From Escherichia coli (GTDB lineage: Bacteria > Pseudomonadota > Gammaproteobacteria > Enterobacterales > Enterobacteriaceae): a stretch of 64,000 bases of DNA. The position numbers and the translations under genes were made by a program. The stretch lies in assembly GCF_029227855.1 (NCBI RefSeq), contig NZ_CP074356.1. The stretch is one strand, 5' to 3'. Below the pieces are notes generated by a model that was not told where the DNA came from, did not search any database, and worked only from the letters and a program-made list of their open reading frames with translations. Positions 1 to 64,000 of the stretch are shown here, piece by piece; position 1 is the first letter of the stretch, and every line of letters begins with the position of its first letter.

Positions 1-300
1 ACGGAGCCGGTGGTGGTGATGGATACCATTCTGGTAGTACGACCACGTCAGGTTCAGTTTAAATGGTCCTTCGACCAGGTGACAGGAACGGTAAGTAACA
101 CTGGCAACACATGGTTTAAGCTACTGATTAAGCCAGGATGTGATTCGACCGAAGAGGAAGGCGATGCCTGGTATCTACGTCCGGGAGAGGTGGTTCATCA
201 GCCTGAGTTACGTCAGCCGGGGAATCATTATCTGGTCTATAACGACAAATTCATTAAGATTAGCGATTCCTGTCCGGCTAAGCCCCCTTCGGCGGACTAA
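1..300 (+). CDS. ecpE: C-terminal part of the last gene of the E. coli common pilus (ecp) operon, EcpE-like; 5' end lies outside the window
   Basis: ORF open to the window edge; assignment rests on the conserved neighbourhood ecp-ykgJ-yagU-pao, not on a recognised motif. Confidence 0.4.
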
Positions 301-612
301 GACTTATCCATCGGTCAAGGGAAGAACTCCACCTCAGAGACTCAAAAATCGTTTAAATAATGTGGAAGCGATCGTCAATGTCACCTGTAACGATGGGCTT
401 TCTCATATGTACACCATAGTGTTCAGGAGACGCGGAAAGGTACCAGGCAGCCTGCTAACGAGTGGTTTATTCACGAATTAGTACGTAAAATCGGTAACGG
501 CTGGAAATCATTCAATACTCACACTATCGAAAGTTCCCCAGCCAACCGCGGTACGTTCTTACATACGATGTACCGCTGTTCTCTTTACGATTTATAGCTG
601 TACTGGTGAATT

Positions 613-942
613 ATGAGCAATCTGAATCCATGCATGACGTGTGGTGCCTGTTGTGCATTTTTCCGCGTCTCTTTTTACTGGGCCGAAGCCGACGATGCTG
701 GCGGTACCATTCCCGCCAGGCTCACTGAACAAATATCCCCTTTTCACCGATGCATGAGCGGTACCAATCAGAAAAACCCCCGATGTATTGCCCTTGCAGG
801 AACACCGGGCAAAAATGCCTGCTGCACGATATATAAAAATCGATCGTCCACGTGCAGAGAATTCGCCATGTCTGGTGAGAACGGAGTCGTCAATGAGGCT
901 TGCAATCGTGCAAGAGCTAAATACGGGCTGACACCGTTATAA
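613..942 (+). CDS. ykgJ: Cys-rich zinc/iron-chelating domain protein YkgJ (UPF0153 family)
   Basis: 109 aa; cysteine cluster [10 protein letters not shown] plus downstream Cys pairs; position between ecp and yagU. Confidence 0.75.
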
Positions 943-1146
943 ATATGCAATAATTAATTGCACTGCCCCGCCAGCTATAATCGCGGGGCTTCGTTTTTCA
1001 GGGATAACAAAACCCGAAACTTCTTCCATCTGCCAGCAACAATGCCTCTTCCTCTATAGTGTTCTCCGGATCTACAGCATCCTGAAGTAGCGCGATGTAC
1101 TCACGGGCTATCTGCTTCAGAAAGTAAAAAGCAATGTTTTTAACCT

Positions 1147-1180
1147 ATAAAAATGGCGCTGCATTTGCGCCATTTTTATT
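1147..1180. terminator. Bidirectional intrinsic terminator between convergent ykgJ and yagU
   Basis: Hairpin AAATGGCGC-loop-GCGCCATTT flanked by A-run and T-run. Confidence 0.5.
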
Positions 1181-1190
1181 ATTCAATGCA

Positions 1191-1805
1191 TTATCTGTTT
1201 GAGCCTAAAGGGATCTCAGGGTCTGGCTCATGAGTAATTCTGTTTCGTAAATCTCTGCGAATAATTTCAATGGACCAGAACCAGACTAAATGTCCAAAAA
1301 TTTCAGAAACATTCTCATACCACGGGAGATCAAACAGAGGTGGCGTCAGTCCCATGAGAGGGAATGAAATCATATGAACAAAAAGTTGGGCTAAAGCACC
1401 TGCCAGTAAGCCCTGCCAGAGTTTAATTTTTGGAAATACTTCAGCGACCACACAATAACCGACAGCAAACACTATCGAAAAGATAATGTGCGTAACACCA
1501 ACCCAGTTAAAGACATGCCCGGCAAAGGTATAAACAGCCGCATTGGGATCTGTCAGCCCCAACCAGTCTCGAAGAAAAATATACGGAGGATTGAGAAAAT
1601 TACGGGAGCAATCAATTTGCCCAGCAGCCCTGATTAATGATTCCGGGCCACACGCTGCATTAAACATATCCACCGGGCTACGTGGCGGCAATGGAACTTC
1701 AGCCCCCCACTTCACAAATGCGGAAACAACGCCAGCAATCAGCCCAATGAATGCAGCAAGACCATAACGTCTGCGGTTCGGTGGAGTTTGTTCAAATATA
1801 TTCAT
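1191..1805 (-). CDS. yagU: Inner membrane protein YagU (DUF1440 family)
   Basis: 204 aa hydrophobic protein; conserved position next to paoA. Confidence 0.75.
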
Positions 1806-2210
1806 ATCTACCCTGCTTGTACCATTATGTTATACACCTCTTCAGGAGTATTCATAAAATAAGACAAATGTAAAGAACTGTATTGTTTTGTATAATGCAA
1901 TGGTGACTAATCGCCAATGAATATAAGCACCATCATTTCTCCCTATTTTTATATTAAAAGTGACAACGATTTACAGGGTGATGCTGAGCTGACAATCACA
2001 GGTTTCCTTATCGGTTTTTGCATCGCACAACTAAAGCAATAAACTAGCTCCCGTCATCGGCGAATATGAATTAATTAGCCGGGCTCATAGCTGCATTCGC
2101 GTTTTAAGAATAATCCTCCTGCTCTCACCGACTATGCTTAACGTTTAAAAAAGCATCAGCACTCTCGCAACGCACTCTTATTTTCCCCTTTAGAATACCG
2201 GAGGCCTGGT

Positions 2211-2900
2211 ATGAGCAACCAAGGCGAATACCCCGAAGATAATCGGGTTGGGAAGCACGAGCCGCACGATTTTAGTTTGACCCGTCGCGATCTGATTAAA
2301 GTCAGCGCCGCAACGGCGGCGACCGCCGTGGTTTATCCTCATTCTACGCTTGCGGCAAGCGTTCCGGCAGCTACACCCGCGCCAGAGATAATGCCCCTGA
2401 CACTTAAGGTGAACGGCAAAACCGAGCAGTTGGACGTTGATACCCGAACCACGCTACTGGACGCTTTGCGTGAAAATCTGCATCTGATCGGTACCAAGAA
2501 AGGTTGCGATCACGGACAGTGCGGAGCCTGTACCGTGCTGGTCAATGGTCGAAGGCTTAATGCCTGCCTGACGCTTGCAGTCATGCATCAGGGGGCCGAG
2601 ATCACCACCATTGAAGGCCTGGGTTCACCAGACCATCTTCATCCTATGCAGGCGGCCTTTATCAGACATGATGGCTTCCAGTGCGGCTACTGCACCTCCG
2701 GGCAAATTTGCTCATCAGTAGCGGTGCTAAAAGAGATTCAGGACGGCATTCCCAGTCACGTCACGGTCGATTTGGTTTCCCCTCCAGAAAGAACTGCCGA
2801 TGAGATCCGTGAACGTATGAGCGGCAACATCTGTCGCTGTGGTGCATACGCTAACATCCTTGCCGCCATTGAAGACGCTGCGGGGGAGATAAAATCATGA
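2211..2900 (+). CDS. paoA: Periplasmic aldehyde oxidoreductase, 2Fe-2S ferredoxin subunit PaoA
   Basis: 229 aa; twin-arginine signal LTRRDLIK; two 2Fe-2S Cys clusters ([16 protein letters not shown]...CRCG). Confidence 0.9.
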
Positions 2901-3853
2901 AGGCGTTTACCTATGAACGTGTGAACACCCCTGCCGAGGCGGCACTTAGTGCTCAGCGCGTACCCGGCGCAAAATTTATCGCGGGCGGGACCAATCTGCT
3001 GGACCTGATGAAGCTGGAAATTGAAACGCCCACCCACCTTATCGATGTGAACGGGCTCGGGCTCGATAAGATTGAAGTGACCGACGCGGGTGGGCTGCGC
3101 ATCGGCGCACTGGTACGGAACACCGACCTGGCGGCTCACGAGCGCGTGCGTCGTGATTATGCGGTACTCTCCCGCGCCCTGCTCGCTGGCGCGTCTGGTC
3201 AGTTACGTAATCAGGCAACCACCGCAGGTAATCTGCTCCAGCGCACGCGCTGCCCCTATTTTTACGACACCAATCAGCCCTGCAATAAGCGCCTGCCCGG
3301 GAGCGGCTGCGCGGCACTTGAAGGCTTTAGCCGTCAGCACGCGGTGGTAGGCGTAAGCGAAGCCTGCATTGCCACCCATCCGAGCGATATGGCGGTCGCA
3401 ATGCGGTTGCTGGATGCGGTAGTGGAAACCATCACGCCGGAGGGAAAGACTCGCAGTATCACACTGGCTGATTTTTATCACCCTCCGGGAAAAACGCCGC
3501 ACATTGAAACCGCCCTGCTTCCCGGTGAGCTTATCGTTGCGGTGGCATTACCTCCGCCGCTCGGCGGAAAACATATCTACCGCAAGGTGCGCGATCGCGC
3601 CTCCTACGCCTTTGCCCTGGTATCGGTCGCGGCGATTATTCAGCCTGACGGCAGCGGGCGCGTCGCGCTGGGCGGAGTAGCACATAAGCCCTGGCGCATT
3701 GAGGCTGCGGATGCTCAGCTATCCCAGGGGGCGCAGGCCGTGTATGACGCGCTGTTCGCCAGCGCCCATCCCACCGCTGAAAACACCTTTAAACTCCTGT
3801 TGGCGAAGCGAACGCTTGCCTCCGTACTGGCTGAAGCGAGGGCACTGGCATGA
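2897..3853 (+). CDS. paoB: Periplasmic aldehyde oxidoreductase, FAD-binding subunit PaoB
   Basis: 318 aa; FAD-binding fold motif [11 protein letters not shown]; 4-nt overlap with paoA. Confidence 0.9.
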
Positions 3854-6048
3854 AATTTGATAAACCCGCAGGGGAAAACCCGATCGATCAGCTGAAGGTT
3901 GTCGGTCGTCCCCATGACCGCATCGACGGACCGCTGAAAACTACCGGCACGGCACGCTACGCCTACGAATGGCATGAAGAAGCCCCCAACGCCGCCTATG
4001 GTTATATCGTCAGTTCCGCCATTGCCAAAGGACGCCTCACCGCCCTTGATACGGACGCCGCGCAAAAAGCGCCGGGCGTACTGGCTGTCATTACCGCCAG
4101 TAACGCTGGGGCACTCGGCAAAGGCGACAAAAACACCGCCAGGCTGTTAGGCGGCCCCACTATTGAGCACTATCATCAGGCCATTGCGCTGGTAGTGGCT
4201 GAGACCTTCGAACAGGCGCGAGCGGCGGCCTCGCTGGTGCAGGCGCACTATCGCCGTAATAAAGGAGCTTACTCCCTGGCGGACGAGAAACAGGCCGTCA
4301 GTCAGCCGCCGGAAGACACGCCCGATAAAAATGTTGGTGACTTTGACGGGGCTTTCACCTCCGCTGCGGTAAAGATTGATGCTACCTACACGACCCCGGA
4401 CCAGAGCCATATGGCGATGGAGCCGCATGCCTCGATGGCCGTCTGGGATGGGAATAAGCTTACCCTCTGGACCTCAAATCAGATGATTGACTGGTGCCGC
4501 ACCGATCTGGCAAAAACGCTGAAAGTGCCCGTGGAGAATGTGCGTATTATCTCCCCGTATATCGGCGGAGGGTTTGGCGGCAAGCTGTTCCTGAGAAGCG
4601 ATGCGCTGCTGGCGGCCCTCGCCGCCCGTGCGGTGAAACGTCCGGTTAAAGTGATGCTCCCCCGCCCCACTATTCCCAATAACACCACGCACCGCCCCGC
4701 CACCCTTCAGCACCTGCGTATCGGTGCCGACCAGAGCGGGAAAATCACCGCTATCTCACATGAAAGCTGGTCCGGAAACCTGCCCGGCGGCACGCCGGAA
4801 ACGGCGGTACAGCAAAGCGAATTACTCTACGCAGGGGCAAACCGTCATACAGGCCTGCGGCTCGCCACGCTTGATTTGCCGGAAGGGAACGCCATGCGTG
4901 CGCCCGGCGAAGCCCCCGGTCTGATGGCGCTCGAAATCGCGATCGATGAACTGGCGGAAAAAGCGGGCATCGATCCCGTCGAGTTTCGCATCCTGAATGA
5001 CACTCAGGTTGACCCCGCCGATCCGACGCGCCGCTTCTCTCGCCGTCAGCTTATCGAGTGCTTGCGCACCGGAGCGGATAAATTTGGCTGGAAGCAGCGC
5101 AACGCCACACCCGGACAGGTGCGCGACGGGGAGTGGCTAGTCGGCCACGGCGTCGCAGCGGGCTTTCGCAATAATCTGCTGGAAAAATCGGGTGCGCGGG
5201 TTCATCTCGAACAAAACAGCACCGTTACCGTGGAAACGGACATGACCGATATTGGCACTGGCAGCTACACCATTCTGGCCCAGACGGCAGCGGAAATGCT
5301 TGGCGTACCGCTGGAGCAGGTTGCGGTTCACCTCGGCGATTCCAGTTTCCCGGTTTCTGCGGGGTCTGGTGGACAATGGGGCGCGAATACCTCCACCTCC
5401 GGCGTTTACGCCGCCTGTGTGAAGCTTCGCGAAATGATTGCCTCGGCAGTCGGGTTTGATCCTGAGCAGTCGCAGTTTGCCGACGGCAAGATTACCAACG
5501 GTACCCGAAGCGCCACGCTACGTGAGGCCACCGCAGGCGGTAGACTGACAGCGGAAGAGAGCATTGAATTCGGAACACTGAGCAAGGAGTACCAGCAATC
5601 GACCTTTGCCGGGCATTTTGTGGAGGTCAGCGTGCATAGCGCGACGGGAGAAGTTCGGGTCCGACGTATGCTCGCCGTGTGCGCAGCGGGGCGCATTCTG
5701 AATCCGAAAACCGCACGCAGCCAGGTCATTGGCGCAATGACTATGGGCATGGGCGCGGCACTGATGGAGGAGCTGGCGGTAGATGACCGTTTGGGCTACT
5801 TCGTTAATCACGATATGGCGGGGTATGAGGTGCCGATTCATGCGGATATCCCAAAACAGGAGGTGATTTTCCTGGATGATACCGACCCCATCTCCTCCCC
5901 GATGAAGGCCAAAGGTGTCGGTGAGCTGGGCCTGTGCGGCGTGAGCGCGGCTATCGCCAACGCGGTGTATAACGCCACCGGTATTCGGGTACGGGATTAT
6001 CCCATCACTCTGGATAAGCTGCTCGATAAACTGCCGGATGTGGTTTAA
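3850..6048 (+). CDS. paoC: Periplasmic aldehyde oxidoreductase, molybdopterin-binding subunit PaoC
   Basis: 732 aa xanthine dehydrogenase-family Mo subunit; coupled to paoB. Confidence 0.9.
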
Positions 6049-6057
6049 GGAGGAACA

Positions 6058-7014
6058 ATGTCATACTCGCTTTTTGACAAAGACGAGCACTGGCATAAGC
6101 CAGAGCAGGCGTTTCTCACCGATGACCACCGGACCATTCTGCGCTTCGCCGTAGAGGCGCTAATGTCCGGTAAAGGAGCGGTGCTGGTGACGCTGGTGGA
6201 GATACGCGGCGGCGCGGCGCGCCCGCTCGGGGCGCAGATGGTGGTGCGCGAAGATGGTCGTTACTGCGGTTTTGTCTCTGGCGGCTGCGTGGAGGCCGCT
6301 GCCGCTTTTGAAGCGCTGGAGATGATGGGCTCAGGCCGCGATCGCGAAATTCGCTATGGTGAAGGTTCGCCGTGGTTTGACATCGTTCTGCCCTGCGGCG
6401 GTGGGATCACGCTGACGCTCCATAAACTACGCTCGGCACAGCCTCTGCTCGCCGTGCTGAACCGCCTGGAACAGAGAAAACCGGCGGGTCTGCGCTACGA
6501 TCCGCAAGCTCAATCGCTGGTGTGCCTGCCCACGCAAACCCGGACGGGCTGGAATCTCAATGGCTTTGAGGTGGGGTTCAGACCATGCGTCAGTCTGATG
6601 ATTTACGGACGTTCTCTTGAGGCGCAGGCAACCGCGAGTCTTGCAGCAGCCACAGGCTATGACAGCCATATCTTCGATCTTTTTCCGGCCTCAGCCAGCG
6701 CTCAGATCGATACCGATACGGCGGTCATTTTGCTGTGCCATGATCTCAACCGGGAGCTGCCAGTGTTGCAGGCCGCGCGAGAGGCAAAACCCTTTTATCT
6801 CGGCGCATTGGGCAGCTATCGAACCCACACTTTACGTCTGCAAAAGCTCCACGAGCTGGGATGGTCCAGGGAGGAGACAGCGCAAATCCGGGCACCCGTC
6901 GGGATATTCCCCAAAGCCCGGGATGCGCATACTCTGGCACTCTCCGTGCTGGCAGAAGTCGCCTCTGTACGTCTCCATCAGGAGGAGGATTCATGCCTGC
7001 CCCCGTCGTCCTGA
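6058..7014 (+). CDS. paoD: Molybdenum cofactor insertion chaperone PaoD (XdhC family)
   Basis: 318 aa XdhC/CoxI-like protein directly after paoC. Confidence 0.85.
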   Translation: MSYSLFDKDEHWHKPEQAFLTDDHRTILRFAVEALMSGKGAVLVTLVEIRGGAARPLGAQMVVREDGRYCGFVSGGCVEAAAAFEALEMMGSGRDREIRYGEGSPWFDIVLPCGGGITLTLHKLRSAQPLLAVLNRLEQRKPAGLRYDPQAQSLVCLPTQTRTGWNLNGFEVGFRPCVSLMIYGRSLEAQATASLAAATGYDSHIFDLFPASASAQIDTDTAVILLCHDLNRELPVLQAAREAKPFYLGALGSYRTHTLRLQKLHELGWSREETAQIRAPVGIFPKARDAHTLALSVLAEVASVRLHQEEDSCLPPSS

Positions 7015-7094
7015 TCCTTGCGGCCGGGCGTGGAGAGCGCTTTCTCGCCTCCGGGGGAAATACCCATAAATTAAGAGAAAAATCTGCAGTAGCC
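7005..7094 (+). pseudogene. 5' remnant of a MobA/MocA-like nucleotidyltransferase gene (about 28 codons), coupled to the paoD stop
   Basis: ATG overlapping the paoD end encodes MPAPVVLILAAGRGERFLASGGNTHKL (ILAAGxGxR NTP-transferase motif); similarity then stops and the frame runs into the 3' end of the opposite-strand transporter gene. Confidence 0.4.
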
Positions 7095-7193
7095 GTTTTA
7101 GAAAATCACCTAAATCGTTTAAAAGAGCACCCAACCCATAGTGGGCGCTCATCGCCTTGTGTAACTTATTCAGCAACGCGCGCCCTCGCCGGA

Positions 7194-8387
7194 CTAAAGC
7201 GCACCGGCCTTCTGGCGTGCGGTAACAAAGGTCAGTACGCCAGCGCAAAGGAGCAGCACGCTACTCATAGCAAACGTGCTCTGCCAGCCAAGGCGGTCAA
7301 ATACGATGCCTCCTGCTGTTGATCCAAGGGCGATGGAGAGCTGAATCACCGCGACCATGAGCCCGCCTCCGGCTTCGGCGTTGTCAGGCAACGTACGCGC
7401 AATCCATGTCCACCATCCGGTTGGCGCGGCGGTGGCCAGCATGCCCCAGAGTCCTAACAGCAGCGAGACCGTCCAGACGTGATGCCCGGTCAGCATCAGA
7501 CCGATAGCAATGACGGCCATCAGTCCGGGTATGGCCATCAGCGTGGGGTAGAATTTTCTGTTGAGAAATGCCGAAACAACCAGCGTGCCAATAAAACCGG
7601 CCACGCCGATAATCAGCAAAATCAACGACAAGCCTAAGGAATTAACCCGTGTCACCGACTCCAGAAACGGGCGCACATAGGTGAATAGTGCAAACTGCCC
7701 CATGAAAAACAGGCAGCAGGCTATCATGCCGACCACAACCATGCGGCGGCTAAATAAGCGGAATACCGCGCCACATGAAGTGTGGCTTTTATTCGCATCC
7801 ATGCTTGGCAGGCTGATGCACTGCCAGATAAAGGCGACAACCGCGATGGGCACCAGGCACAAGAAAGCGCCTCGCCATCCGACCGTAGCCCCCAGATAGC
7901 TTCCCAGCGGTGCGGCCACGACCGTCGCCAGCGCATTACCGGCGTTGAAAATTGCCAGCGCACGCGTGACCTGATGCTGCGGCACCAGACGAATCGCCGT
8001 TGCCGCTGACATCGACCAGAATCCGCCAATAGCCACACCAATCATCGCACGACCGACCATATACATCAGATAACTGGAAGCCAGCGCAATAATAAGCCCC
8101 GATACGGCCATCAGAACCGTCATCCCCAGCAGCAGGAACTTACGATTCATCTTTCCAGCTAGCGTTGAAAGCGTCAGGCTGGTCAGAACCGCCAGCGCGC
8201 CGGAGATAGCAATCCCCTGCCCTGCCAGCCCCTCCGTCACGCCTAAATCGCGGGTAATCGGCGTGAGCAGGCTGACGGGCATAAATTCAGAAGCAATCAG
8301 CACAAACACGCACAGGGTCATGGCAAAAATACCGCCCCAGTATGCGCGCTGATGATGAGGTGATAGTGTTTGGCTTAGTGTCGACAT
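7194..8387 (-). CDS. Major facilitator superfamily transporter (12 predicted TM helices)
   Basis: 397 aa, hydrophobic throughout with MFS-like glycine-rich loops. Confidence 0.7.
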   Translation of the reverse strand: MSTLSQTLSPHHQRAYWGGIFAMTLCVFVLIASEFMPVSLLTPITRDLGVTEGLAGQGIAISGALAVLTSLTLSTLAGKMNRKFLLLGMTVLMAVSGLIIALASSYLMYMVGRAMIGVAIGGFWSMSAATAIRLVPQHQVTRALAIFNAGNALATVVAAPLGSYLGATVGWRGAFLCLVPIAVVAFIWQCISLPSMDANKSHTSCGAVFRLFSRRMVVVGMIACCLFFMGQFALFTYVRPFLESVTRVNSLGLSLILLIIGVAGFIGTLVVSAFLNRKFYPTLMAIPGLMAVIAIGLMLTGHHVWTVSLLLGLWGMLATAAPTGWWTWIARTLPDNAEAGGGLMVAVIQLSIALGSTAGGIVFDRLGWQSTFAMSSVLLLCAGVLTFVTARQKAGAL

Positions 8388-8462
8388 AGTGAAATTTCAC
8401 AAAGATCAGGATAAAAGCCACCAGCCTATGGCCGGTGGCTTTGCATCAATTCAGGAGAGGTT

Positions 8463-9620
8463 TTATTTCAGTTTGGTCTGGAAAAATTGTTCGAACTTCG
8501 CGAAAGGTATTTTTCCGGCCACGTTATCGTACAGGTCCACGTGATTTGCCCCTGGTACCACCACCAACTCTTTGTCTTTACTGCCAACCGCCTTGTAAGC
8601 ATCTTCAGCAAAATAGCGTGAATGTGCTTTCTCACCGGTCACAATCAGCGTCGGAATGGTGATTTCACTGGCGTAGCTCAACAGCGGCATATTCATAAAT
8701 GACAGCGGCATCGTTGCCGTCCACGCCCCGGTAGAGTTAACGGAACGTTCGTGGAAGCCGCGCGGCATGCGATAGTAGTCAAAGAACTCTTTCAGTACCG
8801 GATGAGGATTTGCCGGCAGCGTTTCTGGCAGAATGCGCTCGCCCGCACTGACCTTGCCGTTGCTGTCGACATTAATATCATGACCACCGTGAGCGAACGT
8901 TCCGCTCTGCGCATCCTTCCAGCGCTGTTCATTCAGATATTGCAGAACAGCACGACGGTCGGCGGTAGAATAACGGTCTTTGCCATCCCCCACACCATGG
9001 CCCATCGCCCGGCTCATGTCATACATCACGCTGGTAGCTACCGCTTTAACGCGGGTATCCATCGCCGCGTCGTTCAGCGCCATGCCGCCCCAGCCACAAA
9101 TACCGAGCAGCCCGATACGGTTGCGATCTACCTCTTTTTGCAGCCCTAAGAAATCCACTGCCGCGCTGAAATCTTCAGTGTTGATATCCGGTGAGGCGAC
9201 GTTTCGCGGATAGCCGCCGCTTTCCCCGGTGTAAGAAGGATCGAACGCCAGGGTAACAAACCCTCGTTCCGCCAGCGTCTGCGCATACAGGCCGCTGGAT
9301 TGCTCTTTCACCGCGCCAAATGACCCACTGACCGCAATCGCCGCCAGCTTGCGATCGCCACGGTCTTTAGGCAGGTAAAGATCGCCCACTAAGGTGATGC
9401 CATATCGGTTCGGGAACGAGACTTTACGGTGATCGACTTTCTGGCTCTCGGCGAACGTTTTATCCCATTTATCTGTCATGGACACAGGGGCATTAGGATT
9501 GGTTGAATCAGCATAACTCATTGTCGTGACTCCACTTAATGATGCGAAAAGCAGCATGGTCGGCATCGCGGTTTTTAGCGTGCGGGTGAAGGCTTTCATA
9601 AAAATCCCCATAAAAAACAA
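8463..9620 (-). CDS. Secreted alpha/beta-fold hydrolase; alternative start at 9599 (MKAF...)
   Basis: 385 aa; N-terminal signal peptide; nucleophile-elbow-like motif GICGWGG; upstream of the MFS gene on the same strand. Confidence 0.55.
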   Translation of the reverse strand: MFFMGIFMKAFTRTLKTAMPTMLLFASLSGVTTMSYADSTNPNAPVSMTDKWDKTFAESQKVDHRKVSFPNRYGITLVGDLYLPKDRGDRKLAAIAVSGSFGAVKEQSSGLYAQTLAERGFVTLAFDPSYTGESGGYPRNVASPDINTEDFSAAVDFLGLQKEVDRNRIGLLGICGWGGMALNDAAMDTRVKAVATSVMYDMSRAMGHGVGDGKDRYSTADRRAVLQYLNEQRWKDAQSGTFAHGGHDINVDSNGKVSAGERILPETLPANPHPVLKEFFDYYRMPRGFHERSVNSTGAWTATMPLSFMNMPLLSYASEITIPTLIVTGEKAHSRYFAEDAYKAVGSKDKELVVVPGANHVDLYDNVAGKIPFAKFEQFFQTKLK

Positions 9621-9785
9621 CAGAGAGATACAGGTTTCCGACGGACAACGCTGCGGTGCTTTACTTTGATGGGGTCATTATAGTGAGCAGAATTAGTGCT
9701 GATTAGGGGGCGATTAATGCTAAGATTAATACCATATTGTTATAAATTAATGTGGAGATTGCCGGCATGAAGGGGGGATGTTTCA

Positions 9786-10670
9786 ATGGCGAAAAGGGAG
9801 AACTACAACGAGCTGTACCTGTTTATGCAGGTGGTGCGGGAAGGCAGCTTTACCGCAGCGGCTCAGCGGCTGGGTCTTGCTCAGTCAGGAGTCAGCCGTT
9901 CTGTTCGCGAGCTTGAAGAAAGGCTGGGTGTCCAGCTGCTAGTGCGCACCACGCGTAAACTGTCGCTGACACAAGCAGGCGAGCAGCTCTACCAGAAGAC
10001 GGCATCTGGATTTGAAATGTTAGATCTTGGGCTTGCCACGCTGGCGCATTATCGAGAGACGCCCTCCGGCACGGTGCGTATCAATGCCAGCCAGCACGCG
10101 ATTGATAAATGCCTGCTGCCAAAGCTGGCGGTATTTAAACAGAGATATCCTGATATCCGGCTTGAACTGATAAATGAGAGCCGGTTCGTCGATATCATCG
10201 AGGAAAGATTCGATGCAGGTGTCCGCCTGGGGCCTGAAGTCGGCCAGGGTATGGTCGCGGTACGCATCACGCCCGATATGGAGATGGCAATTGTGGGGAC
10301 TCCGGAACATTTTCGTCGCTATGGTTTTCCGCAAACCCCGGCGGATTTAAAGGCGCATCCCTGTATCGCCTATCAGTTTGCCGACGGCAGCGTATACCAG
10401 TGGGAACTCAATCAGGATGATAAAAAAATCACTCATCGCCCTGAAGGGCAATGGGCCCTATCCGACAGCTATATGGAAGCAGAAGCCGCCCGGCTGGGCC
10501 TCGGATTGGCCTATGTTCCTGTTGAACTGGTCGCGGATGATTTAGAACACGGTAAGCTTATCAGGGTGTTGCAGCGTTACAGCCTGCGAATGGAGGGATT
10601 GTTTCTCTATTACCCTCATCGCAACGTCTCCCCCGCCCTGCGGATGGTCATTGATACATTGAAAATCTGA
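9786..10670 (+). CDS. LysR-family transcriptional regulator
   Basis: 294 aa; N-terminal HTH (FTAAAQRLGLAQSGVSRSVRELEERLGVQLL); divergent from the hydrolase-MFS pair. Confidence 0.85.
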   Translation: MAKRENYNELYLFMQVVREGSFTAAAQRLGLAQSGVSRSVRELEERLGVQLLVRTTRKLSLTQAGEQLYQKTASGFEMLDLGLATLAHYRETPSGTVRINASQHAIDKCLLPKLAVFKQRYPDIRLELINESRFVDIIEERFDAGVRLGPEVGQGMVAVRITPDMEMAIVGTPEHFRRYGFPQTPADLKAHPCIAYQFADGSVYQWELNQDDKKITHRPEGQWALSDSYMEAEAARLGLGLAYVPVELVADDLEHGKLIRVLQRYSLRMEGLFLYYPHRNVSPALRMVIDTLKI

Positions 10671-11103
10671 ACGTTAACAACGACCGACTCTTCACTGTGC
10701 AAAATTGTGTCAGGTAGTCCCTCTGCGTTCAATTCCAGGGTCTGCTTTGAGCGAGAAAGAGGGGACTATCCAGCAATGGAGATCACCCAAAAGAAAAAAC
10801 CACCTGGCTCCCTCGACAACCTTCATCCGGGCATTTAGCCTCAATCAACATTTTTATATCTGTCAGGTTACTTCATTATGAAAACTGATCATCATCGTTG
10901 TTTTTGTTGCAATAGTAGAATACGCGTATTTATTCCTCCATCTCTATTAATAACGGCAATAAACTGTTCACTTCACTGATATTTAAAATATGTATCCTTT
11001 TCAAGCTGTTCAGCGGCGTAAGAAAAAGTATTAATTATGAATTCGATGATTTAACCATATCTGTCTGATTGGTAATCATCCGTGATTAATGCTGGTCTAT
11101 TGA

Positions 11104-12024
11104 TTACGCCAGAACCCTCTCTAGCTTATTCACCGCCGCCACATACTTCGCCGGATTTTTATCTTTAAGCACCGCCAGATTGCGTTGCTTCCAGCGAATA
11201 GCCGGAAGATGCTGAATTTCAGGATAGCGATACCGCGACCAGTCAGGGCTGTTTTGCTTAAAACTGAGCAAGAACTCGCGATCCAGATCCGTAAGATGTG
11301 ACTTCAACGCCTGCGGCAGCAAAGTCGTTACTGACAGAAGCGATTCCAGCGACGTTTCCTGTTGCGTCATCCCTGAAAATTCCTGCGCGTACAACGTGGC
11401 GATCCGCTCTGTATCCCAGTTTGGAGCCAGCAACTCGGCGATGGGGCGGGGATGGCCTGCCAGATAACAAAGAAAACCGTCAAAGATCTCCCGCATCAGT
11501 CCCGGTTTCTCCAGCATATTCAGCACATCAAACAGATCGCGCGGGTGCTGACGATCAAGCGCAGCGCAGATTTTACCGCCATAAAGATCCGCCAGCGAGA
11601 CGACACTCATGGTGGTGAAGCCATACTCCATTTCCACACGTTCGCACACAGGCATTTCTGCCGGAGGCAACAACAGCCCGCGCCAGACCGGGCTAACCTC
11701 GATCTTAATCTTTGCATCAGCGGTATTCACAATGATGCGCTTTTCATCCGCTTTATTTTCCTGCCGAATCGCGGTGATCCCCGGTCTGCCGTTCAGCGAT
11801 GCAGTAATCCTCTTCAAAGCGTCGTTGATAGCCGCCAAATCAGTATCGCGATCCGCAAAGCTCTTGTACGCCAGATCAATATCCACCGACAGACGGGGAA
11901 AATCCTGCACAAACAAATTGATTGCGGTGCCGCCTTTCAACGCGAAACAGGACTCCTTCGCCACATACGGCAGAGCGGCCATCAACAGTTTGACCTGCCG
12001 GGCATAGCTATCACGCAGATCCAT
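11104..12024 (-). CDS. abiEii: AbiEii-type nucleotidyltransferase toxin (DUF1814 family)
   Basis: 306 aa; NTase motif GGTAINLF...RLSVDIDL; 14-nt overlap with upstream partner. Confidence 0.7.
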   Translation of the reverse strand: MDLRDSYARQVKLLMAALPYVAKESCFALKGGTAINLFVQDFPRLSVDIDLAYKSFADRDTDLAAINDALKRITASLNGRPGITAIRQENKADEKRIIVNTADAKIKIEVSPVWRGLLLPPAEMPVCERVEMEYGFTTMSVVSLADLYGGKICAALDRQHPRDLFDVLNMLEKPGLMREIFDGFLCYLAGHPRPIAELLAPNWDTERIATLYAQEFSGMTQQETSLESLLSVTTLLPQALKSHLTDLDREFLLSFKQNSPDWSRYRYPEIQHLPAIRWKQRNLAVLKDKNPAKYVAAVNKLERVLA

Positions 12025-12814
12025 CTTCGACTCCTTCCGGTTTAAATGCGCGTGGAACAGTAATTTGATAATCCGGCTCCAGCCAGCCGCCGGGTATGAT
12101 TTGCCGCTTTCCCGTACCTGTTTCTATACCGCTTTGATCAATATACTGAAAATAAGGGTGTCCATTACGCCGGGCAAGGTAAAGCATCACCCGGTTGGTT
12201 TTAACCGAATGGCTGGCGCGAAGCAGTGCCTGCAATTTGCGTGGGCTGAGAAGATTCAACCCCTGAAACAGAGCATCGGCATGTTCGAACGAGATTAACG
12301 AAGGAACGCCGCAGGCGATCTCATACGCGGCCAGTTCCGGAACACTGCCTGCTAACTGGCGGTCGCCAATTTTCAGTTCCGTAGTAAATGGCGTTACATC
12401 AGCGGTAAGGCCTGACGTATACAGCGTGACAAACGTTGCGGATTGTTCAAAGGCAGAAAACCATCCCGGCAGTTTGACGTAAGCCGGAAGCGCGAGCCAG
12501 ACCTGCGGCTTACCCTGTTCGGTATAGTGCGCATGACCCTGAAGCGCAAGGCTGGTTAGCCCCGCCACCCGAACAGGCTTTTCCCACTGCGATTGCAGGC
12601 AGTAAACCGCATCCACCCAATCCGGTTCACGACCCGTCCGGCAGTATACGCCGTGAGCGATCCGCCTGAGCCAGCCATTCTTCACATAGAGATAAGAGAG
12701 CTTACGATCTATGCCGTTGCGGGTAAGCCATGACTGGAGCAGCACCTGGCCGGGTAGCGTGTGCTGCATCAGCCAGTTTAGATAGTTTGGCAACTGTCGC
12801 CTCTGAATAGACAT
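12011..12814 (-). CDS. abiEi: AbiEi-type antitoxin / transcriptional regulator
   Basis: 267 aa; sits immediately upstream of and overlapping the NTase gene, the usual AbiE arrangement. Confidence 0.6.
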   Translation of the reverse strand: MSIQRRQLPNYLNWLMQHTLPGQVLLQSWLTRNGIDRKLSYLYVKNGWLRRIAHGVYCRTGREPDWVDAVYCLQSQWEKPVRVAGLTSLALQGHAHYTEQGKPQVWLALPAYVKLPGWFSAFEQSATFVTLYTSGLTADVTPFTTELKIGDRQLAGSVPELAAYEIACGVPSLISFEHADALFQGLNLLSPRKLQALLRASHSVKTNRVMLYLARRNGHPYFQYIDQSGIETGTGKRQIIPGGWLEPDYQITVPRAFKPEGVEDGSA

Positions 12815-13108
12815 TAGTACAAATATTTAAACCAGTGTAGATTCAGGGATACGCCACAGCAAGAAATAGTTTACTTATTCCTCATTTTGTCGACTAAAAA
12901 TCGACATTAAACAAAAAATTCAAACTTAATCACTTTCGGGAAAAATGTGACAAATATATGCTCGGACTGGTTGCGGGGAGCGTGTAACATGGATACAAAT
13001 CAAAATTATTGCCAGCCTCACTGATGGATTACTGGTGTCAAGAGCCCCCCTTCGGGCATGAAACGGCTGGCTAATTCTGTACAGACTGTAATCTAAGGAC
13101 GATAACGC

Positions 13109-14884
13109 ATGACATATCAGGCAATTTTCACTGGCTGGGATGATCTGACGATTGAAGACCTTCTGGTCGCTTACCGGAAAGCAAAAGCCGATAGCTTCTT
13201 TGAGAATACATTTCCTGTTGCTATCAAATTTGCCGAGTATGAGCAGGAATTACTTGAAAACCTGCAAAAACTCTTAGATCTTTTGCAGAGCGAAGATGGA
13301 TTCAGTAGCAATAAGAAGTTGATTGGCAAATTTCGTTTGTTACCGAAAAAATTAACCACAAAGAAAAAACATGAATCCCAAAATGGACACGTCCACTTTT
13401 CTAATCCTAAACGAGCAGCCGACCATTTATTTAATAATTTTGATCTGATACCAGAGTTTCGTATTATTGGTGACTTCCCGGTTGATAGTCACATTATCTC
13501 TGCACTATGGATTAACATGGTCGGGCATAAATTTGATGCCAGCTTAGATAACTGTTGCTATGGCGCGCGGCTAAAGCGTATTCGTAATGATGAATTATTT
13601 AGCGATGAGCAGGATAATCCATTCCATATCAGTGCCGTGGGTTCTTTTAGCCCCTACTTCCAGCCCTACCAAAAATGGCGTGGTGATGGCTTAAAAGCTA
13701 TACGTGACGAGTTGGAAAAAGATCGTGACATTATCGCCGCCTCACTGGATTTAAAAAGTTACTATCATTTTATTGATCCACTGGCTATAACCTCTGATGA
13801 TCTCTATAACACACTAAACATAAAACTGACTGAGGATGAAAAAGCGTTTACTGCACAGTTAGCAGTATTCTTAAAGCACTGGTCTGACGGCGCAGCGGCA
13901 TTTGGAAAGAAAATAGCGTACAAAACACCTGTTATTAATGGTGGTCTGGTCATTGGATTAACAGCCAGTCGGATCATTTCAAATATATTGCTACACCATT
14001 GGGATAAATTAGTCATTGAAAAACTATCACCAATTCACTACGGTCGTTATGTCGATGATATGTTCCTTGTAATACGCGATACAGGGACAATTACTAATAA
14101 TCACGAATTTATGTTATTGCTGCAAGATAGGCTTGGCAATGATTGCGTTTATTTGAAAAACGAGCAAAAACAAATATGGCAAATACAGCAGGGCGAGCAT
14201 TTCCAGGGTAAGACCACCATCCAGTTACAATCCGATAAGCAAAAACTTTTCGTGCTTCAAGGGAGGGCTGGAATAGACCTGCTCGACAGTATCGAAAAGG
14301 AGATCTACGAGCTTTCTAGTGAACACCGCTTGATGCCTTCACCGGATCAACTGGAACACTCCACCGCAGCTAAAGTCCTTTCCGCTGCCGGTAGTGTAGG
14401 TGAAAATGCCGATACTCTGCGCCGTGCGGATGGATTAACCATTCGTCGTTTGGGCTGGTCACTGCAATTACGCTACGTTGAAACACTGGCACGAGATCTG
14501 CCTCCAAGTGAATGGAAAGAACAGCGGGAAGAGTTTTATCAGTTTGCCTACAACCATATTCTTAGGGCTGATAATCTATTTGCACATTTTAGTTATCTGC
14601 CAAGGCTGCTTGGCTTTGCTATCAGTATGAATGAATGGCAGCACGCGGAAAAAATTGTACTTAAAGCTTACGAATCCATCAACCTGTTGGCATCGGTGAT
14701 TACTTCAGGTAAGGAAGTGAATATAAATGGTTGCAAAACTCGAGCAGTAAATGATCTTTGGCGCTGTATAAAAGGCACATTAAGCTGGCTATTTGTTGAT
14801 GCAGCGACACGATATTACAGTCCTGACAGATTATTTCTTGATAAACGTTCAAAGAAAGAAGAGTGCCTTGCGGATACATTTTAA
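13109..14884 (+). CDS. Reverse transcriptase (UG/Abi-type defence RT); likely the N-terminal part of an RT-nitrilase fusion interrupted at a T4 tract
   Basis: 591 aa; RT motifs in order: FRLLPKK (motif 1), LDLKSYYHFID (A), GGLVIGLTASRIISNIL (B'), YGRYVDDMFLV (C, YxDD); stop codon TAA begins inside TTTT at 14879-14882. Confidence 0.8.
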   Translation: MTYQAIFTGWDDLTIEDLLVAYRKAKADSFFENTFPVAIKFAEYEQELLENLQKLLDLLQSEDGFSSNKKLIGKFRLLPKKLTTKKKHESQNGHVHFSNPKRAADHLFNNFDLIPEFRIIGDFPVDSHIISALWINMVGHKFDASLDNCCYGARLKRIRNDELFSDEQDNPFHISAVGSFSPYFQPYQKWRGDGLKAIRDELEKDRDIIAASLDLKSYYHFIDPLAITSDDLYNTLNIKLTEDEKAFTAQLAVFLKHWSDGAAAFGKKIAYKTPVINGGLVIGLTASRIISNILLHHWDKLVIEKLSPIHYGRYVDDMFLVIRDTGTITNNHEFMLLLQDRLGNDCVYLKNEQKQIWQIQQGEHFQGKTTIQLQSDKQKLFVLQGRAGIDLLDSIEKEIYELSSEHRLMPSPDQLEHSTAAKVLSAAGSVGENADTLRRADGLTIRRLGWSLQLRYVETLARDLPPSEWKEQREEFYQFAYNHILRADNLFAHFSYLPRLLGFAISMNEWQHAEKIVLKAYESINLLASVITSGKEVNINGCKTRAVNDLWRCIKGTLSWLFVDAATRYYSPDRLFLDKRSKKEECLADTF

Positions 14885-16316
14885 TCATATTTCACAAAGT
14901 CTGACGAATCTAAAGGATTTACTGGATCTTCGCTTTGATTCAGCAGATTTTTATTTAAAAGCGCCATTGGTAGCTCGAGCTGATTTAGCAAAGGAACCTT
15001 ATAAACAGATCGTAAAGAGTCAGTCGGCAGAAAAACTTGTTAATCAGCGTGATAGTAAAAAAGAAGTTAAAATACTGAAATTAATGAGCGACTCATCGCT
15101 TATTGATATTGACGTTATTAAGCTATTTTTGAAATCAACCAAGAATACCCGACTGGAAAAAGTGGCTAAAGGAAATCGTAAGAACGAAAGTTACCTACCT
15201 TACATTTTCCCTACACGTCCTTTAACACCCGCTGAAATATCAGAACTGGCCCCCGAATGTGTTGGATTACCCTCCACATCCGACAAAAAACCAGATGAGA
15301 GACCGTCCACCATTTGGGCAAAATATACTCAAGCATTACGCGGAGTATGGATCAAACCGACGTTGCTAGCATCGGAGCAGGACTCAGATGAAGCGACAAA
15401 AAAAGCTCGGCCTAAGAAATTCATTCATATTGGCACAGACAGGAAACATAAAGTTGTCGTTGCGCTAACCAGCATTAAAACAGAGGAGGACGACTGGGCT
15501 AAAATGGCCTGCAATAAATCTAACTTGTCCCGTTCAAGGTACCAGCGGATTTCTGAACTGGTTAATGCAACATTGAAACTATCTCCTAAACCTGATTATG
15601 TTTTATTCCCTGAGCTTTCAATCCCGTTACGCTGGGTTAACAGTATTGCTGATCGTTTGAGTTCGGCGGGTATCAGTCTAATTGCGGGAACAGAATACCG
15701 CCACTTAGACGATAATCAACTGAAGAGTGAGGCCGTACTTGTCCTTTCAGATAACAGACTCGGCTATCCAGCGAGTGTCAAAATATGGCAACCCAAGCTG
15801 GAACCCGCCGTAGGTGAAGATGAGGCATTATTTTCAACTTATGGTAAGTCTTGGGATTCGACACTTAATGTTAAACAACGTAAGCCGGTATATATTCATC
15901 ACGGCGTCAATTTTGGCGTTATGATTTGCTCTGAACTCCAGAATAGTAAAGCGAGGATCCGTTTTCAGGGCGCACTCGATGCATTAATGGTATTGAGCTG
16001 GAATAAAGATCTAGATACGTTTGCATCGTTGATTGAATCAGCAGCGCTGGATATTCATGCCTATACTATTTTAGTGAATAACCGAAAATACGGCGATAGT
16101 CGCGTACGTTCCCCGGCAAAAGAACCCTTTATGCGTGATATTGCTCGTGTGAAGGGCGGTGATAATGACTTTGTGGTCGCTGCAACGCTGGATATCGACT
16201 CGTTAAGGGCATTTCAGAGCAGGGCAAAACGCTGGCCTAAAGGCGGCGATAAATTCAAACCGTTACCTGAAGGATTCCAGTTGGCAAAGAACCGCAAAAA
16301 GCTACCGCCAAAATAA
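14793..16316 (+). CDS. Nitrilase / CN-hydrolase domain protein; probable C-terminal part of the RT-nitrilase protein (frame +1 relative to the RT ORF)
   Basis: 507 aa as called (TTG start, no convincing RBS); nitrilase-like triad context YVLFPELSIP (Glu), VKIWQPK (Lys), GVMICSELQN (Cys); overlaps RT ORF by 92 nt. Confidence 0.75.
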   Translation: MLMQRHDITVLTDYFLINVQRKKSALRIHFNHISQSLTNLKDLLDLRFDSADFYLKAPLVARADLAKEPYKQIVKSQSAEKLVNQRDSKKEVKILKLMSDSSLIDIDVIKLFLKSTKNTRLEKVAKGNRKNESYLPYIFPTRPLTPAEISELAPECVGLPSTSDKKPDERPSTIWAKYTQALRGVWIKPTLLASEQDSDEATKKARPKKFIHIGTDRKHKVVVALTSIKTEEDDWAKMACNKSNLSRSRYQRISELVNATLKLSPKPDYVLFPELSIPLRWVNSIADRLSSAGISLIAGTEYRHLDDNQLKSEAVLVLSDNRLGYPASVKIWQPKLEPAVGEDEALFSTYGKSWDSTLNVKQRKPVYIHHGVNFGVMICSELQNSKARIRFQGALDALMVLSWNKDLDTFASLIESAALDIHAYTILVNNRKYGDSRVRSPAKEPFMRDIARVKGGDNDFVVAATLDIDSLRAFQSRAKRWPKGGDKFKPLPEGFQLAKNRKKLPPK

Positions 16317-16478
16317 GAAACTGATTTTCGCTATTAATAATCAGGGTATTTTTGCGTGAGATGTCGGTAAACATGATGTAGCCCTTGCCACTCATGACCA
16401 ATCGCAGTATCTTTCTCCCGCGCCTGCAAAATCAGGCGTCGGGATTAGCCTCCTGAAGAAATCTTATCGGCGACACAT

Positions 16479-16500
16479 GACGCGCCAGCGTCTTTTTTTG
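16479..16500 (+). terminator. Possible intrinsic terminator downstream of the nitrilase ORF
   Basis: Short GC hairpin GACGC-GCCA-GCGTC followed by T7. Confidence 0.3.
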
Positions 16501-16662
16501 TGTTGTTCGCACGGTTACATCTCAATGGTGGGCCGGGCGGGGGCGTCGCAAGACGCGCCAGTGTCCGATAAGGCTGGTAAGGCTAACCCTGCCCGGTTCC
16601 ACCACCCGCGAGATTAGCCTCTCCGGTGGTGGCTTGAACACCCACTTATCGGAGGTTGCCCT

Positions 16663-17133
16663 ATGGCTACAATCCTCACCACTGACAGCGATTTACTCGA
16701 TCTATTGACCGTCCCCTTCAATGCCACCACGGATTTCACTGTCCTTGCTGACTACTGCGCCCGCTTTGCCGAAACCCTGATTGAAACCGACGATCCAGCG
16801 CTACGACTGGCGCTCTGCGGGCGGCTTCACGCGGCTCTTGCGCTACTGCAACCCACACTACACGACCCCATCCCACCGCATCTTACCGAAAGCCTGACCG
16901 TGGATACCCTTCCCGCCACACCAGAGCACTTTATTTCCGAACCTGATTCCTTGTGCGAATACTGCCTCGCACTACTCCAGCTTCTGCTGGAACGTCCGGC
17001 GGAACCAAAAATGGAGCAAACCCTGACCGGGCTGCTGTGTGAGCTGGTCTGGTATTTCACGGAAGGACTCAAAGCCCCACGCTGGCTGCGTACCGCCGAC
17101 GGCGTAAAATTTATCAGCGAGGTGGCCGCATGA
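16663..17133 (+). CDS. Hypothetical protein, no recognisable domain
   Basis: 156 aa ORF with a good RBS (GGAGG); stop overlaps the start of the Ner-like fragment. Confidence 0.5.
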
Positions 17134-17270
17134 TGCAACAGGACTGGCATTCCGCCGACATTATTGCGGTGCTGAAAAAGCGGGGAACGCCTCTGGCGGC
17201 ACAGAGAAAAACTCATTGCGGAAGCGCTGTAAATATCGCCAGAAATCATCTGGCCTTCAAGGTACTTTGA
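17130..17270 (+). pseudogene. Ner/Nlp-like DNA-binding protein gene, internally deleted and frameshifted
   Basis: N-terminus [24 protein letters not shown] is Ner/Nlp-like; similarity then breaks, and a second Ner-like stretch (REKLIAEAL) appears in another frame. Confidence 0.5.
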
Positions 17271-17311
17271 TAGCAAAGGCAAGCAGGCTGGTTCAGTCCA
17301 GTGTTTCTCTT

Positions 17312-17410
17312 CTTGCATTTTCAGAAATGGGAGGCTGGGAGTCTATCGAAATGGTTCGTCGATATGCTCACCTCGCGCCTAATCACCTTACCGAACACGC
17401 ACGGCAAATA
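17312..17410 (+). pseudogene. C-terminal remnant of a tyrosine integrase gene
   Basis: Peptide [30 protein letters not shown] matches the conserved C-terminal region around the catalytic Tyr (RYAHL) of phage integrases; no upstream integrase sequence present. Confidence 0.55.
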
Positions 17411-17496
17411 GACTCAGTCCTGAACCCATCGGTCCCAAATTTGTCCCAGTCAAAAAATAAGGAAGGTACTAATGATGTGTAACTTATTGATTTTAA

Positions 17497-17572
17497 TGGT
17501 GCCGATAAGAGGAGTCGAACCTCCGACCTTCGCATTACGAATGCGCTGCTCTACCAACTGAGCTATATCGGC
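17497..17572 (-). tRNA. thrW: tRNA-Thr, anticodon CGU
   Basis: 76-nt cloverleaf GCCGATATAGCTCAGTTGGTAGAGCAGCGCATTCGTAATGCGAAGGTCGGAGGTTCGACTCCTCTTATCGGCACCA with encoded CCA; anticodon loop CATTCGTAATG. Confidence 0.9.
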
Positions 17573-17686
17573 CCTGAAAGGACATGTTCACGAACGTGAA
17601 TCACGGTGGACAAGGTTAAAACTAACCGGGCGATGCGTCAATGGCCTTGTGAATCAAATGGCTACTTTTGCATCACCCGGTTTTAT

Positions 17687-18940
17687 TTACGCACGAATGG
17701 TGTAATCACCAATGCCGATCCACTTGTAAGTGGTCAGTGCTTCCAGCCCCATTGGGCCACGCGCGTGGAGTTTTTGTGTGCTTACCGCCACTTCCGCACC
17801 CAGTCCAAACTGGCCGCCGTCGGTAAAACGCGTAGAGGCGTTAACGTAAACAGCGGACGAATCCACTTCGTTAACAAAACGCTGGGCGTTGCGCATATCG
17901 CGGGTCAGGATCGCATCGGAGTGTTGTGTGCCGTGTTCACGAATATGGGCGATGGCATCGTCAAGATCGCTGACGATTTTGACGTTCAAATCTAATGACA
18001 GAAACTCATCGTCATACTCTTCGGCTTTAACAGCCACCACCTTCGCGGGGCCTGCCTGCAACTGCGCCAGCGCAGCTACATCTGCGTGTAATGTCACGCC
18101 GCTTTCCGCCATTTGCTTGCTTAATGCGGGCAGGAAGCTATCGGCGATGTTTTTATTTACCAGCAACGTTTCTACCGTATTACATGTGCTCGGACGCTGA
18201 GTTTTCGCGTTGACAATTACTTTCAGGGCTTCAGCGATCTCTGCACTTTCATCAACGTAAATATGGCATACGCCTATACCGCCTGTGATCACCGGGATTG
18301 TCGACTGTTCGCGGCACAGCTTATGCAGGCCAGCGCCACCACGCGGGATCAGCATGTCGATGTATTTATCCATACGCAGCATTTCACTGACCAGCGCGCG
18401 GTCAGGATTATCAATCGCCTGTACTGCGCCTGCCGGTAAATCGCAGGATTTCAGGGCGTCCTGAATCACCGCCACCGTTGCAGCGTTAGTGCGACAGGTT
18501 TCTTTGCCACCACGCAGGATCACTGCGTTACCGGTTTTCAGGCACAGCGAAGCGACATCAACCGTCACGTTCGGGCGAGCTTCATAAATCACGCCAATCA
18601 CCCCCAGCGGTACGCGACGACGCTCCAGACGCAGACCGCTGTCCAGCACACCACCATCAATCACCTGCCCCACCGGATCGGCGAGGTTGCACACCTGGCG
18701 CACATCATCGGCAATGCCTTTCAGCCGTGCGGGCGTCAGTGCCAGACGGTCAAGCATCGCTTCGCTAAGGCCATTGGCACGCGCGTCAGCAACATCCTGG
18801 GCGTTAGCGTTGAGGATGATTTCGCTTTGTGCTTCCAGTTCATCGGCGATTTTTTCCAGCACGCGATTTTTTTCGCGACTGGAGAGTTGCGCTAATTTAT
18901 ACGAGGCTTGCTTCGCGGCAATGCCCATTTGTTCCAGCAT
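17687..18940 (-). CDS. proA: Gamma-glutamyl phosphate reductase
   Basis: 417 aa; aldehyde dehydrogenase-family catalytic Cys region; conserved proBA operon. Confidence 0.9.
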
Positions 18941-18951
18941 CGGCCAGCTCC

Positions 18952-20055
18952 TTAACGGGTAATCATGTCATCACGGTGAACGGCAACCGGGCCGTATTCA
19001 TATCCCAGTATTGCATCTATTTCTTGCGAGTGGTGTCCGGCAATACGGCGTAATGCATCGCTGTTGTAACGACTGACGCCGTGGGCGATATCGCGACCTT
19101 CGAGGTTACAAATGCGGATCACTTCACCACGCGAGAAGTTGCCAGTCACGCTTTTAATACCTTTCGGCAACAGGGAGCTGCCGCGTTCAAGAATGGCGGC
19201 GGTTGCCCCTTCATCTACCGTGATTTCACCCGCAGGTGGTGCACCGAAAATCCAGCGTTTACGGTTTTCAAGCGGGGTCGCCTGGGCATGGAACAGCGTA
19301 CCGACGGAAATGCCTTCCATCACGTCACCAATAACGCCCGGCTTGCTGCCCGCGGCAATAATGGTGTCGATACCCGCACGGCAAGCCACGTCCGCGGCCT
19401 GCAATTTGGTACTCATGCCGCCAGTTCCGAGGCCTGAAACGCTGTCGCCAGCAATCGCGCGCAGTGCGTCATCAATGCCGTAAACATCTTTAATCAGTTC
19501 TGCCTGCGGATTGCTGCGCGGGTCAGCGGTATACAAACCTTTTTGATCGGTCAGCAGCAACAGTTTATCGGCACCCGCCAGAATCGCCGCCAGCGCAGAA
19601 AGGTTATCGTTATCGCCGACCTTAATCTCTGCAGTCGCGACAGCATCGTTCTCATTGATTACCGGAACGATATTGTTATCGAGCAACGCACGCAGGGTGT
19701 CGCGGGCGTTCAGGAAGCGTTCACGGTCTTCCATATCAGCACGGGTCAGCAGCATTTGCCCGACGTGAATGCCATAAATAGAAAACAGCTGTTCCCACAG
19801 TTGAATCAGTCGACTCTGCCCTACCGCCGCCAGCAGTTGTTTCGAGGCGATAGTCGCTGGTAGTTCTGGGTAACCCAGGTGCTCACGTCCGGCGGCAATC
19901 GCGCCCGACGTCACAATAACAATCCGATGCCCGGCGGCATGTAACTGCGCGCACTGGCGAACGAGTTCAACAATATGGGCACGGTTCAGGCGGCGCGATC
20001 CGCCTGTTAGCACACTGGTGCCGAGTTTTACCACCAGCGTCTGGCTGTCACTCAT
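18952..20055 (-). CDS. proB: Glutamate 5-kinase
   Basis: 367 aa from [16 protein letters not shown]; the track ORF carries a 29-codon upstream extension that is probably not translated. Confidence 0.9.
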
Positions 20056-20243
20056 GATTCTCTGCCATTCAATTTTAGGAAAAATGATATCAAACGAACG
20101 TTTTAGCAGGACTGTCGTCGGTTGCCAACCATCTGCGAGCAAAGCATGGTGTTTTGTTGCGCGGGATCAGCAAGCGTAGCGGCAGTTGTTTACGCTTTTA
20201 TTACAGATTTAATAAATTACCACATTTTAAGAATATTATTAAT

Positions 20244-20267
20244 CTGTAATATATCTTTAACAATCTC
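20244..20267 (+). promoter_or_regulatory. Pho box (PhoB binding site) of the phoE promoter
   Basis: CTGTAATATATCTTTAACAATCTC about 80 nt upstream of the phoE start, resembling the CTGTCAT-type tandem Pho box. Confidence 0.5.
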
Positions 20268-20342
20268 AGGTTAAAAACTTTCCTGTTTTCAACGGGACTC
20301 TCCCGCTGAATATTCGCGCGTTAATTAAAATCAGGAATGAAA

Positions 20343-21398
20343 ATGAAAAAGAGCACTCTGGCATTAGTGGTGATGGGCATTGTGGCATCTGCATCCGTAC
20401 AGGCCGCAGAAATATATAACAAAGACGGTAATAAACTGGATGTCTATGGCAAAGTTAAAGCCATGCATTATATGAGTGATAACGACAGTAAAGATGGCGA
20501 CCAGAGTTATATCCGTTTTGGTTTTAAAGGCGAAACACAAATTAACGATCAACTGACGGGTTATGGTCGGTGGGAAGCGGAGTTTGCCGGTAATAAAGCG
20601 GAGAGTGATACTGCACAGCAAAAAACGCGTCTCGCTTTTGCCGGGTTGAAATATAAAGATTTGGGTTCTTTCGATTATGGTCGTAACCTGGGCGCGCTGT
20701 ATGACGTGGAAGCCTGGACCGATATGTTCCCGGAATTTGGTGGCGACTCCTCGGCGCAGACCGACAACTTTATGACCAAACGCGCCAGCGGTCTGGCTAC
20801 TTACCGTAACACCGACTTCTTCGGCGTTATCGATGGCCTGAACTTAACCCTGCAATATCAAGGGAAAAACGAAAACCGCGACGTTAAAAAGCAAAACGGC
20901 GATGGCTTCGGTACGTCATTGACATATGACTTTGGTGGCAGCGATTTCGCCATCAGTGGGGCCTATACCAACTCCGATCGCACTAACGAGCAGAACCTGC
21001 AAAGCCGTGGCACAGGCAAGCGTGCAGAAGCATGGGCAACAGGTCTGAAATACGATGCCAATAATATTTATCTGGCAACTTTCTATTCTGAAACACGCAA
21101 AATGACGCCAATAACTGGCGGCTTTGCCAATAAGACACAGAACTTTGAAGCGGTCGCTCAATACCAGTTTGACTTTGGTCTGCGTCCATCCCTGGGTTAT
21201 GTCTTATCGAAAGGGAAAGATATTGAAGGTATCGGTGATGAAGATCTGGTCAATTATATCGACGTCGGTGCTACATATTATTTCAACAAAAATATGTCAG
21301 CGTTTGTTGATTATAAAATCAACCAACTGGATAGCGATAATAAGCTGAACATCAATAATGATGATATTGTCGCGGTTGGCATGACCTATCAGTTTTAA
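20343..21398 (+). CDS. phoE: Phosphate-starvation outer membrane porin PhoE
   Basis: 351 aa from [21 protein letters not shown] (signal peptide); C-terminal porin Phe; the track ORF starts 2 codons earlier. Confidence 0.9.
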
Positions 21399-21405
21399 TG
21401 GATAT

Positions 21406-21428
21406 TGCCGGATGTGATGCATCCGGCA
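21406..21428. terminator. Bidirectional terminator hairpin between convergent phoE and crl
   Basis: Hairpin TGCCGGATG-loop-CATCCGGCA in a 38-nt intergenic gap. Confidence 0.5.
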
Positions 21429-21436
21429 CATTTCAC

Positions 21437-21895
<459 letters not shown>

Positions 21896-23140
21896 TTAAC
21901 ACAATCGTTTTTCAATCCAGTCGGTGATTTCCTGAAGACCTTTGTCAAAATTCCGATACACCGGGTTAAATGGGATCTCTAACAATTTACCGTCAGCAGA
22001 TGATGAGGTGATTAAGCGTGAGTCCTCTTCCGGGCTGAACGGATCGTTCTTCCAGTAGCCTGATAACATTGGCGTTGGGCAGCGACGTCCCAGCAATCCT
22101 TGCACTTTTAATGAATAGCGATTCAGCTCCACGCGCAACGCTTCGTCGGAAGCATCATGCATCCCCAAACGGCTCGCCAGAACGTCAAGATACATTTCCG
22201 GCACCTGTTGCTGGCACTTAAAATCACTCAACAGGGTATGAACTACCGGACCAAGACAGGCAACCGCTTTCAGACGCGGCGATTCAAGGTATGCCAGACG
22301 CACGGCAACGTTAGCGCCGAAACGGAAACCAAAGGCCGCGACGCGAGTGTGATCTACCCACGGTACGTTAGGCAGCGCCTTTAAGACGTGCTGATGCAAC
22401 AGGCTGGAGTCCTGGGTGAGCTTCCATTTTGAAGAAAAGCCCACCGACGGCATATCAATAGTCAGCATCGCAATGCCGCGCGGCGCAAAATAACGTTCAT
22501 ACAGGCTGTAATAGTCCGTCTGCATCGCATCCAGACCACCACACATTAATACTGTCGGGAACGGGCCATCGCCTTTCGGCATATGCAAAAAGCCGGTGAT
22601 GGGCGCACCGCCGGGTACGGTAAACTCCATCTGCCGCATGGTGCCCGGCAGACGCTGAGCGGCCTCTTCATAGGCGCGGTTTGACAAAGCCTGCGCTTGC
22701 TCGGCCAGGTCATCTCCTTTCAGATGAGGATAGGCGGCAATGTTGTACAACGTAGCCGCATGCAGCCAGTGACGACCACTGAGTTGCGGATCTTCTTCCG
22801 CACAGGCTTTTTGTTGCCACACCATCGCCTGGGTGGCCCACTCATAAATCCAGTTGCCACCACGGTAGCCAATCACCGTATCGTATAAATCATCGTCGGT
22901 ACGTTCGGCATCGCTCATCACAATACGTGCCTGGACGTCGAGGATTTCACGTGGGTCAATGCCGCGCCAGATCCACATCAGACGGTTAATCATGCGATAC
23001 CAGTGAGGGATGGTTTTACCATCAAGGGCCGACTGCACAGGCGGTTGTGCGCCGTGATTAAAGCGGCGGACTAGCGTCGAGGTTTCAGGATGTTTAAAGC
23101 GGGGTTTGAACAGGGTTTCGCTCAGGTTTGCCTGTGTCAT
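21896..23140 (-). CDS. frsA: Esterase FrsA
   Basis: 414 aa alpha/beta hydrolase; conserved synteny. Confidence 0.85.
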
Positions 23141-23231
23141 GGATGCAGCCTCCAGAATACTTACTGGAAACTATTGTAACCCGCCTGAAGTTAAAAAGAA
23201 CAACGCCCGGCAGTGCCAGGCGTTGAAAAGA

Positions 23232-23690
23232 TTAGCGACCGGAGATTGGCGGGACGAATACGACGCCCATATCCCACGGCTGTTCGATCCAGGTATCTTG
23301 CGGGATATCAACAACATAATCATCAACCAGCGGGCGACCAGCCGGTTTTGCGAAGATGGTGACAAAGTGCGCTTTTGGATACATTTCACGAATCGCAACC
23401 GCAGTACCACCGGTATCCACCAGGTCATCAATAACGATGAAGCCTTCGCCATCGCCTTCTGCGCGTTTCAGCACTTTAAGCTCGCGCTGGTTGTCGTGAT
23501 CGTAGCTGGAAATACAAACGGTATCGACATGACGAATACCCAGCTCACGCGCCAGTAACGCACCCGGTACCAGACCGCCACGGCTTACGGCAATAATGCC
23601 TTTCCATTGTTCAGAAGGCATCAGTCGGCTTGCGAGTTTACGTGCATGGATCTGCAACATGTCCCAGGTGACGATGTATTTTTCGCTCAT
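23232..23690 (-). CDS. gpt: Xanthine-guanine phosphoribosyltransferase
   Basis: 152 aa; PRPP-binding motif [11 protein letters not shown]. Confidence 0.9.
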
Positions 23691-23950
23691 GTGAAGTGTC
23701 CCAGCCTGTTTATCTACGGCTTAAAAAGTGTTCGAGGGGAAAATAGGTTGCGCGAGATTATAGAGATCTGGCGCACTAAAAACCAGTATTTCACATGAGT
23801 CCGCGTCTTTTTACGCACTGCCTCTCCCTGACGCGGGATAAAGTGGTATTCTCAAACATATCTCGCAAGCCTGTCTTGTGTTGACAACATTTTCTGCTAA
23901 CCCTGTGACCTGCAATACTGTTTTGCGGGTGATCGACAAGGAGACTTAAC

Positions 23951-25408
23951 GTGTCTGAACTGTCTCAATTATCTCCACAGCCGCTGTGGGATATTTTTGC
24001 CAAAATCTGTTCTATTCCTCACCCGTCCTATCATGAAGAGCAACTCGCTGAATACATTGTTGGTTGGGCAAAAGAGAAAGGTTTCCATGTCGAACGCGAT
24101 CAGGTAGGTAATATCCTGATTCGTAAACCTGCTACCGCAGGTATGGAAAATCGTAAACCAGTCGTCTTGCAGGCCCACCTCGATATGGTGCCGCAGAAAA
24201 ATAACGACACCGTGCATGACTTCACTAAAGATCCTATCCAGCCTTATATTGATGGCGAATGGGTTAAAGCGCGCGGCACCACGCTGGGTGCGGATAACGG
24301 CATTGGTATGGCGTCTGCGCTGGCGGTTCTGGCTGACGAAAACGTGGTTCACGGCCCGCTGGAAGTGCTGCTGACCATGACCGAAGAAGCCGGTATGGAT
24401 GGTGCTTTTGGCTTACAGAGCAACTGGTTGCAGGCTGATATTCTGATTAACACCGACTCCGAAGAGGAAGGTGAAATCTACATGGGTTGCGCGGGGGGTA
24501 TCGACTTCACCTCCAACCTGCATTTAGATCGTGAAGCGGTTCCAGCTGGTTTTGAAACCTTCAAGTTAACCTTAAAAGGCCTGAAAGGCGGTCACTCCGG
24601 CGGTGAAATCCACGTTGGCCTGGGTAATGCCAACAAACTGCTGGTGCGCTTCCTGGCGGGTCATGCAGAAGAGCTGGACCTGCGCCTTATCGATTTCAAC
24701 GGTGGCACACTGCGTAACGCCATCCCGCGTGAAGCCTTTGCGACCATTGCTGTCGCAGCTGATAAAGTCGACGCCCTGAAATCTCTGGTGAATACCTATC
24801 AGGAGATCCTGAAAAACGAGCTGGCAGAGAAAGAGAAAAATCTGGCATTGCTGCTGGACTCTGTTGCGAACGATAAAGCTGCCCTGATTGCGAAATCTCG
24901 CGATACCTTTATTCGTCTGCTGAACGCCACCCCGAACGGTGTGATCCGCAATTCCGATGTGGCAAAAGGTGTGGTGGAAACCTCCCTGAACGTCGGTGTG
25001 GTGACCATGACTGACAATAACGTAGAAATTCACTGCCTGATCCGTTCTCTGATCGACAGCGGTAAAGACTACGTGGTGAGCATGCTGGATTCGCTGGGTA
25101 AACTGGCTGGCGCGAAAACCGAAGCGAAAGGCGCATATCCTGGCTGGCAGCCGGACGCTAATTCTCCGGTGATGCATCTGGTACGTGAAACTTATCAGCG
25201 TCTGTTCAACAAGACGCCGAACATCCAGATTATCCACGCGGGCCTGGAATGTGGTCTGTTCAAAAAACCGTATCCGGAAATGGACATGGTTTCTATCGGG
25301 CCAACAATCACCGGTCCACACTCTCCGGATGAGCAAGTTCACATCGAAAGCGTAGGTCATTACTGGACACTGCTGACTGAGCTGCTGAAAGAAATTCCGG
25401 CGAAGTAA
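23951..25408 (+). CDS. pepD: Cytosol non-specific dipeptidase (aminoacyl-histidine dipeptidase)
   Basis: 485 aa M20-family peptidase; GTG start. Confidence 0.9.
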   Translation: MSELSQLSPQPLWDIFAKICSIPHPSYHEEQLAEYIVGWAKEKGFHVERDQVGNILIRKPATAGMENRKPVVLQAHLDMVPQKNNDTVHDFTKDPIQPYIDGEWVKARGTTLGADNGIGMASALAVLADENVVHGPLEVLLTMTEEAGMDGAFGLQSNWLQADILINTDSEEEGEIYMGCAGGIDFTSNLHLDREAVPAGFETFKLTLKGLKGGHSGGEIHVGLGNANKLLVRFLAGHAEELDLRLIDFNGGTLRNAIPREAFATIAVAADKVDALKSLVNTYQEILKNELAEKEKNLALLLDSVANDKAALIAKSRDTFIRLLNATPNGVIRNSDVAKGVVETSLNVGVVTMTDNNVEIHCLIRSLIDSGKDYVVSMLDSLGKLAGAKTEAKGAYPGWQPDANSPVMHLVRETYQRLFNKTPNIQIIHAGLECGLFKKPYPEMDMVSIGPTITGPHSPDEQVHIESVGHYWTLLTELLKEIPAK

Positions 25409-25420
25409 TTATTTGATTTG

Positions 25421-25452
25421 CTGCCGGATGGCGTTTAATCGCCTTCCGGCAG
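25421..25452. terminator. REP-like hairpin, probable pepD terminator
   Basis: CTGCCGGATGGCG...CGCCTTCCGGCAG palindrome immediately after the pepD stop. Confidence 0.45.
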
Positions 25453-25464
25453 TTTCATCCTTCA

Positions 25465-25853
25465 TTATCCTTCGATAAAAGCCATCCCTGTAAATGTCCG
25501 TCTCGGGTTGCCACGTTCAATCTGGTGATGGAACATTCGCCGCCGCGATTTCAGCACCGCGCTATTTTCCTGTTGCTGTTGTTCCAGCGTCCAGGCAATC
25601 AGCAATCGCGCCAGCCGCTTGTTAGCATGCCCAGAAACAAGTTTTTGCGCCCATGATGAGGCCGATACGGACTCGGACAAATCCACTGAATAGTGCCGCA
25701 CCAACTTTCGCTTAATGCCCATGCGTTATCGCCATCCAGAGAAATCAGCGCCGAACGCAGCGTGTCAGAGTAGCGGCCCGTTTCTGTTTCCAGCACCGTT
25801 ACCGCGACGTCTTGCCGGGTAAAAACGACCAACAGAGAATAACGCTGCGCCAA
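25465..25853 (-). pseudogene. prfH: Release-factor-homologue gene prfH, 5'-truncated and frameshifted
   Basis: Two overlapping ORF fragments in different frames, the downstream one ending in a release-factor-like C-terminus; no continuous frame; same location as K-12 prfH. Confidence 0.5.
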
Positions 25854-26019
25854 TCGGGTAGCCGCGTCCGGGGTGTAAATCTGGCATCCCTACTACGCGC
25901 TGCATGTTGGGTAAATTTGCCGTGGTGTGTAATTGTTGAATCGCTAAACTCTCGATCCACAGGTCATCAGATGCGATGGTAAATACCGCATCGGATAAGG
26001 GACGAATATATTTGCCCAT
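25813..26019 (-). pseudogene. ykfJ: RtcB-like RNA ligase gene remnant (N-terminal ~70 codons only)
   Basis: Fragment ...[19 protein letters not shown] resembles the RtcB N-terminal metal-binding region; frame then diverges. Confidence 0.5.
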
Positions 26020-26263
26020 GTATCATTCCATTTATACTCGTCATACTTCAAGTTGCATGTACTGCGACTCGAATTATTTAGAGTATATAAATATAAAAAT
26101 CAGGAAATGGCAGACGAATCCAGGGCAAGAAAAAAGAATTAATCCTGGAAAGGTCTGCAAAGAGTCATTGATAAAGGATTTGTCATGATTTACCTCCTTG
26201 CAGTTTGTGGAATAAGAAAACGCGCACATACCAGGCGGGCGTTATTTTCATTGCAAGCTGGAT

Positions 26264-26716
26264 TTAATGTTGCGGTTTATATCGCATAGAAAAATTAGTA
26301 AACCACGCTCCCCTGCATTCAACGCGCTGCTGCTTAACTGTCTGAAAACCATAACGTTCAAAAAAGGGTTTTGCGGTTATGCTGGCGTCCACTGTAAGTT
26401 CGGATTCAGACTTAATCAAAGGTTTTAACAAAGCGCTGGCAACCCCACGGCGGGTGTATTCAGGGTCAACAAATAACATATCGATATAGTGTTCAACGCA
26501 GGTAATAAAGCCGACCAGTTTTGCATTAATGACTGCAACCCGCACTTGTGATTTCGCGAGTTTCTCCTTCCAGCGAGATTCGTCAATCTGCGCCCAGGCG
26601 GCAATTTGTTGTGGTGAATAATGCTGACTGGCGGTCATCGTAACCGCTCTAATGAAAATAGCGCATAGTTGCTGAAAATCGCAAGGCTGATAATCTCTTA
26701 TTTGTATGTTATTCAT
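26264..26716 (-). CDS. yafP: GNAT-family N-acetyltransferase YafP
   Basis: 150 aa; last gene of the dinB-yafNOP operon. Confidence 0.8.
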   Translation of the reverse strand: MNNIQIRDYQPCDFQQLCAIFIRAVTMTASQHYSPQQIAAWAQIDESRWKEKLAKSQVRVAVINAKLVGFITCVEHYIDMLFVDPEYTRRGVASALLKPLIKSESELTVDASITAKPFFERYGFQTVKQQRVECRGAWFTNFSMRYKPQH

Positions 26717-26725
26717 AATATAAAT

Positions 26726-27124
26726 TCAAAAACGCATGCGAAACGCTTCTGCCATTTTTCCAATTTTATGCATTTGGTTGTTATCTCGAGCCAGTTTATG
26801 AGGTTCAGGCTTCAGAATGGCAATGAGCAACCATGCTTGCTCATCAAACGCCCCCTGACAATATACCAAATGCGCTTCGTCATTCGTTCTGCTGAATTGG
26901 CGCAACTGTGGCGGAAATGGATTATTCACATTTGCCAGATGAATATGAGCAACTCGCTCAAATTTGATTAATGGCCAGGTAAACAAGTCGTCGTAGAGTG
27001 CATCGCGACCAAATATATCTGGCAAAATACCGTCACGCTTATAGGAAATAAAATCCGCCGTTAACGCATCAAGTTCCTCTGCTGTAAGTTGCAGGCGAAT
27101 AAGTTTTGTTTTGAATACCCGCAT
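26726..27124 (-). CDS. yafO: Ribosome-dependent mRNA interferase toxin YafO
   Basis: 132 aa; follows yafN in the dinB operon. Confidence 0.8.
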   Translation of the reverse strand: MRVFKTKLIRLQLTAEELDALTADFISYKRDGILPDIFGRDALYDDLFTWPLIKFERVAHIHLANVNNPFPPQLRQFSRTNDEAHLVYCQGAFDEQAWLLIAILKPEPHKLARDNNQMHKIGKMAEAFRMRF

Positions 27125-27126
27125 CC

Positions 27127-27420
27127 TTATTCCTTAAAGTCATTGAAATCATCATCCGTCATATCATTAAGATATTGTTCAGCGCGGCGTGTAATTTCCT
27201 CTAATCTTGCAGCACTCGGACGGAAGCGCGCCTTTATGGGCTTTTTCTCCTCTTGTTCAGCAAGCATGTCCATTAACGCTTCGAATGCGCTGGCACTTAA
27301 GAGATATCCTGCGGGGCGATTATTAGAAAGAACCGCAACCGGTTGATCAATAAAGTATTTAGCTGGGTTTTTACGTAACTCAGTGATATTGACCGATTTT
27401 TCAGCGAGAATTCGATGCAT
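27127..27420 (-). CDS. yafN: Antitoxin YafN (Phd/YefM-like)
   Basis: 97 aa; immediately upstream of yafO. Confidence 0.8.
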   Translation of the reverse strand: MHRILAEKSVNITELRKNPAKYFIDQPVAVLSNNRPAGYLLSASAFEALMDMLAEQEEKKPIKARFRPSAARLEEITRRAEQYLNDMTDDDFNDFKE

Positions 27421-27471
27421 ACAGTGATCCCCTCATAATAATGCACACCAGAATAGACATAATAGTATACA

Positions 27472-28527
27472 TCATAATCCCAGCACCAGTTGTCTTTCCA
27501 TTTGAGGGTCAAGCAACGTCACATGCAGCCCCACCAGTCGCACACCGCGCCCGCCGCGGCGTTCATCCCAGGTTTTACGCGCGGTGGCGATTAGATCAGC
27601 TTTATTCAGCCGCGGCCAGACGTGCTCCTGAGTAGTTTGCTGAAAATCGTCGAACTTTAATTTCACCCCCTGGCGAGCAATCAGTAAATCAGGTTTTACT
27701 TTTGCCAGACGACGTTCAAGTTCCGGATACAGCCGCTCGATAATCGCTTCACATTCAGACCAGTGATGAATATCTTCCGCCATCGTGCGTTCCACGCCGA
27801 CAGATTTTCGCAACCGTTCGCTGTTAACGTCGCGCTCGTCAATCCCCTGACTACGCTCCCACAAAATGCGGCCAAATTTGCCAAAACGTTTGAGCAGAGT
27901 CACCAGATCACACTTTTGCACATCACCGCAGGTCCGCAGCCCCATCGCTTCCAGTTTTGCCGCCGAGACTTTGCCGACGCCGGGGATTTTTGCCAGCGGT
28001 AAGGTTTGTAAAAATGTCGGAACTTCTGCCGGCGTAATCACAAACTGGCCGTTGGGTTTATTCATGTCGGAGGCGATTTTGGCGAGAAACTTTACTGGTG
28101 CCACGCCCGCAGACGCCGTCAGTTGCAGCTCGTTGAAGATTGTCTGGCGGATTTCCTGGGCGATGAGGGTCGCAGAACCGTGGCAATGGACGCTATCAGT
28201 GACATCGAGATAGGCTTCATCCAGTGACAACGGTTCAATACGCGAGGTGTAGCGCGAGAAGATTTCACGGATATGATTTGAGGCTTCTTTGTAGGCGTCA
28301 AAGCGCCCCGGAAGCAAGGTGAGATGTGGGCATAATTTGAGCGCCATCCCTGTCGGCATAGCGCTACGTACGCCAAATTTACGCGCGGGATAATTGGCGG
28401 TGCTGATCACCCCCCGACGTTCGCGGCTGCCGCCAATAGCAATAGGGATATCGCGCAGGGCGGGATTGTCGCGCATCTCCACCGCTGCGAAAAAGCAGTC
28501 CATATCCACATGAATGATTTTACGCAT
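27472..28527 (-). CDS. dinB: DNA polymerase IV (Y-family translesion polymerase)
   Basis: 351 aa; N-terminal catalytic motif [17 protein letters not shown]. Confidence 0.95.
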
Positions 28528-28541
28528 TGCTCACCTCTCAA

Positions 28542-28561
28542 CACTGGTAAAGTATACAGTG
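28542..28561 (-). promoter_or_regulatory. LexA (SOS) box of the dinB promoter
   Basis: CACTGTATACTTTACCAGTG on the dinB strand (CTG-N10-CAG), 15-35 nt upstream of the dinB ATG. Confidence 0.7.
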
Positions 28562-28597
28562 ATTTCAGGGTTTGAGAAATGCGTAAAGATTCAGCAT

Positions 28598-29521
28598 CTA
28601 GCGCGTTCGCTGTGAAAGCACCTGCTGCTTATCCAGCTTTTGCACCAGCGGCTGCACCACTTTATCCCCATGCTGACCAAAGTATTGATACAGCGTATCG
28701 GACGCACTTTTGGTCAGCACCATAATCTCAATGCGTCGGTTGCCCGCGCTTTGCGGATTTTTCGCGTCCAGCAGCATCTGGTCCGCCATCGCGCTCACCT
28801 GCATCACTTTATCTTCCGGCATTCCGGCCTCTTCCAGCACCCGACGAGCCGAAAGCGCGCGATCGCCCGAAAGGTTCCAGTTGTTGTAGATATTGTTTTT
28901 GTAGGCCATCGCATCGGTATGCCCTGTAATAATAATTTTGTTATCGAGCGAGTCGAACACTGGCGCGAGCTCCACCAGCAAAGTTTTAAAGAACGGCATA
29001 ATCTGTGCGCTGCCGCGTTCAAACATATTGCGGTTCTGGTCATCTTTAATCAGCACGCGCAATCCCTGGGGAACAATCTCCATCTCCAGATTCGCTTCCA
29101 TATGTGCATCACGGGCAATGGTGTTGATACTGGTCGCCAGCTCGCCAAGCTCAGTAGCGGATTTCTTCTTCAGCAGCGCCGTTTTCTCATTGACGTCACG
29201 CGCTTTTTTCTCCGTCTCTTCCGGCACCGCCACGGTGGCAGGTTTTGGCGGATGAGACGGGCTGATTTTATTTAACGGCGACAACCCGCCGCCATTGAAA
29301 ATCGACTGCCCGTGCAGCGCGGCGATAATGCTTTCACGCTCGGATTTACTGACGCTGTTGACAATCCACAGCGTCATAAACAGCGCCATCATTGCCAAAG
29401 TAAAGTCGGCGAACGCCACCTTCCACGCCCCGCCGTGGTGCCCGGCATGATTCTTTTTGATCTGCCGCCGGACGATGGTGGTTTTTGCCCCACGCTCGCG
29501 GCGGTTGCCCGTCTTTCTCAT
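28598..29521 (-). CDS. lafU: Lateral flagellar motor stator protein LafU (MotB-like, OmpA-type C-terminal domain); upstream GTG at 29554 is an alternative start
   Basis: TM helix followed by a peptidoglycan-binding OmpA-like domain; directly downstream of the MotA-like gene. Confidence 0.8.
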   Translation of the reverse strand: MRKTGNRRERGAKTTIVRRQIKKNHAGHHGGAWKVAFADFTLAMMALFMTLWIVNSVSKSERESIIAALHGQSIFNGGGLSPLNKISPSHPPKPATVAVPEETEKKARDVNEKTALLKKKSATELGELATSINTIARDAHMEANLEMEIVPQGLRVLIKDDQNRNMFERGSAQIMPFFKTLLVELAPVFDSLDNKIIITGHTDAMAYKNNIYNNWNLSGDRALSARRVLEEAGMPEDKVMQVSAMADQMLLDAKNPQSAGNRRIEIMVLTKSASDTLYQYFGQHGDKVVQPLVQKLDKQQVLSQRTR

Positions 29522-29523
29522 GC

Positions 29524-30387
29524 TTATTCTTGCTCCAGCATCGCATTCACCCACGCGTCGAGGTTGGCGAAGGTCGGTTTAGATGCCAGATGCAGCAGCT
29601 TACGCCCGGCGTCCACCGCCAGCAGGGTCGGTTTGCCGCCTGCCTGCGCCACCAGCACGGTGCGCACGCATTCCAGCAAAGAATGTTCCGCCCGTGCCTG
29701 TTGTTCCATGGCGTTGGCAAGCGGGTCCATCAGGCAGTAGCAGATAAAGACGCCTAAAAACGTCCCCACCAGAGCCGCCGCCACTTTCAGGCCAATCAGG
29801 GCGATAGATCCATCAATCGACTGCATGGTGATGATGATGCCCAGCACCGCCGCGCAAATACCAAATCCCGGCATCGCTTCGGCAGTACGTTGCAGCGAGC
29901 GCGACGGCGTTAACAGGGACTCTTCCGCGGTGTCCAGTTCCTGATCGAGAGTGCCTTCCAGTTCATGGGCGTCAATCTTGCCCATCGCCATCAGGCGAAA
30001 GTTATCGGCAATAAAGGTCACCAGCCGCTTCTGGGTTAACACCAGCGGGTATTTCTGGAAAACGGTGCTCTCTTCCGGCTGCTCAATATGCTGATCCAGC
30101 ATGCGCAGGCCGCCGTTTTGTACCATTTCAAGCAACTCATACAGGCACATTAATAGCTGACGCTGAAACTCCGGCCCGAGCTGTTTTTTACTGATCACGC
30201 CTTTAATTTGATGGGCAATCTCTTTCAGCACATGTTTCGGGTTACCAATAATCATCGCCCCAAAACCGGCACCCAAAATAATGATCATCTCCGCCGGTTG
30301 CCAGATAGCCACTAATTGCCCGCCCGCTTCAAAATAACCGCCAAATACGCAGCCGAGCACCACCAGTAAACCTAATATTTTTTGCAT
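29524..30387 (-). CDS. lafT: Lateral flagellar motor stator protein LafT (MotA/PomA-like)
   Basis: 287 aa, four TM segments, MotA-like. Confidence 0.85.
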   Translation of the reverse strand: MQKILGLLVVLGCVFGGYFEAGGQLVAIWQPAEMIIILGAGFGAMIIGNPKHVLKEIAHQIKGVISKKQLGPEFQRQLLMCLYELLEMVQNGGLRMLDQHIEQPEESTVFQKYPLVLTQKRLVTFIADNFRLMAMGKIDAHELEGTLDQELDTAEESLLTPSRSLQRTAEAMPGFGICAAVLGIIITMQSIDGSIALIGLKVAAALVGTFLGVFICYCLMDPLANAMEQQARAEHSLLECVRTVLVAQAGGKPTLLAVDAGRKLLHLASKPTFANLDAWVNAMLEQE

Positions 30388-30399
30388 GATTTCTTCACT

Positions 30400-31116
30400 T
30401 TAATTCGGATAGACAAAATCACGAATTTTCTGCGCGATCTGTTTATTCAGTTGACAAATTCGGGCCTCGGTTAGCCCTAATACCAGCGCAATCTCTTTGA
30501 GATTCATCTCATGCTGGTAATACATGGAGAGGATCAGTTGCTCTTTTTCGCTTAATAGTGAAAGCGCGTGTTGCAGCATTTGCTGGGTGACAAACTGATC
30601 TTCCAGTTCCCTGCCAGCAAGTGGAATGCCTGGCCCTTCACCGTTCAGCAGTTCGTCCAGGCTGGCGAGCGTTTCCGCCCCTTCCAGTTGCTGATATTCG
30701 AGATAATCTTCATGCGAAATCCCTTCCACGGCCAGTTCTGACCACTCCGGTTCGTGCCCCAGTTTTTTGCGCGTCTCACGAATCAGATCTTTCATCTGAT
30801 GATATTTCTGTCGCAGCTGGCGCGGTCGCCAGTCGAGAGCGCGCAGCTCATCCAGGATCGCGCCGCGAATCCGGTGCACGGCATAGCCGGCAAAACCTTC
30901 GTCCGGCAGCCCATAGCGACGAATGGCATTAAGCAGCCCCATTAACGCCGTTTGTTCCATATCCTGACGATCAATAATGCAATTACACTGCGGGGCAAGT
31001 TGCCGCACCACTTTACGCACCAGTGGTAAATAGGCCTGCAAGTAGTGGCTCTCCTGCTGCGGGGTTAATACCGGCGTGGCAGCAAATTCTTCTGACTCGA
31101 ATACATCCTGTAGCAT
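30400..31116 (-). CDS. lafS: Lateral flagellar sigma-28-type sigma factor (FliA-like)
   Basis: 238 aa; sigma-70 family regions 2 and 4. Confidence 0.8.
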   Translation of the reverse strand: MLQDVFESEEFAATPVLTPQQESHYLQAYLPLVRKVVRQLAPQCNCIIDRQDMEQTALMGLLNAIRRYGLPDEGFAGYAVHRIRGAILDELRALDWRPRQLRQKYHQMKDLIRETRKKLGHEPEWSELAVEGISHEDYLEYQQLEGAETLASLDELLNGEGPGIPLAGRELEDQFVTQQMLQHALSLLSEKEQLILSMYYQHEMNLKEIALVLGLTEARICQLNKQIAQKIRDFVYPN

Positions 31117-31135
31117 GTTTATATCCGCCTGGTGA

Positions 31136-31603
31136 TTACTGGAAGACCACTTTTTTCACCAGCAAATCCTTATACGGTGCGCTCATTTTGCGACGTTGAA
31201 GATCTTTCTTTAACGCATCCGAAATCAGTTTGCGGATGGCGGATATTTTCATGCCGCGCAAATCTTCAAATTTCATTTCCGTCAGGCATTCAACTGCAAT
31301 ACTTTGATACAGCGGCTCCTGATGTTTTATTTTTTCCGCTTCTTTGTCACTGGCAACCACCATCACTAATTCCGCCGACAAATAATGGTCCGCGCCGTTG
31401 TTGTCATGCAAAGTGACAATGGTTTCCGGCAACGTCACAAACACGCTTTTGCTTTCATCCAGGGTTTCCACCGTTTCCGTCTGCGCGGCGGCAGTCGGTT
31501 TTCCTTTTCCGGCATAATGATGCCAGACACCCCATCCAGCTCCGGCCCCCACCACCAACGCCAGAACGGCGCTGACCACGCCCGCCACCACGATTTTCTT
31601 CAT
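31136..31603 (-). CDS. lafF: FliL-like flagellar basal-body-associated protein
   Basis: 155 aa; N-terminal TM helix plus FliL-like periplasmic domain. Confidence 0.7.
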   Translation of the reverse strand: MKKIVVAGVVSAVLALVVGAGAGWGVWHHYAGKGKPTAAAQTETVETLDESKSVFVTLPETIVTLHDNNGADHYLSAELVMVVASDKEAEKIKHQEPLYQSIAVECLTEMKFEDLRGMKISAIRKLISDALKKDLQRRKMSAPYKDLLVKKVVFQ

Positions 31604-31610
31604 ATTGCCT

Positions 31611-32672
31611 TTACACTTTGATCAAAACGGATTCGTTCTGTTGAAATTGAGGCGCATCATCAAGCTGTAAGGCGGCACTCACCTCTTCCTGCTGATGGCC
31701 CGACTGTTGTTGTTGCTGCGACTGCCCTTCGGAGGAAACCTGTACGTTCACCTCCATAAAATTTTGCGCCGTCAGATGCTGGCGGAGATCGTCGCTAAAC
31801 TGTTGTAACGCGCGGCAAACTTCACTTTGGTTCGCGCCGATGTGCACCATCAGTTTGCCGTTGTCGAGTTGTACGGCGATCTCGAGCTTGCCAAGCGACG
31901 GTGGATCGAGACGGATGGTGGAGATCTGCTGTTGTTTGTTGAGCTGAAAGTGGATCTGATCTTTCAAAAGCGTCGTTAGTTTCTCGCCCAGTTCGTCCAT
32001 CGAAAGCGTGGCTGGTTTGGCGACAATCTCCTGATGTTCGCTGACCAGATCCGGCGTCTTAACCTGCAACACCGCACGCGCAATAACCGGTTCGCTGTCC
32101 GGCACTTTTTCCGTTTTACGCTCGACCTGCGGGCGCGCGTTCACACGGGTTAGTTCAGGTTTCGGGCGAGCTGGCTGTGTTGAGACGCGCGGCTGCGTCG
32201 GTGCAATGGCATGTAAATCTTCACTGGCGTAAGTCGCCAGTCTGGCCTGCTGTTCAGGTTTCGCCTGCGGCAACTGACTGATCAGCTCCTGCAACTGCGG
32301 CGGCAACGGCGTGAGTTCCTGCTGCTGCGTCGGGCGTTGCGCCGCGTTTTGCACCACCGCTTTCGTCAATTGCTGGATAACCGGCGATGTTGCGACGTTT
32401 CGCGGCTGCGGCGTGTCCTGATGCGGCGCGGCAGGTTGCGGAAGTAACAGCGCCATTAGCGCCTGCATCGCCACCGGATCGTTCTCCTGCGGGCGCGTCG
32501 CCTGTTGCTGACTGGTTTTTGCGCTATGAACGCGCTCCGCCACCGCCGCGACCGCCATTTTCGGCAGGGTAAACGCGGGCGCGTTTTCACCGCTCACCGG
32601 CGGTAAAATATCCGCTTTCAGCGACGCTGTTTCCGCAAGCGTTCCGAGCGTGGCAAGCAATGCCGGATTCAT
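31611..32672 (-). CDS. lafE: Flagellar hook-length control protein (FliK-like)
   Basis: 353 aa; Pro/Gln-rich central region and FliK C-terminal domain (IRLDPPSLGKLEIAV...). Confidence 0.75.
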   Translation of the reverse strand: MNPALLATLGTLAETASLKADILPPVSGENAPAFTLPKMAVAAVAERVHSAKTSQQQATRPQENDPVAMQALMALLLPQPAAPHQDTPQPRNVATSPVIQQLTKAVVQNAAQRPTQQQELTPLPPQLQELISQLPQAKPEQQARLATYASEDLHAIAPTQPRVSTQPARPKPELTRVNARPQVERKTEKVPDSEPVIARAVLQVKTPDLVSEHQEIVAKPATLSMDELGEKLTTLLKDQIHFQLNKQQQISTIRLDPPSLGKLEIAVQLDNGKLMVHIGANQSEVCRALQQFSDDLRQHLTAQNFMEVNVQVSSEGQSQQQQQSGHQQEEVSAALQLDDAPQFQQNESVLIKV

Positions 32673-32980
32673 GACTTCTCCGAAAGTAAATTAACAATTG
32701 AGTAGGCGAGCACACCTTCCTGATGCCGCTGATGCTGTTCCATACGCGCTTTCAACACTTCTGCGCGCTGCTCGCGCCGTTTAATCAGGGCATTAAACGC
32801 GCCGTACAGCTGTGCCTTCACCGCATCCAACTGCGCCGCGTCGGTTTCCGCCGCCGCGTAATCGTGAAACTGGCGCATCAACTGCTGATGCAGTGCCGGA
32901 AGGCGTCGCCAGCGTTGCTTGTCGAGGGCTTCATTCATCGCCTCGACCAATGCGAAAAGTTGCCTGCGTTGTTTTTCCAT
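32669..32980 (-). CDS. lafD: FliT-like flagellar export chaperone (small helical protein)
   Basis: 103 aa helical protein between the FliS-like and FliK-like genes. Confidence 0.5.
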   Translation of the reverse strand: MEKQRRQLFALVEAMNEALDKQRWRRLPALHQQLMRQFHDYAAAETDAAQLDAVKAQLYGAFNALIKRREQRAEVLKARMEQHQRHQEGVLAYSIVNLLSEKS

Positions 32981-32984
32981 CGTC

Positions 32985-33377
32985 TTAACCCAGCTTGCCC
33001 GAAAGCCCTTCCCAGCCTTCGCGCAGGTTGCTTAAGATCAGCATCACTTCATCGATTTTCTCTGCCGACAATTCGCCGCTGGCTTCATACAATCGGTAAA
33101 CGCAGTGGTCATAGAGTCGCGAAAGGTTCACCACCAGCTCGCCGCCAGTTTCAAACTCCAGCGAACTGGTGAGCGCATTGAGAATGTCGATGCATTTATT
33201 GATGCTCTGGGCTTTCTTCTCGAAACGCCGCCCTTCAATATGGCTTTTGGCGCGTTCCAGCTCGTCCATCAGGCCAGAAAACAGCACCAGCACCAGTTCC
33301 AGAGGCGATGCCGCCGCAGTACGCGCCGCGAGATCGATCTCTTTATATTGCGAATAGCCGTCCTGTACTTGGTACAT
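32985..33377 (-). CDS. lafC: Flagellin-specific chaperone (FliS-like)
   Basis: 130 aa; FliS-like helical bundle. Confidence 0.75.
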   Translation of the reverse strand: MYQVQDGYSQYKEIDLAARTAAASPLELVLVLFSGLMDELERAKSHIEGRRFEKKAQSINKCIDILNALTSSLEFETGGELVVNLSRLYDHCVYRLYEASGELSAEKIDEVMLILSNLREGWEGLSGKLG

Positions 33378-33399
33378 CTTTAGGGATATTCCTTCTGAG

Positions 33400-34716
33400 T
33401 TACGCGAATGCCGCCATGCTGGCTTTCATGGTGTACACCTCGACCAGCGTGTTGGTGTACTCCTCGAGATAACGGTCGTAGTTGGCGTTATAGGTATCAG
33501 TAAGCTGATCGCCTTCGTCCTGAATTTTGCTCATCTGATCGTCAATGTTCTGCTGGCGCAGGGTGATGATGCCGTTGCTGGAGTCCGTGTAGGTGTTAAT
33601 CAGGTCGTCCATCTGCGCTACCATGCTGTTGTCGCCAACGAAAATAGAGGTCAGACCGTCAGGATTTTTCGCCATTTCGTCGTTGAACTGGTCGGAGTCA
33701 ATCTGTAAGTGGCCGTGAGAATCGAGGGTGATGCCATAGTCAACAATCGACACGCCGTTGTAGCTGACATGGGCGATGTCATCGAGCTGGTTCGCCAGTG
33801 AACTGAGTCCGGCGTCGCCTGCAAATACCCCGGCGCTGGTACTGTCATCACCGTGAGTGGTTAGCGAATCAACCGTATCGATCAGGGTGTTATAGGCATC
33901 GACAAAGGTCTGCACTTTCTCCTGGCTGGCGCTGGAATCTTCGCTAATGTTAAAGGTAGTGAGGTCGCTGTCAGAATCGCTGACTTCGGTGAAAGTCATG
34001 GTGACGCCGGGGATCACATCATCAAACGTATTGCTGCTGTTTGTGATCTCAGGCCCCGTGGCGCTGCCAAGATGAATAATCGCGTCCTGAGCGGAGGAAA
34101 CATCCGTGGCAACGGGCGCGCTGGTGCTATCGTTGCTGCCGTCATGCCCCGTTACGCTCACCGAAAATGCGCTCTGCGCCCCGGTGCTATCGGAGGTGAG
34201 CATAATCGTGGTGGTGCCGTCGGTTTTTACCAGTGCCGCCGACACGCCCGGATTGTCATCAGAGTCGTTAATCGCATTCACCAGCTCGCTGGCGTCGATA
34301 AAACCGTCGCCGTCACCGTTCTGATCTGCCGCCGACAGATCAATATCCATGGTGCTGTCGCCCATCGTCAGTTCAAAAGTGCCGGTGGCGGAAAAGGTGT
34401 CGTCGCCCATACTGAACGTGGTTTGCTGCCCCTGCGCCAGTTGCTCAACGAAAAACGAGTAGCTTCCCGCCTGTGCCTGCGAGTTAGCGGAAACGGTCGC
34501 CGAGTCATTATTGCTGGTGGCGGCAAACGTCACCGGGCCGTCAGTATCGCTGTTCAGCGCGTCAACGGCGCTCTGAAAATCGCTCAACGCTGAGCTGAGC
34601 GAGTCCAGGCCGCTGCTTTCAGCGTCCAGCTCGGTCTGCTTCTCCTGCAAATTTGCCGCCTGGGTGGCGACATCCGCATAAGCAATTTCTTGCGCAATGG
34701 TTCTTGGGTTAATCAT
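33400..34716 (-). CDS. lafB: Flagellar filament cap protein (FliD-like)
   Basis: 438 aa; position between flagellin and the FliS-like gene. Confidence 0.75.
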   Translation of the reverse strand: MINPRTIAQEIAYADVATQAANLQEKQTELDAESSGLDSLSSALSDFQSAVDALNSDTDGPVTFAATSNNDSATVSANSQAQAGSYSFFVEQLAQGQQTTFSMGDDTFSATGTFELTMGDSTMDIDLSAADQNGDGDGFIDASELVNAINDSDDNPGVSAALVKTDGTTTIMLTSDSTGAQSAFSVSVTGHDGSNDSTSAPVATDVSSAQDAIIHLGSATGPEITNSSNTFDDVIPGVTMTFTEVSDSDSDLTTFNISEDSSASQEKVQTFVDAYNTLIDTVDSLTTHGDDSTSAGVFAGDAGLSSLANQLDDIAHVSYNGVSIVDYGITLDSHGHLQIDSDQFNDEMAKNPDGLTSIFVGDNSMVAQMDDLINTYTDSSNGIITLRQQNIDDQMSKIQDEGDQLTDTYNANYDRYLEEYTNTLVEVYTMKASMAAFA

Positions 34717-34851
34717 TGATGACTCCGGGTAACGATGTCAGGTTAATGGCAAAAGGCGTGCCAATATTTTTTATGTGAATAATCAATAGATTGAAAAACA
34801 GGCGGAAATGACGTTTCCGGTCTGGCGGAAAAAAGCCTGCCGCAGAAAGCA

Positions 34852-34875
34852 CAACACCGCCTGCAGGCGGTGTTG
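34852..34875 (-). terminator. Intrinsic terminator downstream of lafA
   Basis: Perfect 10-bp stem CAACACCGCC-TGCA-GGCGGTGTTG, with a T-run on the lafA strand shortly after. Confidence 0.5.
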
Positions 34876-34920
34876 TTCGTGGCCGGGTAAGGCGTTTACG
34901 CCGCATCGGCAAGTCCGCCA

Positions 34921-35835
34921 TTACTGCAGCAGGCTGGAAACCATGCTGGACATGCTGTTGGACTGTTTCAGCATGGTGATGCCGGTCTGCATCAGCACCT
35001 GTTGTTTGGTCATGTTGGACGCTTCCGTCGCGTAGTCGGTATCCATGATGTTACCGATAGCAACTTCGGTGTTGTCCTGCATGCTGGTCAGGTTATTAGC
35101 CGTGTCGTTCAGACGGTTGATAGACGCACCCAGTTTGGACTGGATCTGAGACACGTCATCCATCGCGGTAGAGATGCTGGTGATCATCTGGTTAGCCGAG
35201 CCAGACGCAGTCAGCTCAGTACCGCCAGAAACGCCTGCGGTGCCCGTGGTGTCAGCCTGATCCGCACTAAAGGAGCTGCTGATAGCAGAAAGATCAGTCA
35301 CCAGGGTATTCAGCTGGCTTGAAATATTCACGGTCATGGTGTCGGAAGATTCCGCGCCCACCTGGAAAGTTACCGCGCTCTGGAACAGACCGTCAGTACC
35401 GGTGTTGCTGGTGCCGGAAACACCGAACAGGTTGGTGCCGCCGTAAGTGGTGTTTTGCAGCATGTCAGACATCTGCTGGCCCAGTTCGTCGTATTCGTCC
35501 TGCATCGCCTGCAGGTCGTCGTCGCTGTAGGTGCCGTTCGCTGCCTGAGTTGACAGGTCTTTCATACGACCCAGCACGTCAGACATTTCGTCGAACATGC
35601 TGTCAGCGGTTTGCAGCATCGCGGTGGCATCATTGATGTTGCTCAGCGCCACCCCCATACCGCTGGACTGTGCTGTCAGACGGTTAGCAATTTGTTTGCC
35701 TGCGGCGTCATCGGCAGAAGAGTTAATCCGGTTACCTGTCGCCAGGCGTTCCATAGATGTAGACAGAGAAGAGCTGCTTTTGCTGATTGCATTAACGGCG
35801 GCCATTGAGGCGTTATTGGTGTTAATAGATAACAT
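34921..35835 (-). CDS. lafA: Lateral flagellin
   Basis: Flagellin N-terminus MLSINTNNASMAAVNAI and C-terminal ...SLLQ; RBS AAGGAG; the track ORF has a 22-codon upstream extension. Confidence 0.9.
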   Translation of the reverse strand: MLSINTNNASMAAVNAISKSSSSLSTSMERLATGNRINSSADDAAGKQIANRLTAQSSGMGVALSNINDATAMLQTADSMFDEMSDVLGRMKDLSTQAANGTYSDDDLQAMQDEYDELGQQMSDMLQNTTYGGTNLFGVSGTSNTGTDGLFQSAVTFQVGAESSDTMTVNISSQLNTLVTDLSAISSSFSADQADTTGTAGVSGGTELTASGSANQMITSISTAMDDVSQIQSKLGASINRLNDTANNLTSMQDNTEVAIGNIMDTDYATEASNMTKQQVLMQTGITMLKQSNSMSSMVSSLLQ

Positions 35836-36271
35836 GATACTGCTCCTTGGGATTAATCGTTTTCGTTTCGATACCCTGTAAAAACGACACCTCGGGAGCA
35901 AACTTAAAACCGCCGTTAAAATTTTTTCGCCACGTATTATCCGATGCCACTTTTAGCTAAAAAAAAACAGAGTTTAAATTCAGATAAAAAGATTATTAGC
36001 AATATCTGCCACATGGCCAGGTATCAAAATATGTCTTTATCAATTGCTTGATATAGTTAAGATTATCATCAATTACCGCGTTTTCTTATCAATGTACTGA
36101 TGCCAAAATTTACATTGCGTTGCAAATAGTACACATTTGGCTATTGTACCTGTCCTGTCATTTCGTTACATTTCCACGCTATATAGTGATTAAGAATAAT
36201 CTTATCACCATAAAATTATTAATTATCACGCAGAAAAATCATCTTCTCAGGGACGTATAAGACTGTGCTTT

Positions 36272-37165
36272 ATGCAAAGCACTATCAGGAAACATTTATC
36301 CCTTGCTAAGGTAAACTCAACTATGAGTATTATTATCAACAACTGGCGGATGGACCCGTCGCTTAATGCCTTAATACATTGCGAAACGGGTGAAACACGT
36401 CGTCTCGGCGAATACCATTTTATTTTGCTGGAAACATTAGCAAAAAATGCCGATGTGGTTTTATCGCGATCTTATTTATGTGCCGAAGTATGGAAGAACC
36501 GCATTGTCGGCGGTAACAGCCTGCCGACGGCGATCCACGCTCTGCGCGTTGCCATTGATGATGACGGCAAGCAACAGAACATTATTAAAACTATCCCGAA
36601 AAAAGGGTACCTGTGCAATAAAGAGTATGTGTCTTTGCCGGAGTCATCGCCTGCGGAAGCGCTGATTATTACCGACCAGATACAGGAAACAGTACCAGAA
36701 GAGATATCTTCTACAACACCGCCTGTGCCTGTTAGAAAAAAACATAAAGGACTGATGGGGTTAGCGTTGACCGCGGCTGTTATATTTATTGGCTCGACCG
36801 TGGGGTATTCACACTTGAAAAGTACACCTGACGCCCCGCAACTGGTAAAAGAGTCAATTAACAGTCCAAGAATAAAAATATTTCATCTTAGTTCTGGAAA
36901 AGAAAATAATTCCGCACCGTTACTGTCACAAACCCTCGCACCAGGAAAAGACAAACTCGATAATTTATTGTCAGCGCATAATATGACAATGACAACCTAT
37001 TATAAATATGTTCGTAACCGACTGGAGAGTGATATTGTTCTGCGCAACCAGTGCAATGGTAGCTGGCAATTAACCTTTAATGTGGATGAGTGGCAGAATA
37101 GCGATATTAATAGCGCGATGTATCAGAATTTAGAGAAGTTGTTAAATACTGTGCAGAAATGCTGA
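36272..37165 (+). CDS. lafZ: Membrane-anchored transcriptional regulator with ToxR/CadC-type winged-helix DNA-binding domain; alternative start at 36323
   Basis: N-terminal OmpR/PhoB-type DNA-binding domain, one TM segment, C-terminal periplasmic domain. Confidence 0.65.
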   Translation: MQSTIRKHLSLAKVNSTMSIIINNWRMDPSLNALIHCETGETRRLGEYHFILLETLAKNADVVLSRSYLCAEVWKNRIVGGNSLPTAIHALRVAIDDDGKQQNIIKTIPKKGYLCNKEYVSLPESSPAEALIITDQIQETVPEEISSTTPPVPVRKKHKGLMGLALTAAVIFIGSTVGYSHLKSTPDAPQLVKESINSPRIKIFHLSSGKENNSAPLLSQTLAPGKDKLDNLLSAHNMTMTTYYKYVRNRLESDIVLRNQCNGSWQLTFNVDEWQNSDINSAMYQNLEKLLNTVQKC

Positions 37166-37178
37166 CGAGTGCCAATAT

Positions 37179-37215
37179 CAGCCGGATGCGACGCTAAAGG
37201 CGTCTTATCCGGCTG
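37179..37215. repeat. REP (repetitive extragenic palindrome) element between convergent lafZ and lafW
   Basis: CAGCCGGATGCGACGCTAAAGGCGTCTTATCCGGCTG matches the enterobacterial REP pattern. Confidence 0.6.
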
Positions 37216-37219
37216 ATAA

Positions 37220-38197
37220 TTACCCCAATAAATTCCTCACCGTCTGACTGGAAATTCGCGCCTGACCATTCACCGCCTGCAATAAAACTTGATAGTTATG
37301 ATTGGCGCTATCCAGCACGCCGCCGAGATTTTCCGACGCCTGCACGGCGCTTTCCGTTTGCGGGAAGCGCGACATGCCGTCGATCAACTGCCGCGCCTTT
37401 TCCTGCTGTACCGCCATCTGCACACGCTGCTGATTAATGCTTTCTAACGTCTGAGAAATCCCCGCTCCGCCCTGTTGCAGGCTTTGCACTAAGCGGTCCG
37501 CCTGCGACGGTTCGGCAAAGGTTTTTAGTGGCATAAACGCTGATTTATCACCATCGGTGCGCACGCTTAGGGTGCTTTCAATGTTGGGCCACTGTTTTTC
37601 AGTGGTGGAGAAACTTATACCATCGGCGTTTTGATGCATCTGCACGCCCACGCGGCGCAGGGCGTTGGTCAGCCGCGTCTGGTACTGCCCAGCGCTGTCA
37701 TCCTCAGACAGCATCACCGCCGAAAGCTGAGTCTGCCGCCCGTCAGAGACGCTGAACATGCGCGTTCCCGGCGTGGGATTGTGTACGAGATTCGCCAGAT
37801 CCGGCGAGTGAAAAGTCACCCGCGCTTCCCCCTGCAACACTGGCTGCAACTGGCGGTCCACCGCACCGCCGGAAAGCGCGGTGCGTTTGTCCAGCATCTG
37901 CATCAGCGCCGAACTCTGCGCCTGCCCGCCCTTACGCTGGCTATGACGATAATCGAGCAACTGCTGCTCCAGTTGCCCGAGATAGTGATCCGCCTGCTGC
38001 AACGTGGTGAGCTGGTCGTTAAGCTGCACGCTGTAACGCTGCGGGCGAGTGGTAATCAGCGGCGAGGCCGGATATTCACTCGCCGTCGCCGGGAGTTTTT
38101 GCCGCACCTCCTGAGTGGGCGCAACGGTTGACGACGATACCGCAACGCTATGCGCGCCGCCGGTGGCGAGTGACGAAGATGTAAATCCGACCTGCAT
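37220..38197 (-). CDS. lafW: Flag-2 lateral flagellar protein LafW (function unclear)
   Basis: 325 aa Gln/Ser-rich protein immediately downstream of lfgL on the same strand. Confidence 0.5.
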   Translation of the reverse strand: MQVGFTSSSLATGGAHSVAVSSSTVAPTQEVRQKLPATASEYPASPLITTRPQRYSVQLNDQLTTLQQADHYLGQLEQQLLDYRHSQRKGGQAQSSALMQMLDKRTALSGGAVDRQLQPVLQGEARVTFHSPDLANLVHNPTPGTRMFSVSDGRQTQLSAVMLSEDDSAGQYQTRLTNALRRVGVQMHQNADGISFSTTEKQWPNIESTLSVRTDGDKSAFMPLKTFAEPSQADRLVQSLQQGGAGISQTLESINQQRVQMAVQQEKARQLIDGMSRFPQTESAVQASENLGGVLDSANHNYQVLLQAVNGQARISSQTVRNLLG

Positions 38198-38213
38198 ACT
38201 GTTCCTGAAAGAG

Positions 38214-39167
38214 TTAGAGAACGCTGAACAAATTCAACTCACTCACTTTCGAGTAAGTCTTGAGGGTAGCTTCCATTGCTACTTCCAGTCCGGTAAAGGT
38301 GATCGACGCCGGGCCGTAATCGAGATCCTGTAATGAACCAATCAGCTCATCATTAGAGGTAGAGATATCGGTCTGCGCATCGCTCAACATCGACATGGTG
38401 TTCTGCGTCTCGCCGAGCGACGCAATCGAGGCGTTGAGGTTATCCGAGGCGGTGTCCACCACATCAACGGCGTTCTGAATATCGCTCTGCACCTGCGGAT
38501 CGGCCGGGTCAACGTTTGGGTCTTGCAACTCCTGGGAGAGCGAATTGAGCGTGTTGAGCACATCTAAATTGCTGCCGAAGAAATCGCTCGCCGCCACGTT
38601 GGTATCCACTTCCACGCCGTTCGACACCGTGGTCTGGCGGTGGTCGCTGTTGCCCTGATAGCTGTAGCTATCGGTCACGCCGTCGCCGTCATCGTCCACC
38701 GCCACAATCGGCGGCTGATCGTTGATAGTGCCGCCAAACACGTAGTGCCCGTCTTCGTCCTGATAGTTCAGCGCCGCGACCATTGATTCGGTGAGCGACT
38801 CAATATCCTGCCCGAGACTTGCGAGCGAATCGGCGGTATTGGTGCCATTCGCCGCTTCCAGCAGGTCGTCGCGCACCGCCAGCAGGCTGTTGTTGACGCC
38901 ATCAAGGATTGATTCCTGCTGACTTAACCCCGCCGACGCGGAGTCGATATTGCTCTGATACTGCTCAATCGCCGACTGTTGGCGGTTCAACTGGGTGATG
39001 CGCGTGGCGGCGATCGGGTCATCCGACGGCTGCAAAATCTGCTTGCCGGTTGCCATCTGCTCGACCACATGCGCCAGATCGCCGGAGAGATTATTAAAAC
39101 TTTGCGTCATCGAGACGTAGGTTTGTTGGGTGGTTACTTGCATTTTCGCGCTCCCGCTTAGCTGCAC
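38214..39167 (-). CDS. lfgL: Flagellar hook-associated protein 3 (FlgL-like)
   Basis: 317 aa; flagellin-like terminal helices; follows the FlgK-like gene. Confidence 0.75.
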   Translation of the reverse strand: MQLSGSAKMQVTTQQTYVSMTQSFNNLSGDLAHVVEQMATGKQILQPSDDPIAATRITQLNRQQSAIEQYQSNIDSASAGLSQQESILDGVNNSLLAVRDDLLEAANGTNTADSLASLGQDIESLTESMVAALNYQDEDGHYVFGGTINDQPPIVAVDDDGDGVTDSYSYQGNSDHRQTTVSNGVEVDTNVAASDFFGSNLDVLNTLNSLSQELQDPNVDPADPQVQSDIQNAVDVVDTASDNLNASIASLGETQNTMSMLSDAQTDISTSNDELIGSLQDLDYGPASITFTGLEVAMEATLKTYSKVSELNLFSVL

Positions 39168-40534
39168 ATTTCCAGCACCGAATCGAAAATCTCGGCCCCG
39201 GCGGAAATGACTTTCAGATTGGCTTCATAAATTTGTTGATAGGTGATCAGGTTAACCGCCTCTTCGTCCATGCTGACGCCGCTGACGCTGCTCTGCTGGT
39301 TTTGCGCTGCGGAATAGACATTGGACGCGGCATCGACTTCCGTCTGGTTTTGCTGGCTGTAAATGCCGATATTGCTGATGATTGACGAGCACGCCTGCCC
39401 GACCGTCACGCTGCCGAGGTTGGCTATTTCCAGCGGTTCGGTGGAGATATTGATCAGCGCCTGGAGGTTGTCGCTGTTGCCGCTTTCGTCCGGCGAACTG
39501 GAGAACGCCAGCTCATCGGCGGTGATATCCGGGTTAACGGTCAGCGGGCCATCGGCGTTGCTGGCGTCATAAATAAACAGCGGCTCGCCGGGGTTACCGT
39601 TGAGATCGTAGCCCTGCGCCAGCTGGTTGTTAACCGCATCGGCGAACTGCGACGCCATACTGTTGATGGTGTCGGTCAGCGGCGTCAGCACGTCGTTTTG
39701 ATAATCAAACAGTGCGCCTAATGAACCGCCGGTGTCGGTAGTCATCGTCGAGGTGGTGCCAGCGAAAGTCAGCGACATGGTCGGCGTGCCGTCGGCGTTG
39801 GTTTCCAGCTCGATGGTCGAGCTTTGCTGCCCGCTCACCAGCGGTTGACCGTTTTTCAGGGTAACGTTGTAGTTGCCCTGGTCGTCGATATTGACCTGCA
39901 CATCCATCATGCCGCTCAGTTCTTCCACCATCTGATCGCGGGCGTCGTACAGCGCGGAGGCGTTATCGCCGTTGGCTTCGGCCTGAGCGATTTGCTGGTT
40001 ATAGCTGGCGATGCCGCTGGTGAGCGTGTTGATTTGCGACACCATTGCCTGCTGCTGGCTGATGAGTTCCGTGCTTTGCGAGTCGATGTAATCCAGCGTG
40101 TTGTCGATACGCAGCGACAGCGCCCCGGCTTCGCTGATCACCTGCTCGCGCAGGGCGGAATCATCGGGGCTGGTGGTCGCTTCGTTAAGGGCGGCGAAGA
40201 AGTTATCGAACCCGCCGCTCAGGCTGCTGTTATCGTCGTTCAGTACCGCTTCCAGTTGCGTGAGATACCCCTGCTGGGTGCTGTAATAGCCGTAATCACT
40301 GGCGGCATACCACACCTGATTCACCTGATACTGGTTAGAGACGCGGCGAATGCTGTCGACCTGCACGCCGTTACCGGCGCTGTTCGGCGAACCACCGCTG
40401 GCGCCGATGGTGCTGATCTCCGCCACCTGGCGGGTGTAGCCCGTGGTCATGGCGTTGGCGGTGTTTTGCGCCGTGACGTTCAGCTCCACCTGCGCGGTTG
40501 ATGCGCCGCTGTAGCCGATGTTAATCATATCCAT
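39158..40534 (-). CDS. lfgK: Flagellar hook-associated protein 1 (FlgK-like)
   Basis: 458 aa; conserved N-terminal rod/hook-family motif. Confidence 0.8.
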   Translation of the reverse strand: MDMINIGYSGASTAQVELNVTAQNTANAMTTGYTRQVAEISTIGASGGSPNSAGNGVQVDSIRRVSNQYQVNQVWYAASDYGYYSTQQGYLTQLEAVLNDDNSSLSGGFDNFFAALNEATTSPDDSALREQVISEAGALSLRIDNTLDYIDSQSTELISQQQAMVSQINTLTSGIASYNQQIAQAEANGDNASALYDARDQMVEELSGMMDVQVNIDDQGNYNVTLKNGQPLVSGQQSSTIELETNADGTPTMSLTFAGTTSTMTTDTGGSLGALFDYQNDVLTPLTDTINSMASQFADAVNNQLAQGYDLNGNPGEPLFIYDASNADGPLTVNPDITADELAFSSSPDESGNSDNLQALINISTEPLEIANLGSVTVGQACSSIISNIGIYSQQNQTEVDAASNVYSAAQNQQSSVSGVSMDEEAVNLITYQQIYEANLKVISAGAEIFDSVLEMCS

Positions 40535-40610
40535 GTTGGATCCTTACCGGTAAATCGTGCCGGTTAAAAGCGGCGTTAGGTTGGGGATTCTTAAGTGGGA
40601 GGTGGTGCCC

Positions 40611-40910
40611 TCATTTATGCTTCGGCGACAACTGCTTCACAATCATCGCCGCGATCCCAATCCCGTGCTGCTGCGCCAGGGTGTTACACAACTCATCGTC
40701 ATAAAACCCCTGCATCATGCGCGCCGAATCGCTGTTAAACGGGTTATCTTTTGAATCAAACAACTCGTTGGTTTTACGCATCTCTTTGAGCATATTGCGT
40801 AAAAAAATCGCCTCAAACTGTTCGGCGGCCTGCCTGATATCATTGGCCTGAACCTTCGGCCCCATTAACGCATCGCTGCCGTCAATCCCGCCGCTGCCGT
40901 TAACTTTCAT
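40611..40910 (-). CDS. lfgJ: FlgJ-like rod-binding protein (rod-cap domain only, no muramidase domain)
   Basis: 99 aa; FlgJ N-terminal-like motif EAIFLRNMLKEMR. Confidence 0.65.
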   Translation of the reverse strand: MKVNGSGGIDGSDALMGPKVQANDIRQAAEQFEAIFLRNMLKEMRKTNELFDSKDNPFNSDSARMMQGFYDDELCNTLAQQHGIGIAAMIVKQLSPKHK

Positions 40911-42025
40911 CAGATCACCTCCAGGTCGGCATCCAGCGCGCCCGCCTCATGCAGCGCCTGCAAAATCGACATAATGTCATCCGGCGTCGCGCCTAAACTG
41001 TTCAGCGCATTGACCAGCGTTTTCAGGCTGCTCGACTCCGGCAAACTCACCACGCCCGGACGGGCATGATTCACCGCGATATTGCTCTGCGGCGTTACCG
41101 CCGTGCGCCCGCCCGCAAACGCATTCGGCTGGCTGACGTTGCTGGTTTCGTTAATCGAGACGGTCAAACTGCCGTGCGACACCGCCGCCGCGTGCAGCGC
41201 GACGCCATCGCCCATCACCACCGTGCCGGTACGCGAGTTAAACACCACGCGGGCGTGGATTTTCTCCGCCTGCACCTGTACGTCATCCAGTTGCGACATA
41301 AACGCCACCCGCGCGCCGGGGCTGGTCGGCGCACGCACAGTAACGTTGGTGGAACTCTGCGCCGTGGCAATGCCGCCAAACGAGGCGTTGATCGCCGCCG
41401 CAATGTTGTTGGCGTCTTTAAACGACGGGCGTTTCAGGTTGAGGGTGATGGTATCGCCCATCTGAAAATCGCTGGGGATCTCGCGCTCCACCGTTGCGCC
41501 GTTAGGAATTAACCCGGCGGTTGGTGTATTAACCGTTACGCTCGAGCCGCTTGCCCCGGTGGCATTCATCCCACCCACCACCACGCTGCCCTGCGCCAGG
41601 GCATATACTTCGCCATCCGCGCCGTGCAACTGCGTAAGCAATAAAGTGCCGCCGCGAATACTTTTGGCATCTCCAATCGACGAAACGGTGACATCAATAG
41701 TCTGCCCGCGCGAGTACATCGGCGGCAATGTGGCGCTCACCGCCACTGCGGCGACGTTTTTCACCTTCGGGTCGATTTTATTCGGCAACTGCACGCCAAA
41801 CTGGCGCAGCATATTGGTGATGGTCTGGTTGGTGAATTTGACCTGGTTTTTATCACCGGTACCGTCGAGGCCGACCACCAGGCTGTAGCCGACCAGTTGG
41901 TTTTCACGCACGCCCTGTACGTTAACCAGCGACTCCAGCGATTGCGCCAGCGCCACGCCGGGCAGCGTCAGACTTACGGCGATCGCTGCGGCCTTTATCC
42001 AGTTTTGCATTGCACTCTCCGGCAT
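40910..42025 (-). CDS. lfgI: Flagellar P-ring protein (FlgI-like)
   Basis: 371 aa with signal peptide. Confidence 0.85.
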
Positions 42026-42690
42026 TAAATCGGGAACAGAGGATGGTTAAACAACCGCGTCAGCCAGCCTGCGGCGTTGGCGTCGCTTAACGCGCCGCGT
42101 CCGGCATAGGAGATGCGGGCGTCGGCGATCCGCTGGGAGGAAACCGAGTTATCGTTCTGGATATCATCGGCGCGCACAAGGCCGCTTAAACGGATGTACT
42201 CATCGCCCTGGTTGAGGGTGAGCCATTTTTCGCCGCGAATTTCCAGGATGCCGTTGGGCTGCACCGCATGGACGGAAACAGTGATCTCCCCGCGCAGGCT
42301 GTTCTGCTGCTGGGAAGTGGCGCTGCCGTCAAAGTCGCGGTTCGCGTCGATGGAGCCGGAAAGCTTATCTTTGGTGTGACCAAAAATCGTCGGCGCGCCG
42401 ATGTTGACGGTGTTGTTTTTGCCGAAGTTGGTTTTCGCCTGTTTGCTCGACTGGGTGGATTCTTCGAGGATCACCGTCAGGATATCGCCCACGCGGTAAG
42501 CTCGCCGGTCGGCGGTGAGCGACCAGTTGTAGCCGGTTTCAAACACGCCCCCGGCACGCCCGTCTGCCGGAGGCGGCTCTTCGGTTTTCGGTGGCGCAAA
42601 GTATGCGTCGTCTTTTTTGACCAGAATGGCCTGCGATTCACACCCGCTAAGCAGGGGAAACAGCGCCACCAGCCAGAGATAATTTTTCAC
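42025..42690 (-). CDS. lfgH: Flagellar L-ring lipoprotein (FlgH-like)
   Basis: 221 aa; lipobox LLSGC. Confidence 0.85.
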
Positions 42691-42728
42691 GTTCTGCCTG
42701 TTTTAAATACAGTGAGTTATGCGCTTTT

Positions 42729-42766
42729 GTAGGTCGGATAAGACGCGTCAGCGTCGCATCCGACAT
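42729..42766. repeat. REP element inside the flagellar operon, between lfgG and lfgH
   Basis: GTAGGTCGGATAAGACGCGTCAGCGTCGCATCCGACAT, REP-type palindrome. Confidence 0.6.
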
Positions 42767-42772
42767 TTCGCC

Positions 42773-43558
42773 TTACAGCGTCTGGCTGATGTACTGCAAC
42801 ATATCGTCCGCCGCCGACACCATTTTGGCGTTCATCTCGTACGCGCGTTGCACCGTAATCATCGCCACCATTTCGTTGACGATATCCACGTTCGATCCTT
42901 CCAGCGCGTTGTCCTGCAAGGTGCCAAGCCCATCTTCACCCGGCACCCCTTCGGTCGGCTGGCCGCTGGCGGCGGTTTCCAGATAGAGGTTGTCACCCTC
43001 GGCAGAAAGCCCCGCCGGGTTAGCGAAGTTAACCAGCGTCAGTTGCCCTAACTCGGTCACGTCGCTGTCGCCAGGTAAGATCGCCGTCACCGTGCCGTCC
43101 TCACCAAAAGCAACATTAGTCGCCCCCGCCGGAACGTCGATTTCCGGCTGTAACGGCAAGCCTTGCGAGTTGGTCAGCACGCCGTCGGCGTTCACCTGCA
43201 AGTTGCCGTCGCGGGTATAGGCGATATCGCCGTTGGCCTTTTGCACCTGCAAAAACCCCTGCCCCATAATGGCGACATTCATCGCGTTGTCGGTGGTTTC
43301 AACGTTGCCTTCGGTGAAGGTTTTCTGAGTGCCGACAATGCGCACGCCGCTACCGAATTGCAGCCCGGTCGGCATGATGTTGTTCTGGTCGAGCATCGCG
43401 CCCGGCGCTTCCTGGGTCTGGTAGAACAGATCCTGAAACATCACCCGGTCGCGCTTGAAGCCGGTGGTGTTAACGTTGGCGATGTTGTTGGCAATCGCGC
43501 TCATTTCAGCATCCTGCGCCGAGAGGCCGGTTTTGCTGATCCATAATGCTGCGTTCAT
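42773..43558 (-). CDS. lfgG: Flagellar distal rod protein (FlgG-like)
   Basis: 261 aa; rod-family N-terminal motif and C-terminal ...AYEMNAKM. Confidence 0.85.
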   Translation of the reverse strand: MNAALWISKTGLSAQDAEMSAIANNIANVNTTGFKRDRVMFQDLFYQTQEAPGAMLDQNNIMPTGLQFGSGVRIVGTQKTFTEGNVETTDNAMNVAIMGQGFLQVQKANGDIAYTRDGNLQVNADGVLTNSQGLPLQPEIDVPAGATNVAFGEDGTVTAILPGDSDVTELGQLTLVNFANPAGLSAEGDNLYLETAASGQPTEGVPGEDGLGTLQDNALEGSNVDIVNEMVAMITVQRAYEMNAKMVSAADDMLQYISQTL

Positions 43559-43584
43559 GGTGGTTTATTCCCTGGTGTCTGTTA

Positions 43585-44322
43585 TCACGAGCCGCGCAAT
43601 AAGCGGTTGCCCGCGTCGCTGATATCTTCGGCGGTTTTCATCATCTTGATCTGCGCCTCAAACTGGCGGTTCATGGCGATGGACGACATCATTTCGCTCA
43701 CCGCCGAGACGTTGCTGCCTTCGAGAAAACCGCCACTGACTTTGATATTTTCATCGCGCTGGGCCGGAACGCCGTCGGCAGTTATCAGCATCCCTTCAGG
43801 ATTTTTCGCCAGGTTAGCAACCGGAATATCCACCAGCTTCAGGCGGTCGATATCCATCGTCGCGGTCACGTCGCCGTCATCGGGCGTCACCGACAGCGTG
43901 CCGTCGCTGCCAAACGAGGCGATGGCGTTCGGCGGCAGAATGATCGGCCCGTTATCCCCCAGCACCAGATTGCCGTCGATGGTCAGTTGCCCCTGGTCAT
44001 CCTGCTGAATGTTGCCGTTGCGGGTGTAGACTTCGTTGCCGTTTTTATCCTGCACCGCAATGTAACCCGCGCCCTGAATCGCCACGTCCAGCGGGCGTTC
44101 GGTTTTCTCCGCAACACCGGTGCTGTCGTTCACGCCGCTGGCCCCTTCCTGCGCCATATAGCGCGTGTCGAAGCCGCCGCCTTTCACCTTGTCGTTGGTC
44201 GCCATCGCCATATCGGCACGAAAACCATTGGTGTTGACGTTCGCCAGGTTATTGGCGCTAATTTGCTGCTCGTACAGAGTCTGAGAAGCCCCACTCAGGG
44301 CGGTATAAATCAGGCGATCCAT
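43585..44322 (-). CDS. lfgF: Flagellar proximal rod protein (FlgF-like)
   Basis: 245 aa rod-family protein. Confidence 0.8.
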   Translation of the reverse strand: MDRLIYTALSGASQTLYEQQISANNLANVNTNGFRADMAMATNDKVKGGGFDTRYMAQEGASGVNDSTGVAEKTERPLDVAIQGAGYIAVQDKNGNEVYTRNGNIQQDDQGQLTIDGNLVLGDNGPIILPPNAIASFGSDGTLSVTPDDGDVTATMDIDRLKLVDIPVANLAKNPEGMLITADGVPAQRDENIKVSGGFLEGSNVSAVSEMMSSIAMNRQFEAQIKMMKTAEDISDAGNRLLRGS

Positions 44323-45524
44323 TACATTGCCTGGAACAGCGCGTCATCGAGCTGCGTGCTGGTAGCGATAACTTTGGTGTTGGCCTGATAGTTACGCTGG
44401 GCGGTCATCAGGTTGACCAGTTCGCTGGTGATATCGACGTTAGAGCTTTCGAGCACGCCGGACGACAGCGTGCCGCAGGTGCCGGAGCCGGGAACGCCAA
44501 TCAGCGGGGTGCCGGACTCGCCCGTTTGTACCCACGCGGTGCCGCTCACTGCCTCCAGGCCGTTTTCATTCGGGAAAGTCGCCAGCACCACCTGCCCCTG
44601 CAACATGCGCTCGCCGTTGCTGTAGGTGGCGTAAACTTTGCCATCGTCATCAACCTGCACACCGTTTTGCGTTGCGGAGGCGTAGCCGTTGGCAGCGTTG
44701 GTGGTGACCGAGAAGTCCGAGCCGTATTGCGTACAAGTGGTGTAATCGACGGTTAAGTCGATGGGTGCGGCGGCGTCGGTCTGAAACTCAATGGTCTGTG
44801 GCGTGGTTGGCGAGGTCAGCTTCCCGGTATTCGGGTCGAAAGTTAAGGTCGTCGCCGGAACGCCAGTCTGCTGCTGACCGTCGAAGGTGTACTGCACTTC
44901 CCAGGTGTTTTCGCTGGTTTTGGTGAAATACTGGCATACCGAGTGTTCGTTACCTAATGAGTCATACACCGTGGTGGTGTAGCTGTCGGTGTACGAGCTG
45001 CTGTTGGTGGCGTCGAACGGTACGGTTGTACGGTCGATAGCTTCATCGCTGGCGTTGAAGTTAGCGGTAAAGGTCAGGCTGCTGCTGGCCTGCGCCGGGA
45101 TATTGCCGGTTTTGATCTGGATATCGGTGACCGTACCGGTTTGCAAAGTGCCGCTGTCATCGACCGGATACCCCTGCAAATAAGCGCCCGAGGCGTTGAC
45201 GATATAGCCGTTTTTGTCGGTTTCAAACGATCCGGCGCGGGTATAAGAAATGTTGCCCGCGCTGTCGCAGGTAACAAAAAAGCCATCGTTGTTAATCGCT
45301 AAATCGAGCGCGTTACCGGTGGAGACCAGCGAACCGCCACGCGAAATGCTCTGCGCGGTGCCTGCCACGCTGACGCCCATCGCCTGACTTCCGGCATACA
45401 TGGCGGAAAACTGGGTGGTCATCGACTTATAGCCCACCGTTCCGGCGTTGGCGATGTTGTTACTGATCCCGTCCAGCTGTTCGTTAACGGCATTCAGCCC
45501 CGTTGCGGCAATTTCATAACTCAT
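44322..45524 (-). CDS. lfgE: Flagellar hook protein (FlgE-like)
   Basis: 400 aa; conserved termini. Confidence 0.85.
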   Translation of the reverse strand: MSYEIAATGLNAVNEQLDGISNNIANAGTVGYKSMTTQFSAMYAGSQAMGVSVAGTAQSISRGGSLVSTGNALDLAINNDGFFVTCDSAGNISYTRAGSFETDKNGYIVNASGAYLQGYPVDDSGTLQTGTVTDIQIKTGNIPAQASSSLTFTANFNASDEAIDRTTVPFDATNSSSYTDSYTTTVYDSLGNEHSVCQYFTKTSENTWEVQYTFDGQQQTGVPATTLTFDPNTGKLTSPTTPQTIEFQTDAAAPIDLTVDYTTCTQYGSDFSVTTNAANGYASATQNGVQVDDDGKVYATYSNGERMLQGQVVLATFPNENGLEAVSGTAWVQTGESGTPLIGVPGSGTCGTLSSGVLESSNVDITSELVNLMTAQRNYQANTKVIATSTQLDDALFQAM

Positions 45525-45547
45525 TGTTTCGTCCTGTTAATTGATTC

Positions 45548-46261
45548 TTACGCCACATCACTGTCGGCATCGGGTACGCCAAACTGGCTAATCATGGTGA
45601 ACGGCACTTCGCCCACGCCTGCAACATTGAGCACCGGAGAGCTGCCGTCGAGCGGGATGCGTACATCTTCCACTTCGCCGGAAACTTCAATCGGCACCTC
45701 TTCTTCCCCGGTGTTGGTCACCACCGAGACGTCGTAATCACCCGGCGGGATACCGTAATCCGCCGGATTAATCGAGAAATCCACCTGGCCTGGCCCGACG
45801 GACGAACTGCCTTCCGGGATCAGCGACACCGTATAGTCATCGCCTGCGGCATCGGTAAAGTGGAGATCGGCGGTGGTACAGGCGTCGTCAAGCGTGGCGC
45901 GACCATTAATGGTCTGGTCGCTCACCTGCAAGGCGGTGGTCTGCACCATAATGTCGTCACCCACCAGGTTGCCGAGCGCCATTACCTGAATGTTGCTCAT
46001 CAGCACCGCGTTGGTGTTGGCCTGCACGCTCATCTCTTCCATCATCGCCACCTGCGCCATCGACGAAAGCTGGTCGATGTATTCGGTGGCGTCAGTCGGG
46101 TCGGTCGGGTCCTGGTTTTGGATCTCGGCGACAAACAGCGTCAGGAAGGTATCGACGGGCGAGCTATCGCTGCTGCTTGTCGTGTCGCTGGCCGCCACGT
46201 TGTTGCTTTCCGCCGTGGCGGTCGGCTGCGGCGATTGCGCATTCAGCGCCAGGGTATTCAT
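45548..46261 (-). CDS. lfgD: Flagellar hook-capping / assembly protein (FlgD-like)
   Basis: 237 aa; FlgD N-terminal motif FLTLFVAEIQNQDP. Confidence 0.8.
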   Translation of the reverse strand: MNTLALNAQSPQPTATAESNNVAASDTTSSSDSSPVDTFLTLFVAEIQNQDPTDPTDATEYIDQLSSMAQVAMMEEMSVQANTNAVLMSNIQVMALGNLVGDDIMVQTTALQVSDQTINGRATLDDACTTADLHFTDAAGDDYTVSLIPEGSSSVGPGQVDFSINPADYGIPPGDYDVSVVTNTGEEEVPIEVSGEVEDVRIPLDGSSPVLNVAGVGEVPFTMISQFGVPDADSDVA

Positions 46262-46692
46262 CAGGCTTCTCCCAGTTTCAGCAGGCTTTGCTGCATACTT
46301 TTCACGTTGTTGAGCACATCGACGTTGGTTTCAAAATCGCGCGAGGCCGACATCATGTCCGCCATCTGTTCCACCACGTTGACGTCGGGATACCAGACAT
46401 CTCCGTTAGCATCCGCCAGCGGCGAATGCGGTTCATAGCGTTTCACCGCCCCGCCGGTTTGCAGCACGTCCTGCACCTGCACGCTGGCACCGTCAATGGC
46501 ATGGCGATGTGTACCCGCCAGCAAGCTGTGGTGATACACCGCCGCAAACACCGGGCTGCGCGCTTTATACGCCTGCGCCTCGCTGCTGGCGGGTGCATTG
46601 GCATTCGCCAGGTTACTGGCAACGGTATTCAGACGTAGCGTTTGCGCTGTCATCGCCGAACCGGAAATCTGATAGATATCAGTAAATGACAT
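46261..46692 (-). CDS. lfgC: Flagellar proximal rod protein (FlgC-like)
   Basis: 143 aa rod protein. Confidence 0.85.
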   Translation of the reverse strand: MSFTDIYQISGSAMTAQTLRLNTVASNLANANAPASSEAQAYKARSPVFAAVYHHSLLAGTHRHAIDGASVQVQDVLQTGGAVKRYEPHSPLADANGDVWYPDVNVVEQMADMMSASRDFETNVDVLNNVKSMQQSLLKLGEA

Positions 46693-46694
46693 GC

Positions 46695-47030
46695 TTATTT
46701 CCCTTCAATGGCCTCTCTGATGCCGCTGATTTGCAGATTCAGGAAGGTCAGACTGCTTTGATAATCCATACTATTTTGTGAAAACCGCGCCTGTTCGCTG
46801 TTCAGCTCCACGGTGTTGCCATCTTCCGACGGCTGCATCGGCACGCGGTACTGGACATCCACCGCCGCGTTATTTGCCCGTTGCATCTCCCTGGCAAAAT
46901 CAATATCTTTAGCCTTGAAATTTGGCGTATCGACGTTCGCCAGATTCGCAGTCAGTAGCTCGGTCCTCTCAAGACGTAACTTCACTGCCTGCGGATGTAC
47001 TCCCAATGCCTGTTGAAAACTGATCCCCAT
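46695..47030 (-). CDS. lfgB: Flagellar proximal rod protein (FlgB-like); upstream in-frame ATG at 47060 is probably not used
   Basis: Rod motif LTANLANVDTPNFKAKDIDFA; start at 47030 has an RBS and lies downstream of the sigma-54-type promoter. Confidence 0.8.
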   Translation of the reverse strand: MGISFQQALGVHPQAVKLRLERTELLTANLANVDTPNFKAKDIDFAREMQRANNAAVDVQYRVPMQPSEDGNTVELNSEQARFSQNSMDYQSSLTFLNLQISGIREAIEGK

Positions 47031-47066
47031 TTCCTGCGTCACTCCTGCTTCAATCCGCATACGCTA

Positions 47067-47082
47067 GGCAATTACCGTGCCA
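47067..47082 (-). promoter_or_regulatory. Sigma-54 (-24/-12) promoter of the lfgB rod/hook operon
   Basis: Minus strand reads TGGCACGGTAATTGCC, a near-perfect match to TGGCACG-N4-TTGC, about 35 nt upstream of the proposed lfgB start. Confidence 0.55.
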
Positions 47083-47090
47083 TTTTTTAA

Positions 47091-47849
47091 GTGACTGATG
47101 AGAAAGGGTTTATGAGTTTTCAATTTTGCAGGCGGAAGTTTTATTTCCTCCTGGCGCTGGCCTTACCGGGCTACGCCGCCGTCTACCCCGTGCAACACAG
47201 CGCGCGGGAACAAGTCAACGCCCAGGTGCTGAATGCCGCGAGCCAGCAGATTGAATCGCTGGCGCAGCAGCGGCAGTGGCATGACTATCGCTACACCTTT
47301 AAGGTCTACATTCCCTCGCAGATTGCGACCGCTGCGCCCTGTGCTGCGGCACCCGGCGTCACGCTGACGTCGCCTGTGGACATCGCCCTCAACCGCATGA
47401 ACTTCACCGTCAGTTGCCCGCAAAGCTGGCAGATGAACGTGGCGGTGCGCCCGGATGTGCTGGTGCCGGTGGTGATGACAAAGTCACTGGTTGCCCGCGA
47501 TACGCCGCTCACGGCGAATGATGTGGAGCTGAAGCCCTACAACGTCAGCGCCCAGCGTCGCGATGTGTTGATGGAGCTTGATGACGCAATTGGTTTAAGC
47601 AGTAAGCACGCGCTGCAGCCGGGCAGGCCAATCACCAAAGAAGAGCTGGTCTCTCCGGTACTGATCGAGCGCGATCAGCCGGTGATGATTGTTTACCAGA
47701 ACGCGGGGATCACCGCCTCGATGCCCGGCGTGGCGCTGAAAAATGGCCGCAAAGGCGAGATGGTGAAAGTACGTAACGCAAGCAGCCAGCGGGTCATCAG
47801 CGCGATGGTGGCGGAAAGCGGCGTGGTGACAACGGTAAGCGCGGAGTAA
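47091..47849 (+). CDS. lfgA: Flagellar P-ring assembly chaperone (FlgA-like); alternative start at 47112
   Basis: 252 aa with signal peptide; divergent from lfgB. Confidence 0.75.
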   Translation: MTDEKGFMSFQFCRRKFYFLLALALPGYAAVYPVQHSAREQVNAQVLNAASQQIESLAQQRQWHDYRYTFKVYIPSQIATAAPCAAAPGVTLTSPVDIALNRMNFTVSCPQSWQMNVAVRPDVLVPVVMTKSLVARDTPLTANDVELKPYNVSAQRRDVLMELDDAIGLSSKHALQPGRPITKEELVSPVLIERDQPVMIVYQNAGITASMPGVALKNGRKGEMVKVRNASSQRVISAMVAESGVVTTVSAE

Positions 47850-47863
47850 TTTGCGCAGGCGAT

Positions 47864-47871
47864 TAAAGTTT
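47864..47871 (+). promoter_or_regulatory. Candidate sigma-28-type -35 element upstream of lfgM
   Basis: Exact TAAAGTTT about 60 nt upstream of the lfgM start; no matching GCCGATAA-type -10 found at the standard spacing. Confidence 0.25.
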
Positions 47872-47929
47872 TGCCGCCTGTTAACCGCTTTACCGGAGTA
47901 ACACACCTTCAAACAGAGACGAGGTTGCG

Positions 47930-48205
47930 ATGAAAATCACCCCGACTATGCCAGGCAATCGCCCGACAGCCACAACGGCAGGCTCCAGCCAGCCGAGCAA
48001 AACTACGGCGACCACCACGACGCTGAGCGCCGACGACATTACCCAGGCGGGATTGCAGTCTGCCCAGCAAACGCTGAACGACCAGCAAGAGAGCGATATC
48101 GACAGCGATAAAGTGGCGCAAATGCAGGCGATGCTGGCCTCCGGCAGCCTGCAAGTGGACACCGAACAGTTAGCCAGCGACATGCTGAGTTTTTTCCAGA
48201 ACTAA
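47930..48205 (+). CDS. lfgM: Anti-sigma-28 factor (FlgM-like)
   Basis: 91 aa Ser/Thr/Gln-rich protein immediately before the FlgN-like gene. Confidence 0.7.
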   Translation: MKITPTMPGNRPTATTAGSSQPSKTTATTTTLSADDITQAGLQSAQQTLNDQQESDIDSDKVAQMQAMLASGSLQVDTEQLASDMLSFFQN

Positions 48206-48217
48206 GAGGCCGATGAA

Positions 48218-48646
48218 GTGAGTATCCGGTTACAACAGGTGAAGGCGTTGTTGCAGGGAATTCGTGACGATGACGCGCTGTATGATTCCCTGCGCGAACT
48301 TCTCCAGCGTCAGCGGATCTGCATGATTCGCCGCGCCAGCGAAGAGCTGCTGGCGGTAAACGAGGAGATAACCCATCACTATGAGCAGTTGCATGGGCAT
48401 AGCCATCAGCGGCACAGCCTGCTGAAAATGCTTAATGTCAGTGTAAATCGTGACGGTCTGGCGCAGGTTTTTGCCTGGCTTCCGGCGGTACAAAAAGCGG
48501 CAGCACAACAGTTGTGGCAACGCCTTGAGCAAAAAGCGGAACGCTGCAAAGCCTACAACGACAAAAACGGCGAGCTGTTGATTCGCCAGTATGAATTTAT
48601 TCAGTCTTTTTTAGGTAGCGAAGCTGATTTTCTCTATCAGGAATAA
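48218..48646 (+). CDS. lfgN: Flagellar export chaperone (FlgN-like)
   Basis: 142 aa helical protein after the FlgM-like gene. Confidence 0.65.
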   Translation: MSIRLQQVKALLQGIRDDDALYDSLRELLQRQRICMIRRASEELLAVNEEITHHYEQLHGHSHQRHSLLKMLNVSVNRDGLAQVFAWLPAVQKAAAQQLWQRLEQKAERCKAYNDKNGELLIRQYEFIQSFLGSEADFLYQE

Positions 48647-48773
48647 CGCGAATACCTTCCCCCATCGCGGAAATGGATTTTCCGCCTGATTCACAATCCT
48701 TTGTTTTTGATTATAAAAATTCCCGGCACGCTTATTGCACATTCCGCAAAGTAATAAAGACTGGAAGCCACCT

Positions 48774-49703
48774 ATGAGTTTTATTGAATGTTACGAACCG
48801 GAATACGTGCGCAATTTTATGACGCAATATCCCGATTCGCCTTTGTACATCCGCAAGGTGTGGAAAAACGAGATTCGCCAGAGCCTGATGCTGACAGAGC
48901 CAGAAAGCTGCGAAGCGGTGCTCAACGATGCCAGGGCCTTTGATTTACAGCTCACCTACCGCCCGGCGGAAGATAATGCCGCAGAACTCTCCGCGCGCGA
49001 TGCGATAGTAAACCAGGTCATTTTGAGCACCCTTACGCTCCCCGATTTACCCCCGGAGCTTTCACTGTACGCCGTCGGGATTTTGCTCTCCCGCGCCAGC
49101 AAAATGCCGGGCAGAGACGGAGATATTCTTGCCCGCTTGACGACGCTGCCACAGGCGCTGGCCGCTCATGCACAAAAAGGCACGCTACAGGCACAGTTCG
49201 CCCAGTTGCCGCCTGTACCACAGCTGGCGCGCCAACTGGTGACGCTGCTCGGCAGTTGTGCGTTTGACTGGTCGATTCTGCCGGAAAGCCCGCGCAAAAC
49301 TTCCCTGCCGTTGCAGATGCCTTTGCTGGCGCTACATGACGCCAACAGCGAAGCCCTGTTGCAACAGCAGCTTCAGGCACAGTGGCAAACCACCTGGCAA
49401 CAGCATTTTGCCACCGCGCCCTGGATGATGTGTAACTGGCTGATTTACCGCGTTTACCATGAGGTGATTGGACAGGCAGACGGAGCAGATTATTGCCCGC
49501 TGGTGTGCGATTTTTATTTTATCCGCACGTTAATCAGTTTATGGACGCTGGATGGTTCTCCGCTGCGGAAGGAGGATATTTTCGCCCTTTTTGCGGTGTT
49601 TGAACGCTGGCGAGAGAGTGAAAATGCGCTGTTTATTCGCCAGCAAATTCAGTCGTTATGTGCCGCCGACCCGCTGCTTTCAGCGTTTTCGCTGCTGACG
49701 TGA
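48774..49703 (+). CDS. Flag-2-associated hypothetical protein
   Basis: 309 aa from MSFIECYEPE with RBS GGAAG; no recognisable domain; track ORF starts at 48735. Confidence 0.5.
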   Translation: MSFIECYEPEYVRNFMTQYPDSPLYIRKVWKNEIRQSLMLTEPESCEAVLNDARAFDLQLTYRPAEDNAAELSARDAIVNQVILSTLTLPDLPPELSLYAVGILLSRASKMPGRDGDILARLTTLPQALAAHAQKGTLQAQFAQLPPVPQLARQLVTLLGSCAFDWSILPESPRKTSLPLQMPLLALHDANSEALLQQQLQAQWQTTWQQHFATAPWMMCNWLIYRVYHEVIGQADGADYCPLVCDFYFIRTLISLWTLDGSPLRKEDIFALFAVFERWRESENALFIRQQIQSLCAADPLLSAFSLLT

Positions 49704-49720
49704 AGCCGCTCTCGATCGGT

Positions 49721-49751
49721 CCCCTCGCCCCTTCGGGGAGAGGGTGAGGGG
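49721..49751. repeat. GC-rich imperfect palindrome (CCCCTCGCCCC..GGGGAGAGGGTGAGGGG)
   Basis: Shares the GGGGAGAGGGT..GAGGGG motif, in inverted orientation, with the element at 59434-59472. Confidence 0.4.
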
Positions 49752-49809
49752 CAAAGCACGCACAGCCCTCCTTACCCATCAAATTAACCCCTTAACTCAC
49801 CTAAACACC

Positions 49810-52281
49810 ATGCCAACACCAACCCTCATCAAAACACTCGCCACTCACCGCGAAAAACCGTTCGTCAGCGTCGTCACGCCCACATGGAACCGTAGCGCAT
49901 TCCTGCCGTACCTGCTCTATATGTACCGCTATCAGGATTACCCGGCAGACCGCCGCGAACTGGTCATCCTCGACGACTCGCCGCAAAGCCATCAACACAT
50001 CATCGACCGCCTGACCAATGGCACACCGGAAGCCTTTAACATCCGCTATATTCATCACCCGGAAAAACTGCCACTGGGCAAAAAACGCAACATGCTCAAC
50101 GAACTGGCGAGCGGCGAATACATCCTCTGCATGGACGATGACGACTACTACCCGGCAGATAAAATCTCTTACGCCATCGCCATGATGCAAAAACACCGGG
50201 CGCTCATCTCCGGTTCCGACCAGATCCCCATCTGGTACAGCCACATCAATCGCATCTTCCAAAGCCGCAGCTTTGGCTCACATAACATCCTCAACGGCAC
50301 CTTTTGCTATCACCGTAACTACCTGAAAAAGCACCGTTACGACGATGATTGTAATTTAGGCGAAGAGAAAAGTTTCACCAACAATTTCAGCGTTAACCCG
50401 CTACAACTGCCCGGCGAGCGCACGATTCTGTGTATCTCGCACAGTCACAACACCTTTGATAAAGATTTTATTCTCGGGGCTAGCACGCCAGTAAACGCGG
50501 CGCTTACGGATATCGTCCGCGATCCGCTGCTGCGCAATGCTTATCTGAGTCTGCATAACGCCACTCATCACCAGGCGATCGATCAGGTCGTACTGATCAA
50601 TCTGGATAAACGCCCGGATCGCTTACAGCAGATCCGTGAAGAACTCACATTGCTGTATATTCCGCCTGAGAAGATCACCCGCCTTGCCGCCAGTGAAAAT
50701 GAAAACGGTCAACGGGGTCGCCGCCAGTCACACTTGCAGGCGCTGCGCCTGGCGCAACAGCACGGCTGGCAAAACTACCTGCTGCTGGAAGATGACGCAG
50801 TTATTCTCAAGCAGGAGAAACATATTCAGGTACTGAACACGCTGCTCGCGAGCCTGGCGAAAATTCCCTGGCAGGTGATGATCCTTGGCGGCGAAATTTC
50901 GCAGGGAACGATGCTAAAAAGTTTGCCGGGGCTGGTGCACGCGCGGGACTGCCGCAAAGTGTGCGCTTATCTGGTGAACAGTCGCTACTACCCGCAACTG
51001 GCGCAGCAGATGAGCCACAATGAACACTCGCTGGAAGACGGCTGGCAGCCGCTGCTACGCGCCGACAAATGGCTGGCCTGTTACCCGAGCCTTAGTTATC
51101 AGCGACCGGGCTTTAGTGATATCGAGAAAAAAGTGACCGACAACATTGCTCACTATTTCAATAAGTTACCCGTTATCACAAAGCCATCCGCATTACCCAT
51201 CGCCGACACCATCGGCTTTTTTATGGAAACCTCCTTCCACTACGCGCTCTACCGCCCAATCATCACTGCTCTACAGGTGCAGGGGCAGAGCTGCACGCTG
51301 GTGATCAATGACCGCGTGTTTAAACCGTTTCTTGATGAGATGCTGGAAACACTGAAAAACATCGACGATCCGCAGCTTAAAGGAATGCGCTTATCTGAAA
51401 TGCAGGCACACGGTCAGCGGGTGAAATGCCTGGTCAGCCCCTACCACACGCCCGCGCTCAATGGCCTGGCAGCGGTGAACGTTCGCGCCATGTACGGCTT
51501 AGCCAAAGAGACGTGGAACCACGCCGACTGGAACCGTTTTTATCAACGCATTTTGTGTTACAGCCACTACAGCCAGCGGGCGCTGGCGCATTTCGGCAAT
51601 GCAAAAGCAGTCGGCAACCCGCGCTTCGACGCCTGGCATAACGGCACGTTTGCCCGCACTCTGCCGGAAAATATTCAACCCGATTCCCGTAAACCTACGG
51701 TGCTCTATGCCCCCACGTTTGGCGCATTAAGCTCCCTGCCCCACTGGGCAGAAAAATTAGGCCGCTTAAGTGGCAATGTGAATCTGATTTGCAAACTGCA
51801 CCACGGCACCTGCTCGCGCCCGGAAGAAGCGGCATCGCTGGCCCTGGCGCGCAGGCATTTAAAACAGCGCACCGACTCCGCCCGCCACACGCTGGCGCTG
51901 CTGGCAAAGGCCGATTACGTGCTGACCGATAACAGCGGCTTTATTTTCGATGCTATTCACGTTGATAAGCGGGTGATCCTGCTCGACTTTCCGGGCATGG
52001 CAGCGTTGCTCGACGGTGAGAAAAGTTACTCCACGCCGGAGAGCGCCGATCAGCAAATCCGCGAAATATTGCCGGTGGCTCATGATATGGCAGAGTTGCG
52101 TTACTTGTTGTCAGAGGCGTTTGACTGGGGGGCGGTGCAGGCGCGGCTTACGAAGATTCGCCATCACTATTGCGATGCGTTTATGGATGGCAAAGCGGGA
52201 GAACGGGCGGCGATGGTGATTGTGGAGGCGCTGGCGGACAAGGAATCGTCAGGGATATGTCGATATAATTCGATTTTTTAA
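49810..52281 (+). CDS. Multidomain glycosyltransferase: GT2 domain, GT25-like domain, and C-terminal CDP-glycerol glycerophosphotransferase (TagB/TagF-like) domain
   Basis: GT-A signature VSVVTPTWNR...ILDDSP with a DDDDYY acidic motif; middle LINLDKRPDRL; C-terminal VLYAPTFG (TagF-type YAPT motif); track ORF starts at 49744 inside the GC-rich repeat. Confidence 0.65.
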   Translation: MPTPTLIKTLATHREKPFVSVVTPTWNRSAFLPYLLYMYRYQDYPADRRELVILDDSPQSHQHIIDRLTNGTPEAFNIRYIHHPEKLPLGKKRNMLNELASGEYILCMDDDDYYPADKISYAIAMMQKHRALISGSDQIPIWYSHINRIFQSRSFGSHNILNGTFCYHRNYLKKHRYDDDCNLGEEKSFTNNFSVNPLQLPGERTILCISHSHNTFDKDFILGASTPVNAALTDIVRDPLLRNAYLSLHNATHHQAIDQVVLINLDKRPDRLQQIREELTLLYIPPEKITRLAASENENGQRGRRQSHLQALRLAQQHGWQNYLLLEDDAVILKQEKHIQVLNTLLASLAKIPWQVMILGGEISQGTMLKSLPGLVHARDCRKVCAYLVNSRYYPQLAQQMSHNEHSLEDGWQPLLRADKWLACYPSLSYQRPGFSDIEKKVTDNIAHYFNKLPVITKPSALPIADTIGFFMETSFHYALYRPIITALQVQGQSCTLVINDRVFKPFLDEMLETLKNIDDPQLKGMRLSEMQAHGQRVKCLVSPYHTPALNGLAAVNVRAMYGLAKETWNHADWNRFYQRILCYSHYSQRALAHFGNAKAVGNPRFDAWHNGTFARTLPENIQPDSRKPTVLYAPTFGALSSLPHWAEKLGRLSGNVNLICKLHHGTCSRPEEAASLALARRHLKQRTDSARHTLALLAKADYVLTDNSGFIFDAIHVDKRVILLDFPGMAALLDGEKSYSTPESADQQIREILPVAHDMAELRYLLSEAFDWGAVQARLTKIRHHYCDAFMDGKAGERAAMVIVEALADKESSGICRYNSIF

Positions 52282-52355
52282 ACATGTCGTTGGAATACGT
52301 TTATGCCATCGACATGTTTTAGGGATATGTCGAAAAAACGCGATTTTTTAAACAT
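52251..52355. repeat. Two 35-nt direct repeats flanking a hairpin at the 3' end of the glycosyltransferase gene
   Basis: AGGGATATGTCGA...CGATTTTTTAAACAT at 52251-52285 and 52321-52355; between them the inverted repeat AAACATGTCG...CGACATGTTT. Confidence 0.5.
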
Positions 52356-52410
52356 ATTTAACATAGCCAAACGGCAGACGGCATCATCTTCTCTCACCGC
52401 GGGAATTAAA

Positions 52411-52815
52411 TCAGTAGGTGGCTGATTTACCCCTAATCACCTCAATGATCCCCGTCGTCGATACCGATGGCGTACGGGGAAAATAGACCACCTCACAGAC
52501 ACACGAGAAATCGTCAAACTTCCCCGCCCAGTCATCGCCCATCACCAAAATATCCGCACCGTACCCCCGCAAATACTCCGCTTTCTGCTCCAGCGATTCC
52601 TCCAGAAATACGCCCTCCACGCACGCCAGCCCGGCGATAATCGCCATGCGGTCATCCTGATGGTAAACCGGTGCCCTGCCCTTTTTGGCGATGTTCAAGG
52701 CATCGGACGATACGCCGACCAGCAACCGTTCGCCCAGCGTGCGGGCGCGTTGTAAAAGGCGCAGATGACCGACGTGAAACACATCAAAGGTGCCGAAGGT
52801 GATGACCGTTTTCAT
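52411..52815 (-). CDS. Glycerol-3-phosphate cytidylyltransferase-like protein (TagD family)
   Basis: 134 aa; HxGH nucleotidyltransferase motif FGTFDVFHVGH; directly downstream of lfiJ on the same strand. Confidence 0.7.
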   Translation of the reverse strand: MKTVITFGTFDVFHVGHLRLLQRARTLGERLLVGVSSDALNIAKKGRAPVYHQDDRMAIIAGLACVEGVFLEESLEQKAEYLRGYGADILVMGDDWAGKFDDFSCVCEVVYFPRTPSVSTTGIIEVIRGKSATY

Positions 52816-52817
52816 CG

Positions 52818-53252
52818 CTACTCCGCTAATTTATGCCGTAGCCAGCACTGAACGGCAATGTCATCCACCGCTTTTTGCGCTTTCGCCGTGGCGCTTTCCT
52901 GCTGCTCGCGGCGTTTGTCGTCCAGCGTCAGGACCACCACTTTCTCTTCGCACGCCGCCGCCGTCAGGTTTTTCTGCATTCGCGTGGCTTTGATGTTAGC
53001 CAGCGTTTTTTCCTGTTCCTGCCAGGCGATCACCTTGCGCAGGGTGCCTTTGTAGCCGCTGACGTTTTTCAGTGATTCCACCGACGCCGCCGCGCCCGCA
53101 GACGTTTTCTCTACCAGGTAGCCTAACGCCTTGATATTGTTGTCATAGCCCGCGCAGATCTGTTTTTGCTTTGCCAGCTCGACAGTTTTGTCTTTGACCG
53201 ATTTATCCCGCAGGCGCTGCAACTGCGCCAGGGTGTCGATGATTTGTCGCAT
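52818..53252 (-). CDS. lfiJ: Flagellar export protein (FliJ-like)
   Basis: 144 aa coiled-coil protein after the FliI-like ATPase. Confidence 0.7.
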   Translation of the reverse strand: MRQIIDTLAQLQRLRDKSVKDKTVELAKQKQICAGYDNNIKALGYLVEKTSAGAAASVESLKNVSGYKGTLRKVIAWQEQEKTLANIKATRMQKNLTAAACEEKVVVLTLDDKRREQQESATAKAQKAVDDIAVQCWLRHKLAE

Positions 53253-53254
53253 GG

Positions 53255-54592
53255 TTACTGTTCTGCCTTTTTGGCACCAGGAAAGAGGATTTGCAGGCGG
53301 CTTTGCACCAGTTCCAGGGAGGCGGGTTCGCGCATCTCCTGGCGCAAAAATCGCTCGATAGCCGGGAACATTTTTACCGCTTTGTCGACGCTGGCGTCGG
53401 CACCTGCCACGTAGCCGCCGAGCGGGATCAGCGGTTTGATCTCCATATACGCGGCGTAGTTTTGCTTTAACGCACGGGCGGATTGCTGATGTTCCAGGCT
53501 GGTCACCTGATTCATGCAGCGGCTGATCGACTGGCCGATATCAATGGCCGGATAGTGCCCCGCTTCCGCCAGTTTGCGGGTTAATACGATATGCCCGTCC
53601 AGCACCGCACGGGCGCAGTCGACAATCGGATCTTGCTGGTCGTCGCCTTCCGCCAGCACGGTGTAGATTGCGGTCATCGATCCCGTGCTTTCGTTGTTGC
53701 CTGCGCTTTCGACCAGCTTGGGGATCATGCCGAATGCCGATGGCGGATAACCTTTGGTGGCGGGCGGTTCGCCGAGCGAGAGGGCAATTTCCCGCTGCGC
53801 CATCGCGTAGCGGGTCAGGGAATCCACCAGCAGTAAAACGTGATGCCCACGGTCGCGAAACCAGGCGGCGATGGAGTGGCACAGTTCGGTGGCTTTCAGG
53901 CGCATCAGCGGCGATTCATCGGCGGGCGCGACAACAACGATAGACTTTGCCAGCCCGTCCGCGCCCAGCGAGTGGTCGATAAACTCTTTCACTTCGCGCC
54001 CGCGTTCGCCAATCAGCCCGACCACCACAATGCCGGCTTTGGTCTGGCGGGTGATCATCCCCAGCAGCACGCTTTTCCCGACGCCACTGCCCGCCATCAG
54101 CCCGACGCGCTGGCCTTTGCCGATGGTCAGTAGGCCGTTGATCGCTTTCACGCCCACGTCCAGCGGTTCGTCCACTGAACGGCGGGTTAAGGGATTAACC
54201 GAGGGCGGTAGCGGCGGCAGAAGGTCGTTGCCGTTCAGGCGGCCTTTGCCATCCAGCGGTTCGCCGAGGCCATTCACCACGCGGCCTAACCAGCTTTCGC
54301 CAATCAGGATGTCGTGGGCTTTTTCTTCCGGGAAGACGCGCGCCCCCGCCATCAGGCCGACCGGCTGTTTAAAGGGCATTAAGTAGGTGATATCGCGATT
54401 AAAGCCCACGGCCTGCGCGTCGATAAGCGTGTGATTGGCGCTTTCGATGCGGCACAGCTGCCCGGTCATTAGCGGGCAGCCGACACTCTCCAGCAGGATG
54501 CCGTTTAGGCGCACCAGCCGCCCGGCGACGCGGGCCAGCGGGATCGACTCCAGCGAGCGCAGCGCGTTATCGAAAGCGGAAAAATCACTCAC
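53255..54592 (-). CDS. lfiI: Flagellum-specific ATPase (FliI-like)
   Basis: 445 aa; Walker A GSGVGKS; F1-ATPase-like fold. Confidence 0.9.
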   Translation of the reverse strand: MSDFSAFDNALRSLESIPLARVAGRLVRLNGILLESVGCPLMTGQLCRIESANHTLIDAQAVGFNRDITYLMPFKQPVGLMAGARVFPEEKAHDILIGESWLGRVVNGLGEPLDGKGRLNGNDLLPPLPPSVNPLTRRSVDEPLDVGVKAINGLLTIGKGQRVGLMAGSGVGKSVLLGMITRQTKAGIVVVGLIGERGREVKEFIDHSLGADGLAKSIVVVAPADESPLMRLKATELCHSIAAWFRDRGHHVLLLVDSLTRYAMAQREIALSLGEPPATKGYPPSAFGMIPKLVESAGNNESTGSMTAIYTVLAEGDDQQDPIVDCARAVLDGHIVLTRKLAEAGHYPAIDIGQSISRCMNQVTSLEHQQSARALKQNYAAYMEIKPLIPLGGYVAGADASVDKAVKMFPAIERFLRQEMREPASLELVQSRLQILFPGAKKAEQ

Positions 54593-55295
54593 CCTGAGAC
54601 TCCGGCGTTAGGGTTTCTTTCAGTGCGGTCATGCACTGTTCCAGGCGATGCTCGCAGCCGATATCCAGTTCTGATTTATCAGTGATCACCCGGCATTCCC
54701 CCGGCGGCAGATCCGGCGAAGGCGTCAGCCCCCATTCACTGACCTTTTCCGGCACCGCGTCGCGCAGGCGGTTAAATTCTTCCGTGCTCAGCATTACTTG
54801 CAGGGTCTCCGGCATCGCCGGGAAGGCCGCCAGTGCCTCTTCCACCAGCGCCAGCAACTGCGTCGGTTGCAGCGCCAGTTCGCAGCGGATCACCTGGCGG
54901 GTGACTTTTTCCACCAGTTGCAACAAATCTTCCCGCTGTTTACGTTCGATATGGGCGAGGAAGTCGTTCACTTTTCCGGTGATGGCTTCCAGCGGCTGCG
55001 CCGCCTCAACAAACTGTTTGCGCCCTTCATGCTGCCCGGCGAGGCTGCCTTCGGTGTAACCCTGGCGTCGCCCCTCGGCAAAACCTTGCTGATGACCTTC
55101 GCTAAAGCCCTGCTCCTGACCTTCGGTCATTCCCTGAGCAAAGCCTTTTTGCAGCCCTTCCTGAAAACCGTCCATCAACTGGCGCTGGTAATCGGCGGCG
55201 CTGATGCTGGCGGTGAGCGGTTCTCCGGTCACCGCACGCTGGCGCGGCGGGAAACGATGCAGGCGATAGCGCCCGCGCAGTGTTTCAATGGTCAT
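54585..55295 (-). CDS. lfiH: Flagellar assembly protein (FliH-like)
   Basis: 236 aa; overlaps the lfiI start. Confidence 0.7.
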   Translation of the reverse strand: MTIETLRGRYRLHRFPPRQRAVTGEPLTASISAADYQRQLMDGFQEGLQKGFAQGMTEGQEQGFSEGHQQGFAEGRRQGYTEGSLAGQHEGRKQFVEAAQPLEAITGKVNDFLAHIERKQREDLLQLVEKVTRQVIRCELALQPTQLLALVEEALAAFPAMPETLQVMLSTEEFNRLRDAVPEKVSEWGLTPSPDLPPGECRVITDKSELDIGCEHRLEQCMTALKETLTPESQGE

Positions 55296-55298
55296 GGG

Positions 55299-56309
55299 TT
55301 ACTCCGCCGTCTGTTCCGCAAAGAGCTGTAGCTGAATTTCGCCCGCCTCTTCCAGTTCACGGGCGATGCCCATGATTTCGCGGCGGATCTGTTCGATACG
55401 GCTGACCGGTACCGGCCCCAGACGCGCGGTAATGGCTTCCAGTTGCTGCGCCTGACGTTTTGGCATTACCGCGTAAATCGAGCGGCGCAGCAGGGCTTCG
55501 GTGCCTTTCAGCGCCACCGCCCAGTCTTCCATCGGCACTTCGTCAAGCAGACGTCGACGCACCTCTTCGTTCTGGCGGCTGAGGATAAAGAAGTCGTACA
55601 TCTCATCCTGAAGCTGCTCCAGCACCTCTTCGTCGCGCTCGCGCATCTGGTCGAGGATCACCTGCTGGTTGCCCTGGAAGCGGTTGACGATATCCGCCGC
55701 CTGTTTGATGCCTTTCACCTTCGAGCCGTGTTCCGAAAGCACCGACAGGCCGCGTTCGATCAGCCTGTCCAGTTCATCCACCACGTCGCGGTTGACGTCG
55801 TTGAGTTTCGCCACCCGATAGAGAATTTCGTTTTGCACCGATTCATTGAGATACGAGAGCACCGCCGCCGAGATTTCCGGCGTCAGAAACGCGAGGAACA
55901 CCGCCTGCAATTGCAGATGCTCTTCGGAAATCAGCATCGCTAACTGGCGCGGTTCCACCCATTGCAGGCGCGCCATCCGCGAGCGGATCTCATCGCCGTA
56001 GATGCCATTGATCACGCTGCTGGCGATCTCGGTGCCGAGGGCTTTGTTAAGAATGCCCTGCAACATGGATCGCGATGCGCCGTTGATCCCGCTCTGTTCG
56101 CGGAACTCGTCAAAGAAGTTATTGATCACTTTGCGCGCCATGCTGGTTTTAACGCCGGAAAGCCGCGCCATGTTTTCGCTCAGGCGCACCACTTCTTCGC
56201 GGCTGAGTTTTTGCATCACCGTCGCCGCCGCTTCTTCGCCAAGGCACAGCAGCAGGATCGCCGCCTGTTCCAGGTAGCTGTTGCTCTTATTTGTTGTCAA
56301 TTCGCTCAT
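55299..56309 (-). CDS. lfiG: Flagellar motor switch protein (FliG-like)
   Basis: 336 aa; FliG middle and C-terminal domains. Confidence 0.85.
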   Translation of the reverse strand: MSELTTNKSNSYLEQAAILLLCLGEEAAATVMQKLSREEVVRLSENMARLSGVKTSMARKVINNFFDEFREQSGINGASRSMLQGILNKALGTEIASSVINGIYGDEIRSRMARLQWVEPRQLAMLISEEHLQLQAVFLAFLTPEISAAVLSYLNESVQNEILYRVAKLNDVNRDVVDELDRLIERGLSVLSEHGSKVKGIKQAADIVNRFQGNQQVILDQMRERDEEVLEQLQDEMYDFFILSRQNEEVRRRLLDEVPMEDWAVALKGTEALLRRSIYAVMPKRQAQQLEAITARLGPVPVSRIEQIRREIMGIARELEEAGEIQLQLFAEQTAE

Positions 56310-57933
56310 TGCTGGTGATCCATTGTCTGAGAACTTCGGCTACGCGATCGGTGTCGCTCATGGCCAGTTTTTGCAGGAACTCGAGTTTCACTTCGAGGCC
56401 GGAACTCTGGGACGGCAGGCTGTCATCGCCGGGCAGCGACGGCAGGTCGACGTTTTTGCGCTCCTCTTCCGGCATGGCAATCCACGGTTCGCTGACAGCT
56501 TCCGGTTCTGGTGTGATAACCGGCGCACGCACCGCCGTCAGGCGTTTCATTACCGGGCGCACCACAAAGAACAGCAACAACAGCGCCAGCAGGCCGCAGC
56601 CAATCAGGCGTACCCAGGCCAGCACGCTGTCATCTTTCCACAGCGGAATAATTGGTTCGACCGGCACCGCCTGCGGGACAAAGTTAAGCAGCGATAAGGT
56701 GAGATTGTCACCGCGCTGGACGTCGATCCCGGCGGCATTGTTCAGCAACGCGGTCAGTTGCGCAGTCTGCTCCGGCTTCCAGTTTTTCAGCGCCGGGGCG
56801 TTTTGATTGAGCACCACCGCCACGTTGAGGCGTTTCACCGCAAAACCAGGATGCTGAATATGCTGGACGCTGCGGTCGTAAGAGTAATCGCGCTTGCTTT
56901 CGCTGTGTTTGGATAACGCTTCCGGTGAGCGGTTTTCTTCCGTACCGTTGGTCATCTGATTCGCCGCAACTGGCGGACGGTTGCTGAGTGAACCGGGCAC
57001 GCCCATCGCCACCTGATTGGTGTCGCTGTCCAGCACGCTCTCTTCGCGGTTGATTTTCGGCGCGTCGCCGTAGTGTTCCTGGGTTTCGTCGATGGTACTG
57101 AGGTCGAGATCCGGCATCACGCTGACGCGGTAATTCCCCGTACCAACCAGCGAATCCAGCACGTTCGCCACGCTGGCGCGGGTTTTGTCCTGAATATCTT
57201 TGAGGATCTGATCGCGTTTACGGGTTGCGGCAGAAACCGCCTCGCCTGCGCCAATGCCGTCGGTCAGCAGATTTCCCGCCTGATCGACGACGCTGACTTT
57301 GCTGGCCTGTAGCCCCGGAATACTGCCGGACACCAGATGCATAATGGCGTTGACCTGGTCCATATTCAGCTTCGCGCCATAGTGCAGGCGCACCACTACC
57401 GAGGCGCTGTTTTGTGGCTCATCGCTGACCACAAACGAGCTTTCTTCGTTGAGCGCCAGATGCACCCGTGCGCTCTCCACCGCGTCCAGCGACATAATGC
57501 TCTGCGCCAGCTCCCCTTCGAGGCTGCGTTTGTAGCGCACGTTCTGCACGAACTGGCTGCTGCCGAGCACTTCGTCTTTGTCCATCAGCTCGTAGCCGCT
57601 GGGCAATATCGCCTGCACACCTTTGGCGGCAAGGGTCATGCGCGTTTTCGACAGTTCACCTTCCGGCACCAGTATCTGCCCGCTCTGCGGGTCGATGCGA
57701 TAGCTGAGCTTTTCGCCGTCCAGCACGGTGACAATCTGCGACACGGGCAGATTTTCCTGGCGTCCGTAGAGCGAGACGTAGCCGCGATTACCGGTCCACA
57801 GCACACTAACGATAATCGCCGTTGCCGCCACGGCAAGCCCCACTCCCGCCATCAACGCCCAGCGTTTGTTATCTGCGAGGCGCAGTCGAAACGCCGGAAA
57901 CGCCTGGGTTAACTTCTTTATTTGTGCATTCAT
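56287..57933 (-). CDS. lfiF: Flagellar MS-ring protein (FliF-like)
   Basis: 548 aa; two TM segments flanking a large periplasmic region. Confidence 0.85.
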   Translation of the reverse strand: MNAQIKKLTQAFPAFRLRLADNKRWALMAGVGLAVAATAIIVSVLWTGNRGYVSLYGRQENLPVSQIVTVLDGEKLSYRIDPQSGQILVPEGELSKTRMTLAAKGVQAILPSGYELMDKDEVLGSSQFVQNVRYKRSLEGELAQSIMSLDAVESARVHLALNEESSFVVSDEPQNSASVVVRLHYGAKLNMDQVNAIMHLVSGSIPGLQASKVSVVDQAGNLLTDGIGAGEAVSAATRKRDQILKDIQDKTRASVANVLDSLVGTGNYRVSVMPDLDLSTIDETQEHYGDAPKINREESVLDSDTNQVAMGVPGSLSNRPPVAANQMTNGTEENRSPEALSKHSESKRDYSYDRSVQHIQHPGFAVKRLNVAVVLNQNAPALKNWKPEQTAQLTALLNNAAGIDVQRGDNLTLSLLNFVPQAVPVEPIIPLWKDDSVLAWVRLIGCGLLALLLLFFVVRPVMKRLTAVRAPVITPEPEAVSEPWIAMPEEERKNVDLPSLPGDDSLPSQSSGLEVKLEFLQKLAMSDTDRVAEVLRQWITSNERIDNK

Positions 57934-57937
57934 AGGG

Positions 57938-58279
57938 TTAGATCGACATACTCATCAGATCGTTAAATCCGGTGGCGATTTTGTTGCGCACCTGCACCAG
58001 CGCGGAGAACGAGAGCGACGCCTGCTGGCTGGCGATCATCGCACCTGCCAGGTCATCACTTTTGCCCGTGTCGACAGCCGTTTGCTGCTGCTCTGCCACC
58101 TGCTGGAACTGGTCTACGTGACCGAGCGCGCCACTCATAATGCGGTTAAACGAAACGTCAGGATTGGTGGAACTGAAGGTCATGGCGGGCAGCACCGGCG
58201 CCTGGGCGTTGGCCTGCATCCGCTGCACGTCCTGCATGATTTGCGCCTGCATGGTGCTGTTGATTGTGGTAATGCTCAT
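57938..58279 (-). CDS. lfiE: Flagellar hook-basal body protein (FliE-like)
   Basis: 113 aa; first gene after the regulator. Confidence 0.75.
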   Translation of the reverse strand: MSITTINSTMQAQIMQDVQRMQANAQAPVLPAMTFSSTNPDVSFNRIMSGALGHVDQFQQVAEQQQTAVDTGKSDDLAGAMIASQQASLSFSALVQVRNKIATGFNDLMSMSI

Positions 58280-58293
58280 TTTTAACTTCCGGG

Positions 58294-59280
58294 TCAGGAG
58301 AAAACTTCGATACCTTGCTTGCGCATGGAGGCCAGTCGATAGCGCAGTGCGCGCGGGGTAATGCCTAACAGGTTGGCGATTTTGCTGCGGTTGCCCTGAT
58401 ATTTACGCATCAGGTCGGCGATATATTGATATTGCGCGCTTCGTCCGTGCTGGCCTAAATCGCAGGTTTCAGCAATGTGGACGGCGGGCTGAACAGGCCA
58501 TTGCAGTTCGCTGCGGTCGGCAACGTCCGTTTCCGGCAGGCCTAAGGCGTCCGGGTAAATTACGCCGTCGCGGTTTAAAATCATTCCCCGCTGAATGGCG
58601 TTCTCCAGCTGGCGCACGTTGCCGGGCCAGCGGTAATTGAGCAGCGCCCGGCGGGTAGATTCTGAAAGGGTGATATTTTTCACCAGCACCGTGGAGTATT
58701 TTTTAATAAATGACTCTGCCAGCGGAATAATATCGTTCAGACGTTCACGCAGCGGCGGCATGGTAATAGGGATTACCGCAAGACGATAATAGAGATCTTC
58801 ACGAAAACGCCCTTCGGCGACTTCCTGCTCAAGGTTTTTATTGGTACAGGCAATCAGGCGAAAATTGAGTTTAATTTGTCGGTTGCTGCCTAATCGCTCA
58901 ACCTGCTGTTCCTGCAATACGCGTAATATTTTGACCTGTAGCGCCAGCGGCATATCGCCAATTTCATCGAGCAATAAGGAGCCGTTATTCGCCAGTTCCA
59001 TTTTTCCTGGCACGCTGGCAATTGCGCCGGTAAATGCACCTTTGTCGTAGCCAAATAAGGTAGATTCCAGCATATTTTCCGGGATCGCCGCGCAGTTCAC
59101 GCCGACATAGGGTGCGCTTTCATTTTCACCAAAGGCTACGGTGTGAATATATTTTGCCACGCACTCTTTGCCCGCGCCGGTTTCGCCCTGAATGAGCACC
59201 GGCACGTTAAAGGCGGCGACACGCTTTGCCAGAGTAAAAGCGTTAATGCTGGAAGCGGCAGTTGCAATAAGTTCAGACAT
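58294..59280 (-). CDS. lafK: Sigma-54-dependent transcriptional activator (AAA+ domain plus C-terminal HTH; no receiver domain in the called ORF)
   Basis: Walker A GETGAGKE, GAFTGA motif, C-terminal Fis-type HTH; the ORF starts directly at the AAA+ domain. Confidence 0.8.
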   Translation of the reverse strand: MSELIATAASSINAFTLAKRVAAFNVPVLIQGETGAGKECVAKYIHTVAFGENESAPYVGVNCAAIPENMLESTLFGYDKGAFTGAIASVPGKMELANNGSLLLDEIGDMPLALQVKILRVLQEQQVERLGSNRQIKLNFRLIACTNKNLEQEVAEGRFREDLYYRLAVIPITMPPLRERLNDIIPLAESFIKKYSTVLVKNITLSESTRRALLNYRWPGNVRQLENAIQRGMILNRDGVIYPDALGLPETDVADRSELQWPVQPAVHIAETCDLGQHGRSAQYQYIADLMRKYQGNRSKIANLLGITPRALRYRLASMRKQGIEVFS

Positions 59281-59433
59281 AGGGTGAACGATATAAGTAG
59301 CGACAGAAAACAGGATGTTCTGAAGCGTATCACCGGCGGGATTAACAAGTTCGAATTAAACGATAATAAAAATATTATTTGATGGTAAACAATGAGTTAG
59401 ATATTAATACTGTTAATTGCGACATCTGTGATG

Positions 59434-59472
59434 CCCCCTCACCCTAACCCTCTCCCCGGATGGGGCTAGGGG
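59434..59472. repeat. GC-rich imperfect palindrome (CCCCCTCACCCTAACCCTCTCCCC..GGGGCTAGGGG)
   Basis: Inverted copy of the motif at 49721-49751, in the lafK-lfiM divergent intergenic region. Confidence 0.4.
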
Positions 59473-59652
59473 ACAGACCGCAGACTGATTGGCGAAAATC
59501 ACTCCCATTAAGCAATTAATCGATTAATTATTTTTTCATCCTATTAATAATTTGCCCCTTTCACTCCCCCTCTATTTAATACCTCACCTTGTGTCACTGC
59601 CGGATTTGCGTGCACAAAATCGCCCATACCATTACAGCAGAGAAAGTAAGCC

Positions 59653-60504
59653 ATGCTGAAGTACAGTAAAACGCCAGGCATCTTTAAATTAGAAGGTAAT
59701 CGGCTCGGACGCCCCTACCATCGCCTGCCGACCCTGTTTACGGGGAATTTTGACGTGATTGATTCGCATCTGGGCAGCTACTTTCTCAAAAAGCATCGCA
59801 GCAATATCACCTTAAAAAAGATTGGCTGCGAAATGGATATTATTAATAAAAACGCCGAACTGATGGTTTCCCAGGTCGGGCATCTGGCGTTTGATATTGA
59901 TCGCTCCTTGCTGTTAATGCTGCTGGGCAATTTTTATGGTCTGGAGTCGTCTCTTGAAGAGGCGAAAGCCCATAACGGGTTGCCGACCAAAACCGAAACG
60001 CGTTTAAAAAACCGTCTGGCGCTGGATATCTGCACGCTGATATTTAATCTGCAAACCTCCGGTATTGCGCTGAAATTAAAACTGGACAGCAGCACGGTGA
60101 TTACCCACTGGGCGTATCAATTAACCTTTACCCTTGCGGACGATGAAGAGAGCAGTTTTCGTATTTTGCTCGACGACGCCCACACCGATTTTATTTTGAA
60201 TCTGATCCGCCACAGCGAGCACAGTAAACCGCAGCAGGTGGCGAAATCCGTTAATAAACCGGCCCTGATTAAAGAAATCATCCGCTCCCTGCCGCTGACC
60301 CTGAACGTCAAAATCGCCGAACTGTCGCTGAATGTCGCGGATCTCACGCAGATAAAAGCCGGGGATATTTTACCCATCTCGCTGGGAGAAACGTTCCCGG
60401 TGGCGATTGGGCAATCTGAATTATTTAGCGCCCTGATTGTGGAAGACAAAGACAAACTGTTTTTGTCGGAGCTGGCGGGCAAAAATGAGAATAGCCATGA
60501 GTAA
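59653..60504 (+). CDS. lfiM: Flagellar motor switch protein (FliM-like, short form)
   Basis: 283 aa; first gene of the fliMNPQR-flhBA-type operon. Confidence 0.75.
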   Translation: MLKYSKTPGIFKLEGNRLGRPYHRLPTLFTGNFDVIDSHLGSYFLKKHRSNITLKKIGCEMDIINKNAELMVSQVGHLAFDIDRSLLLMLLGNFYGLESSLEEAKAHNGLPTKTETRLKNRLALDICTLIFNLQTSGIALKLKLDSSTVITHWAYQLTFTLADDEESSFRILLDDAHTDFILNLIRHSEHSKPQQVAKSVNKPALIKEIIRSLPLTLNVKIAELSLNVADLTQIKAGDILPISLGETFPVAIGQSELFSALIVEDKDKLFLSELAGKNENSHE

Positions 60505-60868
60505 GCAAGAAGATATTTTAGCCGGGGATTTTGGCCTCACCGATGAAGTTGCGCCTGTCGCGAAATCCGCCGACGCTGAAACGCTGGTCACCCGCCTGGA
60601 AGACCGCTTTTCCGACTCGATGACGCTGTTGAAACGCATTCCGGTGACCTTAACGCTGGAAGTGTCGTCGGTGGAAATTATGTTAGCCGACCTGCTAAAC
60701 ATCGACGACGACACGGTGATTGAGCTGGATAAACTCGCCGGGGAGCCGCTGGATATTAAAGTGAACAATATCCTGCTGGGCAAAGCAGAAGTGGTGGTGG
60801 TCAACGAGAAGTACGGCCTGCGCGTGCTGGAGTTTAACACCCGCGATATCAACGACCTGGCACCATGA
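60497..60868 (+). CDS. lfiN: Flagellar motor switch protein (FliN-like)
   Basis: 123 aa from MSKQEDIL; SpoA-type C-terminal domain; start overlaps the lfiM stop; track ORF starts at 60437. Confidence 0.75.
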   Translation: MSKQEDILAGDFGLTDEVAPVAKSADAETLVTRLEDRFSDSMTLLKRIPVTLTLEVSSVEIMLADLLNIDDDTVIELDKLAGEPLDIKVNNILLGKAEVVVVNEKYGLRVLEFNTRDINDLAP

Positions 60869-61617
60869 AACGCCGCACTCAACTGACGCTCGGCCTTGGG
60901 CTGCTGGCGCTTGCGCCGCTGGCGTTAGCCCAGGGTGGCGATATTGCGCTGCTTAACGTGGTCACCCACGGCAACACTCAGGAGTACAGCGTCAAAATCC
61001 AGGTGCTGATTCTGATGACCCTCGTCGGTTTGCTGCCGACGATGGTGCTGATGATGACCTGCTTTACGCGCTTTATTATCGTGCTGTCGCTGCTGCGCCA
61101 GGCGCTGGGGCTGCAACAAACGCCGCCAAACCGCATTCTGATTGGTATTGCGCTCTCCCTCACCATGCTGGTGATGCGCCCTATTTGGCTCAATATTTAC
61201 GACCACGCGGTGGTGCCGTTTGAAAACGATCAGATTACCCTAACCGATGCGTTAAACACCGCCGCGACGCCGCTGAAACGCTTTATGCTGGCGCAGACCG
61301 ACAAAAAAGCGATGGCGCAAATCATGACCATCGGCGGCGCGAAGGGCAATGCCGCCGACCAGGATCTCACGATTGTGGTGCCTGCCTATGTGTTGAGCGA
61401 ACTGAAAACCGCTTTCCAGATTGGCTTTATGATTTACATCCCGTTTCTGGTTATCGACCTGATTGTCGCCAGCGTACTGATGGCGATGGGGATGATGATG
61501 CTGTCGCCGCTGATTGTTTCGCTGCCCTTTAAACTGATGCTGTTTGTGCTGATCGACGGCTGGTCGCTGACCATCGGCACGCTCACCACCAGCATTCGCG
61601 GGCTGGGGCTGGGCTGA
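60865..61617 (+). CDS. lfiP: Flagellar export apparatus protein (FliP-like)
   Basis: 250 aa membrane protein with signal sequence. Confidence 0.9.
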   Translation: MKRRTQLTLGLGLLALAPLALAQGGDIALLNVVTHGNTQEYSVKIQVLILMTLVGLLPTMVLMMTCFTRFIIVLSLLRQALGLQQTPPNRILIGIALSLTMLVMRPIWLNIYDHAVVPFENDQITLTDALNTAATPLKRFMLAQTDKKAMAQIMTIGGAKGNAADQDLTIVVPAYVLSELKTAFQIGFMIYIPFLVIDLIVASVLMAMGMMMLSPLIVSLPFKLMLFVLIDGWSLTIGTLTTSIRGLGLG

Positions 61618-61619
61618 TT

Positions 61620-61892
61620 ATGTTGACCGTAGACGTAGCCGCCGACATTGTCGCCAGCGGCATTAAAGTAGTGATTTTGCTGGTTTCGGTACTGGTAGTG
61701 CCAAGCTTGCTGGTTGGCCTGCTGGTGAGCGTGTTCCAGGCGGTGACGCAGATTAACGAACAGACCCTGAGTTTTTTGCCGAGGCTGATTGTCACGCTGG
61801 TGGTGCTGGGCGTGTGCGGTAAATGGATGATTATCCAGTTGCATGATCTGTGCATTCATCTGTTTACCCAGGCCGCCCTGCTGGTGCATTAA
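61620..61892 (+). CDS. lfiQ: Flagellar export apparatus protein (FliQ-like)
   Basis: 90 aa, two TM helices. Confidence 0.85.
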   Translation: MLTVDVAADIVASGIKVVILLVSVLVVPSLLVGLLVSVFQAVTQINEQTLSFLPRLIVTLVVLGVCGKWMIIQLHDLCIHLFTQAALLVH

Positions 61893-61893
61893 G

Positions 61894-62676
61894 ATGCGCA
61901 CAAGCGACGTTACGCAACTGATGGATCTGGCGCTGGGGCTGTGGTTTCCCTTCGTGCGCATTATGGCGTTTCTGCGCTATGTGCCGGTGCTGGATAACAG
62001 CGCCCTGACCGTGCGCGTGCGGATTATTTTGTCGCTGGCGCTGGCAATCATCATCACGCCGTTGATCCCCCATCCCATTCCCCACGATCTGCTTTCACTC
62101 AACAGCCTGATCCTGACGGTGGAGCAAATTTTATGGGGCATGTTGTTCGGGCTGATGTTTCAGTTTCTGTTTCTCGCGCTACAACTGGCCGGACAAATTC
62201 TCTCGTTCAATATGGGGATGAGCATGGCGGTGATGAACGACCCGAGCAGCGGCGCATCGACCACCGTGCTGGCGGAGTTAATCAACGTCTATGCGATCCT
62301 GCTGTTTTTTGCCATGGACGGGCATCTGCTGCTGGTAAGCGTGCTGTATAAGGGCTTCACCTACTGGCCGATTGGTAACGCGCTGCATCCGCAAACCCTG
62401 CGCACCATCGCGCTGGCCTTTAGCTGGGTGCTGGCGTCCGCATCACTGCTGGCGCTGCCGACCACCTTCATCATGCTGATTGTGCAGGGCTGCTTTGGCC
62501 TGCTCAACCGCATCGCGCCGCCGCTGAACCTCTTTTCGCTCGGCTTTCCCATCAACATGCTGGCGGGGCTGGTTTGCTTTGCCACCCTGCTCTACAACCT
62601 GCCGGATCACTATCTGCATCTGGCGAATTTTGTGTTGCAGCAACTCGACGCGCTGAAAGGTCACTATGGCGGATAG
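61894..62676 (+). CDS. lfiR: Flagellar export apparatus protein (FliR-like)
   Basis: 260 aa multi-TM protein from MRTSDVTQL; track ORF starts at 61843. Confidence 0.8.
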   Translation: MRTSDVTQLMDLALGLWFPFVRIMAFLRYVPVLDNSALTVRVRIILSLALAIIITPLIPHPIPHDLLSLNSLILTVEQILWGMLFGLMFQFLFLALQLAGQILSFNMGMSMAVMNDPSSGASTTVLAELINVYAILLFFAMDGHLLLVSVLYKGFTYWPIGNALHPQTLRTIALAFSWVLASASLLALPTTFIMLIVQGCFGLLNRIAPPLNLFSLGFPINMLAGLVCFATLLYNLPDHYLHLANFVLQQLDALKGHYGG

Positions 62677-63805
62677 CAGCAGCGAAGAAAAAACAGAGAA
62701 ACCCTCGGCGCAAAAGCTGCGTAAAGCGCGTGAAGAGGGGCAACTGCCGCGCTCGAAGGATATGGGGCTGGCAGCGAGCCTGTTTGCAGCGTTTGTGGTG
62801 ATCTCCAGCAGTTTTCCGTGGTATGCCGATTTTGTGCGCGAGAGTTTTATCAGCGTGCATCAGTACGCGCAGGAGATTAATAACCCGCAGGTGATCGGTC
62901 AGTTTCTGCGCCACCACCTGTTAATTCTCGGCAAGTTTATCCTTACGTTGCTGCCGATGCCCGCCGCCGCGCTGCTCTCTTCGCTGGTGCCGGGCGGCTG
63001 GCTGTTTCTGCCGAAAAAAATCCTCCCGGATTTCAGCAAAATTAGCCCGTTAAAAGGCATTGGGCGTCTGTTTTCCAGTGAACATCTGGCGGAAACGGGA
63101 AAGATGACGGTGAAGTCTGCCGTGGTGCTGGTGATGCTGTGGGTAAGCCTGCGCAATAACTTTGCCGCCTTTCTCGGCCTGCAGGCGCTGCCGTTCAAAC
63201 TGGCGATGAATGACGGTTTGTCGCTCTACGCCAGCGTGATGCGCAACTTTGTCATCCTGTTTATTTTCTTTGCGCTTCTCGACGTGCCGCTGGCGAAAGC
63301 CCTGTTCACCAAAGGGCTGAAGATGACCAAACAAGAACTGAAAGAAGAGTACAAAAATCAGGAAGGCAAGCCGGAAGTGAAGGCGCGCGTGCGGCGGCTG
63401 CAACGGCAGCTGGCGATGGGGCAAATTCGCAAAGTGGTGCCAAAGGCCAACGTGGTGATCACCAACCCGACCCACTACGCCGTGGCGTTGCAGTATGACC
63501 AGTCGCGTGCCGCCGCGCCGTTTGTGGTGGCGAAAGGCACCGATGAAATCGCCCTCTATATTCGCCAGGTCGCTGCTGAAAGTCAGGTGGAAGTGGTCGA
63601 GTTCCCGCGGCTGGCGCGCTCGGTTTACTATACCACTCAGGTGAATCAGCAAATTCCTTTTCAGCTTTACCGGGCTATCGCCCACGTTCTGACCTACGTC
63701 CTGCAAATGAAACACTGGCGCGAGGGCGCACAGCCGCGCCCGGCCCTGAACAGACATATTTCCATTCCCAAAGAGGTGCTTAAACTGGATGGCGAAAACA
63801 ACTAA
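62666..63805 (+). CDS. lfhB: Flagellar export apparatus switch protein (FlhB-like)
   Basis: 379 aa; NPTH autocleavage motif (VVITNPTHYAVAL). Confidence 0.9.
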   Translation: MADSSSEEKTEKPSAQKLRKAREEGQLPRSKDMGLAASLFAAFVVISSSFPWYADFVRESFISVHQYAQEINNPQVIGQFLRHHLLILGKFILTLLPMPAAALLSSLVPGGWLFLPKKILPDFSKISPLKGIGRLFSSEHLAETGKMTVKSAVVLVMLWVSLRNNFAAFLGLQALPFKLAMNDGLSLYASVMRNFVILFIFFALLDVPLAKALFTKGLKMTKQELKEEYKNQEGKPEVKARVRRLQRQLAMGQIRKVVPKANVVITNPTHYAVALQYDQSRAAAPFVVAKGTDEIALYIRQVAAESQVEVVEFPRLARSVYYTTQVNQQIPFQLYRAIAHVLTYVLQMKHWREGAQPRPALNRHISIPKEVLKLDGENN

Positions 63806-64000
63806 ATCGTTCCTCGCGCTGCTGCGCGGCGGCAATCTCGGCGTGCCGCTGGTCATTCTATGCATTCTGGCAATGGTTATTCTGCCGCTGCCGCCTGCGC
63901 TGCTGGATATTCTGTTCACCTTCAACATTGTGCTGGCGGTGATGGTGCTGCTGGTGGCGGTGTCAGCGAAAAGGCCGCTGGAATTCAGCCTGTTCCCGAC
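63789..64000 (+). CDS. lfhA: Flagellar export gate protein (FlhA-like), N-terminal part; 3' end outside window
   Basis: MAKTTKSFLALLRGGNLGVPLVILCILAMVILPLPP..., FlhA-like N-terminal TM region; start overlaps the lfhB end. Confidence 0.85.
   Translation, partial: MAKTTKSFLALLRGGNLGVPLVILCILAMVILPLPPALLDILFTFNIVLAVMVLLVAVSAKRPLEFSLFP

Follow-up and report, generated by a model that had tools for sequence, protein, structure and literature searches.

A two-nucleotide deletion splits, and most likely inactivates, a UG5-large reverse transcriptase-nitrilase gene in one clone of Escherichia coli

Two neighbouring open reading frames in the analysed window, which comprises the whole stretch of 64,000 nucleotides of E. 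coli DNA, encode a reverse transcriptase (RT) and a nitrilase-type domain, and meet in a tract of four thymines within which the first frame terminates. This arrangement raises the question of whether the two frames are the remains of one gene or a working pair, and what has become of its defence function. The original prediction had offered four explanations, namely a recently inactivated defence gene, a homopolymer sequencing error, a site of +1 frameshifting and a genuine two-gene variant, the first of which is supported by our analysis whereas the other three are poorly supported. In the interpretation we favour, to which we assign a probability of about 0.85, the locus is a UG5-large gene whose T6 tract was shortened by two nucleotides through slippage in a single clone, most likely abolishing defence. 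The features relevant for this interpretation are listed below, with residues numbered as in the intact protein.

11104..12814, - strand: pair of genes encoding AbiEii (toxin) and AbiEi (antitoxin), divergent from the RT gene and not part of it (ORFs; PGAP annotation of identical loci)
13095..13099, + strand: Shine-Dalgarno-like AAGGA, 9 nucleotides 5' of the RT start codon (anti-Shine-Dalgarno duplex of -5.7 kcal/mol)
13109..14884, + strand: 5' section of the UG5-large gene, cut short to an ORF of 591 codons that ends at a premature TAA and encodes the RT together with the greater part of the alpha-helical middle region
14048..14059, + strand: RT catalytic motif YVDD, residues 314-317 (aligns with the YVDD of DRT1 chain 9yfd_A)
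14879..14882, + strand: T4 tract, site of a 2-nucleotide deletion from an ancestral T6 (TTT TTT, Phe 591-Phe 592; alignment with E. coli 042, strain 7/2 and JNEC-KY178)
14882..14884, + strand: premature TAA stop codon resulting from the frameshift, with T as the next base (UAAU context; sequence)
14883..16316, + strand: remainder of the gene, read in the +1 frame (residues 593-1069 and the stop codon) and encoding the rest of the helical linker and the C-terminal nitrilase
15414..16313, + strand: nitrilase-superfamily (C-N hydrolase) domain, residues ~770-1069 (AF2 model, Foldseek, conserved residues)
15612, 15795, 15816 and 15927, + strand: nitrilase catalytic residues Glu 836, Lys 897, Glu 904 and Cys 941, respectively
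17500..17572, - strand: tRNA-Thr gene (thrW), the integration site bounding the island on the proA side (Rfam tRNA, 71 bits; annotated in syntenic genomes)

The local sequence is as originally described, with an RT frame of 591 residues that contains a YVDD motif and whose stop codon begins inside the T4 tract (GAT ACA TTT TAA TCA), and a nitrilase frame that is open across this site (R I H F N H I S Q). In the ORF listing, the latter is open from 14793 to 16316 and overlaps with the RT frame by 92 nucleotides. The assertion that the downstream ORF has no good ribosome-binding site also holds, since the pairing energy at the RT start falls at the 5th percentile when compared with positions sampled along the gene, whereas candidate starts in the nitrilase frame show weak pairing, with a best value of -4.0 kcal/mol at 14799 and of -0.1 kcal/mol at the ATG at 15084 (residue 660). 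A promoter scan returned 8 sites compared to 8.2 expected in shuffled sequence, and no promoter is claimed. In an Rfam scan of positions 10500-18000, the 294-nucleotide spacer upstream of the gene matched no RNA family; the only matches were the tRNA and downstream C4/isrK RNAs. The exact RT protein of the window is deposited as WP_275877383.1, and the nitrilase stretch of strain JNEC-KY178 is annotated by PGAP as 'carbon-nitrogen hydrolase family protein' (WP_275877384.1). The exact 591- and 505-residue proteins of the window are found in 1 contig and the full-length allele of strain 042 in 560.

The relationship between both frames is illustrated by their match to a single PADLOC profile, RT_UG5-nitrilase (PDLC03780, 907 positions), of which the RT ORF covers positions 9-515 (E = 2e-173) and the nitrilase ORF positions 519-901 (E = 4e-135), thus indicating that their pairing is not a product of chance. 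The profile next in rank for the RT ORF, RT_UG5_small, reaches 1e-39, RTasNitrilase reaches 3e-44 for the nitrilase ORF, and the respective values for Drt1a are 6e-14 and 3e-12. A second UG5-nitrilase profile, PDLC02995, gives only 4e-29, which places the gene in a UG5-large subgroup other than the one modelled by this profile. In a search of the PDB with a profile of 58 homologues, the DRT1 chain 9yfd_A was matched in the RT and nitrilase regions (E = 5e-28), besides Drt3a, Drt2 and retron RTs. The expectation that RT and nitrilase profiles would match was borne out strongly in PADLOC but not in Pfam-A, where an RT or CN_hydrolase domain was detected in neither ORF, as the family is too divergent; the domain calls rest on the PADLOC matches, the profile search of the PDB and the predicted structure. 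In NCBIfam and PHROGs, the RT matches were weak and below threshold.

Judged by these sequence relationships, the locus constitutes a single UG5-large gene and is a distant relative rather than a member of DRT1/UG1. Its description as DRT1-like does not withstand the comparison of profiles, and the same applies to its placement in class 1, since both UG1 and UG5 are class 3 UG/Abi RTs (PMC9226505). The window gene contains a UG5-type RT with a YxDD motif and a C-terminal C-N hydrolase domain with Glu-Lys-Cys residues, whereas the single polypeptide of ~1000 or more residues that characterises UG5-large proteins is split by the 2-nucleotide deletion. It is on these grounds classified as a frameshifted member of this family and not as a separate one. 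Drt1a/UG1 is not its best match and, with 1069 residues, the intact protein is shorter than the 1200-1300 residues of DRT1. Equally, the features of a UG5-small two-gene system, a best match to UG5-small and a separately initiated nitrilase that is kept in relatives, are not found.

The residues expected to confer catalytic activity are preserved in both parts of the gene. Among 58 homologues with 27-82% identity, Tyr 314, Asp 316 and Asp 317 of the RT are invariant, as are Glu 836, Lys 897, Glu 904 and Cys 941 of the nitrilase, which include the proposed Glu-Lys-Cys context and of which Cys 941 aligns with Cys 1116 of DRT1. An AF2 model of the intact protein (mean pLDDT 86.7, pTM 0.91) shows an alpha-beta sandwich starting around residue 772, which Foldseek matches best, among PDB entries, to amidases of the nitrilase superfamily (E = 9e-9, target TM-score 0.65-0.69). 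Since 9YFD was not among the results of this search (library to 8 April 2026), the link to DRT1 rests on sequence and profile matches. In the model, residues 591-592 are located within a predicted helix (582-600), in the least confident helical stretch (571-610, pLDDT ~59-72), and the predicted fold suggests that the position of the break is disruptive.

The protein is found in a fused form throughout its close relatives. The best 120 homologues, which include proteins from Citrobacter, Salmonella, Yersinia, Vibrio and Marinobacter within the Gammaproteobacteria, are all fused, with a length of 1064-1080 residues, 69-100% identity and 100% query cover, and 134 of the top 150 representatives of clusters at 50% identity comprise at least 950 residues. 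With ~70% identity between E. coli and Vibrio or Marinobacter, the subgroup is unusually conserved. The comparison of homologous sequences indicates that the RT-nitrilase fusion is ancestral. The same applies within E. coli, where 258 of the 260 records with the locus contain an exact T6 tract in a single CDS encoding 1069 residues, and it is thus an interrupted fusion rather than a two-gene arrangement with a conserved T4 that is found in relatives. The T4 allele is shared with the window only by JNEC-KY178, the 1 record among the 260 that carries it, and a search for T5 and T7 alleles found none. In the alignment with the window and JNEC-KY178, strains 042 and 7/2 both show T6 and one CDS of 3210 nucleotides, and among 5,426 complete genomes of E. 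coli, 259 carry the intact 042-type allele. The tract is a plain coding run for two phenylalanines, which is TTT TTT in Salmonella, TTC TTC in Yersinia and TTT TTG in Vibrio. Phe 591 is invariant, position 592 holds F, L, I or M, and the flanks of the tract align without a break. Taken from these alignments, the ancestral tract is T6 and the lesion is the loss of two thymines and not the gain of one. The original prediction, in which the ancestral state was to be either T3 or T4, had thus named neither correctly; while deletion of one T would, as proposed, restore the frame of a ~1068-residue fusion, the natural intact allele contains T6 instead of T3 and encodes 1069 residues.

Over 64 kb, 6 SNPs and 3 indels separate the window from JNEC-KY178, and both belong therefore to the same clone; the next-best E. 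coli matches to the window, among those listed, show 99.1% identity. As the two independent assemblies share T4 yet differ at these positions, the mutation is real, inherited and confined to one clone. Since their divergence, the window copy of the gene has acquired the substitution N166D and the JNEC-KY178 copy T544A, both towards residues common in homologues, and neither half has accumulated a disabling mutation or other signs of sequence decay so far. A relaxed constraint, which could be read from the location of 2 of the 6 SNPs in the gene (~0.3 expected), was set aside in light of the nature of both changes.

The genomic setting is that of a defence island or mobile element, with the gene located in a thrW island by proA that also contains the AbiE pair as well as integrase and prophage remnants. 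Besides AbiEi/AbiEii, its neighbours are an ash-family ORF and an ORF of 156 residues that matches no family, and orthologues adjoin type I restriction-modification and Kiwa-like genes. The GC content of the gene is 41.9% compared to 53.3% in the window. The C4 RNA and the ash-family ORF had suggested a P4-like satellite, a reading that was dropped as the flank resembles lambdoid 'antirepressor' regions and the integrase of phage SfIV. When the intact protein was searched with tblastn against 50,697 phage records, no match was returned and thus no evidence of sequenced phages carrying the gene.

We envision that replication slippage would have deleted two thymines from the coding T6, with the consequence that the RT frame now halts after residue 591 and leaves the nitrilase part in the +1 frame without its own ribosome-binding site. 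The resulting loss of function is the most likely outcome as judged from the sequence. A first concern with this reading is that the strain might truly contain T6 and an intact gene, with the lesion introduced during sequencing or assembly, as its location in a homopolymer would allow. The window and JNEC-KY178 also differ by single-base indels at 36216 and 63531, the latter within flhB, a gene that the annotation of JNEC-KY178 marks as frameshifted, and homopolymer errors may thus be present in one assembly or both. Such an error is nevertheless an unlikely cause of the T4 allele, since the same two nucleotides are missing from two independent assemblies, 258 other assemblies show T6 and none T5 or T7, and a miscall of two bases would be unusual in a run of only six. 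It is similarly improbable, if not more so, that the 591-residue RT and an independently translated nitrilase would associate in trans and still defend. This idea draws on UG5-small systems, where the nitrilase is naturally a separate ORF (PMC9226505), which illustrates that a split is not non-functional in principle. It also draws on the location of the break within the least confident helical stretch, on the intactness of both halves, and on the in-frame ATG at residue 660, near the natural UG5-small/nitrilase boundary, which we have extrapolated from PADLOC profile coordinates to residues ~655-658. However, the break resides ~65 residues upstream of this boundary and inside a helix, the candidate starts show weak or no Shine-Dalgarno pairing, for both halves the two-gene profiles score far below that of UG5-large, none of the close homologues is split and the allele is limited to one clone.

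The T4 tract would also permit perfect re-pairing of tRNA-Phe on the overlapping UUU in the +1 frame beside the stop codon (ACA-UUU-UAA), a geometry that permits low-level +1 shifting at prfB and other 'shifty stop' sites, and the 1068-residue product would differ from wild type solely by the missing Phe 592, a variable position. It is, however, very improbable that the locus relies on such an event, as the site is found in one clone whereas 258 of 260 relatives are plainly in frame, and as its stop context UAAU, the most efficient terminator in E. coli, is strong. No Shine-Dalgarno-like stimulator precedes the UUU-UAA site in the local sequence, and the conserved site, weak stop context and stimulator of a programmed prfB-type site are thus all absent. 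Any +1 shifting would be incidental and low rather than programmed. Finally, a homopolymer lesion inside a defence gene that could be costly to express might suggest a contingency locus, in which the T tract toggles the gene. This reading is effectively refuted by the allele counts, with a tract length that is essentially fixed at T6 (258 of 260, without T5 or T7). Moreover, a run of six is short for efficient slippage, the gene contains six other homopolymers of at least 6 nucleotides, and in Yersinia the two phenylalanines are encoded by TTC TTC.

With a frameshifted UG5-large gene as the preferred reading, the function of its intact counterpart can be approached by comparison. The closest known systems are of the UG5-large family, namely DRT11 of Sinorhizobium meliloti RMO17 and the 'RT-nitrilase + 1TM' system of E. 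coli P4-like satellites. The intact allele shares with this family the order of RT, helical and nitrilase regions in one polypeptide of ~1000-1070 residues, the YVDD and E-K-(E)-C residues and the location in a defence island, and with DRT11 the lack of a transmembrane (TM) partner and a detectable ncRNA, whereas the window gene is, unlike this family, split. DRT11 requires the active sites of both RT and nitrilase, it does not need a TM partner and contains no detectable ncRNA (bioRxiv 10.64898/2025.12.16.694600). In an E. coli P4-like satellite, a UG5 RT-nitrilase together with one TM protein protects against phage (PMC9122126); the TM protein is needed there, whereas none of the genes neighbouring the window locus encodes one. 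Such an association is optional, being found in 31 of 299 UG5-large members. UG5-small proteins with a separate nitrilase (cluster 249) appear superficially alike, with an RT ORF of ~600 residues followed by a nitrilase ORF, but the window differs in the 92-nucleotide frame overlap, the second frame without ribosome-binding site and the fused relatives. The published names 'DRT5S' and 'DRT5L' may, in our own reading, denote UG5-small and UG5-large.

DRT1 (UG1, PDB 9YFD), likewise of class 3, shows homology in the RT and nitrilase domains alike and the same overall domain order, and by analogy the window family probably shares its mechanism, in which protein-primed DNA adducts regulate a nitrilase effector. 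In the intact allele, the RT would make template-free, protein-primed single-stranded DNA that would be kept covalently on the protein, the adducts would, as in DRT1, drive the assembly of a dormant oligomer via the nitrilase domains, and a phage cue would free the nitrilase effector and infection would abort. In DRT1, both catalytic centres are needed, and its priming residue Ser 402 resides in a disordered loop that follows the RT; according to the published account, this serine lacks conservation among the other DRTs of class 3. The region around this residue does not align with 9yfd_A in the window family, whose Ser 404 is invariant among the 58 homologues and whose model contains one disordered loop at residues 428-440. 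A literature search did not retrieve an experimental test of the UG5-large subgroup represented by the window gene.

Collectively, the locus contains a kind of gene that is already known and that has undergone an ordinary recent inactivation, with little significance beyond annotation. It is improbable that the T4 allele is alive, either by occasional +1 slippage at UUU-UAA giving some full-length protein or by its halves acting in trans, although in the latter case it would offer a snapshot of the fission of a UG5-large gene into a UG5-small-like two-gene architecture. The proper annotation would be that of a frameshifted UG5-large (DRT11-like) pseudogene and not of two genes, a DRT1 system or a recoding site. 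The intact 042-type allele provides a TM-less E. coli representative of a protein that is ~70% identical across many Gammaproteobacteria, for which the T4 clone would serve as a ready natural loss-of-function control.

The interrupted reverse transcriptase (RT)-nitrilase gene of the window represents a frameshifted allele, specific to one clone, of a known and catalogued defence family, the UG5-large proteins in which both domains are fused, and it arose by deletion of 2 bp from a coding T6 tract. An ORF scan of the window defines its two parts:

13109..14884, plus strand, RT ORF of 591 aa
14793 to 16316, plus strand, open stretch of the second ORF in the +1 frame

In the window sequence the junction reads GAT ACA TTT TAA TCA, with TTTT at 14879-14882 and the stop codon at 14882-14884, whereas the second frame continues as R-I-H-F-N-H-I-S-Q. 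The original prediction of an RT and a nitrilase-frame ORF split at TTTT was therefore accurate, with both ORFs, tract, stop and peptide re-read from the sequence. The ancestral state is reflected in the E. coli records that hold the locus at a minimum of 99% identity, 260 in total and spread over 259 of the 5,426 complete genomes. E. coli 042 and strain 7/2 carry it as a single CDS of 3210 nt encoding 1069 aa, which in the alignment departs in length from the window solely by two additional T's in the tract (ACATTTTTTAAT in the intact strains vs ACATTTTAAT in the window). An 82-nt T6 probe matches 258 of the 260 records exactly and the T4 probe a single one, strain JNEC-KY178. Exact matches to T5 or T7 probes are absent, which implies that the one record left over departs from T6 by some other change within the 82 nt. 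Alignment and probe counts thus point to the deletion of two nucleotides from TTT TTT (Phe591-Phe592) and not to a one-base insertion into T3. The prediction of a single original gene broken at the T tract has consequently stood, but not its assumption of an intact T3, since the proposed comparison of orthologues identified T6, and neither T3 nor T4, as ancestral length.

The fusion of both domains is conserved. Each of the 120 best homologues, whose hosts include Citrobacter, Salmonella, Yersinia, Kluyvera, Vibrio, Marinobacter and Alteromonas, is one polypeptide of 1064-1080 aa aligned over the full query length at 69-100% identity, and close homologues composed of two genes with a conserved T4 were not observed among them. 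At least 950 aa are found in 134 of the 150 top representatives clustered at 50% identity, with shorter ones looking like fragments from contig ends. Phe591 is invariant in 22 of 22 aligned sequences and both flanks of the break align without interruption. Phase variation at the tract, an ordinary coding homopolymer that is one of seven runs of at least 6 nt in the gene and whose codons are TTT TTT in Salmonella, TTC TTC in Yersinia and TTT TTG in Vibrio, is next to inconceivable.

In PADLOC, the RT_UG5-nitrilase profile (PDLC03780, 907 positions) matches the RT ORF at positions 9-515 (E 2e-173) and the downstream ORF at 519-901 (E 4e-135), which makes them adjoining pieces of one gene, whereas the DRT1 profile Drt1a scores just 6e-14 and 3e-12. 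The profile search thus recovered RT and nitrilase through PADLOC but not through Pfam-A, which has no match in either ORF; NCBIfam and PHROGs provide weak RT matches at most. The interpretation as interrupted RT-nitrilase defence gene has thereby held, but not its placement as DRT1-like or in class 1, as UG1 (DRT1), UG5 and UG29 form class 3 of UG/Abi RTs (Mestre et al., PMC9226505), and the gene is a UG5-large relative but not a member of DRT1. This kinship is illustrated by a profile of 58 homologues (27-82% identity to the query), which matches the DRT1 structure 9yfd_A in two stretches, RT and nitrilase (E 5e-28), and also Drt3a, Drt2, retron and UG15 RTs. The YVDD motif (residues 314-317) and the nitrilase residues E836, K897, E904 and C941 (numbering of the intact 042-type protein) are invariant in all 58, with C941 aligning to DRT1 C1116, the residue mutated in a published nitrilase knock-out (PMC13275509). 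The proposed modelling of the fusion yielded a confident AlphaFold2 structure (mean pLDDT 86.7, pTM 0.91), whose C-terminal domain resembles nitrilase-superfamily amidases (Foldseek E 9e-9, target TM-score 0.65-0.69). Conservation within this UG5-large subgroup (homologues P0013-P0120) is unusually high: E. coli and marine Gammaproteobacteria (Vibrio, Marinobacter, Alteromonas, Microbulbifer) are ~70% identical and the columns of a 22-sequence alignment average 84% identity, which suggests either a recent and wide horizontal spread or a strong constraint.

A sequencing error at the tract would leave the gene intact. However, the nearest relative JNEC-KY178 (99.9% over 25 kb, compared to 99.1% for the next-best among the records listed), which differs by six SNPs and three indels over the full 64 kb and constitutes a separate assembly of the same clone, shares T4, and in a collection of ~15 billion proteins the exact 591-aa (WP_275877383.1) and 505-aa (WP_275877384.1) products are found on one contig compared to 560 for the full-length 042 allele. 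Both observations support a real, inherited mutation confined to one clone and an error appears unlikely. The indels comprise a 15-nt deletion in the window at 50571 and single-base changes at 36216 and 63531, the latter in the Flag-2 lateral flagellar gene flhB, whose JNEC-KY178 copy carries a frameshift according to its annotation and whose copy in the window is of intact length. Since the separation of both strains, the substitutions N166D (window) and T544A (JNEC-KY178) have both led to residues common in homologues, and the deletion therefore is recent, the sequence showing no decay so far.

A functional fission into two working genes is very unlikely. In the model, residues 591-592 are located inside a predicted helix (582-600) of the helical region that connects the nitrilase to the helical domain next to the RT, and the natural boundary of UG5-small two-gene systems, extrapolated from PADLOC coordinates, would reside around residues 655-658, some 65 residues past the break. 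As predicted, the downstream ORF has no good ribosome binding site: anti-SD pairing is weak at its in-frame start codons (-4.0 kcal/mol in a bulged duplex at ATG 14799, -0.1 kcal/mol at ATG 15084) compared to -5.7 kcal/mol at the RT start, where an AAGGA Shine-Dalgarno element is found 9 nt 5' of the start codon. Production of the fusion by +1 recoding at T4/TAA is highly improbable, as the stop context is UAAU and no SD-like element precedes the tract in the window sequence, which in light of prfB-type sites both argue against efficient recoding.

The probably inactivated UG5-large gene resides in a small GC-poor island (GC content 41.9% for the gene, 53.3% for the window), bounded by a partial ykgR copy and by thrW adjoining proA:

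10882-10998, partial ykgR-region copy, ~90% identity (incomplete ykgR in the JNEC-KY178 annotation), at the left edge just before AbiEii
11104-12814, minus strand, AbiEii/AbiEi type IV toxin-antitoxin pair (PGAP names), apparently intact
16407-16609, plus strand, c4-a1b1, isrK and C4 antisense RNA in tandem (Rfam)
16663-17133, 156-aa ORF 3' of the RNAs, no family match
~17279-17572, 3' integrase remnant, 90.6% identical to the Shigella phage SfIV integrase, abutting thrW and proA
17500-17572, minus strand, tRNA-Thr (thrW)

The AbiE pair, whose proteins match no NCBIfam model, and the RT gene diverge across a 294-nt spacer. The RNAs score 43.8 (c4-a1b1, slightly below gathering score), 68.8 (isrK) and 71.1 bits (C4), and 16430-16676 is ~74% identical to 'antirepressor'-annotated regions of Salmonella and Stx phages; the module thus looks like an immI-type antirepressor control, a relic of a lambdoid prophage. 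The island is the degraded terminus of a prophage that had inserted at thrW. No homologue of the intact gene was found in 50,697 phage records. In E. coli MS 69-1, the chromosomal locus is seen a second time (NZ_CP146678.1 22478-26380, a 64,057-bp record classed as plasmid), an observation that could stem from an artefact of assembly or from duplication of the segment. Salmonella and Yersinia orthologues adjoin type I R-M and Kiwa-like genes, with the RT-nitrilase starting 13 nt past a KwaA-like pair (184 and 277 aa; L006/L007 3598-4988 in Salmonella, L008 3598-4988 in Yersinia) that itself follows the R-M genes, and in Vibrio (L009 3238-5004) it has a 4-nt overlap with a 588-aa gene that matches SMC_N weakly. 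Both may be operon partners in some lineages; E. coli lacks them.

UG5-large fusions at times occur with a transmembrane (TM) protein, whereas in UG5-small the nitrilase forms a separate ORF (Mestre et al., PMC9226505), and an E. coli P4-like satellite encodes a UG5 RT-nitrilase that together with one TM protein forms a validated anti-phage system (Rousset et al., PMC9122126). No TM gene neighbours the RT-nitrilase gene of the window, which in this respect equals DRT11, a TM-less UG5-large gene that protects S. meliloti in an abortive-infection-like manner, depends on the RT as well as the nitrilase catalytic centre and lacks a detectable ncRNA (Sanchez-Nieto et al., bioRxiv 10.64898/2025.12.16.694600). 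In DRT1, protein-primed DNA adducts control the nitrilase effector and the priming residue S402 sits in an unresolved loop; protein-linked DNA is also made by 'DRT5S' and 'DRT5L', names that we read as UG5-small and UG5-large (PMC13275509). By analogy, residues 403-440 (window ~14315-14428) are a candidate priming region, for which no alignment to DRT1 was obtained; all 58 diverse homologues retain S404, and 428-440 is the sole disordered loop of the model. By homology, the intact 042-type protein should act like DRT11, DRT5S/DRT5L and DRT1, whereas the window allele, which would provide an RT without nitrilase or leave the nitrilase untranslated, would not be expected to confer defence.

Follow-up and report, generated by a model that had tools for sequence, protein, structure and literature searches.

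The window analyzed here is a 64,000-nucleotide stretch of the Escherichia coli genome (GCF_029227855.1, NZ_CP074356.1), read on one strand from 5' to 3'. The ORFs found from the left edge of a genomic island to the tRNA gene thrW (approximately 10.9–17.5 kb) encode AbiEii, AbiEi, an RT-nitrilase, and ORF156, as well as fragments of a Ner-like regulator and an integrase. The right part of this island contains the following features.

13109–16316, + strand: RT_UG5-nitrilase gene, carried as cargo (PADLOC model RT_UG5-nitrilase, 2e-173 and 6e-136 for its two halves)
16317–16662, 346 bp: spacer after the RT-nitrilase gene, from the stop of the RT-nitrilase frame at 16316 to the ATG of ORF156 at 16663
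16317–16383, + strand: 3' flank of the RT-nitrilase cargo, outside the conserved RNA module; cargo gives way to backbone at approximately 16383/16384
16663–17133, + strand: ORF156, the candidate regulated gene, encoding a conserved hypothetical protein (156 codons)
17130–17229, + strand: truncated Ner/Nlp-like HTH_35 gene, which overlaps ORF156 by start and stop codon (ATGA) and is cut after approximately 24 codons by a deletion
17216–17482, + strand: C-terminal fragment of an integrase abutting thrW (PF00589, 23.6 bits with a cut-off of 27.1, profile positions 137–171 of 172)
17500–17572, − strand: tRNA-Thr gene thrW, the integration site of the island (Rfam tRNA, 71 bits)

In the window, the RT-nitrilase gene is split by a 2-bp deletion in a T6 run, and the RNA module described below is intact. 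In E. coli 042, the RT-nitrilase is intact (1069 aa, 1034 bits with the PADLOC model), and thrW is annotated as tRNA-Thr beside proA/proB/phoE. PGAP reports a frameshifted, incomplete HTH gene at the position of the Ner-like gene and calls the region 17216–17482 an incomplete integrase. This integrase fragment marks the decayed end of the island. As for att repeats, a direct-repeat search over positions 10400–17700 did not recover a copy of the 3' end of thrW.

The spacer was described in the first-pass annotation as GC-rich. Its GC content is indeed 53.8%, compared with 41.9% in the RT-nitrilase ORFs, but the average for the window is 53.3%, and the spacer is therefore not enriched; the compositional outlier is the AT-rich RT gene. 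Two parts can be distinguished in the spacer. Positions 16317–16383 are common only to 263 genomes covering at least 80% of the query, while approximately 800 other genomes match from query position 68 on (window position 16384 and beyond). Since these module-only genomes align from 16384 or later, the first 67 nt of the spacer were assigned to the cargo and the remainder to the backbone of the island. Similarity between the window and the genome of E. coli JJ1886 also ends here, just 5' of the −35 hexamer of the promoter listed below.

An IsrK-Like Leader and a C4-Type RNA in the Spacer

The backbone part of the spacer contains an isrK and a C4 sequence, the only such full-length above-threshold Rfam matches in the 64-kb window. 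Together with their predicted promoter and target boxes, they form a module with the following elements.

16385–16413, + strand: predicted sigma-70-type promoter (consensus scan), with −35 TTGCCA at 16385–16390, a 17-nt spacer, and −10 TATCTT at 16408–16413
16420–16498, + strand: IsrK/P4-seqA-like leader RNA (Rfam RF01394 isrK, 68.8 bits with a gathering score, GA, of 50, E = 1e-14, full-length)
16421–16438, + strand: leader hairpin 1, from the predicted fold
16439–16456, + strand: leader hairpin 2, displaying box a1
16445–16451, + strand: box a1, TTAGCCT
16463–16470, + strand: box b1, CTTATCGG
16479–16492 (stem) and 16493–16499 (T7), + strand: predicted intrinsic terminator (terminator scan)
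16521–16609, + strand: C4/P4-CI-type antisense RNA (Rfam RF01695, 71.1 bits with a GA of 45, E = 7e-14, model positions 1–87 of 87)
16526–16604, + strand: tRNA-acceptor-like closing stem of C4, enclosing two hairpins
16543–16556 and 16557–16578, + strand: inner hairpins of C4, from the predicted fold
16564–16572, + strand: b', TCCGATAAG, in the loop of the second hairpin (16557–16578)
16580–16586, + strand: a', AGGCTAA, in a single-stranded junction
16614–16620, + strand: box a2, TTAGCCT, complementary to a'
16645–16653, + strand: box b2, CTTATCGGA, complementary to b'
16651–16655, + strand: Shine-Dalgarno sequence GGAGG of ORF156, overlapped by b2 and 7 nt before the ATG at 16663

The leader was assigned to isrK by its score above GA, two 5' hairpins, terminator, and promoter-like site at 16385–16413. 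A match to RF03163 (c4-a1b1) at 16407–16459 overlaps the isrK hit and reaches 43.8 bits, just short of the GA of 46.7; P4 scores similarly with this model (44.1 bits). When aligned on the isrK start, the place and spacing of the promoter are kept in P4 and in most of the 17 modules compared below. The exceptions are pKPN498, where the fit is looser, and JNE21, where an offset start coordinate displaces the promoter.

The C4 sequence starts approximately 22 nt past the end of the leader. The family RF01695 (C4 antisense RNA, clan CL00128) takes in the c4 RNA of P1/P7, its founding member, and the CI RNA of P4. In addition to passing GA over its full length, the sequence in the window has a covarying closing stem with two hairpins, and its loops match the flanking boxes, with b2 at the ribosome-binding site (RBS). 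The 3' tail reads ACCC in the window and ACCA in most relatives, a difference that could affect processing by RNase P. The features described here are far beyond chance, the Rfam E-values being 1e-12 to 1e-14, and the identity of the module as a member of the IsrK/C4 family is close to certain.

Several structures had been pointed out in this stretch before, and they are recovered here with a specific meaning. A short hairpin followed by a T7 run is the terminator listed above and was scored as an intrinsic-terminator-like site. A longer stem corresponds to the closing stem of C4: the fold of 16526–16604 has a minimum free energy of −51.1 kcal/mol (z = −4.17), and none of 200 shuffled sequences was as stable. 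The GATTAGCCTC...CTTATCGG repeats are likewise present and were identified as the a1/b1 and a2/b2 target boxes. The direct repeat CGGGATTAGCCTC / CGAGATTAGCCTC has copies at 16440 and 16609, and CTTATCGG has copies at 16463 and 16645. Absent from the first-pass annotation is the recurrence of both boxes as reverse complements in the long stem-loop (CCGATAAG at 16565–16572 and AGGCTAA at 16580–16586). Pairing is complete for all combinations in the window: 9/9 for b'-b2, 8/8 for b'-b1, and 7/7 for both a'-a1 and a'-a2. The composite motif TTAGCCT-N(5-35)-CTTATCGG has three matches in the 64-kb window, two sense and one antisense (0.00 expected from shuffles). All three lie in the module, and no other C4 targets were found in the window.

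Covariation and Box Specificity in 17 Related Modules

In total, 17 modules were compared, including that of the window and 16 others from thrW and asn-tRNA islands of E. coli, islands of Salmonella, Klebsiella, and Serratia, lambdoid and Stx phages, a P1-like plasmid, and other plasmid prophages. The tandem of isrK and C4 was found in 13 of 14 further loci scanned with Rfam, with a gap of approximately 20–25 nt; in the remaining locus (L006), only C4 was above the threshold. The RNA module is also present in phages and plasmids, where it lies 5' of genes for Ant, Rha, Bro-N, ORF6N, or Icd-like proteins.

Covariation, which had been proposed as a check of the structured stretch, was tested on the alignment of these 17 sequences (A2), and 96–97% of the proposed pairs hold. 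The structure including the long-range pairings a'-a2 and b'-b2 is paired in 95.9% of cells, and the alternative structure with the upstream boxes a1 and b1 in 97.1%. When the partners were slid by 1–3 columns as a control, approximately 40% of cells were paired, and none of 500 shuffles reached the observed values. Compensatory changes were found in 7 of 9 pairs for b'-b2 (93.9% of cells paired), 5 of 7 for a'-a2 (94.1%), 5 of 7 for a1-a', and 7 of 8 for b1-b'. Helices 4–6 of C4 are 98.0–99.3% paired, and 11 of their 28 pairs are compensatory.

The boxes set the specificity, each module recognizing its own targets. Many specificities are represented among the modules. The box pair is TTAGCCT/CTTATCGG in the window, TTAGCCT/GTTACAGG in JJ1886 at the same thrW locus, and TTGACCT/CATACTGG in Serratia, and in all three the loops carry exact complements of their own boxes. 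Between the window and JJ1886, the three copies of box b have changed in concert, and pairing is thereby preserved. The summed duplex energy averages −23.0 kcal/mol for cognate combinations versus −11.8 ± 3.4 kcal/mol for non-cognate ones, and its own target is the best-bound one for 14 of 15 C4 RNAs. The 17 modules illustrate how the coordinated exchange of two short boxes creates new immunity specificities, a principle known since P1/P7 and P4.

The Downstream Operon, the Island, and the Proposed Mechanism

Homologues of ORF156 number 646, all of them unnamed and all belonging to Enterobacterales. The gene is under purifying selection (dN/dS 0.10–0.51), including a value of 0.10 between the variants of the window and JJ1886, which have the same deletion junction. 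The protein is predicted to form a four-helix bundle followed by a C-terminal beta-hairpin (pLDDT 82.8). A fold search with this model gave no informative match, and no family was assigned to ORF156 by Pfam, PHROG, or PADLOC. In a tblastn search of 50,697 phage records, a single match was found, in a 1.5-kb record.

The Ner-like gene is probably translationally coupled to ORF156, since its ATG overlaps the ORF156 stop codon. Intact homologues of this gene were found in two related loci (L008, 6509–6736; L007, 12701–12955), matching PF13693 with E-values of 4e-34 and 3e-33, and an intact operon of ORF153 or ORF156 with the Ner-like HTH_35 gene is present in related islands. The better-kept asn-tRNA islands contain, in order, cargo, isrK/C4, ORF153, a Ner-like HTH gene, an EFASI RNA, an Integrase_1-type gene, a P4-type integrase gene, and the tRNA gene. 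In the window, the Ner-like gene and the integrase gene are truncated; ORF156 is intact, as are the promoter, the two RNAs, and each of the six boxes. The junction of the Ner-like truncation is identical in JJ1886, and the decay of the island is thus old; the module and ORF156 have been kept despite it. Control of the Ner-like regulator and of island activity, the original purpose of the module, is at least partly lost in this decayed island. The suggestion that the structured stretch could be a remnant of another element is therefore borne out, the module being the regulatory RNA of a decayed island backbone beside thrW.

Such a module is a known kind of element, characterized since P1/P7 c4 and P4 CI and catalogued in Rfam. 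On the strength of its sequence, the spacer is very probably an RNA immunity or regulatory module of the thrW island, homologous to P1/P7 c4, P4 seqA-CI-seqC, and Gifsy-1 IsrK/STnc1160. In both P1 and P4, the C4 or CI RNA is released by RNase P. The immI region of P1/P7 (a1 b1 - c4 - a2 b2 - icd - ant) has a layout identical to that of the window, with a pair of target boxes on either side of c4, b2 over the RBS of the first ORF downstream, loop and junction positions that expose a' and b', and boxes that define immunity specificity. P1-like plasmids with an Icd-like ORF downstream were also found among the DNA-level matches. In contrast to the window, the regulated genes of P1 are icd and ant rather than ORF156, and the element is a plasmid prophage rather than a chromosomal island remnant. 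No similarity was found between ORF156 and an Icd-like protein, nor was an antirepressor domain found; judged by its downstream genes, the locus is not a P1 immI operon.

The immunity region of P4, which comprises seqA, the CI RNA with seqB, and seqC, gives the same two Rfam matches (C4, 74.9 bits; isrK, 60.8 bits). Their order and orientation are also the same, the isrK-like leader (8615–8692, − strand) being followed by C4/CI (8420–8507, − strand), and the P4 promoter PLE is equivalently placed. In P4, the leader transcript itself yields the antisense RNA, which is cut out of it and pairs with boxes on both sides, as it would by analogy in the window. Both modules lie in tRNA-integrated elements with variable defense cargo upstream, and P4-like hotspots are known to carry UG5-large (PMC9226505). 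The two differ in the distance between the leader and C4 (approximately 22 nt in the window and approximately 107 nt in P4) and in the genes downstream, which are ORF156 and the Ner-like HTH gene in the window and epsilon, orf151, orf106, and alpha in P4. No similarity was found between ORF156 and P4 ORF151, and no psu, delta, sid, epsilon, or alpha gene is present among the ORFs at approximately 10.9–17.5 kb, so that by gene content the island is not a P4-like satellite. Additionally, P4 works mainly by transcription termination, and P1 and IsrK by control of translation; the position of b2 on the Shine-Dalgarno sequence suggests a P1-like translational block in the window.

The third relative is the isrK-orf45-anrP locus of Salmonella prophage Gifsy-1. 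As predicted for the window, its leader has its own promoter and Rho-independent terminator, and its read-through transcript bears a processed stable RNA complementary to IsrK, named STnc1160 (PMC4825925). According to the same paper, IsrK and P4 seqA are structural homologues (PMC4825925), and c4 RNAs have been reviewed (PMC12197685). The output of the Gifsy-1 locus is the antirepressor AnrP, leading to AntQ expression and prophage induction, whereas that of the window would be ORF156 and the truncated Ner-like gene. Binding of Hfq and trans-activation of the read-through mRNA are known only for Gifsy-1 IsrK (PMC4825925).

Sequence analysis established the architecture of the module, its complementarity, its covariation, and two overlaps, one between b2 and the Shine-Dalgarno sequence and one between the stop and start codons. 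By analogy with known systems, the module most likely exerts antisense control over translation of ORF156 and the truncated Ner-like gene, and the mechanism that can be drawn from P1, P4, and IsrK probably applies in the following form. Constitutive transcription would begin near 16420, and the leader terminator would end most transcripts, yielding a short RNA with boxes a1 and b1. Read-through transcripts would be processed, by RNase P as in P1 and P4, to a stable C4-like RNA. Pairing of a' and b' in this RNA with a2 and b2 on the read-through mRNA would occlude the RBS and silence ORF156 together with the coupled Ner-like regulator; C4 binding probably also promotes premature termination. 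Acting as an anti-antisense, the a1/b1 leader or the short RNA in free form may compete for the C4 loops and could thereby switch expression on, as the short IsrK RNA does when it relieves repression and activates the long transcript (PMC4825925).

The textbook picture is extended in two modest ways: the module makes up the conserved end of a tRNA island family, with variable cargo abutting its promoter, and an annotated protein-coding frame, discussed below, overlies the RNA gene. It is conceivable, though a speculative reading, that isrK, C4, ORF156, and the Ner-like gene make up a so far undescribed master switch of widespread Enterobacterales tRNA islands that are neither phages nor P4 satellites, and that the RNA pair and ORF156 are selected even after loss of the integrase, for example for RNA-specified immunity against related elements.

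Variable cargo is loaded just 5' of the module promoter, with defense genes at thrW and RHS toxins at asn-tRNA. The position of the cargo/backbone junction, just 5' of the −35 hexamer, should help to delimit defense hotspots in the thrW and asn-tRNA islands.

Two other readings of a genuine C4/IsrK homologue have to be weighed. The module could have become an inert fossil of a dead island, without present function, as might be expected from the old deletion that truncated the Ner-like gene and the integrase and is common to JJ1886, the loss of all P4-type core genes, and a C4 stem tail ending in CCC rather than CCA. A fossil would hardly be expected to keep its promoter, terminator, stems, and all six boxes intact, nor to change box b coordinately relative to JJ1886 with pairing preserved. 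The dN/dS of ORF156 between the two variants with the same deletion junction and the retention of the module in approximately 20% of complete E. coli genomes also argue against loss of function, and this reading is considered unlikely.

Even less likely is co-option of the module as a trans-acting RNA immunity, in which C4 silences incoming phages, satellites, or islands of the same a/b specificity. The c4 and CI RNAs do act in trans and set hetero-immunity in P1/P7 and P4 (PMC12197685), each module has a discrete specificity in the matrix of duplex energies, and the neighboring genes, AbiE and RT-nitrilase, belong to defense systems. However, both boxes of the window together were found in none of the 16 other modules. 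In a pattern scan of viral contigs for the specificity of the window, single-match stretches only, which look like chance occurrences, were found among the matches listed, none with the three-copy signature.

Relation to the RT-Nitrilase Gene and to the Annotated Ash Protein

A structured and seemingly GC-rich spacer beside a defense RT invites interpretation as an RT-associated ncRNA, and the first-pass annotation had considered an RNA component of the RT system. The spacer does encode a structured RNA, but it is the isrK/C4 pair of the island and not a partner of the RT, and the RT-linked reading is wrong here. The RT-nitrilase is merely interchangeable cargo upstream of the module promoter, and the module is independent of it.

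This conclusion is based in part on the distribution of the two elements. The module was found in 1063 of 5426 complete E. coli genomes (approximately 20%) and the RT in only 260; the module is thus four times more common and is present in approximately 800 E. coli genomes without the RT. In JJ1886 and AR_0104, which have the same thrW island, AbiE is followed by type I hsdRMS genes in the place of the RT and then by the module. The RT family, in turn, is distributed across Gammaproteobacteria at identities of at least 70%. In total, 80 loci of RT homologues were gathered; all were searched by blastn, and 30, flanked by 3 kb or more in both directions, were scanned with Rfam. Conservation at such loci was the other expectation attached to an RT-linked RNA, and it was largely not observed: the module is missing from 29 of the 30 loci (Rfam) and 79 of the 80 (blastn). 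The single locus with the module in the Rfam scan is that of Serratia marcescens, whose RT is 81% identical and where the order of RT and isrK/C4 is as in the window. No module was found at the RT loci of Salmonella, Citrobacter, and Yersinia, whose RTs are 75–76% identical. In these genomes, the RT block is composed of hsdRMS, a KwaA-like gene, a 277-aa ORF, and the RT, and adjoins an integrase.

A dedicated ncRNA partner of the UG5 RT-nitrilase, serving as template, primer, or scaffold as in DRT2, DRT3, or DRT9, is accordingly very improbable, and this candidate was rejected after the Rfam and blastn scans. The arguments that could be made for it are the location of the module directly 3' of the RT, in the same orientation and without a strong intervening terminator, the same arrangement in Serratia marcescens, and the tRNA-like acceptor stem of C4. 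The ncRNAs of DRT2/UG2, DRT3/UG3+UG8, and DRT9/UG28 resemble the module only in position, as a structured stretch beside a defense RT; they co-occur with their own RTs and are needed for defense (PMC9226505), whereas the module fails to co-occur. Its conservation stops exactly at the −35 hexamer, its complementarity is aimed at its own transcript and the RBS of ORF156 rather than at the RT, and it is intact in the window, where the RT is frameshifted. Moreover, UG5-large has been reported to have no ncRNA and no flanking transcript and not to require flanking DNA, and class 3 UG/Abi systems, UG5 included, have no known ncRNA (bioRxiv 10.64898/2025.12.16.694600).

Equally improbable is that the stretch encodes a small protein, the 57-aa "ash family protein" of PGAP (16444–16617), a candidate rejected on its RNA-type covariation and sub-threshold Pfam score. 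The CDS is annotated by PGAP in E. coli 042 and hundreds of other genomes, matches several PHROGs labeled "transcriptional regulator," and resembles PF10554 (Phage_ASH) weakly, with 30.4 bits in JJ1886 and 23 bits, under the gathering score, in the window. This ORF, however, spans the intrinsic terminator and the entire C4 RNA gene, its variation obeys RNA pairing (compensatory pairs, with 98–99% of stem pairs kept), and small loop indels are present in alignment A2. The equivalent orf45 is conserved in nucleotides and not in amino acids, as the IsrK paper is cited in a review (PMC12197685), and P4 "cI," initially annotated as protein-coding, turned out to be an RNA (PMC4825925). The annotation "ash family protein" in PGAP, in parts of PF10554, and in several PHROGs thus overlies an RNA gene, which matters for genome annotation.

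The RT-nitrilase gene and its defence neighbours

Compared with the intact gene of E. coli 042, the RT_UG5-nitrilase gene at 13109-16316 has lost 2 bp from a T6 run (window 14875-14885) and is thereby broken into two ORFs, 591 aa and 507 aa long. Because of this split, the RT gene is probably a pseudogene in the window strain, unless the deletion is a sequencing error. Directly 3' of the RT stop codon, a weak AT-rich hairpin (CTGATT...AATCAG) followed by GGGTATTTTTG was found at 16321-16354 (+). This hairpin could be a weak terminator of the RT gene; it received no call in the consensus scan.

Defence genes next to the RT gene were found in the window and in the comparison loci as follows:

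Window 11104-12814 (-): AbiEii/AbiEi type IV toxin-antitoxin pair, directly upstream of RT
Loci L083, L086 and L087, positions 1-9219: block of hsdRMS, KwaA-like, 277-aa protein and RT genes

The AbiEii/AbiEi pair is common to the window and JJ1886, the latter having hsdRMS in place of RT. In Salmonella, Citrobacter, and Yersinia (L083, L086, and L087), the RT-nitrilase gene is found at the end of a fixed block, after hsdR-hsdM-hsdS and the genes for a KwaA-like 184-aa protein and a 277-aa protein, in that order; this block adjoins an integrase gene and a tRNA gene. Such a fixed arrangement suggests a larger composite defence cassette, different parts of which are retained by the E. coli variants.

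Mosaic identity and module specificity

Comparison of window 17100-17500 with the corresponding JJ1886 region (L002 12713-13110) revealed mosaic identity. Identity between the two is approximately 98% over the end of ORF156 and across the Ner/integrase deletion junction, and 83-86% in the RNA module; the final ~200 bp before thrW are far more diverged. This mosaic pattern points to recombination within the thrW locus, which would account for the swapped b box between the window and JJ1886.

Two tandem isrK+C4 modules with differing specificities were found in phage PPyecE_EH1910 (L090 836-1024 and 1492-1680). The boxes of one module are a = TTCGCAG and b = GTCAACGG, and those of the other are a = TTGGCGT and b = GTTATCGG. 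In the 17-module alignment (A2, columns 233-236), the tail 3' of the C4 closing stem is ACCC in the window (16605-16607), JNE21, and Serratia; most other modules have ACCA, a form similar to the 3' end of tRNAs that RNase P uses.

Protein annotations over RNA genes and other Rfam RNAs

Annotated CDSs that overlie an RNA gene were found at the following sites:

Window 16444-16617 (+): PGAP 'ash family protein' CDS, spanning the IsrK terminator and the entire C4 RNA
L004 3923-4468 and L094 2423-2968: further examples

The translation of the window CDS is matched by Pfam PF10554 (Phage_ASH) as well as by PHROGs 3960, 821, and 995 ('transcriptional regulator'). Certain phage CDSs labelled 'antirepressor' or 'ash' have their start codon upstream of isrK and continue across the RNA gene. 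Translated RNA genes appear to be part of what these protein families were built on.

Other Rfam RNAs were found at the following sites:

L083 9836-9966, L092 4421-4550, L006 13608-13735, L007 13975-14103, L092 4073-4199: EFASI/STAXI RNAs, related islands
Window 985-1185 (-): IS009 RNA (RF02111, 187.8 bits)

EFASI RNA (RF02957) is located between the Ner-like HTH gene and the Integrase_1/Phage_int_SAM_2 gene in related islands, one of which additionally has STAXI RNA. The window lacks both RNAs, as its island has lost this segment through a deletion. IS009 RNA was also found at the corresponding position in JJ1886, near yagU and ykgJ.

Follow-up and report, generated by a model that had tools for sequence, protein, structure and literature searches.

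The thrW locus and its island

The DNA analysed here, a stretch of 64,000 nt that we call the window, belongs to the Escherichia coli chromosome at the proBA-thrW locus. Its single tRNA gene is thrW, a tRNA-Thr(CGU) at 17497..17572 on the minus strand (located by ARAGORN; 71 bits against the Rfam tRNA model), and proA and proB come after thrW on the same strand. According to a review, thrW is one of the most used tRNA integration sites in E. coli (PMC7545054). Next to it the window carries a genomic island, a cargo variant of the island type found at thrW in ST131 strains, and the tRNA-proximal end of this island is occupied by two gene remnants: a Ner-like pseudogene and the last part of a phage integrase gene.

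The island carries genes recognized by PADLOC: AbiEii (11104-12024; 385 bits) and AbiEi (12011-12814; 266 bits) on the minus strand, and a UG5 RT-nitrilase defence gene on the plus strand (13109-16316; the intact copy scores 1034 bits against RT_UG5-nitrilase). AR_0067 and 042 have an intact RT-nitrilase gene (1069 aa). The copy in the window has lost 2 nt from a run of T near 14878, which divides it into two open reading frames; the frameshift may reflect a genuine inactivation or an error in reading the homopolymer. The left border of the island is its junction with a fragment of ykgR; this junction was also considered as a tRNA core, and the weak resemblance was judged to be due to chance.

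A P1/P4-type C4 immunity cassette made of RNA elements (16407-16609) lies directly upstream of a gene for a 156-aa protein. Two of its elements, both on the plus strand, exceed the gathering scores of their Rfam models and place the cassette in this class: a C4-type antisense RNA gene (16521..16609; 71.1 bits against a gathering score of 45, covering the full model, 1-87) and an isrK-like RNA (16420-16498; 68.8 bits against 50). The c4 a1/b1 target element that overlaps the latter (16407-16459, plus strand) reaches 43.8 bits with the c4-a1b1 model, just under the gathering score of 46.7; together, the isrK/a1b1 part opens the cassette, which precedes an operon. The public PGAP annotation places an "ash family protein" ORF here (16453-16617), which overlaps the C4 RNA, scores 23.1 bits against Pfam Phage_ASH (below the cut-off) and may be spurious.

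The first gene of the operon is the intact 156-aa gene (16663..17133, plus strand), whose stop codon overlaps the start codon of the Ner-like gene (ATGA). Pfam and PADLOC gave no match for this gene, and phage genomes yielded one match only, to a 1.4-kb fragment record; in related islands it is always paired with a Ner-like gene.

A Ner-like pseudogene with an internal deletion

The Ner/Nlp family (Pfam HTH_35) includes Ner of phage Mu and Nlp/SfsB of E. coli. In the window, an ORF of 46 codons (17130-17270) matches the HTH_35 profile at positions 1-20 only (E 2.6e-5). Alignment to intact relatives (L005 12001-12222 and L011 12731-12946, from the islands at other tRNA genes described below) reveals a longer remnant: the N-terminal 24 codons (17130..17200, plus strand) are followed by a gap, 65 nt being missing between 17200 and 17201, and downstream of this deletion the gene resumes in the +1 frame (17201..17265, plus strand) and, past an in-frame TAA at 17230-17232, runs on to IWPSRY (17248-17265), the C-terminal motif of the family. 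Both ends of a Ner-type gene survive, and homology extends across the HTH_35 domain once the fragments are spliced: the spliced pieces match profile positions 1-20 and 42-66 with 53.4 bits (E 2.6e-14; cut-off 25), as against 112 bits for an intact Ner relative.

Because profile positions 21-41 are the ones missing, the 65-nt deletion took exactly the DNA-binding helix-turn-helix. Compared with the Ner/Nlp family, the pseudogene keeps the N- and C-terminal motifs, including ...IWPSRY, but has lost the helix-turn-helix, has a shifted frame and has gained the stop codon at 17230, so that an uninterrupted Ner frame with a helix-turn-helix is absent from this place. PGAP annotates 17130-17229 as a "helix-turn-helix domain-containing protein", frameshifted and incomplete.

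An integrase remnant in the geometry of a phage attachment site

A deletion junction of 12 nt (17266..17277) leads from the 3' end of the Ner-like pseudogene to the first integrase-homologous base. The integrase homology opens at 17278/17279, which corresponds to nt 951 of the 1155-nt gene of an integrase allele that we call allele X; we denote the junction Ner'|int'. What remains of the integrase gene is its last 68 codons (17279-17482, with the stop codon at 17480-17482), which tblastn aligns with SfII Int residues 321-387 at 86.6% identity (E 9.6e-34); the identity is the same, 86.6%, to the C-termini of the SfI and SfIV integrases, and falls to 83.6% for SfV and 74.6% for P22. Relative to these integrases the window keeps residues 321-387 only, and the first 15 codons come from another allele. 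Complete catalytic and arm-/core-binding domains are absent, with 68 of 387 residues left and the HDLRHTW box upstream of the breakpoint; the catalytic-tyrosine motif RRYAHL is retained in the SfII-type segment of the remnant (see below). The Pfam PF00589 match covers profile positions 137-171/172 with a score of 23.6, under the cut-off of 27.1, and PGAP lists 17279-17482 as an "integrase, missing N-terminus", immediately before the tRNA.

The integrase stop codon is separated from the tRNA 3' end by a spacer of 14 nt (17483..17496), as in phage attP. In the attP of both SfII and SfV, an identical 14-nt spacer comes after the int stop codon and leads into 46 nt identical to the thrW 3' end, and the full-length int of the intact thrW prophages in CH4799 and DEC5E likewise ends 14 nt from the tRNA. 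The position of the remnant relative to the att core (stop codon, 14-nt spacer, 46-nt thrW 3' block) is the native phage geometry: the spacer and the 46-nt block are common to the window and the SfI/SfII/SfIV/SfV/P22 phages, and in both int reads toward the tRNA. This native spacing in phages and intact prophages shows that the fragment is an attL-side stump, left in its native position by a lambdoid prophage. Phages of the SfII/SfV type integrate at thrW beside proA, and a second phage can integrate in tandem at the attL of a resident thrW prophage (PMC3306764).

Within its last 60 nt, int has paired repeats that change with the allele: GTCCCA occurs twice in SfII, SfV and P22-like phages and GGCACAA twice in allele X. 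The window has the two GTCCCA direct repeats, 11 nt apart (17432..17448, plus strand). Lying inside the coding sequence, the paired GTCCCA/GGCACAA repeats are candidate P'-arm Int-binding sites. A role of the stump as the terminator of thrW was considered and dropped, there being no terminator-like site for thrW on the minus strand of the stump.

The first-pass annotation, made from the letters alone, had described this stretch as a mosaic of gene fragments, in which about 25 codons of a Ner/Nlp-like protein were followed, after a frame break, by the last ~35 codons of a tyrosine integrase ending 15 nt from the tRNA. The mosaic stands, both pieces being pseudogene remnants by Pfam, tblastn and PGAP, and both similarities are well above chance (about 1e-33 for the integrase by tblastn; 2.6e-14 for Pfam HTH_35). 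Its boundaries have shifted. The Ner similarity holds for 24 codons against HTH_35, but what survives is a whole gene with a 65-nt internal deletion, not an N-terminus alone; the C-terminus of a tyrosine integrase is confirmed by its 86.6% identity to SfII Int, but it is twice as long as supposed, with 68 codons at 17279-17482, and 14 nt, not 15, lie between 17482 and 17497.

This arrangement is widespread. Many complete genomes, AR_0067 among them, match the region 16600-17700 with 100% identity, and 793 genomes cover at least 80% of its length; the narrower interval 17130-17496 is covered to at least 80% in 259 genomes. A further comparison gave 256 genomes of the window type, at 99% identity or more, and 539 within the ST131-type range of 90-95%. 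The same Ner'|int' junction occurs in about 800 of 5,426 complete E. coli genomes, a figure made up of these 256 window-type and 539 ST131-type-range genomes and supported by the fact that, among the matches listed, both classes cross the junction. The thrW-adjacent stretch is ordinary genomic debris, a known kind of scar whose pseudogenes are already flagged in public annotation.

Two integrase alleles in one scar

The integrase remnant was scored at the sites that differ between the SfII-type integrase and allele X, the latter being intact in the O55:H7 strain DEC5E. Its first segment (17278..17323, 46 nt, plus strand) belongs to the older allele X, as 15 of the 17 informative sites in 17284-17323 are X-type; the remaining segment (17324..17482, plus strand), 159 nt including the stop codon, is SfII-type, with 65 of 66 informative sites in 17326-17496. 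Compared with an intact SfII-type prophage from IMG/VR (L022), the window has 19 mismatches within 17284-17323 and 5 in the following 377 nt, corresponding to an identity of 59% on one side of the switch point at 17323/17324 and 98.7% on the other. The 98.7% tract covers the 159-nt int segment, the spacer and the 46-nt tRNA 3' block.

Allele X is represented by the DEC5E prophage (L015 4051-5205), whose copy is intact (384 aa; 120 bits against Pfam Phage_integrase) and has GGCACAA repeats at the positions of the window's GTCCCA. This allele is the source type not only of the 46 nt at the 5' end of the window's scar, but also of the entire right-hand scar of the ST131-type island (92.6% identity) and of a 55-nt scar at the far flank of the thrW element in K-12.

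The 3' block of thrW (17497-17542) is the phage-supplied att core, the same 46-nt block as in the attP of SfII and SfV. In the window it shows a compensatory change in the T-stem, GAGG..CCTC as against TAGG..CCTA in K-12, ST131, SfII and SfV, and an exact 45-mer of this variant block was found in 18 stretches from 16 viral contigs. In L022 the identical variant T-stem adjoins a full SfII-type int, and the 3' half of the window's thrW appears to be phage-donated. These alignments are most simply read as recombination between an older X-type stump and the int of an SfII-type phage, which would also have brought the tRNA 3' half. In strain p4A, the stumps on the left and on the right of the island have X/SfII switch points that differ from that of the window; since the switch points differ in these two further stumps, such X/SfII exchanges recur.

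The ST131-type relative and its flanking repeat

The genomes p4A and MB1341 (the latter ST131) carry an island variant at thrW with hsdRMS in place of the RT gene, and with the same Ner deletion, stop codon and Ner'|int' junction as the window. GI-thrW of the ST131 strain EC958 encodes the type I restriction-modification system EcoMIII (PMC4659465), and the p4A island would correspond to this GI-thrW. The ST131-type GI-thrW and the island in the window have AbiEii/AbiEi, the ash/C4 region and the 156-aa gene (92% nucleotide identity) in common at the same tRNA gene, as well as the Ner lesions (98% identity) and the Ner'|int' junction. By contrast, the window has the UG5 RT-nitrilase where the ST131 type has hsdRMS (EcoMIII), and is thus without the type I restriction-modification system; and its scar is an X/SfII chimera, whereas the ST131-type scar is X-type throughout by overall type, with a short SfII-type patch within the otherwise X-type right scar of p4A (L002; paired repeats at 9303-9320). 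The far end of the p4A island, moreover, contains an integrase pseudogene, a 45-nt thrW' repeat and a second integrase stump, and the window lacks all three, the junction to the ykgR fragment replacing the far-end integrase pseudogene and the thrW' repeat. The dead Ner region (17134-17277) is 97.9% identical between the window and L002, above the 156-aa gene (92.1%) and the ash/C4 region (84.6%); recombination has probably made the backbone a mosaic around the exchanged cargo.

In p4A, a direct repeat of about 265 bp, made up of the stump, the spacer and the 3' 45 nt of thrW, flanks the ST131-type island (L006 8641-8898 on the left, L002 9149-9412 on the right). The left stump starts at int nt 955 and the right one at nt 951, 4 nt apart. 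The left copy is the conserved flank of B2 strains, in which a yagU-side junction leads into a stump from int nt 955; this junction is present in 1,121 genomes and occurs also beside the vat island. Site-specific integration, a Campbell-type homologous insertion, and tandem copies followed by deletion were considered as sources of the 951/955 match, and each needs a coincidence.

Just upstream of the island integrase pseudogene in p4A, beside the thrW' repeat, two CAAGTACGC repeats stand 12 nt apart (L006 9030-9050), and these are possible arm sites of the ST131-type island's integrase. An island with a full phage-type attP was rejected, as the left thrW' flank of p4A has the two CAAGTACGC copies and no phage-type repeats; so was an assignment of the ST131-type island integrase as an orthologue of IntF, to which its identity is only ~27%.

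Intact relatives and mobility

The 156-aa/Ner module is intact in islands at the pheV and asn tRNA genes. In four of these stretches (L011, L009, L010 and L005) the order is tRNA, P4-type int, Integrase_1 protein, Ner, 156-aa gene and AbiE-type cargo; the P4-type int reads away from the tRNA, a gap lies between the Integrase_1-family protein and Ner, and the cargo is variable and often AbiE-like. None of the 5,426 E. coli genomes has a thrW island with an intact Ner gene and the downstream module, the closest intact copy (82.5%) being at pheV. The homologues that K-12 yagN and ykgV might have provided for the 156-aa gene and Ner proved to be unrelated.

Apart from the remnant at 17279-17479, tblastn with five integrase types (SfII Int, allele-X Int, K-12 IntF, a P4-type Int and an Integrase_1-type protein) detected no integrase elsewhere in the 64-kb window. 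A second copy of the thrW core is likewise absent from the window, at up to 3 mismatches in 25 nt and by blastn-short. With no integrase and no attR, the island is no longer movable by site-specific recombination, a conclusion that both searches support and that agrees with the expectation in the first-pass annotation of an island probably immobile for want of an intact integrase. The comparison with intact thrW-associated islands that it had also proposed found no intact copy at thrW itself, but the layout could be taken from the pheV/asn relatives. No protein function is plausible for the two remnants, whose residual role would be that of an attL-like site (tRNA core plus phage P' arm) and of homology for recombination with thrW phages that arrive later.

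Origin of the scar

We consider it probable, with good confidence, that the thrW-adjacent stretch is the decayed tRNA-proximal end of a small thrW defence island, welded to the attL-side stump of lambdoid prophages. In phages of the SfI/SfII/SfV/P22 group, attP lies right after int, and integration sets the int stop codon 14 nt from thrW, with the integrating phage supplying the last 46 nt of the tRNA. The ancestral island at thrW would have consisted of cargo, C4-isrK cassette, 156-aa gene, Ner-like gene and a recombination module; since no thrW island with intact Ner and module occurs in the collection, this structure before the deletion is drawn by analogy from the pheV/asn islands. An allele-X phage would then have integrated at thrW, and a deletion that began shortly beyond the Ner stop codon and reached int nt 951 would have taken the tRNA-proximal module together with nearly the whole prophage. 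The Ner gene is further damaged by the loss of 65 nt, which coded for its helix-turn-helix, and by a new stop codon. As the lesions and the junction are common to two island variants about 8-10% apart, they are old. Later, an SfII-type int gene would have recombined with the 205-nt scar between 17323 and 17324, leaving the chimera observed today; this exchange would have replaced the 3' part of the scar, the spacer and the tRNA 3' block, either after an integration with deletion of the prophage or by allelic replacement. Counting against this scheme is the far-end (pseudo)integrase of the ST131-type island beside thrW', which is at odds with the pheV/asn layout and implies that the island's past was more composite, and the proposed sequence of events explains the 951/955 match only as a coincidence.

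The route of the last exchange is the point at which another account has some weight. Allelic replacement from a lysogenic donor, through transduction or conjugation, may have brought in the scar's SfII-type part together with the variant tRNA block, with one crossover inside the 205-nt scar and one in thrW-proA and with no phage integration in this lineage. Such a replacement yields exactly the same chimera, and the SfII-type patch in the p4A right scar resembles a conversion tract, not a deletion product; set against this, tandem integration at the thrW attL is documented (PMC3306764), which makes the in-situ route at least as easy. We regard allelic replacement as the less probable route, though a credible one, and it would alter only the way in which the SfII-type sequence came in, not the nature of the feature. 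A further departure from the preferred reading would be to see the scar as a working cis element or recombination substrate of thrW, the ~265-bp unit being an attL-like site with a P' arm, on which the Int/Xis of a helper phage would move the integrase-less island in trans (with the left copy), or which would act as a homologous "eviction pad". The direct repeat of ~265 bp with the same truncation point on both sides of the ST131-type island speaks for such an element, as do the allele-specific paired repeats, which are kept even in the 55-nt K-12 scar, and at least three independent X/SfII recombinants. Yet a left copy is missing from the window, the sequence beside the left thrW' copy showed no P arm of phage type, the repeats are only candidate Int sites, and deletions from the far side are expected to leave the tRNA-nearest sequence in any case; we hold a working element to be unlikely.

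It would also be conceivable that the island once had an SfV-type integrase of its own, of which an internal deletion left this fragment, given that the fragment is contiguous with island genes and that the junction is common to both island variants. Related islands, however, rely on an Integrase_1 protein and on a P4-type int that reads away from the tRNA, a different integrase occupies the far end of the ST131-type island, and the fragment is 98.7% identical to the int of an intact lambdoid prophage, beside xis and phage genes. On these alignments the piece derives from lambdoid phages and not from the island's own integrase, and an origin from the latter is very unlikely. The shortness of each piece, and nothing further, might suggest chance similarity or an assembly artefact; with E values of 1e-33 for the integrase and 2.6e-14 for the spliced Ner gene, and with the identical sequence in hundreds of independent complete genomes, we give this a negligible probability.

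Significance

The importance of the locus is limited: it offers a clean, datable example of how scars build up at a tRNA integration hotspot. A prophage-integrase stump left at such a site is homology for the later exchange of phage integrase sequence, and even of the 3' half of the tRNA. For programs that predict islands and prophages, integrase fragments adjacent to tRNA genes should not be taken as the island's own recombinase. The island with AbiE and the UG5 RT-nitrilase is fixed in place and can spread only via homologous recombination of its flanks. If the eviction-pad variant were true, the stump unit would remove newly integrated thrW prophages and swap the tRNA 3' half.

Further stumps at the thrW hotspot

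CP4-6 of K-12 occupies the same thrW hotspot, with an integrase at its far end beside a 45-nt thrW' repeat and a short X-type scar, but its gene content is unrelated to that of the island in the window and it has no integrase stump next to the full thrW. In the K-12 scar, 55 nt of X-type int are left together with the spacer, on the side of the far-end thrW' repeat of CP4-6 that faces the chromosome; in this far flank (L008, reverse strand) the scar ends just upstream of the first paired repeat. In E300010, about 160 nt of SfII-type int are fused to a truncated SDR gene. With stumps at several thrW loci, remnants of phage integrases are a general feature of this hotspot. In LR-06, other DNA adjoins an intact SfII-type integrase that has 48 nt of thrW 3' sequence (L004 6174-6285); the same interval is annotated as a 112-nt "tRNA-Ser", after which another site-specific integrase follows, and the site may be a hybrid att away from proA.

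Follow-up and report, generated by a model that had tools for sequence, protein, structure and literature searches.

A conserved gene behind an IsrK/C4 antisense RNA leader in a thrW island remnant of Escherichia coli

The 64,000-nucleotide stretch of Escherichia coli DNA analyzed here (the window) carries, between an RT_UG5-nitrilase gene and a fragment of a Ner-like regulator gene, an open reading frame of 156 amino acids (ORF156; plus strand, positions 16663–17133) that RefSeq lists as WP_000201185.1, a "hypothetical protein." The first-pass annotation of this DNA left open whether ORF156 is an accessory of the defence locus or cargo of a decayed mobile element. Our answer, which we hold with rather better than even confidence, is that it is neither: ORF156 would be a backbone gene of the island, gated by a C4 antisense RNA, and its product would be a protein that likely acts by binding another protein.

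We begin with the status of ORF156 as a gene. A Shine-Dalgarno (SD) sequence (GGAGG, 16651–16655) lies seven bases 5′ of its ATG, and its stop codon (TGA, 17131–17133) shares bases with the ATG (17130–17132) of a 46-codon Ner-like ORF, which bears out both the good ribosome-binding site and the ATGA coupling described in the first-pass annotation. The earlier statement that no domain is recognizable also held, in that searches of Pfam, NCBIfam, PHROGs, and PADLOC returned no match. We found 646 homologues of 140–166 aa in Enterobacterales, and a profile search with the family gave 228 clusters; the genome scan used the close-relative alignment A1 as its query, the broader alignment A2 offering no conserved segment suitable for it, and is hence biased towards Enterobacterales. 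The sole tblastn match to ORF156 in a phage collection was one unannotated 1.5-kb record, and a literature search by protein accessions, "ash family protein," Ner-like plus P4-like integrase, and Pfam accessions gave no account of the family. The frame was intact in all 77 loci with an assignable start codon, and the SD sequence and the start codon were conserved among the aligned relatives. The median pairwise dN/dS of the family was 0.23 (0.08–0.24 over all comparisons), and comparison with the other thrW allele, from which ORF156 differs by 28 synonymous and 9 non-synonymous changes, gave 0.10. The identical sequence was found on at least 1000 contigs, and ORF156 DNA was present in 1328 of 5426 complete E. 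coli genomes, about a quarter. Overall, the results indicate that ORF156 is a genuine conserved gene and more than a chance frame. That it is a spurious or decaying frame within a dead island remnant, as the pseudogenes around it (the Ner-like gene, an integrase scar, and the frameshifted RT of the window) and a 163-aa ORF overlapping it on the opposite strand might suggest, has a negligible probability in the face of this intactness, the low dN/dS, the retained SD sequence and start codon, the number of contigs, and a confidently predicted fold.

The DNA 3′ of ORF156 is, by comparison, decayed. Relative to the intact copies at two related loci (L014 and L016), the Ner-like HTH_35 regulator gene (17130–17275, plus strand) is a pseudogene with a GAA-to-TAA stop and a 65-bp internal deletion that removes the helix-turn-helix core; the similarity to HTH_35/Ner-SfsB (PF13693, E 2.6e-5; NF007670, E 5e-7) covers its first ∼24 residues. 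PGAP labels the gene "frameshifted; incomplete," and strain p4A (L012) carries the identical deletion. The Ner likeness noted previously stands, with the correction that the fragment is a pseudogene. It is followed by the C-terminal scar of a phage integrase of the SfI/SfII/SfIV/SfV type (17279–17482, plus strand; lambdoid/serotype-converting), with a Pfam Phage_integrase match at 137–171; because it is 86.6% identical by tblastn to the C termini of the SfI/SfII/SfIV integrases, we rejected it as the integrase of the island itself. The attachment site is the tRNA-Thr gene thrW (17500–17572, minus strand; Rfam tRNA model, 71 bits, and the RefSeq annotation of an identical locus), beyond which lie proA, proB, and phoE. 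The leader and ORF156 alone have survived intact in the window, where the Ner-like gene is inactivated and neither the relaxase gene nor the island integrase gene remains.

What has been lost can be read from 80 ORF-centred loci, chosen by homology to ORF156 with one genome per species and 10-kb flanks. The order ORF, HTH_35 gene, PF12835 gene, and P4-type integrase gene was fixed in 22 loci, with the ATGA overlap in 100% of them, and intact relatives overall consist of variable defence cargo, IsrK-C4, the ORF, the Ner-like gene, an EFASI motif, an MpsA-like recombinase/relaxase gene, and a convergent P4-type integrase gene beside a tRNA gene. The Ner-like gene of the intact relatives encodes a full-length HTH_35 protein (E 4e-34) that scores 113 bits with the SfsB model, compared with a cut-off of 150. 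The EFASI motif (98–119 bits), a candidate oriT or sRNA, was found directly 5′ of the PF12835 gene in all six islands tested. Both a protein with PF12835 (E 6e-60) and PF12834 (E 3e-38), encoded near the integrase gene, and a P4-type integrase (Arm-DNA-bind_3, Phage_int_M, and Phage_integrase) at a tRNA gene occur in at least 22 related loci; the former is deleted in the window and the latter is absent from it. PF12835 marks MpsA-like relaxases (PMC10484663; bioRxiv 10.64898/2026.01.13.699239), and it is through this published link, rather than by comparison with MpsA itself, that we call the island relaxase putatively MpsA-like (MOB_M-type). None of the genes of the P4 helper/replication core (psu, delta, sid, epsilon, alpha) was called in islands of the L002-L014 type. 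Distant homologues of ORF156 (36–40% identity) are encoded by the first or second gene of an operon leading to a primase/helicase gene in three int-AlpA satellites (L094, L098, and L100), the only relatives to carry a primase/helicase gene. A small repressor-like gene lies divergently beside the ORF, which in two of the three satellites is followed by a small "transcriptional repressor" PHROG; the small genes 3′ of the ORF in these satellites were considered as candidates for epsilon and rejected on comparison. Overall, ORF156 belongs to the backbone of Enterobacterales islands, in which it sits where the cargo borders on the regulatory-mobilisation module. Of the suggestion that it is cargo of a decayed element, the part that concerns the mobile element can be kept, but the gene is conserved backbone and not cargo. 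The boundary between variable cargo and IsrK-C4-ORF provides a landmark by which defence hotspots can be found and islands delimited.

On the other side of this boundary, the window carries AbiEii (11104–12024) and AbiEi (12011–12814) on the minus strand and RT_UG5-nitrilase (13109–16316, plus strand), the last split by a 2-bp deletion, all of which belong to the variable defence cargo. This cargo is hypervariable, the commonest recurring family 5′ of the leader being present in 7 of the 80 loci beside dozens of unrelated cargos. We consider it very unlikely that ORF156 assists or regulates the RT_UG5-nitrilase (or AbiE) system beside it, even though the two genes are neighbours on the same strand, a Serratia island (L029) has the order AbiE, RT, ORF, and nearly all of the ∼260 RT-positive E. 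coli carry an ORF156 that is at least 99% identical (257 records), an overlap that is nearly complete because these genomes represent a single locus lineage. Among complete E. coli genomes, ORF156 is spread ∼5-fold more widely than the RT gene (1328 versus 260 of 5426), and the RT gene is present in only 2 of the 80 ORF-centred loci. Conversely, the ORF156 family, the Ner-like gene, and the C4 leader occurred in none of four RT-centred loci (Citrobacter, Yersinia, and Salmonella), and RT homologues of 70–76% identity are encoded in many non-enterobacterial genera in which the ORF family was not found. Further, at thrW in other strains (L012), the position that the RT gene holds between AbiE and the C4 leader is taken by a type I restriction-modification system, PADLOC treats RT_UG5-nitrilase as a single-gene system, and the RT gene is separated from ORF156 by a candidate promoter and by a leader RNA that has a terminator of its own. 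The option of a defence-locus accessory is thus refuted, the co-occurrence analysis having placed the homologues essentially only in island contexts that are unrelated to RT genes.

We next consider the leader itself. The sole promoter-like site within 16250–17500 is a candidate sigma-70-like promoter for the leader/ORF156 transcript (TTGCCA-17-TATCTT; 16385–16413, plus strand), called by consensus match and positionally equivalent to PLE of P4. Its −10 and −35 elements coincide with columns that are conserved in the 71-sequence alignment A3. The site precedes an IsrK/P4 seqA-like leader RNA (16420–16498, plus strand; Rfam RF01394, 68.8 bits, gathering threshold 50), which has its own terminator hairpin (16479–16492) and T-run, and a C4/P4 CI-type antisense RNA (16521–16609, plus strand; Rfam RF01695, 71.1 bits over the full-length model, gathering threshold 45); the CI RNA of P4 scores 74.9 bits with the same model. 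ORF156 starts 54 nt past C4 and is the first protein gene behind this leader, and the complete IsrK/C4 leader (16420–16609 in the window) was detected by nhmmer 5′ of an ORF156 homologue in 66 of the 80 loci. PGAP places a 46-codon, PF10554-like "ash family protein" ORF (16477–16617, plus strand) over C4, and this ORF matches PHROG "regulator" families. Judging from the sequence, it is probably a gene-calling artefact and at most a counterpart of orf45 of Gifsy-1. Every "Ash" fusion with a homologue of the ORF156 family extends over the RNA leader, and we rejected Phage_ASH-ORF fusions as informative domain architectures because the gene calls run across that leader; "ash family protein" annotations at such loci are probably conceptual translations of an RNA gene.

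Two single-stranded segments of C4, b′ (UCCGAUAAG, 16564–16572) and a′ (AGGCUAA, 16580–16586), have targets on both sides of the RNA. The upstream targets a1/b1 (16407–16470, plus strand) comprise a1 (TTAGCCT, 16445–16451) and b1 (CTTATCGG, 16463–16470), and the downstream targets a2/b2 (16614–16655, plus strand) comprise a2 (TTAGCCT, 16614–16620) and b2 (CUUAUCGGA, 16645–16653). The Rfam c4-a1b1 motif of the window falls just under the gathering threshold (43.8 versus 46.7 bits), whereas relatives score above it. Between the C4 loops and a1/b1, 98.8% of cells were paired, with 227 double-sided changes (slid controls, 25–45%), and between the C4 loops and a2/b2, 95.5% were paired, and double-sided changes, 215 in total, affected 12 of the 16 pairs (slid controls, 26–48%); the observed values were matched by none of 500 shuffles. 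At least 40 different a′/b′ combinations occur among the relatives. Importantly, b2 covers the first three bases of the SD sequence of ORF156, and the SD-proximal pairs are conserved.

We propose that the two exposed segments of processed C4 RNA would pair with a1/b1 and a2/b2 of the same transcript and would thereby keep ORF156 untranslated, terminate transcription, or both. Because b2 covers the SD sequence, pairing would silence translation of ORF156, and translational coupling would extend the block to the Ner-like gene; the ORF156 protein would then be made only once C4 control has been overrun, and each a′/b′ variant would act as a separate immunity specificity. We infer this C4-mediated repression from the pairing together with the precedents of P1 and P4. 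If correct, the model predicts, for example, the effect of compensatory b′/b2 changes precisely, and at least 40 orthogonal RNA specificities would be on offer in nature, among the relatives.

The closest precedent for the order of the elements is the immunity region of P4 (PLE, seqA/IsrK, CI, seqC, epsilon, orf151, orf106, alpha), in which IsrK corresponds to seqA and C4 to CI (PMC4825925, PMC3632133). P4 and the window share the isrK-then-C4 order, the same Rfam families, and an antisense RNA that pairs both 5′ and 3′ of itself on one transcript (PMC4825925); further, P4 shares with the island relatives a P4-type integrase at a tRNA gene, and the distant ORF homologues precede primase/helicase genes. 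However, ORF156 is unrelated to epsilon and ORF151, its close relatives lack alpha primase, psu, delta, and sid, and the first gene of P4 lies ∼240 nt after C4/CI compared with 54 nt for ORF156. The downstream target of the window overlaps the SD sequence as in P1, whereas the corresponding site of P4 acts only as a termination signal. In the immI region of P1 and P7 (c4, icd, ant1/2; mechanism from Citron & Schuster 1990 and from Riedel et al. 1993, both through PMC8198154), C4 blocks icd/ant (PMC8198154). There, as in the window, a′/b′, a1/b1, and a2/b2 are found, a2/b2 being at the ribosome-binding site of the first gene, which is translationally coupled to a second gene, and the a/b sequences vary (immunity specificities in P1/P7). 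Unlike the integrative island with its coupled Ner-like repressor, P1 and P7 are plasmid prophages in which the coupled gene encodes an antirepressor, and ORF156 is not homologous to Icd/Ant. In the isrK-orf45-anrP region of Gifsy-1, read-through of the IsrK terminator leads to a short ORF over the C4-like STnc1160 and to a coupled gene that flips the prophage switch; IsrK acts there in trans as an activator of translation and not as its repressor, which speaks against the repression proposed here, and the antirepressor AnrP is the payload (PMC4825925). The 46-codon ORF over C4 resembles this arrangement, but ORF156 has no annotated phage homologue. If its product modulates a repressor (see below), ORF156 would sit in the slot of antirepressor-type payloads (Icd/Ant of P1, epsilon of P4, AnrP of Gifsy-1) while being none of the known payloads of C4 switches (Icd/Ant, epsilon/alpha, AnrP) in hhalign, PHROG, and phage tblastn searches; hhalign against P4 epsilon and ORF151 showed no similarity (probability ∼0.1%). 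In our preferred reading, a "hypothetical protein" of about a quarter of complete E. coli becomes the first gene behind an antisense-RNA switch of the P4/P1 type on tRNA-borne islands with anti-phage cargo.

As for the protein, an AlphaFold2 (AF2) model of ORF156 (pLDDT 82.5, pTM 0.77) predicts a four-helix bundle with a C-terminal β-hairpin. Structure searches with this model gave generic helical-bundle neighbours only and matched neither Ocr nor ArdA nor any other mimic. The protein is strongly acidic, with a net charge of −14 (−6 to −17 in the family) and a pI of 4.4, as opposed to a pI of 10.1 for the Ner-like partner, and acidity alone is weak evidence for its role. A linker fusion of ORF156 and the Ner-like protein, modelled in AF2 from a paired, shallow alignment without PAE, gave a pTM of 0.47 and no confident complex, a weak negative. 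No catalytic motif was seen. Our best guess is that the ORF156 protein most likely works by binding another protein; we suggest more tentatively that it may modulate a basic DNA-binding regulator, either the Ner-like repressor or a repressor of the host or helper. Its function cannot strictly need a co-encoded Ner-like protein because ORFs that stand alone remain under purifying selection (see below). A lead for such a role is the Neisseria pair DMP19 and NHTF, an acidic DNA-mimic/adaptor protein encoded beside a small HTH regulator. As in that pair, a small acidic helical protein (−14) is co-translated with an adjacent basic HTH protein, but ORF156 gave no structural or sequence match and no predicted complex with the Ner-like protein, and the likeness serves as a lead only. 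In IncA/C plasmids, the Ner-like HTH_35 protein Acr1 represses its own expression and controls transfer activators (PMC4542580); the likeness to Ner, SfsB, and Acr1 concerns the partner gene, a pseudogene in the window, and not ORF156.

The position of ORF156 in intact islands raises the possibility, to our minds a slim one, that it encodes a leading-region protein with which an integrative mobilisable element establishes itself or counters defences, such as an acidic DNA mimic that inhibits restriction or a host DNA-binding protein early after conjugative entry. With EFASI, the candidate oriT or sRNA, before the PF12835 gene, transfer that started at EFASI would bring in the relaxase gene last and the Ner-like gene and ORF156 first. 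Defence and counter-defence genes concentrate near oriTs (bioRxiv 10.64898/2026.01.13.699239), and the strong acidity of ORF156 fits a mimic. The lack of a structural match to Ocr, ArdA, and other mimics speaks against this, as do the distant homologues in primase/helicase satellites, which have no relaxase, and an entry function is hard to square with selection on stand-alone chromosomal copies. The genomic island SGI1 (S022, oriT, sgm-sRNA, mpsA/mpsB) offers a positional parallel: a PF12835 gene near the integrase gene, a structured non-coding element 5′ of it (oriT/sgm-sRNA, compared with EFASI in the islands), a small ORF of unknown function further 5′, a long primary transcript, and a terminator-like element near the promoter (PMC9299015, PMC6414798, PMC10484663). 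Its S022 ORF lies between a promoter and oriT/sgm-sRNA/mpsA (PMC9299015, PMC6414798) but is dispensable for transfer (PMC6414798). Unlike the islands, SGI1 lacks both a C4 leader and a Ner-like gene in this module, and the corresponding part is deleted in the window.

Returning to the C4-gated backbone gene, about half of the loci retain C4 and the ORF alone, under purifying selection. No residual homology to the downstream module was detected in 39 of 41 Ner-less loci, and many Ner-less ORFs directly precede a terminator-like hairpin or REP-like sequence; on both grounds, we rejected random decay as the origin of most of these loci. A complete leader is retained in 34 of 44 loci without the downstream module. 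The stand-alone copies of Leclercia and Silvania are orthologous, with 2.4 kb of flanking sequence in common, and differ at a dN/dS of 0.08 with a dS of 0.73. In an orthologue, L068, most of the leader, including C4, is gone and the ORF is still conserved, which speaks against our preferred reading; L084 and L088 also lack C4.

These loci suggest the foremost alternative, to which we assign a real but minor probability, namely that C4 and ORF156 form a self-contained module of an RNA antidote or gate and a protein effector, an addiction or exclusion device that would harm the cell, or an element entering it, once C4 control fails; such a module would explain why the pair outlives the island. 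The missing downstream traces, the retained leaders, and the low dN/dS of the Leclercia/Silvania copies all agree with it, as does the dN/dS of 0.10 between the thrW alleles, given that the dead Ner-like gene is common to both. Further, growth inhibitors such as Icd of P1 are among the first genes behind C4/CI RNAs (PMC8198154). In contrast, although the RNA-over-SD geometry of type I toxin-antitoxin systems is present, the 156-aa soluble acidic bundle is unlike their small hydrophobic toxins, and PADLOC gave no match. The conserved copies without C4 (L068, L084, and L088) would be lethal if they encoded a true toxin, unless the promoter had been lost as well, and the divergence measured between remnants may largely predate decay of the island.

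A more specific version, which we put forward as a speculation somewhat less probable than the module as such, is that IsrK/C4 and the ORF153-family protein are an autonomous RNA-gated sensor-effector, repeatedly kept by Enterobacterales chromosomes after island decay, with the protein freed once the resident C4 is titrated or mismatched by a P4-type satellite, island, or phage that enters the cell. If true, the pair would represent a novel type of RNA-specified device for exclusion, addiction, or defence, with dozens of a′/b′ lock-and-key specificities.

As a separate observation, we regard the survival of the RNA and protein pair alone, under purifying selection, at orthologous sites of the chromosome as the most interesting lead from these loci.

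The window covers the E. coli thrW region, where the gene order is a LysR-family gene, a ykgR fragment, AbiEii/AbiEi, a reverse transcriptase, a short "ash" ORF, ORF156, a Ner-like fragment, an integrase fragment, tRNA-Thr, proA, proB, and phoE. As described in the first-pass annotation, ORF156 (16663–17133, + strand) has a good ribosome-binding site (GGAGG at 16651–16655), its TGA stop codon and the start codon of the following frame share an ATGA, and the protein has no match in Pfam, NCBIfam, PHROGs, or PADLOC. We conclude with high confidence that ORF156 is a real gene. A word-indexed search yielded 646 homologues of ∼153–156 aa (the ORF153 family), all annotated "hypothetical," from Escherichia, Salmonella, Klebsiella, Enterobacter, Dickeya, Pectobacterium, Brenneria, and other genera, and the ORF156 profile matched 228 clusters when 1.84 billion representatives were searched. 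For comparison, we assembled 80 ORF-centered loci with 10-kb flanks, seeded by ORF homology with two peptide patterns (the window and 79 others, with each species represented by a single genome); the ORF was intact (140–166 aa) in the 77 loci with an assignable start codon. The median pairwise dN/dS among homologues was 0.23, and between ORF156 and the second thrW allele it was 0.10 (28 synonymous and 9 non-synonymous differences). The AlphaFold2 model of ORF156 is confident (pLDDT 82.5, pTM 0.77) and consists of four long helices and a C-terminal β-hairpin. Acidity is uniform across the family, with a net charge of −6 to −17 (−14 and a pI of 4.4 for the window copy).

Upstream of ORF156 lies a leader comprising a promoter-like sequence match (TTGCCA-17-TATCTT, 16385–16413), a c4-a1b1 motif (16407–16459, slightly below the Rfam threshold), IsrK (16420–16498, Rfam, 68.8 bits) with a predicted terminator (16479–16492), and a C4 antisense RNA (16521–16609, Rfam, 71.1 bits). 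By nhmmer, the complete leader stands immediately 5' of the ORF in 66 of the 80 loci. Phage P4 likewise has isrK and then C4, upstream of epsilon, orf151, and alpha; IsrK is P4 seqA, and C4 is the P4 CI RNA (PMC4825925, PMC3632133). The RefSeq "ash family protein" CDS (PF10554, 16477–16617) overlaps the C4 RNA gene, as it does at related loci, and every "Ash" fusion of ORF homologues, of which the databases hold many, is a gene call running across the leader; the CDSs here are likely mis-annotations of the RNA gene. A short ORF at the equivalent place, Gifsy-1 orf45, can be translated (PMC4825925). At three loci (L017, L026, and L057), two of them with intact modules, the ORF153 homologue has an N-terminal extension and the differing upstream region is devoid of IsrK/C4 similarity; these loci may use an alternative control region.

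The leader is built like the P1 c4-icd-ant and P4 seqA-CI-seqC switches. C4 segments b' (UCCGAUAAG, 16564–16572) and a' (AGGCUAA, 16580–16586) are complementary both to upstream targets b1 (16463–16470) and a1 (16445–16451) and to downstream targets b2 (16645–16653) and a2 (16614–16620), and the first three Shine-Dalgarno bases lie within b2. In a MAFFT alignment of 71 distinct upstream regions, fitted to no structure, 95.5% of the cells of a'/b' with a2/b2 were paired (215 cells changed on both sides), as were 98.8% of those with a1/b1 (227 changed on both sides). Sliding the partner by 1–3 columns reduced pairing to only 25–48%, and none of 500 shuffles reached the observed pairing, a statistic that is inflated by kinship among the sequences, with the slid controls low; at least 40 a'/b' combinations occur among the relatives. 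This covariation strongly supports pairing of the C4-type RNA at the ORF156 ribosome-binding site and is strong evidence that expression of ORF156 is gated by it. Judging from Shine-Dalgarno occlusion and the P1 and P4 precedents (PMC8198154, PMC4825925), such pairing would repress translation of ORF156. Separately, in the outer stem of C4, the 3' arm (CCACCACC, 16600–16607) can pair instead with GGTGGTGG (16625–16632), which would leave a2 in the loop of a hairpin; inspection of the alignment by eye shows covariation between these arms (CCGCCACC with GGTGGCGG), and a structural switch is possible.

The gene order of intact relatives (L002–L010, L013, L014, and others) shows where ORF156 belongs. 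Variable cargo (OLD-like, AbiE, type I R-M, Rhs/PAAR effectors, and others) is followed by IsrK-C4, ORF153, a Ner-like HTH_35 gene, the EFASI RNA motif, a PF12835/PF12834 tyrosine recombinase–like gene, a convergent P4-type integrase, and a tRNA, with a toxin-antitoxin insert (MazEF, HigA) sometimes present between the Ner-like gene and EFASI. The ORF153-Ner ATGA overlap was found in 22 of 22 intact modules. The tRNA beside the intact islands checked is tRNA-Asn or tRNA-Phe; thrW is the site of the decayed window-type locus only, where the island module downstream of ORF156 has been lost. We therefore assign ORF156 to the island backbone with high confidence. Of the two options initially left open, that of cargo of a decayed mobile element was right about the mobile element but not about cargo, since ORF156 is a backbone gene in the fixed order of intact relatives. 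The family looks like an integrative mobilizable island that has an RNA immunity region of the P4 type, because PF12835 is used in the literature to recognize the atypical (MOB_M), MpsA-like relaxases of SGI1-type mobilizable islands (PMC10484663; bioRxiv 10.64898/2026.01.13.699239). In SGI1, mpsA is preceded by S022 (an unknown ORF), oriT, and an essential sRNA (PMC6414798, PMC9299015).

EFASI, whose function Rfam lists as unknown, was found (98–119 bits) directly 5' of the MpsA-like PF12835 gene in each of the intact islands tested (L002, 11389–11517; L007, 11300–11429; L013, 13735–13868; L014, 12362–12490; L016, 11429–11557; L025, 12115–12248). Its position, and the analogy with SGI1, where oriT and sgm-sRNA precede mpsA, suggest that it may serve as an oriT, a mobilization sRNA, or both. 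In two E. coli genomes with islands at tRNA-Asn next to mtfA (L002 and L013), the block that runs from the Rhs/PAAR cargo through C4, ORF153, Ner, and EFASI to PF12835 lies in opposite orientations with respect to the P4-type integrase, which hints that it may be able to move or invert as a unit.

Our best guess for the protein, drawn only from its charge, fold class, position, and coupling, is an acidic adaptor that binds another protein and so modulates a basic DNA-binding regulator; a linker-fusion AlphaFold2 model of an ORF156-Ner complex was negative (pTM 0.47). Homologues of 36–40% identity occur in elements resembling true satellites (int, AlpA, and further genes), as operon gene 1 or 2 ahead of a primase/helicase (DUF927, Toprim_3, AAA_25). 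One such element also encodes a fusion of ClpP and capsid, two have a small "transcriptional repressor" PHROG after the ORF, and in L094 a divergent small repressor-like gene stands where the C4 leader would be. What is conserved is a place at the head of a switch-controlled early operon, beside a small DNA-binding protein. A role as a switch component does not account for the persistence of stand-alone leader-ORF pairs. The Ner gene is absent from 44 of the 80 loci, 34 of which keep the full leader; residual downstream homology was absent in 39 of the 41 analyzable loci without Ner, and a terminator-like hairpin or REP-like sequence directly follows many of these ORFs. Stand-alone copies in Leclercia and Silvania are orthologous (2.4 kb of common flank, 88% identity), with an ORF dN/dS of 0.08 at a dS of 0.73. 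This persistence prompts the main rival reading, in which leader and ORF form a self-contained RNA-gated effector; we consider it rather unlikely.

The other initial option, an accessory of the RT-nitrilase locus, fails because the ORF is far commoner than the RT_UG5-nitrilase gene (RT) and the two seldom share a locus. Among 5426 complete genomes of E. coli, 1328 contained ORF DNA and 260 contained RT; all 260 copies are at least 99% identical, and RT-positive E. coli thus represent one locus lineage. The second thrW allele group comprises 545 records (ORF allele identity 90–95%); in the one member inspected, strain p4A (92.1% identical), type I R-M replaces RT between AbiE and the leader. 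RT was present in 2 of the 80 ORF-centered loci (the window and one Serratia locus), and the region upstream of the ORF is hypervariable, its commonest family occurring at 7 of 80 loci. Conversely, neither ORF153, the Ner-like gene, nor the C4 leader was found within 8 kb of RT in four RT-centered loci (Citrobacter, Yersinia, and Salmonella). RT is a single-protein PADLOC system, and many marine gammaproteobacteria have homologues of 70–76% identity. We conclude with high confidence that ORF156 is independent of RT.

The window's RT gene (13109–16316) has a 2-bp (TT) deletion near 14879 that splits it into 591- and 507-aa ORFs, so this defense gene is probably inactive. The intact allele (3210 bp, 1069 aa) appears to predominate among the ∼260 other E. 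coli genomes with the gene; among the genomes listed, one other (NZ_AP045174) has the same split annotation. Between the Serratia marcescens locus (L029) and the window, AbiE and RT cargo is 80–91% identical and the neighboring ORF153 60%; island backbones appear from these sequences to swap cargo at the leader boundary. In the RT-centered loci (L101/L102, Citrobacter and Yersinia; L103/L104, Salmonella; 600–11220), RT is part of a conserved cargo block, preceded by type I R-M, a KwaA-like gene, and a 277-aa gene (possibly Kiwa), that adjoins a P4-type integrase or sits directly 5' of a PF12835 gene.

The fragment downstream of ORF156 is indeed Ner-like but is better described as a pseudogene (17130–17275; 12468–12620 in p4A, L012), its HTH core removed by a 65-bp internal deletion, with a GAA>TAA stop codon. 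Strain p4A has the same deletion despite an ORF allele of only 92% identity and a different C4 specificity, which suggests recombination within the thrW locus after the Ner deletion. The integrase fragment adjoining tRNA-Thr (17279–17482) was rejected as the island's own integrase: it is 86.6% identical to the C terminus of the SfI/SfII/SfIV/SfV-type serotype-converting phage integrase. By this similarity, it is the scar of a thrW-integrating phage, a mobile element other than the source of ORF156, and the thrW locus is therefore composite. An Rfam IS009 match (985–1185, − strand, 187.8 bits) lies distant from ORF156.
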